A stretch of 64,000 bases of DNA. Source: Selaginella moellendorffii (lineage: Eukaryota > Plantae > Lycopodiophyta). Under the pieces are notes generated by a model. The model worked only from the letters and a program-made list of their open reading frames with translations. It was not told where the DNA came from and ran no database searches. The DNA is taken from the NCBI RefSeq assembly GCF_000143415.4, contig NW_003314336.1, forward strand, positions 547,296-611,295, given 5' to 3'. A program made the position numbers and the translations under genes. The number at the start of each line of letters is the position of its first letter. Position 1 is the stretch's first letter. Shown here piece after piece: positions 1-64,000 of the stretch.

Positions 1-56
1 GGCCCGTCTACAAAAGAACCCTAATAGCCTTCCATTATTCCGAGAGGAGGGGATGA

Positions 57-231
57 TGTGAGGGTTAAGTGTACGGCTACGATGCCGTATACTAATATTA
101 GCGTAGTGGGATTTTGGTAGCTGTTGGATTAGTTTCAATTCGGACCATTTGCTCCTATATATAAACTAGGGTTTTTGGGCTAATTGATATGCACATTTCT
201 GTATTCCTTTTCCATATTCCATGCACTCACA
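57..231 (+). mobile_element. 3' LTR (175 bp) of a Ty3/Gypsy element, same family as the element ending at 63610
   Basis: Polypurine tract GAGAGGAGGGGATGA just upstream; TGTGAG...CTCACA inverted termini; positions 1-231 align with 63380-63610. Confidence 0.85.
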
Positions 232-234
232 CTA

Positions 235-237
<3 letters not shown>

Positions 238-291
<54 letters not shown>
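238..291. repeat. (TA)n microsatellite
   Basis: About 26 uninterrupted TA units. Confidence 0.97.
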
Positions 292-294
<3 letters not shown>

Positions 295-299
295 CAATA

Positions 300-950
300 A
301 TATTAAAATTTTAGATAATTTATAGTTCTTCTAGTAAAAGTTATAATTAATTAGATCTTCTAAAGGTTTAGAGCATAACTTCTGTCCATATTGTCATTAA
401 GAGGTATACTCCTCACCATAATTATCATGATTAAGAAGTATATAAGTTTTTTAATTGAGCTTTTATCATACCAAGTTATTTATAATATACCAAACTAAGT
501 TTTCTATACTGATAAACCTTTAAAATAAAAGAAACTCATATACATATGATTTTTTCTTTATATACTTAGTTTTTGTATATAATATTTGTTCTTCATTAAG
601 TGTTGAAGTTATTGATGCAATAGCTCAATATCAAGCAATCTTTTCCATCAACTCATCATCATGAGATAAACGGCTTGGTAGAGCACTTTAATAAAATGTT
701 CAAAGGAATGATTGAAGTATATAGATCCACAATAGATGGTTGCCATATCTACAATTTACTTATATATCAGTTCCATACAAATCTATTAGCATATTTCCAT
801 TTGATATGTTATTTAGGTGGGAGCCTATTTATGTTCTAGTATGGGTTTGATGCCAATCACTCCATGCTATCTCGAGTGGAGAGCGAGAGCATAGTTGGAG
901 TATTTGGATTGTATTCTACTAATATTATATGCATAATGTTTAAAATCTTT
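300..950 (+). mobile_element. Highly degraded Gypsy integrase remnant
   Basis: Around 645-710 translates to STHHHEINGLVEHFNKMFKGMI, resembling the YHPQTxGLVERFNxT integrase motif; no open frame. Confidence 0.45.
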
Positions 951-2650
951 TGCAAGAGCAGAAAAGTACTGAAGGCATTTTTATGATGTATGGCATAACT
1001 TCAATACAATATCTAGTGTTAATAAAGTTTCTTAATCTTGGGGATCAGTGTCATGTAGCTAATTTAACTTCTGTAGTTTGTGAAACTCAAACAATTAAAT
1101 TGTGAATCCAAAGGCTTTGTGATATGTTTAAGAATTAACAATGGGATTCACAATATGTAGCACATATTTCTTGGATTCAACCTGATGATAGTTAAGGGGG
1201 GAGTAATATGAGGTCTCTATGTATAGAATATGTATATACCATATATTTTAGAAGGATAATATTCTAGACTAACTAGCTTCATTGTCCAATATTTTGATAT
1301 ATGTTGTACATAAGTTTTAACTACAAAGCTTCTGAAAGGGTGACCTACATTACAGACAACACAAAGATGGGAGATAATTAAAATATATTTCCCATGCTTA
1401 ACATAATAGGCTCCCACTTATGGGTGAGTCATCTCTCATTGAAATTCTTCTATAAGAGAGTCATCATCTGATGATTGCTTCAAGGATCTCAACTGTAATT
1501 CATTCTTGGGCCTCCAAACCAAGAGCTTTGATGTTGTGATGTGCACTATAAGCAAGTATAGAAGAAATTCTTAGGATTTTTCACCCAAGAGTGTATTGTG
1601 AGCTTCAATTGTTCTATGACAAGGCAATTTCAATATAGAGGGATTAAGCTCCACTACTCTAGATTCTTGTAGCCAAAGATGATTCTTGGAATGGTTAATT
1701 ACTAGAGTGATGGGGAAGGTCCTTTTGGAATATATTGCCACACATGAGTTCTCGAATGAATATATAGTGACAAACTTGGAAAATGTATAGAACTTATTGA
1801 CCTTAGTGTGATTGTGATCAGTAAGAACTTACATCTGGCTGGCTCAATTTAGATTTTGTGCCTATGTAGAGAGAGCAATCATGAAGCCAAATGCCATTTT
1901 CCCTTAGCTAAAAACTTAAACACAGATTGTATTAGTACCTTTGATTACAAATGAATTAAAGAAAAGTTTAAGAGCAGTAAATGATTAATTAACTTACATT
2001 AATTATTGTTCTAGGAGGTCCTTAACACATGCCTTTTTCTCTTCACACCAGGACGGAATGCTGAGAAAACCCCATCTCACAACAGTGTCTGGTTCCAAAT
2101 TTTTTTCTTGACCATAGATGACAAAGAGTTCTCGGTACTGTTTATCAAAATCCACAATATATAAAGAGCTATAGGCAAGTGTCCCCTGTGCAGTAGCAGC
2201 ATTAGCTGTATGCATTGCTGTGTCTAGGGCCTTTGTGCTGGGATGCCTGTTGAGCCACCGAAGCATCACTTTGTGATCCCATAGTGCTAGAATGATCTCG
2301 CTAATGCCTCACACTAGATCCTTGTGTGATCGTTATATACATACACTTTATTGATGATGAATATTTCTAAACTGGTGATCCTATTAAGTTAATCCAAAAT
2401 TTAAAATTATTAAATAATTCACTTTACAATTGTTACAATTGTTACAATTGAAAAATTATTACTAAATAGTTTGAAATTTAAAAGTATAGAAGGATAATAT
2501 TCTCCTAGATCTTGTACATAATGGTGTTCCCTAGGCAGGCTAGAATGATGCCTTGCAGTAGATCCTCACTAGCTCCCGTGATGGTGTCAAAACAAAAACA
2601 TGAATGACCAGGCAAGTTGGCCTTGAAGTCTACGACCAAGTTCCAAGATT

Positions 2651-4347
2651 TTACTTGATAGCTTGGTTTCTCTGGTTGGCATGGTGAGGACAATAATATG
2701 CTTCATCTGGAACCAGAGCTTTGTTTTTGCAGCGATCCCCTTTCAATTTTGTTCCACAACAAGTCTTGAGTTCACCCTTCACCACTGTTGCCGGCTCTTC
2801 CAAGAGGAGATCGTCGAAGACTGCAAGGCAATCGTGCACATCACCGAGTTTTCTGAAACGCGGATCTGAATGGGGCACATCAGTCAGCTGGACGGACTGG
2901 GGCATGATATAGTAGAACTCTTCCTTTACCGTCCACCGCTTTTTGGTTCCAGCCTTCCATTTCGGCAGATCTACTCCCTTCCAGACTTTATGGGACTCCT
3001 TCTTGGCCTTTGCCTTCCACTGAGCGACGGTGATCTGCATTGCTACAAACCGAAGCTCCTTTCCAACCAGTATGACGTAGATCACGTCCACAGCTTGCTC
3101 GTTGAAAGCCAGTGGACCCAATAGAACGCCTTGTGTAAGCTCCTTGGTTCCCAGCTTGTTAAGAGCAGTTGTCTCTGAGCCGTGTGCGTATGTCCTGAAC
3201 TGCTTGAATACATATCCAAGACACTCTTCTGATACCTCATCACAGCTATCACCAAGGCTTCGACGTTCCATCCGATTCGGGCAGGATTTCGCTTCACCTC
3301 GTCTTCATCAGGCTCCTGGCAGTCGACAGTTATAGCCTGAGCCCAAGTCTCAATGTCACTCAACAGCAACGAGCTTTGCAGGTTCTCATGTTGGTCCATA
3401 ATGTACAGCTCCGCCTGACCGCGTTCCCAGCTCGTGACTGAGTTCTCCCCAGATGACCAGTTCCAGGGCGGCACGAAGCTGCTTCTGCGTCTTGAGCAAG
3501 CCAATAAATCTCTTGGACAGCTTAGACGTATACGTGCCTCTGATCTTTCCTCCAAAGACTCCCTCATTCCCCTTAGATTCCTCATAAAACTCGAGAAGAA
3601 GTGGAATGCCCCCGGTTAAACGATCTGCATGCTGCAGCTCTTCTACCGTTAGTCTCGACTGTGCCATCCACGTTTCCATCTCGCGGCTGGTGTATGGACC
3701 ATCGAAGAATTCAGTCTGTATGTGATCGTCAGCCTTGTCACTTTCCGACCATATCTGCCTTTCCCTGCTATTAACCGATGACACATTTAGGAGCTTGTGG
3801 GTGAAAGCCGCAGAGGCCAAGTCCGCAGAAGAGACGTTCTTTACCTCGAACTGATCCCAGTCGTCCACTACGAACAACAAGGCCCCCCGTTTCTGCTGGC
3901 GACACCACGACTTAAGTTCATCGATCGAAGTCATTGAGGAGAGTGATGCCACGATCAAGGCTTCCCTGAGGACCAAAACAGGTTCCGCAATGTAGCGCAG
4001 CACGGAGATATAAACTACACTCATCATCTGAGAGCCAATGAGGTAGCCAGAGATGGTGGATATCACTGTGCTCTTCCCAGTACCTTTGGCACCTAAAACC
4101 TGCATATGTTGCCTAGCTCTCATGCTCGTCATCGCACCATACAGCCTCTCTGCACCCTCCCTCCCTACGTACTTGTATTGGGCTCTAAGGTTCGTGTCGA
4201 AATTCGTCGTAGGGCGGATACTCCAGATGGATCCCACAGGAAGCTTGGGTCTCGCCCAGAATACAAACCCGCAAGAGCATCACGGAGAGGCGTAGGGCCT
4301 AAATCATCCTCAAGCGCCTCCGCGCGGCGCTTCAGCGGCAGCGACAT
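2651..4347 (-). pseudogene. Crinkler-like P-loop NTPase + restriction-endonuclease-fold protein with C-terminal CCCH-type zinc-binding motif, frameshifted
   Basis: Joined from ORFs 4165-4422, 3386-4237, 3082-3585 and 2651-3271: YVGRE, Walker A GAKGTGKS, Walker B LLFVVDD, TGGIPLLL, NPARIGWNVE, REase-like PLAFNEQAVD...QITVA, and C...RC...YC.HH; about three frame changes; ATG at 4347. Confidence 0.6.
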
Positions 4348-4429
4348 TGTCGCCAGAGGAGAGCTGCCGCCGCGAACGAAGAATCTCTCCGCGAACCCTA
4401 CCTCACAAGCAGTGGCAACCATCTTTGGC

Positions 4430-4679
4430 TAGTGAGATCGTCAACCTCAAGAACTTTGAGCTGCTGCCTTTTGGATCTGGTCGAAGGATCTGTTCCGGAT
4501 TGTCTCTTGGCGTAGCCCCATGGTTTCGTACACTTGCTCGTCTCGTCCATGGGTTCGAGTGGAAGGTCAGTGGCAAGGAGCTGAGCATGGACGAGATCTC
4601 GGAAGGAGTGGCGGTTAGACGAAAGGTTCCACTTGAAGTTTTTGCAACACCAAGGCTTGCAAGCCATGCCTACCTGTAA
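4430..4679 (+). pseudogene. Cytochrome P450 (CYP71 clan) C-terminal fragment
   Basis: NFELLPFGSGRRICSG heme-binding motif, LVHGFEW and terminal PRL; no 5' part of a P450 upstream. Confidence 0.85.
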
Positions 4680-4723
4680 TGAAGTTATCTTAGAAACTAG
4701 CAAGCTGAATGGACGGACATACC

Positions 4724-7633
4724 TCATTCTCTAATCTTCAGAAACATCCTCTTGAGCAGCCTGGCTTCTCTGGAGACCGTGTTGGAGTTCTGGCCCTCGC
4801 CGGGACTCTCCACGGATGTGTAGACAGTCTTGCCTTGGCTGTCCGCAGCATCAAGAAAGTCGTCTATGTCGGCGTATGTCGCATCCTTCAACTGCATCAC
4901 GCAAGCTTGAGATTAGATTTCATGAATCCGTGCCTCGTCTTTTGTTGCTTACCACGATCATCTGTTTCGCAAGGCTATCAACCAATGCAAGAAAGCAACG
5001 CTTTGCATAAAACCACGTGTCTGCTTCCAGCTTTTTCCCATAAGGCTCCAGACTTCTGATGATACGGCTAATACCGAACTCGAAGTTTTGTTTTGCGCAG
5101 TAGAGGGTACCGATCACAAGGTTTACAATGCATAAATGCAATTCCTGCTTGTCTGGATTCTAGAAAAGGAACACAGAATTAAAACCACTAGTAGCCCCTT
5201 AAGTTATATATAAATGGCAAACCTCGTAGTGCGCTCTCTCTTCCTCTTTTTCAATCTTTCGCATCAAATCTTCGGCCTCTTCATTCTGCTAAAGACCAAT
5301 ATATTACAATTTCGTCGTACTATTTGTTTAAAGTACCTGGCTGGTCATAATGTATGAAACGCAGAGATTCGCGAGCACAATTGCTGTGACACTGAGAATG
5401 TCATCTCCCGCTTTCTTTACAATTGGTTCATAGTAATGGATTGCTTCTTTGTAGCGATTATCCTGTTAGATGCACAATAAGCATAGATAGCAAATACGAT
5501 TAGCTCACCTGCATAAAGAAAGTGTGAGCGACATTCAGTCGCCAAACAGGATGATCCGAACACAAGTCTGCTGACTGGTGGAAAATACGCTCTACTTGCA
5601 CGTAATTTTCTTTGTCCCAGAAAAGCTTTGCAATTGCCATGATGATAGGTATATAATACTATAGAAGAGCCGATGCTCGAAAAGCAAAAGACAAAACATT
5701 ACGAACATCTTACCTCAAGACAGTCTTCATACTCTGCCAAAGCCTTCTTGTGGCCCTCCTGATCGCGAGAAAGACAAGAATCCTGGATTTGTTTGGTGAG
5801 CCTGCGCATGGTTTCACTATAACGATTTGCCAGCTCATTCATCTTTTGATATGCATCCTGTCCAATAGTCAAGCTTAGCTCAACAACATCACAACTAACA
5901 ATAATTGAACAACCTCCGGTGACGTCTTTGTCAAAATGATGCAGTTAATAAAGTCGTAGAGGTCCTGCATAATATTAGATGTAAAAAGACTAATGCTTGT
6001 GAAGTTTATGTGCTTCAAGCGTACCTGAGATAGATACTTGAAGATAACTTCCGCATGCTCTGCCATTACATCAGCAGCAAGGTCGTAGAATCCATGGGAA
6101 GGTTTACAATACAGCAGAAGTAGATTAGCCAATGTCTCTGAAGGAAATGGAGGATTCTATAGCGAGTGGTCAGAATAATCATAAAAGAATAAAAATATCT
6201 ACCTGCAACAAAAAATTAAGTTTACGGAAGCCTGCAGTAGGATCAACTTCCATATTCATCAGGGCTTGATTGTGAAGCGTGACCTGAGGAAAGAAAAAAC
6301 AAAAATAAACAACTTAGCGAAAGTATCAGAATGTACCGAGTCTAACTCTTCTTCTGCACGTGGTGGCATGTCAGTGAGGTTTTCCTTTGCGGCCTCCAAA
6401 TTTCCATTAGCGTAGTCAATGGCAGCCTAAACAAAGAACCGAATCAAGTGAGTCAAAAAGAATTTTGATCGGACCTTCAAGTTGAAAGCTTCGACTAATG
6501 CAGATTCTTTGAGCGCTGGGCTGTTTCCAACGCTACATAGCTCAATGCCCTCTACGTGGCTTTACAAACAGAAAATGTATAGTCTAGAATATATGCAAAA
6601 GCAACTAATGTGGTGACAAAGAGCATACCTACCAATGCTGAGTTCGGGATATTGTCGCACTCCATGTTCAATAATTTCTGCAAGAACACTAAGAGCTGCA
6701 AACTAACGTAAAGAAAATTCGTTCATTGATTGTCGAAGAATAACATTACCTGGACCGTAATGCTTTAGACGGTAGAGACAAACAGCTCTGTTGTAGGCCA
6801 GCTCGGGCTGAAATCTCTCACTAAGTTATCAGAGAGAACTTAGGAAAGGTGCTTGCCTGAAAACCAAATGCGTTTATTGCATCAGTAAACTTGGAATACG
6901 CTTCTTGATAGCTTCCTTCCTGAAGTCAAGAGAATGTTACAAAGTATGCCTTGAATGCCTCAAAGTATACCTTGTAAAGGCAGCATCCGAGATTAACAGC
7001 AGCGTCCATATCATCGCGAGATTGTTCCTCCAGTATCATTCGACTACCTGAAAAGTAAAAGGATGCAGGGGGATAAAAAAAAATAAAGAAAGAAGTACCA
7101 GCAATATCTCCCTCCTCGTATCGAATGCAAGCCTGCAATCCCAAAACTCTACGCTGCATTCCTTCCAGCGAGAGGCACACTTTTCCAGCTTCACAAAGCA
7201 TCCCGGCCTAGAAGAAAAATTACGCTTTTCTCGCTAGAAAAAGAAATAAAAACTTTAAATACCTTGTAGAGCGATTGAGCGTGATACAAGCGATAGTTCT
7301 CTTGGTTGGGGCAAATTTTCGTCAGCTTCTGGTACCTGCATGACAAAATGCACACGATCAGAGCCAAGAATCACGCAATGCGGACGCAGCAACGCCTACA
7401 TTGAGGACGCAGCGTGGAAATCCCCAAGAACATAGTGACAATACCCCAGCAGCGACAGCGCGGCTTGATTCTCCGGGAACAGCCACAGCTGCTCCTCAAG
7501 AAATCTGCATCAAATCGAAGCTCGTGATCACAAAATCCACGAAATCTCCAGGCGCCACTCACTTGATCGCATCGGCGTGCTTGGAATCCCGGATGAGCCC
7601 ATAGACGGTAGCAGTGACTTGACCCCACGCCAT
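4724..7633 (-). CDS. TTC30: Intraflagellar transport protein IFT70 / TTC30 (TPR protein), multi-exon
   Basis: Exon peptides MAWGQVTATVYGLIRD, LQACIRYEEGD, MPPRAEEELD, NLLLLYCK..FYDLAADVMAE, HLCIVNLVIGTLYCAKQNFEFGISRIIRSLEPY.KKL..DTWFYAKRCFL; ends EARLLKRMFLKIRE-stop; many GT-AG introns of ~50-60 bp. Confidence 0.93.
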
Positions 7634-8087
7634 TAAACCTAACCAAGCCAGCCTAGGGCTGGGCGGGAAAACCAAAATTTAAAATATGAAACTCCCCCGC
7701 CAAACTTTCATGGCGGAGGGAAAGACTCTTTTCTTTCTGGCGAGGCGAAACGCCTACCATGTACACAAAGAAAACGAGGAAGACGCTCACTCGTTTCTTC
7801 TTCTCTAGAAAATCGCTACTGCTCAAATTCGCAGCAACCAAACTAGGATCTGGCAAGCGGCCTCCGCTCCAGCGAACGCAGCTCTCAAATTCTTCTTTTT
7901 TCTCTTGCAGGGCCTTTCTTCCCCGAGAAGGCCGAGCAATATCTCCCCCCTGCCTTGCCTTCCACTAGGCAAAACAGAGCAAATGCACGAAAGTCCAGAA
8001 GAAAAAAGGACGAAAGAAAAAAAAAACCAACTAAAACGGAACCTGTGTGTGACCGCTGTGCTGATCTCAAAACCGTGGATGGATTTC

Positions 8088-10758
8088 TTATGTCGAGAGG
8101 ATCCTGTTGATGGTCGCCATAGCCCAGGCTGCAGTCTCCTTTAGTGGCGCATCGTCCATCATTTGTACCATGTCCAGGAAATCCTTGTAGAATGTGATTT
8201 GGCGAAACATCCCCGCTGCTGGAGTGCCCAGTGTATCGGCTAAGTCACCCAGAACACCAACAGCAGCTTTGCTCACCACCTCGTCTCTGTGACACAACAA
8301 AAACAAGCATGAGTTTCAAAGACGAAAAGAGAAAGCAAAGTTACCTGTCCTCGTCCCGATAAATCGTCTCGATGAACTGCAAGACGTGCGTTCCAGACTG
8401 CAGCATCAGATCGGGCTTTGTCGCCTTGAAGCCCTGTAGAATCCCAGAGTAGGCCTCCAAAATTCCTGTACGCAACTGGTTGTTGTAATCGATCATCTCG
8501 GGGTCTTGAAGAGCCTGCTGAGCAGTGACTTCCGCAGCGCCTTGGAGCATCGGCAACGCATACATGAGGTACTTCTCGAAGTGCTCTCCAATCGCGAGAG
8601 CAATGTCACCAAAGCACGAGAAGATTGGCGGCTTCACGGAGCGGTGGAGCTGGTTGCTGGAGAGATCTTTCAGGAGCTGTGTCATGATCCCGTCGCAGTA
8701 TGGTAGAACCTTCTCTTCCAAAGCTCGGCAGATATCTCCAACCACTCCAACAGTGATAGCACACACTTGATACTCCTCATAGTTCTGTAATCCCATCTCC
8801 AAGTATCGATAGAACTCGGACATGTACTTCTCGAACTGGCTTCCGGTAGCATAAGCAACGGCCCCGATTGCCAGCATAGCTTCTTCGTGGACTGTGGCAC
8901 TGCGGCACGCGAACACCTTCAAAAACAGGCCCATAATCTGGTCGGCAAACTGAATCACCGTGACTTTCGTCGACTCCGCTGCGCTCAGCTTCTGGATGAT
9001 GACTTGCAGGACTCCGCAGAGGAGTGCTTGAACCTCGCCTTGCTTTTCCCGATCATCCGACGACACCACTTGCATCTGAAACGTGCTGTCGAGTTTTTGC
9101 ATGATGATCGGCATCAGCTGCATTACGATGGTGGCAGTTTCTTCTGTGGAGCACCTCACCACCTCGTTGAGAGTTTCGTAAGCTGAGAACCGGAGACGGG
9201 AGTCACTGGCATCTTCCCTGTCGGCTGTGTGGATGAGACCCTCTACAATCTGCTGGTAGAATGGAGACAGTGGTGAGGGTTGGCCCCGCATTTCTTCGTA
9301 GCCTTGTGCCAAGAAGTAGAGCGCGCCACAAGTTCTCTCTGCAACGTTCGGAGTATCCTTGAGGCTCTCCAAAAGGCAGGAGAGTATGTGAGGCAGAGAC
9401 TCCGTAGTGATGACCGACTTATCCACGCCCGGCCCGTGGAGAAACTCAAAAATGCGTCCGAGAGTCCAGGCCGTAGTGTCCTTGACGCTGCTGTTCTCGT
9501 CCTTCAGAGCGTTGAGCAGGAACCCGAGGGCCGCATTCACCAGTGGGGCAAGCTTTTCCAGGGAAGGACCCTCGAGAATGGAGCCAAAGGCATAAGTAGC
9601 AGCTTCTCTACACCTCCAGTCGGGTTTGACAATGTTGTCCTGGATAAAAGGCATCACCAGCGGGACGATGTCGTCTTCCACCGTCCTGGCTACCAGACCC
9701 AGGCAAGTCCCTCCAGCCATGGATAGATTCCAAACGTCCTCGTCCACGTCCTGGTCCTCCTCTTGCTTGGTCATCGTTTCCAGCAGCAGCGGCACCAGGT
9801 ACGTAAGAGCCTTCTTGATAAACTGGAAGTAAGGGACCTCCGAGTCTCCGCTATATCCCGAGGTAATCTCCTCCTGTATCTCAATCTCCTCGTCACATAT
9901 CGCGCTCCAAAACTCGATCGCTTGCAATGCTACTGGCTCCTTGTCCTCCTTGACAGCCTTGGAAGTCACCGTGAAGATGTTCTGCATGTAAGGCTGGAGC
10001 TTCTCGTAGTACGTCGACGCGATGGAAACCAGGCACTCGAACGCTGCCTGCCTCACTCTCTCGTCCGGGGACACGGCCGCCTCGAACACCATCCTCATGA
10101 TATAGTCCCTCTCCACGTCGTTCTCAAAGTTGGTCTGGGCGAAGTCGAGCGCGTTGCATAGAGCCCGGGTGGCCGAGAGACGGACCTCGGTGTTGGGCTC
10201 GTTGTTGTTCATCCCCTGGACGACGGCCGTGAGGATGGAATTCACTTGTTCTTGAGCAAGAACGTTTGCCGAGACCTCCTCACACACGTATCCCAGCGCC
10301 TCTAGCGTCACCTTCTTGAGCTCGGCAGACCCACTTCGCATGTTGCTGAGCAGCAATCCAATCAGCTCCGGCCACTGCTGCTGAGGGATCTCGATCGCAG
10401 CCACCTTGGCAATCACCTGGGCAGCGGTGTGGCTCGCATCCAGCACTGGCGCCGCGAGCGATTCCATCAGGCTCGCCTTGATCTGTGCCTTGGCGGCGGC
10501 GTCGAGAGCCAGCCACTTTTGGGCCAGCTCGTGCTTTCTCTGCGCATCCTTGGCATCGAGCGAGTTCTTGAGGATCAGGCCCGCTAGCCGGCGGCTCTCT
10601 GCCGGCTTGGCGCTGTTGGCGAGCTCGATCGAGAGGGAGACGAGGAACAGCGGCAGATTTTGCTCCTCAAACTGCTTGAGATTGTCCTCGGCGAACTTGC
10701 GCACATCCTTATCGGCGGACTGCGCATTGAGAAGAATCGGCGTGACCTCCAGCGCCAT
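8088..10758 (-). CDS. KPNB1: Importin subunit beta-1 (karyopherin beta 1)
   Basis: MALEVTPILLNAQS start, AGLILKNSL, ALQAIEFWS, WNLSMAGGTCLGLVA, DWRCREAATYAFGSILEGP, HRSVKPPIFSCFGDIALAIG; one coding intron 8287-8344; probable 5'-UTR intron upstream of the ATG. Confidence 0.97.
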
Positions 10759-10919
10759 TCCTGTGGAGGGAAAACACGAAAATACGGTCGATCGCCGCGA
10801 CATTGCTAGACGATGGCGCTGCTTACCTCGATTCGATGACAGACGCGGCGCCGGCCGACGGCGAACGAGCTGGAGTGCTCCGACCTAAACCCCTAAACTG
10901 GGATTCTTTCCCCAAACTC

Positions 10920-10928
10920 AAACCCTAA
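10920..10928. promoter_or_regulatory. Telo-box AAACCCTAA in the short divergent KPNB1/PPR intergenic region
   Basis: Exact motif between the two divergent starts. Confidence 0.5.
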
Positions 10929-11033
10929 TGGCCGCTACTTCTTCCCTCGCTTTAGGGCTCGGCCGAGGATTAAACGGACTCTGTCAAATGGACCATACAT
11001 TCTGTTTAATACTATTATTATCATTACACTCCT

Positions 11034-13130
11034 ATGGTTAAAATTTATCCTCCTCCTTTATTCTTCTCCATAGGAAATAAGGATTTAGGGTTTATGAGCA
11101 GAGTTATGGCGGTGAGCAGGAATACTATGGTGGCATTGCTTGGGGCGCTCCGGGAATGCCGCGATATCGATCGCGGCAAGCGATTGCACGATCAGGCAGC
11201 GAAATCTGGAAGTCTCGCCAGCATCAGGGTCGCCAGCAGTCTCATTGCCATGTACGCCAGATCCGGGAGCATGCCGGATGCCCGCAAGGTCTTTGATGCC
11301 ATTCCTTTCAAGAATGCGGTGCCCTGGACGGCGTTGATCCTGGGGTACGGCACGAATGGCTTGCCGGAGCTGGCTCTGGAGCTGTTTGAGAGGATGGATT
11401 GCCGGCCGGATGGGCGGGCGTTTCTCTCGGCGGTGGTGGCGTGCTCGAGTTTGGCAGAGCGAGAGGGATGCTCGAAGGATTTCCATGGGATGATCGTCAA
11501 GGTTGTCTCTCTGGAGAAAGGTATGGCTATTCATTCTAAAGTAGCGAAGTGTCGTGCGTTCTCATTTGATTTGTTCTTGGCAAGCTCGCTGATTGAGATG
11601 TACGCGAAGTGTGGCAGCGTGATGGATCTGCGGAGGGTGTTTGATAGAATGCCGCTACACGATGTGGTGTCCTGGACTGGATTGATTGGAGGATACGTGC
11701 AAAACAACGATCCGGAGTTAGCTCTGGAGCTCTTCGAACACATGCAAGTTGTGAGTTGCTGCTTTCCAAACTCGAGAACTTTTGTCGCTGTGCTCATGGC
11801 CTGTGGTCGTTTGGCAGTGAAGGATCATGGATCCAAACGAAAGCTCGCAGGAATGAAAGGAGTGGCGATTCATTCCCATGCCGCGGAGATGGGATTTGAG
11901 AAGGATGTCTACGTAGCGAGCTCGCTGGTGGACATGTACGCCAAGTGTGGCTGCCTGAGCGAAGCTGGTGCGGTCTTCGACAGGATCAATCGTCCCAATG
12001 CCGTCTCGTGGAACTCCTTGCTGATGGGATGCGTGGAAAACGGGGAGAACGAGCTTGCTCTCCAGCTTTTTCGAGAGATGAGGCAGCGGAGGAACTGTGC
12101 TCCAGACGATCGGGCTTTCGTCTCGGCACTGATGGCCTGCACAGGCATCGCAGCGAAGGAACAAGGCAAGGTGGTCGATGGAAAACTTGTGAAGCTGGGC
12201 TCTCTGAAGACCGGGATGGTTATCCACTGCCAAGCTTCCAAAAGTAACCTCGACTCTCACGGATACGTAGTGAGCACGCTGGTTGATACGTACTCGAGCT
12301 GTGGAAGCATGCTGGACGCTCGCCAGATCTTCGACAGGATGCCACAGCACGACTTGGTGGCCTGGAACGCTCTCATCCGGGGATACGCCGAGAACGGTGA
12401 GCCCGAGCTCGCGGTGGAGCTATACCGGGGGATGGAGAACCAAGGCTGTGCTCCGGACGGCCGGACGTTTCTAGCAGCACTGACGGCTTGCGGGAGCTTG
12501 GCAGCACTCGAAGCTGGTCGAAGGATCCACGACGACGTTCGTAGACACCGTGCCGAGAGTGATACGTTTGTGGCCAACGCGCTGATAGACTTCTACGGGA
12601 AGTGTGGCAGTCCGGTTGAGGCACAGGGCGTCTTCGACTCTATGGAAGGATCAACGAGGAACTTGGTGACTTGGAGTGCTCTCATCTCGGGATACAGCCG
12701 CCAGGGAGATAGCCGCAGGGTGTTTGATCTCTTCCAGGCAATGCAGCAGCAACGCATCCAGCCGGATGGGATAACTCTCGCGTCGGTTCTCACGGCTTGC
12801 AGCCATGCCGGGCTGGCCGACCAAGGGAAGCTCCTGCTCGAGACGATGGTGCCGAGATTTGGCATCGCTCCCGACGTTGGTCACTACAATTGCGTGGTGG
12901 ACATGCTGGGACGGGCAAATCGTCTGGACGAGGCAGTGAAGGTGGCGACCACGATGCCGTTTGAAGCAAACGCTGTGACTTGGAAGACTGTGCTGGGTGC
13001 TTGTCACAAGTGGAACAACGTAGAAGTTGCCCGCCTTGCTTTCCAGTCCCTGGAGCGCCTGGAGGGGAGAGCTGATGCGTCGAGCCTGGTGCTTTTCGGG
13101 AATATAGTCGGCTGTGAGACACCAAGATAG
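11034..13130 (+). CDS. PLS-class pentatricopeptide repeat protein with (partial) E domain
   Basis: Intronless 698-aa ORF with repeated SSLIxMYAKCG..A..VFD.M...DVVSW motifs; ends ACSHAGL...HYNCVVDMLGRA...MPFE...W.T.LGAC; no DYW domain; true start may be 11094. Confidence 0.95.
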   Translation: MVKIYPPPLFFSIGNKDLGFMSRVMAVSRNTMVALLGALRECRDIDRGKRLHDQAAKSGSLASIRVASSLIAMYARSGSMPDARKVFDAIPFKNAVPWTALILGYGTNGLPELALELFERMDCRPDGRAFLSAVVACSSLAEREGCSKDFHGMIVKVVSLEKGMAIHSKVAKCRAFSFDLFLASSLIEMYAKCGSVMDLRRVFDRMPLHDVVSWTGLIGGYVQNNDPELALELFEHMQVVSCCFPNSRTFVAVLMACGRLAVKDHGSKRKLAGMKGVAIHSHAAEMGFEKDVYVASSLVDMYAKCGCLSEAGAVFDRINRPNAVSWNSLLMGCVENGENELALQLFREMRQRRNCAPDDRAFVSALMACTGIAAKEQGKVVDGKLVKLGSLKTGMVIHCQASKSNLDSHGYVVSTLVDTYSSCGSMLDARQIFDRMPQHDLVAWNALIRGYAENGEPELAVELYRGMENQGCAPDGRTFLAALTACGSLAALEAGRRIHDDVRRHRAESDTFVANALIDFYGKCGSPVEAQGVFDSMEGSTRNLVTWSALISGYSRQGDSRRVFDLFQAMQQQRIQPDGITLASVLTACSHAGLADQGKLLLETMVPRFGIAPDVGHYNCVVDMLGRANRLDEAVKVATTMPFEANAVTWKTVLGACHKWNNVEVARLAFQSLERLEGRADASSLVLFGNIVGCETPR

Positions 13131-13149
13131 CTGGAGGAGATGCCAAACT

Positions 13150-13600
13150 TCTGAGCGAGAGTAAGTTCGAGTGGCAGCCGTGAGAATGGAGAGAAAAGCT
13201 GAGAAGAACTCGAGCTATACTGCCACTGTTCTTCATAGCCGAAGCTCGGATATCACCAGAAGTATGACCGACGGTCACTGGGTCTTCGACAAGAATGACG
13301 AGCAGGAATATGGTGTCCGAGACAACCTTCGAGCTCTTTGAAGTCATTTCACCACCTTGCCGAACGTCGCTAGAGCGGTACAAGCTTTCAATACGGCGAC
13401 GAAGGCTCCGCATCCGGGACAAGCAGCAAAGGTCGCTCTCCATCGCCGAGCTGAGATCGCAGACGCCCGGGAGACCACATCTCGGTTTGGCATTCTCTTC
13501 CGGAGCTCCAAAGCTACTACCAGTACAAGAGCTGCAGCTTGCTCCTGGAAGCCTGTTTGTGGATCTCTTTGCCTTAGTGGTGCGCATGAGCAAGGGACCT
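13150..13600 (-). pseudogene. Degenerate PPR gene fragment
   Basis: Minus-strand remnants GKEIHKQASRS, RMPNRDVVS and AFVAVLKACTALATFGKVV, similar to the adjacent PPR repeats. Confidence 0.55.
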
Positions 13601-13782
13601 ATGCTCGTGGCAGTATCTGGGAACTTTATAAAGAGGCTCAGGTGTCAAATCATCTGCTATGTATGGTTTCCCTGGCAATGTCAAAGGATTTGGCCAGAAG
13701 AGCTTGTGTGCTTTGCAAAAGAGAGAAGAAGAGAAGAGAAGCTTTCTCTTGATTTGAGTTTTGTAGCTATCACGTCATGGTT

Positions 13783-15150
13783 GTGAAGAGAAGCTAAACA
13801 CTCCTAGAGCAAGCAACAGCAAAGAATTATCTGAAAGAATTACCGTAGGTCCATGTTACCTCAGTTGCATACTTGCTACAAGGTCATGAAGCCAACTCGC
13901 CTCTTGTGCTACTCTGTCATTGATTGGAACCACAAAGCCTGTTAGAAGTCACACTTGAATTGTGTCTACACCTTCAACTGTTAATAAGCTATTACCCATT
14001 GCTCAACTCCAAAAATAGCTCATGGTTGAAAGTTCAGTGATTCGTTACTGCTAAATCTAGCCAAAGAAGGCTAGTGGTGTCCAAGTCTACTCCTTGAGCC
14101 ATCCATAACAAGCTGTTGGATGCAGCAGAAGAGTCTTCACCATTACCATTGTCTCGGCATTGACTCTTAAATGTGGTGCCACACTGAAGGAAGATCCACA
14201 TCTAACTTTCAACTTTGCCTCTCAGCATTGCTTCTTCATAGGACAATCCTTGCTTAGGTGCCTACGTTTTGCATGGTTTTTCCTCTGTGTTGTTGGAATG
14301 CTTGTTTCTAAGTTGATTAAAAATAATGAGTGCCCTTCTTGTGTTTGTTGATTGTCACAAGTCATAATGGCAATCCCTTCCTGCTCAGCAGTATTGCCTT
14401 TGCCTACAATGGTCTTCTTGTTCAGCAAAAATCTGCTACTGGGTGATGTTGGGAATTTTCTTGATATATTGAAAATGAAATTTCATGGCACAAGTTAAAA
14501 AAGATAACATTAAACTCTTGATCTATAACATGGCTAGAATCTCTTGGGCTAAAGCCTCCTCTTAAAGCTCTAATTGCCCTGGCATCTAGATCTTACAATT
14601 TGTATTGATTGATATCATCATTTTACCACTCATTATATTGATCAATGTTGTTATAAAGAAGGGCATTTTTTCATTCCAAGAGTCCCCACCTTGGAAACTT
14701 TGCCATCCTATCTTAATTTTAGACTTCCCAGGAGGTCATCAAGCCTAATATTATTTAAACTTAAAGAATATTTAATTTTAAGTATTTCAAAACCTTTAAT
14801 AGATTAGAAAAAAAGGTTTACTTTTGTTTATAGGCCTTTTATGAATAATTCTTTGAATCATTCTCTTTAATTGTTTATAATTATTTTTGTCAAAATTTTG
14901 TATTAAACTCTAATACCATGTGAAGAGAAGTTAGGCCCTTAGTCTAATTCTTTGAAGAAAGAGAGCTCCTAGAACAAACCTTTGAGATGGCTTTCAATAG
15001 CAAAGAAAACCAAAAATCCTGAACTAGAAGAATGCAATTTAAGCTATGTGGTTATACACCCATGTGGCTCTAACAATGGTGTGTGGAAACATGCATGTCT
15101 AGATTAAATGCCCCTTATGTGTAATTGACATCACTATTCACTTCTAGTGT
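13783..15150 (-). mobile_element. Degraded LTR-retrotransposon remnant (Copia-like gag)
   Basis: Zinc-knuckle-like HLSKDCP near 14250; PBS-like TGGTATTAGAG on the minus strand at ~14908-14918; TGTGAAGAGAAG repeated at 13783 and 14919. Confidence 0.4.
14712..14880 (-). mobile_element. Old, AT-eroded Cassandra-like (5S-domain) LTR
   Basis: GACTTCCCAGGAGGTCATCAAGCC matches the 5S-like block of the copies at 28748 and 47103. Confidence 0.6.
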
Positions 15151-15699
15151 TCAGATTTAAATATTTAGAAAAAAAGGAGTTATCTATTTTATATTTCATA
15201 AATAATTTAAAATAGAGGTATTTTAAGCTAAAATATCAAATATATTTGATAGATAAAGGTCAGATTATGGGCATAAACTTGAAAGCATGTTGGTTCAAAT
15301 TTTATGTATATTCTACTTTAACCTCAAAGAACCATCAATTAAATAAACAAAGCTACCTTTTAACCCATTTTTAAGACAATAATGCCATATACCATTAAAT
15401 GCTTCTCCTATATCATCATTGGTAAATGAATGTACTTTGCCTATCGTCATTCTAAAGGTTAATCTTCCTCTATTCTCATTATAAGTTAAGAGGATTTGTG
15501 ATTATTTTTAAAATGATTAATTAGTGCTAGATAAGCTTTTGTGAAAAGTTGGAAATTTATCATACTTCTACCTCTATACTCACAGCAAAATTGTGCTCTT
15601 CTTGAATATTTAGAAGATATAATAGAATTAGTAAAGGGAAACTTGTTTATGTTTTGCACATAATCATATTTTGACAAACATATATAAAAGTAAAAAACT

Positions 15700-16267
15700 T
15701 AACTTAGAAATATAGTAATATCTGAGAACTATGTAGATATATATGAAGTTTCCTGAAACCCTAAATTATTGCTAAACACTCATCTATTGTGGAGTAGTTC
15801 TGTAAGCAACTAAAAGGAACGACTCAAAAGATAATCTATAAAGGTTCAAATATGAAAGGAAAGGGGCCATGACACACTTGGGCTCTCTTGCATCAACACA
15901 CCTCCAAAATTAATATCAAAAGCATTCACATGGAAAATGAAAGGTCGAATGTAATTAGGATATGCCAAAACTAAAGGAGTCGTCAATAACTTTTTAAAAT
16001 CCGTAAACGCCCACTCACAATCTACAAACAAAATGAAAAATGACATTGATGACTTAAGCAATGTTTGCAACAGTGCAGTGAGATAAAAAAGATGATCAAC
16101 GAAATGACTGAGATATTGTACTTTGCCCAGGAAGTACTACTCATCATTTACACACTTCAGAATAAAGAATTTTAGAACAGCCATAAGTTTGTTATGATCA
16201 ACTTATAAACCTTCACGAGAAATACAATATCCAAGATAAGTCATGTACTTGGACCCAAACACCGGTT
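15700..16267 (-). mobile_element. Gypsy RNase H fragment (family of 59110-63610) with a 5' piece of Cassandra-like LTR at 15801-15872
   Basis: LLTTPLVLAYPNYIRPFIFHVNAFD matches ORF 61266-62345; continues at 24353-25040. Confidence 0.8.
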
Positions 16268-19200
16268 TGTCAGGAATCCCCAATTCTTGCCACATTCCTA
16301 ACTCTCACCAGATTCCTGACTTGCAGACCATATTCCTGACTCTTGAGACACTTCCCTATTCCTGACTCTTTGATTTCCCGTATGATTCCTAAGTCTTGAG
16401 CCACATTCCTGATGATGATGTGGCACCTCCTCGACCTTAGCTATATTTAGATTGTCCTCGATCCAAGAGTGGTGGTGTCGCGAATGTGATTTCGGGTATC
16501 GAAAGTTACCTATCAGCCAGTCCTTACGGACATTCTTACCTTACTGCCACGATGGCAAGAGGTCGGTATTGCTAGACCCTTTATTAGTCCCTTTTGTTCA
16601 AGTGTTAGTAAATTGAGTTTAACATCTGTACTTGGCCGGATGAGCATAAGGAAGAAATTCCTAAGTGTTTATTTAGTTGAGCATACTCGGCCCGGCTTGT
16701 TAGTTCTCTTTTGCTCTGTCTTGCACTGGCTTGACAAGAACCCTCGCGTATTGAGATTGGTCCCTCAATATTGCTACATGATAGTTTACCGTGTCTGCCA
16801 AACACCCTCGCTATCATGCCCTTTATGTTAGTCTTATTTCGGTCTCAAATGCTATTTATGGAAAGTGTCCAGATTTGCTTATTTGGCATATCTACGGAAT
16901 GTAGAGATTGACCTGAACACAATGGTGTTCGTCCCGTGTCCAAATTTGCAATCTAGCGCCATTCCATATTTAGTAAGTTTCGAGTTTGTCTTAGAGACTA
17001 ACTCCTGATACTAAGGGAGGCTTAGGGTGAAAGCCCAAAGCGTGTGTTCCTCAAGGGGGGGGAGGGGGGCTATGGGGGGTTCCAAATGTATAGTAGGGAT
17101 AGTGGGTAGGTTGGGCATGGCCGACCAACCTGAGGCATAGTCTAGCTCTCGCTTGCGTGCCTGTCCTTGTTCTGCATCCGGCTTGGGTCTAAGCCCAAGT
17201 TCCATTCTATGCTAGCTGGTGGAGTACCTATGTCTTTGTGTTAGGCCACCGGTATACTGAAATAATGCCAGACTCCATTTGGCTTCGTTTTGCGTGCTGG
17301 TCCTGGCATTGGGATGCTGGTTGCTCTAGGACTGTTCCAAATCACTCTGGGCTCCTATCCCTTTGCTCCTTGGGCTATATGCTCGGGAGTTGCTCCATGG
17401 TCCGATTCCAACACTCCTTGGCTCCATGTTTGGGAGTTTGGCACTGTTCCTTCGTTTAATGGCTCAAGGCCTTGAACCTCGGGTTTCACACCACATTCCT
17501 TTGGACACATGGCATGTGACACGTGGCATCTGTCACATGGCACAAAGAGGGTTTAGGTTTCACTTCGTGGTGTTATTTTATGGTAAATCACCATAGGATA
17601 AAGGGTAAAAACCATGTGTGCTACATTTGGTATCAGAGGATACGTCTCAGCGAGTATTATCTAATGAGATTGGGCAACTAGTCTCGTTGCATATGCAGAG
17701 ATGAATATGATGATCCGAGTGGGTACACATTTGGGTGCAAAGACTTCGGGTTATTTCCTTGGGTATAGATTTAGTTACCTTGTTGTACTTTATGATGTGA
17801 GCTTGTTCTTGGGCTCATAGGATGGATTGAGTTGTTCCAGTTGCACAAGTTGGAGCTTGGGCTCGTGAGTGAGGCACATAGCAACTCGAGGATACTCTTT
17901 GAGTTGGCAGGATTAATGTTAGCCTATCGTTGGTTTCGTGAGTTGTTCCATGTACTGTGAGTGAAAGTAAACTTTCCTTGGGTTTGTTATGAGTGGCAAA
18001 TATGTTAGACCATAGTTGTTTAGCATGGCACTAGTGGATCCTTTCTAGACATGATTACAAGTGGATCAATCAAGACTATAGGGGTTAATCTATTGATTCA
18101 AGTAATCATTGCCGTGCTCTCTCATAAACTTTTTCTTGGATTGGACTGAAGGCAGTGTGAACGCAAGCTTGAGGTTTAGTCAAAGATGAGACTGAAAATA
18201 GAGTTATCAAGAACAAAGGATCAAACACGTAAATCGTTTTCTTTTCTTGGAGAGATGGTTTGCAATGAGGTGTTAACTCATTGCTTGTATTCACATTATG
18301 CAATCAAGAGTCCCTATCTTGATGCATGTTGGTTATGATAGTCTTACAAGTGGTGAGTCATAGGATGGATAGTGGTGAAGCGCTATACCATTTTATCTAG
18401 GCTTGTTATTGAAAGACTTGGGTTGCAATGCTCAATTCTTTTTTGGGGAACCTTGCTATTGCTCCTTGAGTAGCTTAGTGTTGGATTAGTTTTGAGTTTG
18501 GTCGGAAAGAGAGTGGCATGAGTTTGTCCGTGTTGTGAACAAAAGTTAGTGGTGTTAAGTGTTGTAAATCTTTATCGGTGGGGTGTGGCATTTATGTTGC
18601 ATTTTGTCGAATCGAGTTAGCACTTGATAATCACATAAACCTTTGAAGTAGTGATACAACATTTCTCGTGGTGTTGCTCAATTGATGATCAAGTCATTGT
18701 GATTTCTATATCATATCTATATGGTAATGAGCAATATATTTATGAAGTTGCTTGGTTAAACGATGATCAACCCCAAAGTGGTTGATGGTGAAGCTAGTCT
18801 ACTTGCATGAAGTAGCATTATACTGGATTTCAATGGTGGTCCATTATGCTAAACTTGAGTGGTATGTTGTTTCCTTGAGAGTTTGCCTATAAAGTGTTAG
18901 AAAAGGGTTGTAGCATTCATTTGCTATAACTTATCGATTGATCCGTTAACACTTGGAGTAAGTTATTGGATGGAGAGTCATTAGCTAAGTCATTAGTTTT
19001 GGCATTATGAAGTTTAGCTTATGGATGTGTTGAGGAGGATATTGTGGGTTGCACCATTATTTCTTCTTTAGCATTGAAATTAGTTCATGTAAGACTCGTG
19101 ATTGTTGTTAGGCAAGACTTAGCTATAAACTTTTTCGAGATTTTGGTTCTTTGAGTTTTATGCTCATTGTTTCATTTGTTAGAAGTTGTTGGGGGAATGC

Positions 19201-22200
19201 ATTTCAACTTATTAGCTTCGATGTTGAAGTTGACTCTTGCATCTAGCAATCATTGGTGATGATTGACTATCATCTAGGATAGTTAATTATTCTTATCAAA
19301 AGAGTTTGCTTGATTATTGTTGATATAAAATGATTTACCGTTCTTCAGAATGGTGGATTCTTTCTTCAATGATGATTATGCACACATCTTTTTGATGGGA
19401 TGATTGATGATCTTTCATGATAGTTTGTGGTTCTCCTTGGTGGCTTATGGTTTTTCGCATTACTACATGTTCTTTGTGGTTTGCTCTAGATTGGTCTCTT
19501 GGGTTTAAGATATTGGTGAGATATTGATGACACTTGCTAAAGCAACTTTAGTTTCTTGGTGTTGTTGACTGGGATTTATTTAGATTAGCTAGTGTGATAA
19601 TTGGTATGAATGAGTGTTTGTTGGTCTTACCACATTCATTCTATTTTATTGATTGTTGCTCGAGTTAGTTTTGATAGATTTGGATGTTATTTCCTTTGGG
19701 TGATATATTCGCGAGTATTCTACTTGCCAGTCAATGATCCTTTATGTTCTTTGAGTTATCTTTCATAAGTTGTTTGGCATACTGTCTACCATCTTCGATA
19801 GTTAAACTTTATCATTGAGTTTCCTTGATGATAAACTTGCTATTGACTTTTGTTAGATGGTGATTCCTATGTTTACTAATTATGATGATCTTGGTGGTTC
19901 CTGCACTATACTTCTAAGTTATCGGATGATAACTTACTTGGAACATTTGTGTTTTAATCTAATATTTATTCACTGATAATTAAATCTCTAAGATATCATT
20001 GTTTATGACTTTGATATTGTCCATCTATTAATATTTGAACTTGGGCCAGTATAGGCAGACTGGCTTCGGCATTTCGTGTGCATGTTGAAATCTTTAGTCA
20101 TAGGGTAGCTACTGTCAACTGGTCACATCACCCGCCTCTTTATCGATGATCCTTATTCTGTTAAAAGGGTGTGACCGTGTAAACAACTCTAACTGCCTGT
20201 TTACAGTAGTCTATCTAAACCTTACCAACGGGTTTGGTTTCTTTGCTCAAGAGGGTTGGGTTCTCTCTGGCTTCTCTCTCTATGCCATTTGCGGGCAGGG
20301 GCATATCACGCTTTTGTAAGCTAGGTGACACCCAGAGCAGCAAGGGTGGCTGACTCTGTTGGTCATTTCCTTGTCAGCGACGGTCGGAAGGTGTCTAAGC
20401 TGGTAGCGCATCCGCGTTAGACAAAGAGGTTGCCTCCTAACTCATTTAAGTTGGTGCATTTCTCACATAGTGTGAATACCATGAACTTTTTCTGGAGTTG
20501 TTTCCTTGGCGGTATTCTAGACTGGAGTATGCATTGATGAGGATGTCAATCTTCCGTAGGAGGGGAGAGTGTCGCGAATGTGACTTCGGGTATCGAAAGT
20601 TACCTGTCGGCCAGTCCTTACAGACATTCTTACCTTACTGCCACGATAGCAAGAGGTCAGTATTGCTGGACCCTTTATTAGTCCCTCTTGTTCAAGTGTT
20701 AGTAAACTGGGCTTAACATCTGTACTTGGCCGGATGAGCATAAGGAAGAAATTCCTAAGTGTTTATTTAGTTGAGCATACTCGGCCCGGCTTGTTAGTTC
20801 TCTTTTGCTCTGTCTTGCACTGGCTTGATAAGAACCCTTGCATATTGAGATTGGTCCCTCAATATCGCTACATGATAGTTTACCGTGTCTGCCAAACACC
20901 CTCGCTATCATGCCCTTTATGTTAATCTCATTTCGGTCCCAAATACTATTTATGGAAAGTGTCCAGATTTGCTTATTTGGCATATTTACGGAATGTAGAG
21001 ATTGACTTGAACACAATGGTGTTTGTCCCGTGTCCAAATTCGCAATCTAACGCCATTCCATATTTAGTAAGTTTCGAGTTTGTCTCAGAGATTAACTCCT
21101 GATACTAAAGGAGGCTTCGGGTGAAAGCCCAAAGCGTGTGTTCCTCAGGGGGGGGGATATGGGGGGTTCCAAATGTATAGTAGGGATAGTGGGTAGGTTG
21201 GGCATGGCTGACCAACTTGAGGCATAGTTTAGCTCTCGCTTGCGTGCTTGTCTTTGTTCTGCATCCGGCTTGAGTCTAAGCCCAAGTTCCATTCTATGCT
21301 AGCTGGTGGAGTACTTATGTCCTTGCATTAGGCCACCGGTATGCCGAAATAGTGCTAGACTCCGTTTGGCTCTATTTTGTGTACTAGTCCTGGCATTGGG
21401 ATGTTGGTTGCTCTTGGACTGTTCCAAGTCGCTTCGGGCTCCTGTCCCTTGGGACACTGTCATGCCATTTGGCTTGACAAATGCTACAGCAGTTTTCCAA
21501 CACATGGTGAATGATGTCTTTTTGATCAGATGGTGATCGTCTACCTCGATGACATCCTCATCTATTCAAAAACTCAGGAGGAGCGCGATGAGCATGTGCG
21601 CAAGGTCCTGGCGAAGCTGTGGGAACACGGCCTATACGCGAAGCTTGAGAAATGTTCCTTCGATCAGGAGTCTATAGAGTTCCTTGGGTACATTGTCACT
21701 CACGATGGATTCTACCAAAGTCAAGACTATTCTCGAATGGGAGCCTCCACAATCAATGTCAGATGTTCAGGTTTTCCTTGGCTTCGCCAACTTCTAGCGC
21801 AAATTCATTGATCACTACTCTGACATTGTCCTTCCTCTCACGCATCTCACACGCAAGGATGTTCCCTTCTCTTGGTTTGCTGCTACCCAGCAGACATTTG
21901 ATACACTCAAGGTGGCCTTCAGTTTTGCTCCCGTCTTGATCCACGCTAATCCCTCACAACCTTTCTTCATCGAGGCTGATGCCTTCGACTTTGCCATCGG
22001 TGCTATGCTGTCTCAACTTGGAGCGGATCAAGAATTTCATCTGGTTGCTTTCCATTTGCGGAAATTCCAGCTTGCGGGAATCAATTACGAAATCCATGAT
22101 AAGGAGCTCCTTGCCATCGTGGATTCCTTTGGAGAATGGCATCATTTCTTGGAGGGGGCGGGCCATCAAACAACGGTCTGGATGTATTACAAAAATCTTG

Positions 22201-24352
22201 AATACTTTGCCACTTCCCGAGTTTTGAGCCGTTGTCAGGTAAGGTGGGCACAATTTTTGAGTCAGTTTGACTTTGTTATCAAGTACAAACCTGGAAAGCT
22301 TCAAGGCCTTCCTGATGCTCTTTCAAGGCGCTCCTATCTCAGTCTCAGGCATGGTAATCCTGCCTTCAATCAACAGGATCAGGTTATCCTCGGTCCTGAT
22401 CAGCTTCAAGTTATGGCAATTTCCCTAGCCCCTCAGGACTCCTCTTTGATGGATGCGATCAGAAACGATCTTCAATTCGATGACCTCGCCAGCGACATTT
22501 TCCCCCTTCTTCAAGCTGGACACCTAGTGACTCCTGATTGTCAGCGATTTGACGAGTTCGAGTTCTTAGATGGCTTGTTGTACCGTGGGGAGCAGTTTTA
22601 CGTTCCTGAAGGTGATGCTCAAAGGTTGGTCCTGATCGCGTGCCATAATAGCCATAAATGCTGGTCACTTTGGCATTGCAAAAGCCTATGAGCTGGTTTC
22701 ACGGGACTTTTGGTGGCCTCACATGGACGACTATATCAAAGCTTTTGTTACCTCTTGTGACTCTTGCGCCCAGAATAAGGTACCTTGTCACCTTCCTTTA
22801 GGTTTTCTTTGTTCCCTCCTGGTCCCTTCAGGTCCTTGGGAATCCATCTCCATGGATTTCTTGAGTGATCTTCCGAGTTCTGAAGGCTTCAACAGCATTT
22901 TAGTCGTGGTGGATTTCTTCACAAAGATGGCGCACTTCCTACTGTGTACGATGGAGTTTTTGGGCGAGGATATAGCAAAACTGGTATTCCGGGAAATTTT
23001 CTGACTTCATGGGATTCCTGTAGATGTGGTTTCGGATCGGGGACCTCAGTTCATCTCTTATTTCTGGCACGGTTCTTGCAGCTTCTTGGAGTGAAGGCCA
23101 ACCTCTCTTTGGTGTATCATCCTTAAACTGATGGACAGTTCGAGCAAACGATTCAGACGTTGGAACAATTCCTGAGGTGCTTCATCAACTATCATCAGGA
23201 TAACTAGTTTGATATCCTTCCCCTTGTTGAGTTCTCTTATAACAACTCTGTTCACTCCTCTCTTTGAGTTTCCCCCTTCTTTGCAAACTCTAGCCGAAAT
23301 CCTCAATTCAATCTCTCACTTCCTTCTCCATCTGAATCCTCTTGTTCAAATCCCCGCTCTAAGGAATTTGTCTCAAACCTCCAAGAAATCCACAACTCCA
23401 TCTCCTTCTACCTCCATCGTGCTCAGGAATCTCACAAAACATTTGCCAATGTCCATCGTCAGGATTGTCCCCCTTACAATATCGGGGATAAAGTCTGGCT
23501 CCTCAGGCGAAATATTTCCACCACCAGGCCATGTCCCAAACTTGATTTCAAACGCCTCGGTCCTTTCCCTATCACTTCCATCATTAATCCTGTCACTTAT
23601 TGCCTTGCACTTCCCTCCTCATATCAAATTCACCTTGTTTTTCACTCCTCTCTCCTTGAGCCTTATATTCCCAATTCTATTCCAAATTGGGTCATTCCTC
23701 CGCCTCCACTAGTATAGCTTGAAGATGGGTCTGAGTACGAGGTTTAGGACATCCTTGATTTCAAGATCTCACGGTCTAAACTCTACTATTTTCGACTGGA
23801 AGGGTTATAGACTTGTGGAACACATTTGGGAACCTGTGGACAACATGATTCATTCTCCTGACCTTGTTCAAGACTTCCACCACCGCTATCCTTCTCGTCC
23901 CAGTCCTCATTCTTTTTCTCCATCTCCCATCCTTCACTGCCCATTTTATCCTCCTCTTTGTTCTCATTCATGTCCTCATTCCACTTGTTCTTGAGGAGGG
24001 GGTGCTATCAGGAATCCCCCAATTCTTGCCTGACTCTTGCCGGATTCCTGACATGCAAACCACATTCCTGACTCTCAAGACATTCCTGACTCTCTAATTT
24101 CCCATACAAATCCTGAGTCTCGAGCCACATTCCTGATGATGATTGTGTTGCCTCCTTGACCTCAGCTATATTTAGGCCGTCCTCGATCCAAGAGTGGTGG
24201 AGCTTCATCAACCTATAGTATATATAAGTTAGCCTTGTTCCATTTCTCCACAATTTGAATCAATGCTAATCTAAGGCCTCTTCTTTGTTTCCACTAGCTT
24301 TTCTCTTTGTCTTCTGCATTTTCTAGTCTTGATCTTGTTGGGGGTCTTGACA
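16268..24352 (+). mobile_element. Chromoviral Ty3/Gypsy element (Tcn1-like), degenerate, 5' part deleted
   Basis: 5' LTR piece 16268-16475 matches 3' LTR 24006-24352 (preceded by PPT GAGGAGGGGG); RT YLDDILIYS at ~21540; RNase H EADAFDFAIGA/NYEIHDKELLAIV; integrase WESISMDF; chromodomain-like WKGY..HIWEP at ~23800. Confidence 0.9.
16476..21450 (+). mobile_element. LTR element with ~1.15-kb LTRs and non-coding ~2.9-kb interior, nested in the 5' LTR of the chromovirus
   Basis: 5' LTR 16476-17625 (TG...CA); PBS TGGTATCAGAG 17628-17638; PPT AGGAGGGGAGAG before the 3' LTR at 20570; 3' LTR truncated at ~21450. Confidence 0.9.
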
Positions 24353-25040
24353 TGCTTTAGCTTTAAACTAACTTCCCGTAACCGATCTAACACTTTATCA
24401 ACATCATGGATGTTTTCTCCTACATTCTCTTTGAGCAGATTAATGCATCATTGATGAAGTTAAAAGTCACCTTCAGCATATCACAAAGAACTTTATCCAG
24501 CATCTTTTGGGAAGTTACCAAAGCATTGTTTAAACCAAATGGCATCACTAAGTACTCGTAGAAACCAAATGATGTATGAAAAGTAGTTTTAGGAATATTT
24601 TCTTTGGCCATCGGTACTTGTCAGTACCCAGAAGCAAGATTTAATTTGGTGGTTTAGTTACTACAAATTTACTCATTAAAAAGTTAATAACCAAATCTAA
24701 GTGACAAAAAAAATAAAAATCATGAATCAATTCAAAAATATCAACTAGTTAAAATATATGAACTAACGACTTCTTCCCAAACGATTCAAGAGATTAACAA
24801 TGTGAGGAAAAGGGTATACATCCAAGATCGTCACTTCGATTAATAAACAATAGTTGATGCAAAAACAAATTCTTCTATCATGTTTTTTCACAAGATGAGG
24901 TTCATATGCCTAAGGATTTTGTGATTTTTGAATAACACCCCTTTCCAACATTTTTTTTACATTTGCATGTAAATCTTGATTTTTTTGGGTGACCGATGAA
25001 GAACTGAAAGCTTGATTAAATGAGCATCCTCATTTGGAAT
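24353..25040 (-). mobile_element. Gypsy RT fragment (family of 59110-63610)
   Basis: KTTFHTSFGFYEYLVMPFGLNNA; collinear continuation of 15700-16267. Confidence 0.85.
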
Positions 25041-25365
25041 TGTAAGCAACTAAATTTTCCATTTTACTTTAGTCATTTAACCACACCTCCAACCATTTGG
25101 AGGAGTCTTACTAACAACCTCTATAAGTCCTATGTGAGACACAAATTCCTAAACCCCAAAGTGGAGCCAAAAGGGTGCCACGTGGTAGTGGCCGAAGTGA
25201 AAGCCAAACAAGTGTAACACGTTTGGACTAAAATCTTCGACTTAAAAGGTCGAGAGCAGGAGTGAAATTCCCAATGAAGTGCTCGAGGAACAACCACGAA
25301 GCGAGCAATAAGTGAATCTTTAGAAAAGGGACACAAGAGGACCAACACATGACACGTAGAAGTGT

Positions 25366-25800
25366 CTGAGATGGAGTCCAAGAAGGAGTCTGAGATGGAG
25401 TCCAAGATGGAGTCCAAGATGGACCTGAGATGGAGTCTGAGATAGGGTCCAAGATGGACTTGAGATGGAGTTCGAGATGGAGACTGTGATGGAGTCCGAG
25501 ATGGAGTCCGAGATGGAATCTGAGATGGACCTGAGATGGAGTCTGATATGAACTCGAGATGGAGTCCAAGATGGAGTCCGAGATGGAATCTGAGATGGAC
25601 CCGAGATGGAGTTCAATATGGATTTGAGATTGAGTCCGAGATGGGTCCGAGATGGAGTCCGAGATGGACCCGAGATGGAGTCCAAAATGGAGTCTGAGAT
25701 GGAGCCAAGATGGAGTCTGAGATGGACTCGAGATGGACCTGAAATGGAGTCCGAGATGGAACTGAAACCGAGACTAAGTCTAAGTTCGAGTCTGAGTCCA
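25366..25800 (+). repeat. Tandem array of 12-bp unit GAGATGGAGTCC within LTR
   Basis: Roughly 30 degenerate units. Confidence 0.95.
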
Positions 25801-28747
25801 AATAGCAATCATTCCCCGAGGGGGGGGGGGGGATCAGGCTGGCTGGCTGTAGGGGGTTCCAAAAGTATAGTAGGGAGAGTGTGGGGGTTGGACCCTAATG
25901 GAGTTAGTTTGGCCAAGAAAGGCTAGTTTGGCCCAGAAAGGCTATGCCCAATTGTTAGGTGATGAGATAACCATTGAGAAGTCCAAAGCTAGAGTGAATA
26001 TAGACCAACAAGCAGGGTAACTTGGTGAAGTGTTCAAAAGCCGGCTCTAGTTCCCTTGGGAAATTGAATGGTCGATGCTTCCAGTCCAAGCATGGGTGGC
26101 ACTACCTACTTGGATACTTGGTGTAGCTTAACATAACCTTGCTTTAAGCCCATAGCTAGAGCACCCAAAGGCGAAAGGTGGGGAGAGTACCCATGAGGCT
26201 TGCGTAGGGCCATAGTGTTCTGAAATGTTGTCCCAAAGTCCTGGACTGTGGAAAGGAAGAGGAGTAGTCCTCTAGTATGGTGACCAAGGATACGGTCACA
26301 TAGTAAGGAAGTCCGAGGAGTGGGTCTATCCTTGAGGAGTAGCAAGTTGGGAGGACATGGCTCTCCACTATAGTTCATGTGTGAGCCTGTAGGCAAGGTG
26401 GTGGATAAAAAAGGGTGAATAAAGGAACGACTTTGGGATCTTGGGACCAGTATAAAGTTTTCTTCAGAGAGTTGGAAATGTGATCCAGATGAGCGTTTGA
26501 CTCAGCAAACTGGCTAATATAATTGTGGTAAATAATTATAGTTGGGATCATGGGAAATATAGAGACTCCAAAACAATAAAGGAGTCACAAGATTATCCTC
26601 ATATAGTTGAGGTTAGTGCTCATGAATTGGAGACCAAAATTAATGACCATGGGAGGTTAAATACGGAAGAGGACACAAGTCCTTAACATGGTAGTTGAGG
26701 CTACCCTTAATAAATGCTAGAACAACCCAAGGGATTGGGGGTGTACTTAGAGAATGAGTTGGTATTCTTATCACATGAATATATAGTCCTAAGGGGCAAA
26801 GGTAGCCATATAGAATAAAGAATAATCAAGTGTCGAAGTAACACTTGAAAAAATGGTCCTTATATGTAGGACATAAATATAAGAAATTGTATTCTAATGA
26901 GCTAGCACCTCATGGGACCTTATAAATCGTCAGATTAGTGAAGTCCAAAAAGCTAGATGACTCGAATGGAGCCAAGGAATGGTCTTAAAGGATTGGTGAA
27001 AGCATTTGAACTGAGGTGTGTTATACCCCACAAAAGATAAGGAGGATTATAAGATCCAAATGTGAAAACAGTGGGTATCTCATTGATGGTAAAATGTGCT
27101 ATACTAAAGGTATGGGAAAGTGTTTCCCAAAAGAAAGCAACTTTGACACAAAGTTGTGTGTAAACTATATTGTGTAATACTAACAGATAATTGACATGAG
27201 AAACAACTGTATTAGTCTTGGCAAAGACCTAGATACAAATAAAAAGTGTCATAAAGGTAGGTTCGTGGAGTTAATGGTGTGGAAACACCGAATGTGCCAA
27301 GGCATGATGCCTTGAGGTCAAGTTCGTAAGTTCATGAGAACCCCTTCCCAAAGGAATCCTAATGGAAATGGGAATGGCATAGCGTAAATTGGAAGGCATG
27401 CGGTTAGAGTGTGGTGACCCAAAATAATGATAGAGGTGTGGAAGCACTAGCAATGAGTTGCAGGACTTGATAACTATGACGCAACTAAGCAAAAAGGTGC
27501 AAAATAATTAATTGAACTAGTAGAAGGTAACTACCTAAAACTTTTTATTAGGATAAGGAAGTTAGACATACCCTTATGGGGGATAAATTGCTCATGTTGC
27601 GATATAGTAAGTCAATGTCATAAAGAGAATGCTCATTACCAAAGAAAGCTATCATTGGGACATCCAAACACTCTAAAACACTAGGAAATGGTGTTTGGTG
27701 TCATGAGGGCATTAAATAAAGCCCAAGGCACTAAATCCCTAGCAAATGATGTATAAGAAGTGTTATCCAAACATCCAAGGTTGTGGAGACAAGAGAAATT
27801 TATATATCCGAATTGGACAAAGCCATAAAGGGATTTTGGTAAGGCTAGTCATAGACATATAAAGGCCTATAAGTAGCAACGTTAATCCCAGTGTGTAGAA
27901 TTACAAGGTGAGCATACTCGGATTGAGGAACCACTCCTTAGGCTATCAAGTAAGTTCATCCCTATGAATACTTGCTAAGGCATGGTAGAAAGTGCAAAGC
28001 TATCCTCCTAGTCTGGATGAGAATGATTGAAGGAAACGTATAAAGCTAAAAAACAAATAATAAAGGGATAGAACCGAACCATAGGAATCGAAGGGTATAA
28101 CTAAGGGTGGTTATACAAGTTGAGAGTGGAGAATCAAATGGGGGCTCGAACGGTTTGTTATTAGCAACCGTGATGCTATGGAGAGTTTAAATATAGAATT
28201 ATCTATATTAGACCATATGGTAATTAGAAAGCTTGCAAAAAAGAGAGGCCTTAGCAAGCTAAAGAATAGAGTTCCTTAAAAGTTCCCAAAGACGATTCTA
28301 AGTAGATAAGTACTTATAAAGCCAAGTATAAATGGTTTATAGAGCGCACAAAATCAAAAAGTTGCAGCAGAAGCATGGTCTTGAAGCTTGCTTTATCAAG
28401 GTTAAAGAAGTAATTCTTAAGTGTTCAAAGAGAGGGCTTTGAAAAAAAGTCGATGATTAAGGATTTTCATGCTTGTGCATGAACCATATTACGGTGGTTG
28501 GATGACTTGCTAGGTGAGATTAGCAAATTGGGGGAATAAATACCCTAATTGAAGGTGCTAACTTCAAAAAGGGTGGCCCATGGAGCCAAGCATATGGAAG
28601 AGTCCATGCATGACACAGATATGTCAAATGAAAGGATTTGGCAATATGGCTTTCATTTGACAATATGGAGGAATTAAGTTCCTAAACTATGATTTGTAGC
28701 ACGCTTTAAGTATAAGTTGGTGCACCAGCATGGAGAGTCATGCCAAG

Positions 28748-28942
28748 TGTAAACTCCTGAATTTGGACTTCCCAGGAGGTCACCCAGCCCAGTACTATTC
28801 AAACCCAAGGACGTTTAACCCCAAATATCCCAAGACCCTTAACCAATTGGAAAAGGGGGTGCACTCTTGTTTATGGGCCCTTTCCCTCTATATTTAAACC
28901 CCTATGGATCGTCTCTCGAGTCGTTCCCTTTGATTGCTTACA
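28748..28942 (-). mobile_element. Cassandra-like solo LTR with 5S rRNA-derived domain
   Basis: TG...CA ends; near-TSD CCAAG/CCAAA; minus strand GGTTAAACGTCCTTGGGTTTGAATAGTACTGGGCTGGGTGACCTCCTGGGAAGTCC resembles the 5S rRNA A/IE/C-box region; absent at the equivalent site in copies D2 and D3. Confidence 0.88.
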
Positions 28943-30278
28943 CCAAACATCTTGTATGATACCATCTGTAAATGCATATACGGAGGTTGGGTTTGAGTCC
29001 TGACCCTCTAGTGCTTGAGTTCGAGTCCTAACTCACTAGGGTGAGGTGATGGTTTGGAATATAAGGACACTCATTTTTCAATGATCATGGACTCTTAATA
29101 ACGAGACTAGCTTAGGGCCACCACCAAGTGGGGGATGCCTCGGAGTCGTGATGCACGGTTAGATTGTTTAATGTGAAAGCTTAGCATATCTAACTTGAAC
29201 ACTTTGGTGCAAGTGGCACCAAGGATGTAATGAATGAGATAGGGACACCCAATCTTAGTTGTTATGGACCCTTGGTTAGAAGGGTTGGCTTGGGCGCACC
29301 ACCAAATGTGGGGGATGCCCCCGGGGTTATGGTCAACAACTTAAAGGTCTGGAAGACCTATTATCTATTGGCAAACCTATTAAAGTGCCAAGATGAGACT
29401 ATTAAGTGATCTTGTGGCTAAATAAGGATAAGGTTCTTTTTTGGGTAAGGAATAAAGTTCTTAGTTCAGAGTATTAATTTGAACTAATAATAATGGTGTG
29501 GCTTAGTCAAGGTGACCAAGTGGGAAGAACACTTAAAGGAAATGAGCTATATCAATGCGATGGCATAGTGAGTCCAAAGAAAATAGTTTTTATGAGAGAT
29601 CCATGGGAGGGTCACAAAGTTGGGCCATGGATGGGGTATATAACAGAAAATGCTAAAAAGATCTATTAGGGGTGAGCACCCTTTGGACTTGGCAAAGTGG
29701 AGTTTTTGCTATGGAACCGAAAGAATACCTTAAGGATGGAGGTAGTGATCCTATGTTTCTTGGTGCAACAATCAACGGATAGGAGCAAAAGACTAGTGGC
29801 TAAGAAAAGAGCCATGGGAATCATGGGATAAAACCCAAATGGCAAAGTTAAGCCTGAAACACTAATGTGTTAGATGCTAAGAGATTGTGGGAAGGTAATG
29901 TGTTTCCAAGGATGGATTCCCAATTGCTTCGATTTAGCGAAGGTGGAAGCTCCAAGGGAGGAGCAGTAGCCAAATGATAGGGCTGTGGATAGCCCTAGCA
30001 CTGTGGACAGTCCGAGTCTAAATACTAATACAGAGTATTGGGTGAAAGCCCAAAGTGATTGTTCCCCATAGGGGGGGCGGGGGGTTCCAAAAGTATAGTA
30101 GGGAGAGTGTGGGGGTTGGACCTTAGTAGAGTTAGTTTGGCCAGGAAAGGCCAGTTTGGCCCAGAAAGGCCAATTTAGCCCAGGAAGGCCATGCCCAGCT
30201 GTTGGGTGATGGGATAACCACTAGGAAGTCTAAGGCTAGAGTGAATATGGACTGACAAGTGAAGTAGCTTGGTGAAGT

Positions 30279-33200
30279 AGGTAGTGCCACCCACACTTGG
30301 ATTGGGAGCATTAACCATTCGATCTCCCGGGGGAACTAAAGCTGGCTCTTGAATACTTCACTAAGCTACCCCACTTGTCTGTCTGTATGCATTCTAGCCT
30401 TGACCTCCCAATGGTTATATAATCACCCAACATTGGGTATAGCCTTTTTGGGCCACACTAGCCTTTTCTAGCCAAATTGGTTCCATTAGAGTGCAACCTC
30501 ACATTCTCCCTACTATACTTTTGGAACCCCTGCAGCCCCCCCCCAGGGGACAATCACTTTGGGCTTTCACCCCACAATCTATATCAGTATTTGGATTTGG
30601 ACTCGGACTCGGACTCAGACTCGGACTTAGACTTGGTCTCAGTCTTGGTTTCATTCCTAGTCTCGGTCTCTATCACGGGTCCATCTCGAGTCCATCTTAG
30701 ACTCCATCTCAGATCCATCTTAGACTCCATCTCGAGTCCATCTCAGACTCCATCTCAGACTCCATCTCAGACTTCATCTCGGGTCCATCTCTGGCTCCAT
30801 CTTGAACTCCATCTCGGGTCCATCTTGAACTCCATTTGGGGTCCATCTCGGATTCCATCTCGGGTCCATCTCGGACTCCATCTCGGACTCCATCTTAGGT
30901 CCATCTTAGACTCCATCTCAGACTCTTCCACGTGTCATATGTTGGTCCTCTTATATCCCTTTTCTAGAGACTCACTTATTGCTTGCTTCATGCTTATTCC
31001 TGGAGCCCTTTATTGGGAGTTCCATTCTTGCTCTCGACTTTTCAAGTCGAAGCTTTTAGTCTAAACATATTACGCTCATTTAGCTTCTGCATCAGCCACC
31101 ACCATATGGCACCCTTTTGGCTCTACTTTGGGGATTAGGGATTTGTGTCTCATAATTCCACCACCTATAGATGAAGCTCGATGTCCTTGTTGAATGATAA
31201 ACCATTTTATAAAATAACCCCATCATGGATTACCACTTTTCATCCTTGGCACCCAACCAATATCTATCAATGGTTTGACACCAAAAGCTCACCGTGCTTT
31301 GTCCATCCTCTAAGGAGCATAGTCTTTCCAACTTAGAGACTCATTAGACTACTGATGCTGGTCCTTCCCCCCTTTTTTTTTGTTTATTTAGTTCATGCTA
31401 AACTCGTTTTCAATTTCACTACTCATTCAAGAGTAGTCTCGGCCTTTACTAACATAACCATTGCACTCTAGAGCTTTAATATTGATATCTCAAATCAATT
31501 TCCTAGGTGTGTCTGACACCTTGTATTGCACCAGTTATAGGAAGTTCTTTACTAGAGGGCATCATCATATTTTCTTTCATTTCATGCCATCGTTGGCACT
31601 AAGTTCCACTTATCCATAACTCATATTAGGGCTATCCATGGCCCTATCATTTAGCTACTTTACCACTTCATATATTTTAAAGCTTTTACCTTCGCCAAAT
31701 TGGAGCATTTAGGAATTCATCATTGGAAATATATTTCCTTTCCCACAATTCGTTAGCATTGCTTAAGTTTGCTATTTAGATTCCTTCTAATGATTTTTAT
31801 GGCTTAATCTCGGCCACTAATCTTTTGCTTCTATCCTTTGATTGTTGCACTATGCAACATAAAATCACTACCTCCATCCTTGAGATATCTTTTTTGTTTC
31901 ATAGTGCTTTGCCAAGTTTAAAAGGTGTTTATCCATAATAAATATCTATAGCATTTTCTGCTGTGGGCTCTATTCATGGCCCAACCTTGAGACCCACCCA
32001 TGAGTCCTTTTCTTAGAGACTATTTTCTTGGACTTACCATACTATTGTATTGTTACAATTCAGTTCCTTTAGGTGTCTTTCCCACTTAGTTACTTTGACC
32101 AAGCCATACGATTACCAATAGTTCAAATCAACACTTTGAATTAGAAAATTCACAAGGATCTTATCCTTGTTTAGCTATAGATAATCTAGTGATTTAACTT
32201 TGATACCTTAACAGGTTTATTAATAGGTACTAGGTCTTCCAGACTTTTAACTTGTTGACCATGATCTCAGGGGCATCTCTCACACTTGGCAGTGCACCCA
32301 AACCAGCCCTTTCAGCCAAGGGTTCATAACAACTAAGATTGGGTGTCTCTATTTCATTCACCATGTTCTTAGTGCCACTTGCATTAAAGTGTTCAAGTTA
32401 GATATGCTAAGCTTTCACACTAAGCTATTTAACTGTGCATCACAACTTTGGGGCATCCCCTTCTTGGTGGTGTGTCCAACCTAGTCTCTTTATTAAAAGT
32501 CTATGACCACCGAAAAATAAGTGTCCTCATATTCCAAACCATTACCATGCCCTATCGATTTAGGACTCGAACTCAAGCACTATAGGGTTGGGACTCAAAC
32601 CTAACCTCCGTATATGCATCTATGAATGGCATCACCCAGGATGCCTGGTGTAACTCCCCATACTAGTGCACCAACTTATACCCAAAACGGTTTATAAATC
32701 ATAGCTTAGGAACTTACTTCCTCTGAACTACCAAGTCCTCTCACTTGACAAATCTATGATTATATATGGATTCTTCCATGCTTAGCCTTATAAGCCACCC
32801 CTTTTGAAGTCAACACCTTCAACTAGGGTCTTTGTTCCTCGACTTGCCAATCTCGCTCAGCAAACCATCTGATTAGTGTAACATGGTTTCATGCATAAGC
32901 GTGAAAGTCCTTAACCATCGATTTTTGTTCGAAGCCATTTTTTTAAACACTTAGGAACTATTTCCTCTACCTTGATAGCCTCGCCTCATGGCAAGCTTCA
33001 ATAACCACGCTTTTACTGTACCACTTTGATTTCTTGCATTTTATGAACTATTTATATTTGTCTTTTTAGATATTAACCTACCTAAAATTGTCTTTGAGAA
33101 CTTTGAAGGGACTATGTCCCTTAATTTTTTAAAGCCTCTCCTTTTGCAAGCTTTTTAATTGTCATATGGTCTAACATGAACAATTCCATATCTTAGACTT

Positions 33201-33715
33201 TCCATAGCATCATAGTTGACAATAACAACACTTTTGAGCACCCATTTAATTCTCCACTCCCAACTTGCATAACCACTCTCAATTACCCTTCGATTATTAT
33301 AGTTCAATTTTATCCCTTTACTACTTGTTTTTGGTCTTAAACGTTTCCTTCAGTTATTCTCCTCTAGACTAGGAGGATAAATTTGCACTTTCTATCATGC
33401 CTTAGCAAGTATTCTTAAGGATGAACCTACGCGATACCCTTGGGAGTGGTTCCTCAATTCAAATATGCTCACCTTGTAATTCCACACATCGGGATTAACA
33501 TTGTTACTTACATATCTTCATATACTTGTCACTAGCCTTACCAAAATCTTTTTTGGCTTTGTCCAGATAGACAAACCTTTCCCGTCTCCATAACTTTAAA
33601 CATTGGATAACACCTTTTATCCATTATTCGCTAGGGACTTAATCCCTTGGGCATTATCTAATGCCCTCATGACACTAAATACCACTTCTTGTTGTTTTAG
33701 AGTGTCTAAATGTTT
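30279..33715 (-). mobile_element. LARD-like element copy D2 (3' LTR part plus interior); resumes at ~39665-39830 after the nested D3
   Basis: Aligns with D3 34500-38215; 12-bp array at ~30600-30925; LTR start near 31155. Confidence 0.8.
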
Positions 33716-34370
33716 GTAAGTGACTAATTTTTCCATTCTACTTTAATCACTTAACTACACCTCCGACCACTTGGAAGAATCTCACTCACAACTTCCATAA
33801 GTCTTATTTTGGACTTAAGGACTTGTTAGCCCCAAAGAATGGCATCCATGCCACTCAACCATTGCACTTGGTCCAAGTGCTCCATGTGTTCGATCCCATG
33901 ACCAACACCCCAAGGTACCATTGACATATTAGCCCATTACGCTAAGGCCATGCCCATTCACTTTAGTCATACCAATGGTCTTACACCATTTACATTACAG
34001 TCTCGTCTCTCAAAGATTGGATCATCCGTTCATGAGTGATCATCCCAGATCCACTCCTTAGCATCCTAAGATGCCCACAGACATGGGGAATAGCCTTCCC
34101 CAATATCCCTTTTCCGGTCCCCACCAAGTCCCTTTCTGCCCACGGCCGTGTTCACCAACACTGCCACTGGATCAAGGCCCACGGACCCGACCACTAAGTC
34201 CCACGGCCCTTTGGGACTTCCTCACCACCCGATTGTATCCTTGGTCACTACACCAGAGGACTACTCCTTTTCCTTTCCACAATCTGCGCCTTTGGGACAA
34301 CATTTCGGAACACCGTGGCCTTACACGAGCCTCATGGGTTCTCTCCCCACCTTCTGCCTTTGAGTGCTCT

Positions 34371-34470
34371 NNNNNNNNNNNNNNNNNNNNNNNNNNNNNN
34401 NNNNNNNNNNNNNNNNNNNNNNNNNNNNNNNNNNNNNNNNNNNNNNNNNNNNNNNNNNNNNNNNNNNNNN
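34371..34470. other. Assembly gap (100 N)
   Basis: Run of N. Confidence 1.
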
Positions 34471-34664
34471 GTCAGTCCGGGTTCCCTTTAGTCTGGGACT
34501 TCCCAGTGGGCAGCTCATCACCCAACACTAGGTACAGCTTCTTGAGCTAAACTAGTCTTTCCTGGCCAAACTGGCTCCATTGCAGTCCTCCCCCTCTACT
34601 ATACTTTTGGAGCTCACCAAACCCCCTAGGGTCTGGGAGACGAACGCTTTGGGCTTTCACCCTC

Positions 34665-35230
34665 TCAGACTCAAACTCGGACTTGGACTCGGACTTGGAC
34701 TCGGGCTTGGGCTCGGTCTCGGCCTCGGTCTCGGTCTCGGTCTCGGTCTCAGTCTCGGTCTCGGTCTCGGTCCCGGTCTTGGTCTCGGTCTCGGTCCCGG
34801 TCTTGGTCTCGGTCTCGGTCTTGGTCTCGGTCCCATCTTGGACTCCATCTCAGACTCTATCTCGGACTCCATCTCGGGTCCATCTCAAACTCCATCTCGG
34901 ACTCCATCTTGGGTCCATCTCGGACTCCATCTCGGGTCCATCTCGGAATCCATCTCGGGTCCATCTCGGACTCCATCTTGAACTCCATCTTGGGTCCACC
35001 TCAGACTCCATCTCAGACTCCATCTCAGGTCCACCTCGGACTCCATCTCAGACTCCATCTCAGGTCCACCTCGGACTCCATCTCGGACTCTATCTCGGGT
35101 TCCATCTCAGGTCCATCTCGGTCCATCTTAGACTCCACCTCGGACTCCAACTTGAGCTCCAACTCGGACTCCATCTCGGACTCCACCTTGGACTCCAACT
35201 CGGATCCATCTCAGGTCCATCTCGGACACT
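34665..35230 (+). repeat. 6-bp (CTCGGA/CTCGGT) array grading into a 12-bp GGACTCCATCTC array within LTR
   Basis: Directly visible tandem periodicity. Confidence 0.95.
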
Positions 35231-38200
35231 TCCATGTGTCATGTGTTAGTCCTTTTGGGTCCCTTTTTGGAGCCTCGCTTATTGCTCGCTTCGTGTTTGT
35301 TCCTCAAGCCCTTTGTTGGGAGTTCCACTCCCGCTCTCGACTTTTCAAATCGGAGCTTTTGGTCCAAATGTGTTACACTCATTTGACTTTCGCTTCAGCC
35401 ACTACCACGTGGCACCCTTCCGGCTCCACTTTGGGGCCTAGGGATTTTGTGTCTCACAACTCCACCATCCATAGACGAAGTTCGATGTCCTCATCGAACG
35501 GTAAACCATTTTTATAAAGTAACACCAACATGTATTACCTTTTCCATCTTTAGCACCTAGCCAATATTCGTCAATGGTATGACACTGAAAGCTCACCATG
35601 CCTTCTCCATCCTCTAAGGCGCATAGCCTCTCTGACATAGAGACTCGATCGACCACCTATGGTGGTTCTTTCCTTTTCATTAGTTTAGTTCTTGCTAAAC
35701 CTGTTAAAGGCACCTCCTCTATTTCAATCCCATTACTCACTCCTGAGTAGCCTCAGTTCCCATTGATATAAACTTGCATTCTGGAACTTTTAAATTTGAC
35801 TTGTTAGAGTCAATTTATTGCACATATTGTGCAACTCCACTTCCCCATCTTTGGAAGTTCTCTATTTGAGGGCGCCATCATCCTCTTTCCCATTTTGTGC
35901 AACCTTTTGGCACTAAGTTCCAGTTATCCTATTTCGTGCTAGGATTGTCCACGTCCCTATCATTTGGCTAGTTTACCGCTCCCTGTCATTAGAGCATCTG
36001 CCACGATGTTGCTCTTCCTAGGCTTGTACAGAATCTCGCAATCAAACTCGACCAAAGCATTGGCCCACTGACCCTATTTCCCCCTGTGACAAGAAGTGTT
36101 TCATTGCCACATTGTCCATGTAAACCTTGAAGTGTCTCCCAAGGTCGGAGCTTCCACTTTCGTCAAATCAAAGCAATTGAGAATCCATCCTTGGAAACAC
36201 ATTGTCTTTCCCACAATTCGTTAGCACCCAACACATTAGTGTTTTTGGCCTAACTTTGTGTTTTGGATTCTTTCCTATGATTCCCATGGCTCTTTTCTTA
36301 GCCACTAGTCGTTTGCTCCTATCCTTGATTGTTACACCTAACAACATAGAATCATTACCTCCACTCTCAAGGTATCCTTTCAATTCCATAGCAAAGACTT
36401 TGCTTTGCCAAGTCCAGAAGGTGTTCACCCTTAATACGTCCCTTTAGCATCTTCTGATGTGGGCTCTATTCACGGCCCAACTTTGAGACCCTCCCATGGG
36501 TCCCTTGTAGGGATTACTTTCTTTGGACTCACTATGCTATCGCATAGTCACAAATCATTTCCCTTAGGTGTTCTTCCCACTTGGTCACCTTGACTAAGCC
36601 ACACCATCATCAATAGTTCAAACCAACACTTTGAACTAGGAACTTTATCCCTTAACCTCACAAGGACTTTATCCTTGTTTTAGCCATAAGATCACCTAGT
36701 GATCACACCTAGGCACCTTAATAGGTTTGCCAATAGGTATTAAGTCTTCCAAACCTTTAAGTTGTTCACCATGATCCCCCACACTTGGTGGTGCACCCAA
36801 GCCAGCCCTTCCAGCTAAGGGTCTATAGCAATTGAGACTGGGTGTCCCCATTTCATTCACCTCGTCTTTGGTGCCATTTGCATCAAGTGTTCAAATTAGA
36901 TATGCCGAGCCACACTAAGCAATCTAACTGTGCATCATAACTTCAAGGTATCCCTCGCTTGGCAGTGTGCCCAAACCAGTCTCCTCACTGAGAGTCCATG
37001 ACCACCGAAAAATGAGTGTCCTCATATTCCAAACTATCACCACGCCCTAGTGATTTGGAACTTGAACTCAAACACTAAAGGGTTGGGACTCAAACCTAAC
37101 CTCCATATATGCATCTACAGATAGCATCGCACAGGATGCCTAGTGTGACTCCCCACGCCGGTGCACTAACATATACTTAAAGCACGCTATAGATCACAGC
37201 TTAGGAACCTAGTTCCTTCACGCTGCCAAATCCACTCATTTGGCAAATCTATGATCATGCATGGACTCCTCCATGCTCGGCCCCATGGGCCACCCCTTTT
37301 GAAGTTAGCACCTTCGACTAAGGGATTTGTTCCCTTGACTTGCCATTCTCGCTTAGCAAGTCATCCGGCCACCATAACATAGTTCATGCATAAGTGTGAA
37401 AGTTCTTAACCATCGACTTTCGTTCAAGCCCTCTCTTTTAACACTCAGGAACTACTTCCCCAACCTTAATAACCTTGCCTCATGGCCAGCTTCAAGACCA
37501 CGCTTCTGCTATGCCACTTTGATTTCGCGCGCTCTAAGATCCATTTACACTTGGCTTTCTAGGTACTTATCTACCTAGAATTGTCTTTAGGAACCTTCAA
37601 GGAACTTTGTTCCTTAGTTTGTTAAGGCTTCTCCTTTGCAAACTCCCTATTCACCATATGGTTTAATATGGATAATTCCACATTTTAGACTCTCCATGAC
37701 ATCGTGGTCGTTAATAATAATTTGCTCAAGCACCCACTTGATTCTCCACTCCCAACTCGCATAACCACCCTTGGTTATGCCCTTCAATTCCTATAGTTCA
37801 GTTCTATCCCTTTACTACTTTGCTTTTTGGCCTTATATGTTTCCTTCGGTTATTCTCCTCCAGCCTAGGAGGATAGCTTTGCACCTTCTACTATGCCTTA
37901 GCAAGTATTCATAAAAATGAACTTACCCGATAGCTTAGGGAGCGGTTCCTCAATCTGGGCATGCTCACTTTATAATCCCATACACCGAGATTAATGTTGC
38001 TACTTATAGGCCTCTATATGCCCATCACTAGCCTTGCCAAAATCTTATTTTCGGTTTTGTCCAAATCAGGTAGATGGATTTCTCCCATCTCCAGAACTTT
38101 GGACGTTTGGATATTACCTTTTATCCATCATTTGCTAGGGTCTTATTCCCTTGGGCCTTATTTATTGCCCTCGCAACACTAAACACCACCTCTTGGCATT

Positions 38201-40050
38201 CTAGAGTATTTGGGTGTTCCAATGATGGCTTCTTTGACAATGAACATTTCCTTTTACGACATTGACTTACTATATTGCAACATAAGCAACTTATCCCCGA
38301 TAAGGGTATGTTTAACTTCTTTATGCCATTAGAAGTCTTGGATAGTTACCTTCTACTCGTTTAACCAATTACCTGCACCTCTTGCTTAGTTGCTTCATAG
38401 TTGTCAAGTCCTACAACTCATTGCTGGTGCTTCCACACCTCCATCATTATCTGGGTCACCACACTCTACCACATGCCTTCCAACTTAGGCTATGCCATTT
38501 CTATTTCCATTGGGATTCCCTTGGCAAGGGGTTCTCATGAACCCATCAACATAATCTCAAGGTATCACACCTTGGCCCATTTGGTGTCTCCACACCATCG
38601 GCTCCATAAATCTACTTTTGTGACACTTTACACTTGTGTCTAGGTCTTTGCCAAAGCCAACCCAGTCGTTTCTCATACTAACTATCTGTTAGCACTACAC
38701 CATAGTGTTCGCACACAACTCTGCACCAAAGTTGCTTCTTCTAGGAATACCTTTTCCAAGACTTTAGTATGACACATTCTGCCACCCATGAAATACCCAC
38801 TGTTCTCATACTTGGATTTTATGATCCTCCCCATCCTTCGTGAAGCACAACACACCTCAGTCCAAATGCTTTTATCAGTCCTTTAAGACTATTCCTTGAC
38901 TCCACTTAAGTCATTCAGCCTTTTGGACTTTTCTTAATCCCTCAACCTATAAGGTTTTACTTTTGAGATGCTAGTTCATTGGAATACAACTTCTTGTATT
39001 CATGTCCTACTCACCAGGACCACCATTATAAGTGTTCTTCCAACACTTAACTATTTTTCGATAATTGTGTGCTACCTTCGCCCGTTAAGATTATCCATCT
39101 ATATGATGGGAATATCGATTCATCCTCTAAGCACACCCCCAACTCCTAGGGTTGTTCTAGCATTTATTCAAGGTAGCCCGACTACCATTCCAAGGACTTA
39201 TATCCTCATCCATATTTGACCTCCCACAGTCATTAATTTTGGTTTCAAATTCATAAGCATCAGCCTTGACTTCATGAGGGTAATTTTGTGACTCCTTTAT
39301 CGTTTTAGAGTCTTTATCTTCTCTGTGATCCTAACAATAATTGTTTACCACAACTACATTAACCAATTTGCTGAATCAAATGCTCATCTGAATCACATCC
39401 TAAACTCAATGAGGAAAATCTTGCACTATTCCCAAGATCCCAAAGTCATTCCATTATTGGCCCTTTTCTATCCACCACCTCATTTACAAGTTCATACATG
39501 AACTATAATGGAAAGCCATGTCTTCCCGACCTGCTACTCCTTGAGGATAGGCCCACTCTTCGGACTTTCCGATGCCAACACCAATGGTGATATACTTGAG
39601 CACCAATAAAAGTCGGATTAAGGAATAGCTCCGATACCAAATTGTAAGTGACTAATTTTTCCATGAATTGTGTTGTACTTTCTACTTAGTTGTTTCATAG
39701 TTCATAAGTTTTACAACTCATTACCAATACTTCCACCCCTCCATCATTATTTGGGTCATCACACTTTAACTACATGTCTTTCAGCTTAAATTATGCTATT
39801 GCCATTCCCATTTTCATTCCCATTTTCATAGAATTCTTTTGGCAAAAAGATACCAAAGAATGTCACTTTATATATTGTTGACAATTAACTAATATATCAT
39901 ACATCTGGATTTAGAGTTTGCTGAAGTTGGTCTTATAAAGTTGACAACCCCATTCGAAATATTCCATAATATCATTTTTATTCTGAAACTTCAGGATGTT
40001 GGTGGTTACACACACACGAAAAAGAAATCCAGTTTCACATACATTCATAC

Positions 40051-40755
40051 TCACTGCTTGGCATAGAGAAGCAGGATCTCAGGATTCAGTGCTTGCTTGG
40101 GGACCTCGGGATTCATTGCTGTCGGGATTCACTGCTTGCTTGGGAACCTTGGGATTCAGTGCTGGCTTGGCATAGATAAACAGGCTTTCGGGTTTCACTG
40201 CTTGCTTGGCATAGAGTAAGGGGGCTTCGGGATTCCCTGTTTGCTTGGCATAGAATAAGGGTAAGGGGGCTTCGGGATTCCCTGTTTGCTTGGCATAGAA
40301 TAAGGGGGCTTCGGGATTCACTGCTTGCTTGGGGTGGGATTCATTGCTGGCTTGGCATAAAAAAACAGGCTTTCGGGATTCACTGCTTGCTTGGGACCTT
40401 GGGATTCATTGCTGTCTTGCATAAAAAACAGGCTTTCGGGATTCACTGCTTGCTTGGCATAGAGTAAAGGGGCTTCGGGATTCACTGCTTGCTTGGCATA
40501 GAATAACGGGGCTTCGGGATTGATTGATTGCTTGAGTTCTGGAGTTGTGTTCTCTTCTTTAGCCTTCGTTTCTGTAACCTCCTTCAGAATAGATGTTGGG
40601 TTCGTTTTTGATTGTTCAACAGCATCTATTTCGGTTCGGAGAGCTAAAGTCGCCTGAAAAACGAAATAGACAATGTCAAGAGCATCTAGAGCAACTGTAA
40701 AACTTACAGTGAAGAACAACACTAGAACGAATGAAATTGCATGAGTGTTTTGTAT
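40051..40755 (-). pseudogene. Secreted multi-core RiPP (burpitide / cyclopeptide-alkaloid) precursor peptide, with lesions in this assembly
   Basis: Signal-like exon (x)QNTHAISFVLVLFFT|ATLA with a 54-bp GT-AG intron 40654-40707; acidic leader; nine NPE/KPE-core-AK repeats (APLFY, APLLY, SLFF[Y], SLFFY, APLFY, APLPLFY, APLLY, SLFIY, ILLLY); stop TGA at 40051-40053; expected ATG reads ATA (40753-40755); frameshifts near 40330 and 40120. Confidence 0.8.
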
Positions 40756-41326
40756 ATTACAATATGAAGCCACTTTCTTAAATAGTGTTGGAGGTGCCAG
40801 AAAGCGCAAAGACCAGAGTAAAATATCATGTGAAAAGTCAATTCATAGCCAACTTTAGGTTTGCATATGTTTACTGAACTACAAAGAAACTTCTAATTTT
40901 ATTTTTCTTTTGGAAAAGAGTAAAACTGTTCATTGATAAATGAAGTTCAATTTTGTCGTGAAGTTCTATCAAAAGACAATATTTCTGCGAGCCTGGCCCA
41001 CTGTATCAGAATAAATAATAGCACACTATAATGACCACATGTTGAATAATGACACACCAACTAACATTGGATCATGGTGCCCACTTGACATATGAACAAG
41101 TCACCTAGTAGTGGACAAAATAAAGCATCTAGCTCAGAGTCATTATAAAATATATAAATAGATTGGTTACCTTGGCTTTAGGTTTAAAGGTATTGCATCA
41201 ATCATACACCTCTAGAATGCTTCAGATGACATTTTCTAGATATGTATGGTTTCTGACATGATTCTGCACGTGATGAGTTGACAATCGATCTCCAAGAATA
41301 ATAAAATAAACCTAAACTGACGGGAA

Positions 41327-41346
41327 AAACCCTAACGTTAGGGTTT
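41327..41346. promoter_or_regulatory. Perfect palindrome of two telo-boxes, AAACCCTAACGTTAGGGTTT; G-box CACGTG at 41267-41272
   Basis: Exact sequence 20 bp upstream of the oxygenase ATG. Confidence 0.55.
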
Positions 41347-41365
41347 CTCGCTTGCATCCGCACTT

Positions 41366-42355
41366 ATGGAGGACCAGTTTGGTAAGTTCCCTGTTGTTGT
41401 GGTGCCAAATCCAAACGAACGAGAATTGCCGCTGGATGACTTGATATCCAAGGTCCAGGAGCACAAAGCCTGGATCCATGACAAGCTCGCTCGCAATGGA
41501 GCATTGCTCTTAAGAGGATTTCCGGTGAAAGACGCAGCGGATTTTGATCAAGTTATCAAAGCTCTGGACTACAAGACCTTGCATAATCACTTTGGGAGCC
41601 AAGACCGGAAACACGTCAAAGGCTCGGTTTACACAGCAAATGACGACCTCCCTCTCGAGATTCCAATCGGCTTCCACAACGAAATTACTTATGTAAGCTT
41701 GGACAGTAGAGAAATTTGTCAGTCGTGAAGCTTTCCTTGCAGATGCCCGTCATTCCCGACGTGCTTGTTTTCTACTGCGAGGTTGCACCGCCCCAAGGAT
41801 GTGGTGGCGCAACGGGCATTGTGAGAGGGGATGCTGTCTACGAGGACTTGTCCAAAAAATTCCCTAGCTTTCTTCAAGATTTGGAGGACAAGGGAGCGAT
41901 ATATTGCTTCACCGTGCCAGCATCGGAGCAACCAAAATATGGCAGGTACCACACCACATTCTTCTTCAATGGATAGTTATATGAGATTTCTTTCCTTCAG
42001 CAATATGAATGGGTACAAGAGAAAGCAGCTTGAGAATGGACTCGTGAAGCTCTACCTTGGGCCTTGCCCAGCAATCAAGCAGCTTCCAAGCGGCAAGAAG
42101 GCATGGTTTAATGCGATTGGATCAAGCTACGTCCGTGATTCTAGCGAGCCATATGTTGAGTTTGGAGACGAGACAGCCATGCCCACGGATGCTATCAAAG
42201 CCGCCTGTGAAATCATGCAGGAGAAACAATTTGCTGTGCAGTGGGAGCAAGGGGACGTGCTCATACTGGAAAATTCTCATGTGCTCCATTCTAGACATTC
42301 CACTTCCAAGCTCGAGCCTACTCGCAAAATCCTTGTGTCCATGCTCAAGTATTGA
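41366..42355 (+). CDS. TauD / clavaminate-synthase-like Fe(II)/2-oxoglutarate-dependent oxygenase (~294 aa)
   Basis: Exons 41366-41692, 41743-41945 and 42001-42355 join in frame; GALLLRGF, VYTAN, IGFHNE (HxE), FYCEVAP..GGAT, W.QGDVLILEN..VLHSR and RKILVS. Confidence 0.92.
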
Positions 42356-42483
42356 TTGTATTGTTTACCGAATCTCTATTTCTCTTGTTAACAAGCTGTT
42401 AAACGAAACTCTGCTTTATTAAACTACATTTATTTTGAAATTGAATAAATGAACGGGCGTAGGCAAAAGCCTTTATCATTTCC

Positions 42484-43446
42484 ATGTCTATTGGCGGTCA
42501 CGTTTTGCTACATGTCTTGCTTGCGATTTCTCTCGTGTATCATGTGGTCAGCTTCAAGAGCCTCTTAGTCATGAGCTCTCGCTCATTCTCAACTCTTACT
42601 TTTGTTTTCGACGCAGGGGTGTCTCCTTCCTGGCTCAATACTGGAGAGGCTGTCGCCCTTGGATGATGCCTCCAAAATGCGCATCAAGCGGGAAATCCAT
42701 GCTTCCGGCACCATGCCACTCGAGTCGTGCAAAAAAAGCCGGCTTCCTGTGTGCCACCACATTGATCATCACCGCCAGCATCATCACCTTGCCAGGAATG
42801 GAATCTAACCTTGGAATTTGATCCCCCAAACTTTTCTTCCAGATGAACACGCTTGTCGGCTGCCACCGCCTCTCCTCTGAGACAACTCAATTCCTCCCAG
42901 TATGTTCACGCATTCACTCCTTGAGCCAGTTCTTGGAACCATGGGTTTCTCCCGACTGCTGCCAACGATGCAAATCCTGATGCAGTCTTCTGTATCAAAG
43001 GCAATGTGGGACAGCTTGAGCATGTGTTCTATGGATGCCAGCATCAAGGACGAGATCAAGGCGTGCCATGTCTCCGTGAAGACTATCCTGGAGCAAGCGT
43101 CTTCGATAGTCAGCAGGCCCGATTTGAAGCATGTCATAAACACTGTGAGCGATGTGGAGGGGGAATTTGAGGTGGTAGAAAAGGCTATGGTTGCTACAAA
43201 TGGGACTCTAGCTTGTCATCCCATGACATTTCCATATGCACTCTACATGTGCCATACAATTCGCTTATGGTGACACTGAAACCATATTCACAATCTTGCA
43301 GCAAGCTTGTGGAGGTTCCTGCAGTTTGTCACTTGCACACCTCAGGCTTTGACCCATCCCACATTTCATTCAAAGTGCTACACATGAAGCTTGGTGTGGG
43401 AGAAGTCTGCCACTGGCTCTTAGAGTGTCACTTTGTTTGGTATTAA
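42484..43446 (+). pseudogene. BURP-domain protein (candidate burpitide cyclase), frameshifted in this assembly
   Basis: Signal peptide MSIGGHVLLHVLLAISLVYHV, intron ~42547-42616, LSPL..C..AGFLC, KLFF, FLP, C...KAC..S, then CHPMTFPYALYMCH (CH-x10-CH) and AVCHLHTSGFDPSHISFKVL..VCHW...W; frame breaks near 42735, 42820, 42900 and 43265. Confidence 0.9.
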
Positions 43447-44342
43447 CATCTCAAATCAAATGTCTCAAATAAGAAAATATTAAAGATTATATACTATTTT
43501 GAAAGTTTTGCAGTGCTCACCCTGAAGCATGAGAGGGATGCATATATTGTTAATATTTGGAGCTAAATAAAAAATATAAAGAGGTTTAACCTTGTTTGGG
43601 TAACATTTTGAAATTCTTTACCACTTAAACACCCCCAAGTTACCTCAAAAGCTCTACCATGCCTTAATCTTACCTATTGACCATGTAAAAATTCTTCCCC
43701 CAAAAAAGTCTTTATCCTAAAGATAAATTGTATTGATGATCACCTTTTTTAGGGAACTTTACTCAAATTCATGATCCATCATCCATAACTATATACATCT
43801 AGAAGGTCCTTTCATTCCAAAATAATACACACTTCAACTGACTAATATACAATGTTAGATGAATTTTCACTTTAGATAGTAGCCACACTTGATAATGCAC
43901 TCCAACACTTTTTATGGACCAATATATTTGTGAAAAAGTTTATCACTTATCCCACTTTACAAAAACACTAAAATGTTTATCACTCATTTGATGGAAAGTT
44001 ATTTGCACAAAAATGAGATTTCCCACCTTATATTCCCAAAATTAATAATGCTTATTAGCAAGCTTTTATACCTACTTGCAAATTTTACTTACATACCATA
44101 GTGGCCAAATCAACCACATCTGAATCAAGTTTGTTTAGAAGATCAATGTAATTTTCTTTTTGGCGAATGCTACAATGTAATATATCCTCCACCTCATTTA
44201 CATGCTTGATCTACATATTTGTCTCTCCACTTAAGAGCTTTAAAGTCCTTTATATATGCTTTGCAAATATATCGCACATGGTTTTCACTTTTTATATGGT
44301 GTTTTACAATAGGATAATTACAAAGCAAAACTGTAACCCTTA

Positions 44343-44558
44343 TGTAAGCAGCCAAAGGGAACGATTTGAGAGACGGTCCATGGGGTTCAAATATAGAGGG
44401 CAAGGGTTGGGGAAAGGAAATATAGACGGTCCATGAATAAAAGTGCACCCCCTTTTCCAATCGGTTAAAAGTCTTGGGATATTTGGGGTTAAATGTCCTT
44501 GGGTTTAAATAGTATTGGCTAGGTGACCTCCCGAGAAGTCTAAATTCAGGAGCTTACA
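44343..44558 (+). mobile_element. Cassandra-like solo LTR with 5S domain
   Basis: TGTAAG...CTTACA termini; near-TSD CCTTA/CTTTA; GGTGACCTCCCGAGAAGTC 5S-like block. Confidence 0.85.
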
Positions 44559-45059
44559 CTTTACCCACTTGGGCCAAAGGTAGTGGAGTAGAACCCAAGT
44601 TCAGAGCCTTAGGCCACCGTACAAAGGGATGGAGCTTGTTAGATCTATCAAGTGTCAAATGCAAAATTACACTCACATTCAGAGGCGGAATGACCATCTC
44701 ATGGTTGTCAACTTGAACACCATCTTGAAAAATCTTTTGCAGAAAAAGCAACCACTCATAAAACTGGTAGAAAACCAAAGCATGAAACTACTCCCAAGCA
44801 TATAGCTCAAGAAGCAAAAGGACAACAACATGGAGCGATTCACAAGCATACAACCCAAAAAGTGAAAGGACAAGAGCATGAGGTGGCATTGGAGCAATTC
44901 TAAAGCTTCCAACATCCTAATAGACGCTGCACATCTGACCATCATAGTCAAATTGTGATGGTTACATCAACAATTTGAAGTGATGTTGCCCTAGTACATG
45001 TCACCATCACTGTCATTTTTTTAACGGCGGCATTGTGACAATGAAATCAATTTGAATGC

Positions 45060-48000
45060 CATTTTTGTCCTAATTGTATGTGGCCTAAGTGTTCAGCAAA
45101 CTCTTTTTGGATAAGTGGAAAAATGCTCGTCAAATACTGATCTCACGACGTAGCATTGGTAGCTCATGGCAATTGCAAAGGTAAACCCAGTTCCATTGGT
45201 AATATTAAATAATGACCATATAAAAGTTTATATGGTGAAGCACTAACAGAACCCTACACCCTTGTGATATATGCATACCGAAAAGACGGCAAATAACCAT
45301 CCCAATCCGAATGCTAAAAGTTCACGTACTTCATGATCATTCCTTTGAATGTTCAAACGAGCCGTTCCGCCAAACTATCTGACTATGCATGATAAACACT
45401 CATGAAAGTGTGGTGTATCCCCAACCAAAACGTCAAAACATGAAATGCCTCAGCCATAAATGCAGGACCATTATCCGAAAGAATCCGCTCTAGAGAAGAA
45501 TGTTGGAACACCACTTGATTGAGGAAGAAGTATCCAAAAATAATTGCATAGATGTTAGTAAAAGCACCAATTTCCACCCAACGAGTCAAATAGTTAGAAG
45601 CAGTAATAACTATTCACTGCTTGTAGTTGATCGTGGAAAAGGTTCTATAAGATCAAATGCCATTAACTCAAATGGACGGGAAACTGCAATTGACTCCAAC
45701 CGTCATTTTGCAGAATGAGGGGGAGTATTACGAGCTTGGCACCAAACATAGTTACGCACATACCGGATAACATTATGTTGCATCTTTGGCCAATAAAAAG
45801 ACTTGCACAGCTTCTCGGTCACATGACGATATCCCATATGCCTGCATAGAATAGGAGAATCATGGTAGGCATGAAGAAACTGTGGAATAAAAATGGAAGG
45901 CACCACTAGCCGTAAATGATCATCAAGATCTATCCTCATAAAATAAAGAAGGTCGTCTTCAAGGTAATATTAAGAATGCAAATGCTGGAATGGTAAATCA
46001 TCAGCAAGTGATGCAAAATTCTTAGACCCATCTTGAAGCCTTTGAATCCATGGCTCAATCTTTTGAGCTTTGCAAGCCTCATCAAGAGAAGGTAGATCTT
46101 GCTCTGCGCCTTGTGGACACTGAATGTCAAGTATAACAACTGCCGACGGCACAAAATCCTCATTTAGAAAATCCATAAATACTGGAACAACAGGCTTGTC
46201 AAAAATATGAGAAGAGAGTGGAGAAGGAAGAGGAGCTCGAGAAAGGGCATCAACATCAACCATAGAAGTCCCTGGGCACAGAATCTTTATCTAGAAAATC
46301 CACAGATGCTAAAACAACAAACTCTTCAAAAACATGAGAAGAGAGTGAAGAAGGAAAAGGAGCTCGAGAAAGGGCATCAGCATCAGTCATAGAACTCCCC
46401 AAGCATTAAAATCATATATCTAAAACTTCAAAGCCCACTGAGCAGTACGATTAACAAAGTTCTTTCGCTTCAATAATGAAGTAACAGCAGTATGATCACC
46501 TTCTAGTAACATCCGAGAACTATGTAGATATGCATGAAGATTTTTGAAACCCTTCTTCTCTGTCGTGGAGTAGTTCACCTCCGCTGGTTGTAATGTACGG
46601 CTTATATACGCAATGGGATGGCATTGATCAGGCACACTCGGGCTCTTTTTTATCAACTCACCTCCAAGACCAATATCAGAAGCATCCACGTGCAAAATGA
46701 ATGGTTGAGTGTAGTCAAGATATGCCAAAATCAGAGGAGTCATCAATAGCTTTTTGAGATCTACGAATGTTTGCTCACAATCTGGAGACTAGATGAAAGA
46801 TGATATTGATGGCTTCAGTAATGTTGGCAATGATGCAGTGTGATTAGAAAGATGATCCACAAAACGACTGAGATACTGCACCTTGCCCAGAAAGTGCTAC
46901 ACATCATTCACACACTTCGAAGTAGGGAACTTTAGAATAACCACAAGTTTATCAAGATCAACTTGCAAACCTTCATGAGAAATACAGTACCTAAGATAAG
47001 TCGTATCCTTGAACCCCAACATACACTTCAATCACTTCAATTTTAAACCAACATCTTCTAGCTGATCCAACACTTTACAAACATCACGGATGTGTTCCTC
47101 TCTGTAAGCAACTAAAGGGAACAACTCGAGAGACGATCTATAGGGGTTCAAATATAAAGGGAAAAGGCCCATGAACAAGAGTGCATCCCTTTTTCCTTGG
47201 TTAAGGGTCTTGAGATATTTAGGGTTAAGCGTCCTTGGGTTTGAATAATACTGGGTTGGCTAACCTCCCGGGAAGTCCAAATTCAGGAGCTTACATTTGG
47301 TATCAGAGAAGTCTCAGGTCTGACTCTAATGGTTGGCTAGGGGAATCACACCACATGTTGATTGACATCTAGCAAGTCCAGTTCACTCCCGGCTGGGCTT
47401 GACCTGAGGGGTAGGGTGTCAAGAGAGCGGGGCTCTCAAAAGAGCTACGGCTCTTAGCTTTGTTCACAAGAGCGTGAACTTGTAGGGAAGCATGATCCAT
47501 AGAATGAAAGAGCCCACATAGTATGGATTTGTAATTCGATCCATAGGGGTTCAAATGTAGAGGGAAAAGGTCTATGAATAAAAGTGCACTTGCTTTTTCA
47601 ATTGGTTAAAGTTCTTGGGATATTTGGGGTTAAGTGTCCCTAAAGCTTACACTCCCACGTGCCTTATAATGGATCAAGACATTATCAATAAAGTCAGTAG
47701 TCACCTTTGGCATATCACATAGAATTTTATCCATCATTTGCTAAAAAGTTGCTGGAGCATTGTTCAAACCAAACAGCATCACCAAGAACTCGTATAAACC
47801 AAACGGTGTACGAAAAGCAATCTTAAGAATATCTTTTTCGGCCATCGGTACTTGCCAATACCCACAAGCAAGATTTACCTTGGTGCATTGTTCAAACGAA
47901 ACAACATCATTAAAAACTCGTATAAACTAAATAGTGTACAAAAAGTAGTCTTAGGAATATCTTTTTCGGCCATCGGTACTTGCCAATACCCAGAAGTAAA

Positions 48001-49570
48001 ATCTATCTTGGTGAACTAACAACTTCTCCTCAAATGATTCAAGAGATTAGTAGTGTGAGGAAGAGGGTATAAATTCAAGATCATCACTTTGTTTAATAAA
48101 CGATAATCAATGCAAAAACAAATACTCCCATCAGGCTTCGTCACAAAATGAGGTTCACATGCCCAAGGACTCTGTGACTTTCAAATAACACCTTTCTCCA
48201 ACATCTCCTTGACATTTGTACGTAAAATCTTGATCTCTTTGGGTGATTGACGACAAACAGTAACTTTGATTGGACAAGCATCCTAGGTTGGAATCAAATG
48301 ATGTGTAGCAATCTTGGCCCCAGATGATAGATATATTCAAAGAAATTAGTATACTCCTGCATGAGCCGGTCAACTGCTGTAACACAAATACTATCGAAGG
48401 GATTAGAAAGGGGGAGAGTAGAATAAGATAAAAACATAAAAGGAAGTAGTGGGAAGACAAAAGTAATGGAAGCAGAGGTAAAAGCAAAGGGACAAAAAGG
48501 TACGAAAGTGAGAGGAATATATGAAATATAAAGAAGTATGAGATAAGGGGGAGAAGCCTCAAAGTCACACTTGGCATGATTATGCTGCAACCAATCCATA
48601 CCAAGGATGAGGTTAAAATCTTGACTCGGAATTACCCATAATGATTGCAACTCAAGCTCGAGATCACCCATATATACAACTAAGTCTACCTCGTCCCGTG
48701 CACATGTATGTGTATAGCCGTTGCCATAAAGAATGAAAACTGGCTCCACTGCATGATGCAAGTGTAGATGGCAATATGTGGCAACAGGTCGAGCAATAAA
48801 AGATAAACTCAAACCTATATCAACTAATAGGGAGAGAATAATAAGAGACCTCTTATTACAAAAACAAGCTTAGAGAATAAACATTGAATGAACTGGTGCC
48901 AAATGAACCCCTTAATAATACTTCTGAAAGAAAGGTAGAGGGGTCATTGATTTATTCATGCAAGATCCTTCTATTACTCGCACGACTACTTGTTTCCCAA
49001 ATATATCTTAGTATCTAAACCTTCCACTGCAGCAGCACTAACATGACATTGTTGACACTAAGGTCTGCACGCAGGAAATAGAGGTTGCCAATCCGAAAAA
49101 TACTGACAATGCCGATAAATGTGACCAACTTCATCATACACCTAGCAGCGAACATCACGGCCATAACCATGTCCTCACCCTTGCCCTTGGACTCGAGTTG
49201 CAACAACATCAACCTCCATTAGAACAAGACCATCACCTATAGGAAGTGGAGTTGAAGGACGTGTAGTGAGAAGTGGAAGAGACGACGTCTTGTAACATTG
49301 TGCCAAGCGAAGAACATCGGCAAGGGTGGCTGGAGCAAGTGCCTGCACAAGTCTAACAAGATCTTGATGAAGTGCTGGCCACAACATTTTTAGCTTGATT
49401 TGCTCTGATATATTTGGCTCTGCACAAAGCAAGAGGCTTCGAAAACAATTGCCAAATTGCATCACCAACTTGGATGGCCCTTGACAAAGATGATGCAATT
49501 GTTGGAAGGCATTATCATAATTATTGGTATGTTTGAATGCATGTTTGAAGACATTCAAGAGAACACACTA
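45060..49570 (-). mobile_element. Degenerate Gypsy gag-pol (family of 59110-63610), with small internal tandem duplications
   Basis: gag KLKMLWPALHQDL, protease ILGMDWL, RT, RNase H LHVDASDIGLGG and integrase ILSDNGPAF align with the plus-strand copy; duplications ~46200-46390 and ~47760-48010. Confidence 0.92.
47103..47651 (+). mobile_element. Complete Cassandra-like TRIM inserted in the Gypsy RT
   Basis: 5' LTR 47103-47295 (TGTAAG...CTTACA, 5S domain); PBS TGGTATCAGAG 47298-47308; ~235-bp interior; internally deleted 3' LTR 47530-47651; near-TSD CTCTC/CTCCC. Confidence 0.88.
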
Positions 49571-49571
49571 A

Positions 49572-51085
49572 TGTAAGCCATAAATTTTTCTTTTCCAATT
49601 TATCAGCTTACCTCGCCTATCCGACCAACACTGCCTTGGCTTTAGCTAAGTTCCCATGCTAAGGTTCCCGCCTATGGTACCAACTCCTACTTGGTCCTAC
49701 TTGGTTTCAACTACTCACTGCATGAGCAACGGAGCATTAGCAATCCATCCATGGATTCCCCAAATCTCTCCCAATCCCCCTCCTCAGGTTAGACTAGACT
49801 TAAGGTTCGGCTACACTCCCCACAGGCACAAGCAGTTAAGCATACCAAGCCTCCAGGTTCCTAACATCCCTTGGTACCACAAGACTTGATCATGGGACCC
49901 TCTAAATCCCAAGCCTTGGACTCGGTCTCGGATCCGATTTGGATCTCAGACTTTGTTTCGAACTCAGTCTCGAACTCGATCTCTGATTTGGCCTCGGACT
50001 CGATCCCGGACTCTATCTCGAACTCAGTCTCAGAGTCGGTCTTGGACTCAATCTCAGACTCAGTCCCATCCGATGAACTCTTTGTCATTTCAGTCATGCT
50101 TTCGGGGATCCTTTAGCCTATGATACCTCGGGGAGTTGGTTCCTTACAACTCCACCACCCATAGAAGAAGTTTGATGCCCATATTGAACATCTGTTTTTA
50201 TCCTACGACTTGTTGACCATGTCTCCAGGGGCATCCCCCCACTTAGCGGTGTGCCTAAGTTAGCCTCCCCGGTTAAGAGCCCATGACAATGGAATATAGG
50301 TGTCCCTATACCCCTCACCTCACCATGCCCTAGTATGGGGTTGAGATTTGAACCCAGCCTTGCTTTACTAGGGGGTTGGGACTCAAACCCAACCTCTATA
50401 GAATATGTCTACGGATTCGACATCCCCGCAGGGAGTCAGGTGTACGCCTGGTCGACCTAGCTAACCCATGCTAATTAGCTTACCTTCGGCATGCCTTCGG
50501 GTCCCAACATATGCCATTGCTCAATTTCACAAATTGATACTTTAATTGAACCTTGCATAAGTACATAGAGTTCTACTTTGCAGAAATTCCTCCACTAGAT
50601 CTCGCGCATTCTCTAGGTTCTCTTTTGGTTCCCATGTTGCTTCGCAATGAGAAAATCCTTTCCACTTCACATGGAACTCTCTCACTTCGTGTCTTTGTCA
50701 CTTGCTCTTGCGCGCATTGAGGATGGCCTCCACTTCGTATTTCTCTTCCCCTTGGATAACCTCAGGTAAAGGTCTCACTTGGTCTTTGCGAAGCGGATCC
50801 TCAAAGTACGGCTTGAGTAGGTTTACATGGAACACTGGGTGCATCTTCCCCATCTCTTAAGGAAGTCACAGGTGGTAAGCCACTTTACCGATTCATGCCT
50901 CAATCTCGTAAGGCCCCACGAACTTGCTTAAAGAACTCAAGATCAGTTCACTTCTAGGAATACATGCATGTTACCTTTGGGTCAACTTCCGGCTAATCCC
51001 ACTTGGTAGCCTTAGGTTCTTGGTGTTTAGCCACACCTTTTCCCCAGGTTGGAACTCTACATACCGACGCTTCTAATTCGCATAC
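49572..51085 (-). mobile_element. 3' end of a chromoviral Gypsy element related to family D
   Basis: YAN*KRRYVEFQPGEKVWL, HPVFHVNLLKPY and chromodomain VKWKGFSHCEATWEP; D-like 3' UTR; 577-bp LTR 49572-50148 (TGTAAG...CTTACA) with a degenerate 6/12-bp array. Confidence 0.8.
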
Positions 51086-51341
51086 AAGCTCTATTTCGTT
51101 AAAGTGGGATTTATTCAGTAAAATGGGACTAGGTACAAATTTTCAAGTATTTGAAAATGACGTGAAATTATATGTTTTTTGTCCAGGGGCTAGACATATC
51201 TAGGGCATGGTGACTAGCGCGGTGACTTTGTGTCCAAACTGAGTCCATCTGGTTGTATAATAAATCTCATTGTCAAGGTGAACAAGCCGAATCTGAAGCT
51301 AAAGAAGAGCGATGGCATGCGCGCACACACTATTTGTTTGT

Positions 51342-52912
51342 TCATTGAGCGTGTGGTGAGCTTTCCAAGATGAACGTCATTCCTAACCCTACAATCTGAC
51401 GGCCAACATATTCACTGGGATGGCATGGGGCCCCACACGATACTGCAAGCCTTTGCTCCTCCTCCAGCTGAACCCTGTATGGGGTTCGATCGACAAGGGC
51501 CTTATGCAAGGGTTGGCCGTTCAGCTCAGTTTGCGCACTTTGCAGAGACCTTAAGTGTTTTGCTAGGGACGCAATCATCATGTTTGCACCCCCGCCACCC
51601 CATAGAGGTACAAAGAAGTTCCCATAGTTCTGGGCACCATGCCCATGAGCGATTATGCCAAACAGAGACACAGGCAGCTGCATGGATGAAGAGATTGCCT
51701 TGGGGGCAGGATTGAGTCGAGGTAAGCACGTCTTTTTCTAGTCCATTTTGTCGTGGATGATGCAAAGGTAAGAGTCAGGTCTCTCCATGGAGAGAATCTT
51801 GTTATGATAATATGCAGTCCTGCAGCTTCTCTGCTCGATGTTGTGGTCGAGCCGCCTTCTAACCAACGTCTCTCGCTCTTGAGCGCTGCAAGAATTCTTC
51901 GACAAAGCCATTTTGATAGCAGTGCACTCGTCACACTTTGAAAAACTGGAGTACTTTCCTATACTCACATCCCTGAACCTGTTGCTCCACAATCTACTAA
52001 ATCTAGATTGGCTCAGCTTCCTGTAGCCATTACTCTGGAGTTCCCGATTCACATATTCCAATATGGCCCCCTTGGTATACATGGAAGGGAGAACTCGTTG
52101 GGTGTCTCATGTGGTTGCTGCTCGCTACATGTCTCGACAAACCTCTTGAAGATTGCCTCTCCATATACAACATGACCCCTGGTTTTGTGAGTACCGTCGT
52201 TCCCATGGACTGCCTGTTGAACCCTTTGTTCCTCGAACTCAGTTTTGATTCTGTAGAATGTGGTTCGAGGGACTCCATAAATGATTCTCCATGCCTTCAT
52301 GCAGACCAAACCCCTTTGGAAGACCATGCCCCCCACCTGATGTTCTGAAGCATCAACAGATGACCGTAATGCCTCATACACAAAATTGCGAGCTGCCTTC
52401 CAGGACAATGTCTTGTATCTTGCTCTCTCCTCTTCAATAGCATCCCAATCAACATGTTGACAGCACCTCCTCTTGCAACAAGCAACTGTCGAGACCATTC
52501 GAACCTCCATCGCCATTTTCTGCCTTTTCGGTTCGTTGCTCAGATCCCTTTGGCTGCGCTTTAGGAAGGTGTACTTTCTTTTCCCATGAAGAGATGTTCT
52601 ATCATTAGTTGTAGTGGTGTTTGATTGTGAATCCTTCACATTCTCAAACACTAAGTGCCTCAATTTCCACCGCACAATGCTTCCAATAGTCAGACTGTTT
52701 TCTTCTGTGTCAACAACCTCTAAAATCGCAACTCCAATATCATCCCAGCCCAATTCTTGATTAGCAACCGCATCTCTTGGATCGACAATTGTGGCTAAGC
52801 CCTCAGCTACCACCTCCCCCTCGGGGTTGTTTAGAAACACCTTTGCCTGAATCCATGTAGCATGGTTCTTAAGATCCACGGAGGGAACATGCGTCGCACT
52901 TGCAGAGGCCAT
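51342..52912 (-). pseudogene. Sola1/DUF7869-like DDE transposase, frameshifted and truncated
   Basis: CC..CC, VC..AW..IYG, FSKCDEC, H...Q...R..YY, YLCIIHDKMD*KKT.LP, L.G.IAHG and GANM.I motifs; frameshift ~52070; in-frame stop at 51738; C-terminal DNC/GHTH region absent. Confidence 0.7.
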
Positions 52913-55900
52913 TCTGAAAGTGCAGAAAAGAAGTTAAGACCATACAAAAAGTGATTGGAGAATGGCCTAAATCATAACATACCAAACAACCTCAATAGCA
53001 TGAGGCCACATGCCATTATTCAAACATGCTATTGACACCCACGTGAAATTTCGCATTCACAAAATTGGCATGAGGCCTCATGCCATCTTGATAAACACAC
53101 AGCTGCAGGCAAGTAAAAACATACATGACAATACGCTAGCCATGAAATTGCAAGGGCCCAAGATGGCATGTGGCCTCATGCCATTTCTAAATGTGGTCCT
53201 AAGCCATTCCATGGTGAACATACCAAGAAGCACAAGTGCCGAATATCAAGAGGAAGCGGTAGCCACACCAAAGACAGTGCCGCTTGCAACACCGCAACTA
53301 CTCGTAGCGCCGCTCGCAACACCGCAACTGCTCGTAGCGCCGCTCGCACAAACTGCCACTCGCATAAACTGCCGCTCGCAATGGCGCTCGCAATGCTGCA
53401 ACCGCTCGTAGACGCATAAACCACAGCTCACAACGCCGCTTACACAAGCAGCGCTCACTGCGCTCAGCGGAACCAAGAACATGGCGCACAAAAATGATAG
53501 ACCTAGGAATGAGTTCGAGAATTCAAAAATAACACACGCTTGAACGTCACATCAAATCCTCTGACAAACCAGATCTTATGATTCCTTTGACAAATTTCAA
53601 ATTGAGTAGCTTCTAGACTTTGCTGTCGGACGTTGAACTTTGTCACATCATGTCCTTGCCTCGATCCAGCTGTGCCATGTCAGTGATTCGAACTTTGCCA
53701 TGCCATGTCAGCGATCCGCGCCAAGATTATTCGCCGTGTAAAGGAATAATTATGCTATGTGTGTACGTCCATTTATGGCAATATAAGGCCACATGCCATT
53801 CAAAGAATAATGCTAGTCGAGCATTTTTTAGTGCATTTTTGGGTTCAAAATTGCATGAGCCCACATAAAGTTTACCTGTACCAAAAATAGAAACAACTTT
53901 ATTTACTTGGGAATTTAAGTGGTTGAGGCATTTTTAAACTTACAAACACATGCCCTACTTACATTCCTTTGGTTGCTTAAAATTCAAAAATATTATAAAT
54001 CTTTCTTTTTGCATTTTCAATGTTTTCAATTATGGTTTTTGATTTTCGCAGGACCAGCCTAGTAATCTATTTGCATCCCGTCATGTTTATAGCTAGCTTT
54101 CGTTTGTCCCCTTCGCTAGCCTGAGATACATCTGCTTGGCATCTGCCTCTTACAGCATTTGCCCAGAAAGGGCATCTTTCTTCACGCAGCATTTGCCACA
54201 TGTTTAGGGTTTAGGGTTTAGCAATTTAGTAGCTTGATAAACATGCAAATACAGAACTTGATGCAAAATCCTTTGATATGTCACAATGCCCCTAGGACCA
54301 TAAACACATTTCAATAGAGAGGGTCCTTTCATTTCATAACTCCTTACGTAGATCTTGGTGAAACCAGAGTTAGTGAAGTTAGTTTCTTGTGATCCCGCAT
54401 CTGATTGTGATGTCCCTTTGCAGTGTCGATGGATAGGTCAATGCACACCAAACTGTAAAATCTTGGAGCAAAATAACGGTCGGATCTATGGCAAATGCCC
54501 CTGAAACATTGTAAGGCTCGTGTGGTCTTATGTGGTGTCCGATCGAGATGCTTCTTTGCAGGGTCATCAAGAAAGACATTGTATACTATTCTGTAAAATC
54601 TAGTTGCGATCTAACGGTTGGATCTCCAGAAAACTTAAAAAAATCTCGCGCGTGTCAGAATATTCTAGGAATATACTCCTATGTGCCCCTTAAAATGGCA
54701 TGCGGCCCCATGCCATTTAATGCCAGATGACGCCGAGCATTTTTTGGTGCATTTTTTGGGATCAAAATTGCATGAGCCCACACGCTTGAACGTCACATCA
54801 AATCCTCTGACAAACCAGATCTTATTATTCCTCTGACAAATTTCAAACTGAGTAGCTTCTAGACTTTGCTGTCAGACGTTGAACTTTGTCACGTCATGTC
54901 CTTGCCTCGATCCAGCTGTGCCATGTCAGTGATTTGAACTTTGCCATGCCATGTCAGCGATCCGCGCCAAGATTATTCGCTGTGTAACTGCTCGGCATCT
55001 GCCTCTTACAGCATTTGCCCAGAAAGGGCATCTTTCTTCACGCAGCATTTGCCACATATTTAGGGAGGGTTTAGGTTTAGCAATTCAGTAGCTTGATAAA
55101 CATGCAAATACAAAACTTGATGCAAAATCCTTTGATATGTCACAATGCCCCTAGGACCATAAACACATTTCAATAGAGAGGGTCCTTTCATTTCATAACT
55201 CCTTACGTAGATCTTGGTGAAACCAGAGTTAGTGAAGTTGGTTTCTTGTGATCCCGCATCTGATTGTGATGTCCCTTTGCAGTGTCGATGGAAAGGTCAA
55301 TGCACACCAAACTGTAAAATCTTGGAGCAAAATAACGGTCGGATCTATGGCAAATGCCCCTGAAACATTGTAAGGCTCGTGTGGTCTTATATGGTGTTCG
55401 ATCGAGATGCTTCTTTGCAGGGTCATCAAGAAGGACATTGTATACCATTCTTTATTTAGCTGAACATCTGGCATTTTTGGAAATACAAGATGCTTTGGAA
55501 TATCCAATCATGCATGGTATAAATATAGCGAGGGTATTAAATGATATCCCAATCATGATCTTTCTTTTGGATTTCGCGTGCATGCAGTCCGAGGAATGAT
55601 GACGTTGCGGATTTCTTTTGGATTTCACGTGCATGCATGCGCGCGGCGATCCAGAAATTAATGGTGGCGCCCAAGTCCGAGGAATGATGATGTTGCGGGA
55701 TTAGTGACATTTCGCGCGTGTGAGGTTAGGTTTTGCATTTTGCTTCGTACTCGCGCTCGCACACTCGCGCTCGCATCGCGCTCCCACTCGCGATCACGCT
55801 CACATTCGCGCTCATCTACCTTCTCTACAGGTTTCTCGTGTGCATCGGCGTCCACTTGCGCTTGCATCACACTCGCGCTCGCATCGCGCTCGTGTGCATC

Positions 55901-56326
55901 GGCGTCCACTTCAAGACACACCCAGTTTGTAACTTCGCCGCCAACTCCGCCACCCACACGCAGCCCACTTGGCGTCCCGGGAGATTTCAGTGCCACTCTC
56001 CAACTGTAAGTGGCAGAGTAGCCTTGCTGCTATGATCCGCTGCACACACAGTGCACATTCGCCAGCGAGTCCGGCCTCGATTGTCACGCCTCCATTCGAC
56101 TTCAAATGGTAAGTCTTTTAGGCCAAGTAGAAAATGGCATGAGGCCACATGCCATTCAGTAGCAACATTGGCATGCACCGATTGGGCTCTCGAGTGCAGT
56201 CCGGTTACAGATGGCGTGTAGCCTCATGCCATCTTAGGATGCAGCCTCAAGACATCTGATGCAGTGGTGAATGGCGTGTGGCCTCACGTTATTTCCAGCT
56301 GCTAGCTTTTCATCTGTCAGCTCTAA

Positions 56327-58572
56327 TTGTTGTGCATTTCTGAACATGCGAGGAATTGCGTTCTTTTTCCAGCCACTATCAATGTGGATGCAGAGAAGGG
56401 GGAGGAGCTCACTAGTTGGACTTTCGGGATGGAAGGCGAGGATCTGAGGCTGTACAACACAAATGGTGGGATAAAAGAATGCATGGGGATCCTCATCCAA
56501 GTGACAGACACTCCATGCAGTTCCATGCAAGAATATGGACTGGCACTTGTGGTAGAGATAGCGTCCACCTTCAAGATCCACCTTGCACATCCTAGCGGCT
56601 TCCCGGAGGGGGGCAGCGGCTATGAGGAATTCCTAGAGGGAGCTAGGGAGAGGTTGCATGTGGCATAGCATGTGGCCTCACGCCATTTCCATTGCAGGAA
56701 TTCTCGAGTCTTCTCTCGAAAACACTGGGGGTCAATGACACACTCAACATCCATAACATTCTACTCGCGACAAAAGTTGTTTTTGACAAATGGCTAGATG
56801 TGCTGAGGAGGTATATGAACGGGGAGTTGCTAAAATCAATGGGTGTGGAGGACGGCCGAAAGCCCAATGATTTGAAGCTCAACGCCTTGCGTTTCTCGCA
56901 GTCTCTAGACAACGACGACCTTCTGATAGTGGCTAATGCTCTTCTACGTGGTGAGGTAGTCTTCAACAAGACCAAAATGACTCCCGGCCATATTGTGACA
57001 TACGAGGACTTGTGCACGGCGCTATTGAAGGATTGGATCTTCGAGCAAGTGGCCGTGGGGAGGGTGAGCATCGACACCACGCAAGAGATGATGGAAGAGC
57101 TGGAGTTGTCAAATGAAGACATCGACGAGTACGTGAAGGGGGCCCCCAAGTTCATCGATCTGCTGCGGGATGCCACGAAAAGTAAAGCTGAGAAGTTGGA
57201 TCAGTATCCAGATTTCATTAAGAGGGATGTCGACCGCCGGCTTCAGAAACAGCTCGACCCCGCAGCAGAGGCCTATCGAGAACCTTACCGGGTATACGTG
57301 AATTCGGATGAGGATCAAAGGTGGAGGAGCATCATTTCCCGTGGAGATGAGCAGGTCAAGAACATCTTTTGTGTGATGGACTTCACAAACGAGGAGATCA
57401 CTCATGCAGACGAAGTCAGCTCCATCATTGACTTAATGGTGGGACTTGCGGAGGTGGAATCTTCAGTCCACTATATGATCTACGACTCCGAATCCTATCA
57501 CAAGTTCTGGAAGGCCTTGAACGAGGTGAAGGCTCGGTTGAAAGGCAAGGAGATGCGGGAGATCCATGGGATAATGGCTAAGAAGAAAATACTGACGAAT
57601 GTCCGCATCTTCACACTCACCCTTGTTATTGGTCCTGCAGCAGAGTGGGACTGGAGTGACTTCCCAGCTTCGTTCGACAAGGCCGATCGAATTAATCTGA
57701 AGGAGGTCAATTTACCCGTGCCTGAGGAACTGAAGACGGCTATGGAGCTTTCGAATCCAGAGAAAGCTCCAGGTGCAGCATGGGAAATGCTTAGCTGGGT
57801 CTTCAACGCAATAGCGGGTGGGTCACCTGCTTCCGACTCCAAGGGCAAATGCGTTGTCGAGTACAACTGCGGCGGACTATTCTTTCGAGCCGCACTACTC
57901 AAGGGTGTCCCGTGTGTTGCGGTGACAAACTCCATTGAAGAGGTGACTTCAATGGAGCATATAATTACAGTTGCCAAAGAAAAACAGTATCTTCTCTGCG
58001 AACCTAGTGAGTACGCACTTTAAGTTTAAATGTTATCTCACAAGCTCTATATGCAGGAGCATGGCCACCCCCAGATGCTGAAACGGCGTTAACAGCTACT
58101 ATTGAAGATACCCATGTTAGGCCGAGCTCACAACCTGCACAAGGTAAGGTCACGTGAGGCCTCATGCCATTTTGATTATAGATCGTTGTGAATATTTAGA
58201 CACGAGGACTGAAAAGCGCACTGGTGGCGCGTCGAAGAAGGACCGTATGTTCTGGGGGACCTTGCAAAACGGCTTGGAGCGATGGTGATAGAGAACCGGC
58301 CAGTCCAGGAGGTGGCTGCAGAAATCAACCAAATGGCAGATGGAACGGTATATCAGAAGCCATTTGATCAGACAAACACCAGTCATCATTTATGGCATGT
58401 ATATTGTCTAGCCAAGCACTATCCGCATCTCCATAATCTGCTCAACCAGATGGGTTCTTCGACCACTAAACATGAGCGTGGACGTATTAGAGAAGAGATG
58501 GCATTACTATTGGGTTTAAATCCTAATAGTGTGGAGAGTGATGAAATTCCAAGATTATTGTATAGGCGTTAG
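56327..58572 (+). CDS. Transposon cargo gene of unknown function (multi-exon; 443-aa core ORF 56692-58023)
   Basis: Long open frame with a globular-looking protein sequence, flanked by ORFs 56327-56668 and 58282-58572 and GT-AG sites; exon structure uncertain. Confidence 0.6.
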
Positions 58573-59109
58573 AGGCAAAAAATAACAGTCTGAGATGGCA
58601 TGTATTTATTTAAAAATGTAACTTATTATGGCATGGGGTTCCATGCCATTGTATTAATATTAAAAGACAATTCTTTGAGAGGATTTGCATTATACTAGAA
58701 GTGTTACAGCATGTTATTGGAAGTTTACGAAGTTGTTTTATTAATAAGGGGAAAGTAAAGATTGAATGGGGACTTGGGCTCCACCTAGACTCGGAGCAAC
58801 AGAGCCAATATTAAAAGGATGGAAAGAAATTAGACGACGATGACAAGGAGAAGAGAGAGGTGAAACAGTGGCAGGGGGAGGAAAAGTGATTGAGTAGACA
58901 TTTCCTTGTTTAAAATAAAATGGCATGTGCCTCAATGCAGTTGAATTTTGTTATATTTATATACTATATAAAGGTTTGGAAACCTTATTTTACAAGTGGG
59001 ATAATGACAATTCCCACTTTAACGAAATAGAGCTTTTGTCTAGATCTACCATTTCCTTCTAAGGTTCTTGTCATTTCTCTTCTTTTGCTCTTTCTTTTTC
59101 ATTCATCTT

Positions 59110-62100
59110 CATGGTAGATCAGCAATCTCCTCCTTTGACTCTAGAGCAGTAGTTGGTTCAATTGTTTGATGCCATGCGCTTGCAATTGAACAACCAAACT
59201 CAATTGATGGCAGCATTCACGGCACGTGGTTCAACTCCTTCTGCTCTTGGTGCCAATCTTGCGTTCGGCTGGAGTTCTTTTGTGAGAATCTTGGGGATGA
59301 TGTGTACCATTGGTTCGATCACTTCACGGTGATTGCCACATATCATTCTTGGGATGATGCTCGACGTTTGCGTGAGTTCCCCACGTGTTTCTAAGGGACA
59401 GCGTTGTAGTGGTACAATGGATTGAGCATAGCCACTCATGGGGATTGGAGTGTTCTTCTAGACGCTTCAAATGTGCCTTTGAATATGCTGGCGATTGTGA
59501 TGATGCCTTCCAAAAATTGCATTGTTTTCGCCAAGGGCCATCTGAGTCGGTGATGCAATTTGGTGTTCGTTTCTGAAGTCTTTTGCTTCGTGTAGAGCCT
59601 GATATGTCAGAGCGGATCAAGCTAGAAATGTTGTGGCCAGCACTTCGTCAAAATCTTATCGGCCTTGTGCATGCCCTTGCTCCTGCCACCCTTGACGATG
59701 CTCTTCGCTTGGCACAACGTTATAAGACGTTGCCTCTTCCACTTCTCGCTGCACGTCCTTCAGCTCCACTTCCTATGAGTGATGGTCCTATTCTAATGGA
59801 GGTTGATGCTGCTGCTACTTGAGTCCAAGGACAAGGGTGAGGACGTGGTTGTGGCCATGATGTTCGTTGCTGGGCATGTGATGAAGTTGGTCATACTTAT
59901 CGGCGTTATCGACGCTTTCCGGATTGGCAACCTCCATTTCTTGGGTGGAGACCTTGGCGTCAGCAACGTCCCGTTGGTGCTACTGCGGTGAAAGGTTTGG
60001 ACACCGAGGTGCATCTGGGAAATGAGGAGTCGCGCGAGTAATAGAGGGACCTTGCGCGAATAAGTTAGTGACCCCCCCCCATCTTTCTTTCGGGAGTATC
60101 ATCAAGGGGTCCACTCGGCACCGGTTCATCCAGTGTCTATTTTCCAAGCTCGTTTTTATAACAAGAGGTCTCCTATTATTCTCTTTGTGTTAGTTGATAT
60201 AGGTTCGAGTTTATCTTCTATTGCTGGACCTGTTGCCACACGTTGTCATCTACACTTGTGTCATGCGGCGGATCCAGTTTTCATTCTTTATGGCAACGGC
60301 CGTACACATGCATGTGCACGAGATGAGGCGGACCTGGTTGTGCTTGTGGGCGATCTCGAGCTTGAGTTGCAGTTGTTATGGGTGGTGCTGAGTCAAGCTT
60401 TTGGCCTCATTCTTGGTATGAATTGGTTGCAACGCAATCATGCCAAGTGTGACTTTGAGGGTTCTCCCCCTTGTCTCATACTTCCTTATGTTTCATTAAT
60501 TCCTCTCACTTCCGTACCTTTTCGTCCCTTTACTTCTACCTCTGTTTCCATTACTTTTGTTCCCCCACTATTTCCTCCTATGTTTCCATTTTGTTCTGCT
60601 CTTCCCTTTTCCGATCCCTCCAATGATCTTGGTGTTGCAGCTGTTGACTGGCTCATGAAGGAGTATTCTGATCTTTTTGAATTTGACCTATCGTCTGGGG
60701 CCAAGATTGCCACACATCATCCAATTCCAACTAGGGATGCTCGTCCAGTCAAGGTTCTTGTTCATTGTCGGTCACCCAAGGAGATCAAGATTTTACATGC
60801 AAACGTCAAGGAAATGTTGGAGAAGGGTGTTATTCGGAAGTTGCGGAGTCCTTGAGCATGTGAACCTCATCTTGTGACGAAGCCTGATGGGAGTATTCGT
60901 TTCTGCATCGACTATCGTTCGTTAAATGAAGTGACGATCCTAGATGTGTACCCTCTTCCTCACACTGCTAATTTCTTGGATCGTCTAGGGCAAAGTTGTT
61001 GGTTCACCAAGCTAGATCTTGCTTGTGGGTACGGGCAAGTACCGATGGCCGAAGAAAATATTCTTAAGACTGCTTTTCGTACACCATTTGGTTTGTACGA
61101 GTTCTTGGTGATGCTGTTTGGTTTGAACAATGCTCCAACAACTTTCCAACGGATGATGGACGAGGTTCTTTGTGATATGCCAGAGGTGATTGTTGACTTC
61201 ATTGATGATGTCTTGATTCACTCGGAGGGGACGTGGGAGAAGCACATTCATGATGTATGTAAAGTTTGCATGAAGGTTTGCAAGTTGATCTTGACAAACT
61301 TGTAGCTGTTCTAAAGTTCCCTATTCCGAAGTGTGTGAATGATGTGCAATGCTTCCTGGGCAAGGTGCAGTATCTCGGTCGTTTTGTGGATCATCTTTCT
61401 GATCGCACTGCAGCGTTGCAAGCGTTGTTGAAGTCATCAACATCATCTTTCATCTGGTCTTCAGATTGTGAGCGGGCGTTTGTGGATCTCAAAGAGTTGT
61501 TGACGACTCCTTTGGTTTTGGCATATCCTGACTACACTCGACCTTTTATTTTGCATGTAGATGCTTTTGATATTGGTCTTGGAGGTGTGTTGATGCAAGA
61601 AAGTTCGAGTGTGCCTGGTCAGCGTCATTTTATTGCATATATAAGTCGTACGTTACAACCAGTAGAGGTGAACTACCCTACGACAGAAAAGGAGTGTTTA
61701 GCGGCAGTTTGGGGTTTCAAGAAACTTCATGCATATCTACATGGTTCTTGGATGTTATTTGAAGGTGACCATGCTGCTGTTACTTCATTATTGAAACGGA
61801 AGAACTTGGTTGGTCATACTGCTCGGTGGGATTTGAAGCTTCAAATATATAATTTTGATGTTGTTCATCGCCTAGGGAGTTCTATGGCTAATGCTGATGC
61901 CCTTTCTCGAGCTCCTCTTCCTTCTCCACTCTTTTCTCATATTTCTGATGAGTTTGTTGTTCTAGCATTTATGGATTTTCTAAACGAGGATTCTGTGCCA
62001 ACGGCAGTTGCTGTACTTGACGTTCAGTGTCCACAAGGTGCAGAGCAAGATCTACCTTCTCTTGATGAGGTTTGCGAGGCTCAAAAGATTGAGCCGTGGA

Positions 62101-63610
62101 TTCAAAGACTTCGAGATGCATTTGAGAATCCTGGATCACTGCCTTTTCAGCATTTATATTCTCAATGTCATCTTGAAGATGGCCTTCTTTATTTTGTGGG
62201 GACAGATCCTGATGATCATTTACGGTTGGTGATGCTTTCTATCTTTATTCCGTGGTTTCTCCATGCCTACCATGATTCTCCTGTTCTAGGGTGGCATATG
62301 GGACATTGTTGTGTGACCGAGAAGCTGCGCAGGTCTTTCTATTAGCCGGAGATGCGATGTGATATTATCCGGTATGTGCATAGCTGCGTTTGGTGCCAAG
62401 CTTGTAATACTCCCCCTTGTGCTATGGAAGGACGGTTGGAGCCAATTGCAGTTTCCCGTCTGTTTGAGTTGGTGGCGTTTGATCTTATGGGACCTTTTCC
62501 ACAGTCGACTGTTGGCAATGAATATGTTATTATTGCTTCTAACTACTTGACTCGTTGGGTGGAAATTGGTGATCTTGCTAGTGCCTCGGCAACTGTTGTT
62601 GGATACTTCCTCCTCAATTGAGTGATTTTCTAGCATTCTTGTCCAGAGCGGATTCTTTCGGATAATGGTCTTGCATTTATGGTTGAGGCATTTCATGTTT
62701 TGACATCTCGGTTGGGGATACGCCACACTTTCATGAGTGCTTATCATCTACAATCAGATGGTCTGGTGGAACGGCTCATTTGGACATTCAAAGGGATGAT
62801 TGTGAAATATGTGAACTTTCAACATTCAAATTGGGATGGTTATTTGCCGTCTCTTCAGTATGCCTATGTCACAAGGGTGTAGAGTTCTGTTGGTGCTTCA
62901 CCATATAAACTTCTATATAGTCATGATCTAATATTACCAATGGAACTGGGTTTACCTTCGCGATTGCCACGAGCTACCGATGTTAGGTTGTGAGATTAGT
63001 ATTTGACGAGCATTTTTTCACTTATCCAAAAAGAGTTTGCTGAACACTTAGGCCACATACAATTGGGACAACAATGGCATTACAACTCCCATCATCAATC
63101 ACTTGTGGAGTACAAAGTGAATGACTTGGTGTTAGTCTATTTTCCCTATCTTATGATACGTGGTTTATCTAAAGGGCTTTATGCTCAGTGGAAAGGACCA
63201 TATCAGGTGTTGTGGCAAGTTGGATCACAAGTTTATGAAGTTTGACATGACGTCTAGCAAACCAATCCTCCAGAAATTGTGCATGTGTAGCAATTGAAAC
63301 ACTTCGTACAAAGGGATCATGAACAACTGATACCACCTACAAATCTACCGATGCCTCCTCCTAACATTCCTTTAGATCCAGGCCCATCTACAAGAGAACC
63401 TTGATGGTCTTCCATTATTTCGAGAGAAGGGGATGATGTGAGGTCCAAGTGTATGGCTATGATATTGTATATTATAATTAGTGTAATAGGATTTTGGTAG
63501 CCGTTAGATTGGTTTTAATTCGGACCACTTGCTTCTGTATATAAGCTAGGGTTTTGGGCTAATTGATATGCACATTTCAGTATTCCCTTTCCATATTCCA
63601 TGCACTCACA
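59110..63610 (+). mobile_element. Degenerate Ty3/Gypsy element gag-PR-RT-RH-INT, 5' LTR missing
   Basis: gag from ATG ~59110; LVDIGSS protease; RFCIDYRSLN and FIDD RT; RNase H; H-H-C-C and LSDNG integrase; PPT and 174-bp 3' LTR 63437-63610; many stops; no chromodomain seen. Confidence 0.95.
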
Positions 63611-64000
63611 ATGCTAATTACTCATATTTTTTGTGTTCCAATTAATAAATTATGTATGTTGGTTCTTGAAAAATATTACAAAGTTTGATGTTAAAAACCA
63701 GTTAAAGTTTTTGTAGATAGGCTTATTCCTTTTATTTTGCTTTAACTCTTTCCTTTCTTCTTGCCTTCATACCTTTTTGTTAACATCTATGTTTGCATTT
63801 ATATTATTGATTGAGTGCTGGCTTGTGCTTCTTCCAAATCTTGTTCATTCTCCTTTTAAATTTGTTTTCCAACTGCCTATGTTTAAGTTCATGCAAGAAA
63901 TTTAAAAGCCATGCAATTTTATAGTCTTAATGCCCGGCTCCTCCCTGATCGCCCTAACTAATTTGGAAGCACATGAACGTTCGTACAAAACCAGCTGCCA

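Follow-up and report, generated by a model that had tools for sequence, protein, structure and literature searches.

The 64,000-nt stretch of Selaginella moellendorffii DNA analysed here (hereafter the window) carries a candidate peptide precursor gene on the minus strand, consisting of a first-exon relic, a leader and an array of tandem units (40051–40521). On the plus strand next to it are an intact TauD/At3g21360-like Fe/2OG oxygenase gene (41366–42355) and a stand-alone BURP pseudogene (42484–43446). The oxygenase gene lies between the other two, and the distance from precursor to BURP gene is 1.7 kb. The precursor gave no Pfam match and has no BURP domain in its own open reading frame (ORF). 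Beyond the array, no further NPE-core-Y units were found in the whole 64 kb window. Its other contents include an importin-beta gene (8341–13130, minus strand), a PPR gene (21912–22691, plus strand), LTR-retrotransposon fragments (RNase H, aspartic protease, integrase-like) at 45383–48812 and 60133–62345, and a 100-N gap at 34371–34470.

Tandem Repeats Finder reported a 39-nt period with 9.5 copies at 40151–40534 (score 240), bearing out the repeats of about 39 nt that a preliminary description of this DNA had noticed, and all of the cores and coreless units that it had listed were present in the minus-strand translations of 40521–40051. To count units, the minus strand was cut at each AATCCC, which yielded 15 units between 40521 and 40048. 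Unit 1 (NPE-APLFY-AKQAV) and unit 2 (APLLY) are each 39 nt long. They are followed by a degenerate SLFF unit of 37 nt (unit 3, 40443–40407) that reads SLFFMQD and has lost its Tyr, a coreless unit of 26 nt (unit 4), a 39-nt SLFFY unit (unit 5) and a truncated coreless unit of 23 nt (unit 6, 40341–40319). Units 7 (APLFY), 9 (APLLY) and 10 (KPE-SLFIY) again measure 39 nt, and unit 8 (APLPLFY) measures 45 nt. Unit 12 is a 16-nt remnant of the SLFFY type from which 23 nt are missing (40129–40114), and it is flanked by two coreless units of 27 nt, NPKVPKQAV (unit 11) and NPEVPKQAL (unit 13). The last unit reads NPE-ILLLY-AKQ and then TGA (40053–40051), the ancestral stop. The earlier inventory therefore holds for the units that it listed, and overlooked the degenerate SLFFMQD unit.

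All eight full cores have a C-terminal Tyr with Leu or Phe at Tyr-2, as had been described, and they follow the rule for cores of the cyclopeptide-alkaloid type, which calls for a final Tyr and for Leu, Phe or Pro at Tyr-2. The proposed pairing of a conserved spacer with a variable core was likewise recovered: when the seven 39-nt units were compared column by column, an average of 1.4 units deviated per nucleotide position in the core, compared with 0.33 in NPE and 0.67 in the tail. At a higher order, the array is a duplicated block in which units 1–6 match units 7–13, and its cores fall into the three types APL[F/L]Y, SLF[F/I]Y and ILLLY. The spacer co-varies with core type, APLxY being followed by AKQAV or AKQTG and SLFxY by AKPAM or AKPAL.

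No single open frame runs through all of the core units. Units 1–6 share the frame of the leader and of the sole long ORF (40318–40809), which ends where this first frame hits a TGA at 40320–40318; the part of the array so read (40318–40521) forms the C-terminus of the annotated protein XP_024516312.1. Units 7–12 are read in a second frame, and the block at 40130–40318 (APLFY, APLPLFY, APLLY, KPE-SLFIY and NPKVPKQAV) is legible in that frame only. Units 13–15 return to the first frame, which at 40051–40113 reads the NPEVPKQAL unit, the ILLLY unit and the ancestral TGA. The ILLLY unit and its stop had been assigned to a third frame, but both are in the first, and the array spans two frames. The frame shifts because of the 23-nt unit (40341–40319), which makes the first break, and the 16-nt remnant (40129–40114), which makes the second. 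Units 3 and 4 together amount to 63 nt (37 + 26), so that the frame is kept, reading SLFFMQDSNESQGPKQAV; the three 1-nt differences within these two units add up to frame retention. Before the ORF stop, then, are APLFY, APLLY, the Tyr-less SLFF unit and SLFFY, and past it are the second APLFY, APLPLFY, the second APLLY, SLFIY and ILLLY, which make up five of the eight cores listed.

These lesions recur in independent sequence. The window is identical to S. moellendorffii scaffold GL377640.1 of assembly GCA_000143415.2 (100% identity over 12,887 nt). Contigs of four public runs were placed on 40000–43500, one of DNA (X1) and three, X4, X5 and X6, that contain spliced TauD-like transcripts and are therefore RNA. 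Numerous substitutions and indels in intergenic DNA separate X1 from the window, which marks X1 as another haplotype or accession. The 23-nt unit is unchanged in DNA contig X1 rec2 (40303–40392) and collinear in the RNA-run contigs X4 rec9, X5 rec15 and X6 rec21, and the 16-nt remnant is present in X1 rec1 (40000–40207, gap-free). Contig X1 rec5 (40477–41333) has no indel below 40790, a stretch that includes the first exon. We therefore rejected an assembly error as the source of the frame breaks, given the identity to GL377640.1 and the presence of the 23-nt unit in X1 and in all three RNA runs. Frame-restoring introns inside the array were also rejected, as the RNA-run contigs are collinear over 40263–40452.

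The 5′ part of the precursor gene is damaged as well. The leader, ATLALRTEIDAVEQ...ELKQSI (40522–40653, minus strand), includes a decayed unit, NPTSILKEV (40560–40620), that aligns with NPESILLYDKE units of the paralogues described below and looks like a former core unit without its Tyr. Upstream of the leader is the 54-nt GT..AG intron of the NCBI model (40654–40707), homologous to the 51-nt intron of the paralogue, and upstream of this is the ancestral first exon (40708–40742), an ATG (40742–40740) plus 32 nt. In the paralogue 33 nt follow the ATG. With 1 nt fewer in this exon, the native ATG has fallen out of frame and reads MQFHSF-stop, six codons; the signal-peptide-like stretch ISFVLVLFFT is in the other frame, where it has no ATG. 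An N-terminal signal peptide in frame with the array could thus not be recognised in the sequence. The NCBI gene model, XP_024516312.1 (146 aa, ‘uncharacterized protein LOC112341075’), drops the 54-nt intron (40707–40654), ends at NPTPSKQ and begins with a different exon of 12 codons (MQARNPNVRVFP; 41322–41357, minus strand). This exon is taken from a telomere-like sequence, a perfect 20-nt palindrome, lies 9 nt from the start codon of the TauD-like gene, and was probably introduced to rescue the annotation; none of the contigs of the three RNA runs joins it to 40776. The palindrome (41327–41346) consists of two inverted telo-box units and precedes the TauD-like ATG by 20 nt, and DNA-run depth rises about tenfold in its bin.

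The locus is not silent, which speaks against its being a relic. Contigs of all three RNA runs span 40263–40776, covering the ORF and about 60 nt more; none covers 40000–40233, a weak negative, given that contigs drop rare sequences. The ORF is moreover open over 163 codons from the leader to 40318, and the protein that NCBI predicts holds three intact cores. These observations argue for a shortened but working precursor, of which the 146-aa product, or one with another start, would carry APLFY, APLLY and SLFFY to be cyclised in trans by BURP proteins encoded on scaffold GL377587.1 (see below), the out-of-frame units being 3′ untranslated sequence. The alignment of X5 rec17 stops exactly at the exon boundary 40653 with six letters left over; it may represent the spliced form, and as such hints at spliced sense RNA. 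Several features of the same region count the other way. The transcribed part has no in-frame ATG and the homologous ATG is frameshifted, the NCBI start exon is telomere-like palindrome that no RNA contig joins to the gene, and the hydrophobic segment lies 25 residues in, whereas that of the paralogue is N-terminal. The intron is kept unspliced in two contigs (X4 rec12 and X6 rec25), and the local cyclase is dead, as set out below. A working precursor is, on balance, unlikely.

The retained minus-strand intron would also suit a transcript of the opposite strand. Contig X6 rec25 continues past 40776 into 12 A that are absent from the genome template, and the 64 kb window contains no run of 12 or more A; the added residues may be the poly(A) tail of a plus-strand, antisense RNA. 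If so, RNA over the array could be mainly an antisense, polyadenylated non-coding transcript, and the repeat would no longer be coding. The tail is seen in one contig at depth 5, however, and contigs carry no strand information. Position 40776 also coincides with a minus-strand AG acceptor, and X5 rec17 hints at splicing on the minus strand. We consider this antisense account very improbable.

The neighbouring BURP gene (42484–43446, plus strand) matches PF03181 with an E-value of 1.7e-16, and its four CH motifs are recognisable. It starts with a signal-peptide exon and an intron that resemble those of XP_024534238.1, a stand-alone BURP protein of S. moellendorffii to which it is 48% identical. 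The second exon is broken by at least three frameshifts, with frame changes at about 42790, at about 42865 and between 43261 and 43306, and by two premature stops, one near 42819 and one at 42878, where XP_024534238.1 has a conserved Trp. The arrangement CH-X10-CH-X25-27-CH-X25-26-CH of an intact PF03181 domain is accordingly not present in one frame. In DNA run X1 the gene has in addition a 5-nt insertion at 42794, a duplication of GGAAT, and so carries a frameshifting polymorphism. The NCBI record has no gene annotated here, and no RNA contigs were found on 42457–43500 in the three runs that contain the spliced TauD-like transcript, which is a weak negative. The local BURP gene is thus a multiply broken and apparently silent pseudogene.

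The TauD-like gene, by contrast, is the only intact, spliced and expressed member of the trio. Its three exons (41366–41692, 41743–41942 and 41998–42355) are separated by introns of 50 nt and 55 nt that are spliced in all three RNA runs, in which the gene is strongly represented, and its protein is related to At3g21360 (PDB 1y0z, E 4e-16).

Relatives of the pair were reached by a phmmer search with the BURP fragment 42902–43273. The best match was XP_024534238.1 (56% identity), a 314-aa, BNM2C-like protein, and the next was SkrBURP of Selaginella kraussiana (QXY82431.1; 36% identity, E 1e-10). The 314-aa BURP protein is encoded twice on GL377587.1, as the identical XP_024534238.1 and XP_024534417.1, and each copy stands head-to-head with a minus-strand repeat gene, an intact precursor gene (L002:6993-7574 and L003:7159-7721). 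The tandem duplication that carries both cassettes also copies a RabGAP-TBC gene. The paralogue genes encode MAWLITVLLCFT, then have a 51-nt intron, and continue with AAAALRTLKDNEKQ... and 8–10 units in one open frame, of the form KQANPE-SILLY/SFFLY/SFVFY/AFVFY/AFFFY-[ND]KE[AV].

The precursor studied here shares with these genes a TATA-like box that precedes the ATG by about 42 nt, a first exon of 12 codons whose last residues are F-T, a 51- or 54-nt intron, a second exon that opens A-x-x-A-L-R-T and the 39-nt period. In both, units follow NPE-[S/A]-xxx-Y-xK, with N-P-E, Tyr and Lys invariant and the three positions after S/A variable, and XP_024516312.1 matches the precursor of the intact cassettes with a BLASTP E-value of 6e-12. 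The two differ in the spacer, which is AKQAV and shorter here but [ND]KE[AV]KQA in the paralogues, and in the cores, which are APLFY, APLLY, SLFFY, SLFIY and ILLLY here and SILLY, SFFLY, SFVFY, AFVFY and AFFFY there. They also differ in state and layout: the GL377587.1 genes are intact, directly head-to-head and have no TauD-like neighbour, whereas here the TauD-like gene intervenes and both precursor and BURP gene are broken. By these sequence features, the locus belongs to a Selaginella KQA(V)NPE-xxxxY precursor family, which we define here. Protein searches added nothing to this family, though as negatives they are weak, the sequences being repetitive and candidate length limited: the in-frame part matched only its own NCBI model, XP_024516312.1, out of 5.8 billion proteins; a profile of three family members again returned XP_024516312.1 only; and the out-of-frame block 40130–40318 matched no predicted protein.

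The preliminary description had read the array as the precursor of a ribosomally synthesised and modified peptide, and had named as contrary evidence homologues in which the core/spacer pattern is absent, or which show no linkage to BURP genes. What we found was the opposite, as the paralogues keep the NPE-core-Y pattern and are head-to-head with an intact BURP gene, and a BURP gene adjoins the array at this locus too. The family is therefore supported as a split burpitide family of the cyclopeptide-alkaloid type, on sequence features and gene linkage. Burpitides are plant ribosomal peptides that are ring-closed by copper-dependent BURP cyclases, and in cyclopeptide alkaloids an ether joins the Tyr oxygen to a beta-carbon, mostly of Leu, Pro or Phe. 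The present gene would qualify as a split precursor in being built of tandem units whose flanks are conserved around a short, variable core with a final Tyr, and a stand-alone four-CH BURP gene is co-localised with it while its own ORF has none, though that BURP gene is a pseudogene.

Among the closest described systems is SkrBURP, the source of selanines A and B, a fused cyclase with the cores VLFYPSY, ILLYPSY and FLLYPY. It comes from the same genus, its cores likewise contain x-L-x-Y ending in Tyr, and the spacer that follows starts with AK[KQ]AV. In SkrBURP, unlike the present gene, a single protein of 525 aa contains both cores and cyclase, the spacers (AKKAVPASVEDPSQADADN) are longer, and a second Tyr is found in many of the cores (VLFYPSY). 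Between our repeat region and the N-terminal repeats of SkrBURP, BLASTP gave an E-value of 0.039, which is not significant, and the likeness is confined to AK[KQ]AV. Split systems have been reported from Coffea, Ceanothus and Ziziphus. Those compared here (ArbA2/ArbB2 of Coffea arabica, ZjuPrec-FPIY/ZjuBURP of Ziziphus jujuba and CamBURP1) have in common with the present locus a separate multi-core precursor co-localised with a stand-alone BNM2-type BURP gene, Tyr-ending cores, and Leu, Phe or Pro as the ring residue. They are from flowering plants, whereas the host here is a lycophyte, and the Fe/2OG decarboxylase ZjuDC is unlinked, whereas a TauD-type oxygenase is clustered with our precursor. 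The publication on ZjuDC makes no mention of TauD. ArbA2 is listed under PF10950; membership in that family was rejected for our precursor, since neither XP_024516312.1 nor either of the two paralogues matched PF10950 at E-values up to 10. Because there is no match even at E 10, the precursor scaffold is unrelated in sequence to the angiosperm one.

A repetitive protein rich in Pro, Lys and Tyr that matches no Pfam family might also be an ordinary secreted or structural protein of the Pro/Lys-rich cell-wall type that is unconnected with peptide natural products. To this we give almost no credence: the x-[L/F]-x-Y motif of the repeat is one that SkrBURP cyclises, the core is where most of the variation falls, and three separate copies of the family adjoin stand-alone BURP genes.

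In working relatives, the steps of a pathway can be proposed on the model of SkrBURP and of the split systems of angiosperms. A short signal peptide would send the repeat protein into the secretory pathway, where a separate copper-dependent BURP cyclase would join the phenol oxygen of a core's C-terminal Tyr and the beta-carbon at Tyr-2. [quoted passage not shown] The five-residue core of the preliminary description, with cleavage after NPE and after Tyr, is a guess. A core of four residues would fit at least as well, because the residue after NPE varies little (S/A) and because the published ring cores VLFY of SkrBURP, FLLY and LLIY have four residues.

In the copy studied here, the signal exon is 1 nt short, the frames are split by the 23- and 16-nt units, the Tyr is lost once and the partner BURP gene is broken. 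We therefore consider it likely that a split burpitide precursor specific to Selaginella has decayed here, and that what remains is a relic rather than a functioning peptide library. The reading as a peptide precursor thus stands for the family, through the paralogues and their BURP linkage, and goes too far for this locus, where array, ATG and BURP gene are broken. The ‘library of diversified cores’ proposed earlier comes down to three core types in a duplicated block, and at this locus it is a past state because cores lie past the stop, the ATG is out of frame and the BURP gene is a pseudogene.

Intact paralogous cyclases do exist on GL377587.1, and such enzymes, encoded elsewhere, could act in trans on this precursor, which favours the working precursor considered above. 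A bolder variant, which we hold to be quite improbable, would have the truncated precursor translated from a non-annotated start, its three in-frame cores cyclised in trans and the TauD-like protein acting as a tailoring oxygenase. If this were true, the TauD-like enzyme could, for example, hydroxylate or oxidatively decarboxylate the C-terminal Tyr, and with ZjuDC there would then be two unrelated 2OG-enzyme solutions.

In the literature that we searched, the only Selaginella burpitides so far are those of the fused SkrBURP, split pairs are known only from flowering plants, and no paper was found that describes the GL377587.1 cassettes or links split burpitides to S. moellendorffii or lycophytes. 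The NCBI model XP_024516312.1 should be flagged for its doubtful N-terminus. Together with its intact paralogues, the locus suggests that S. moellendorffii has a split burpitide family whose scaffold is unrelated in sequence to the angiosperm one, and the ancestral cores (x-L/F-x-Y) offer sequences for comparison with metabolite data from plants. This copy is itself probably dead and, being decayed, would record birth-and-death turnover in the precursor family.
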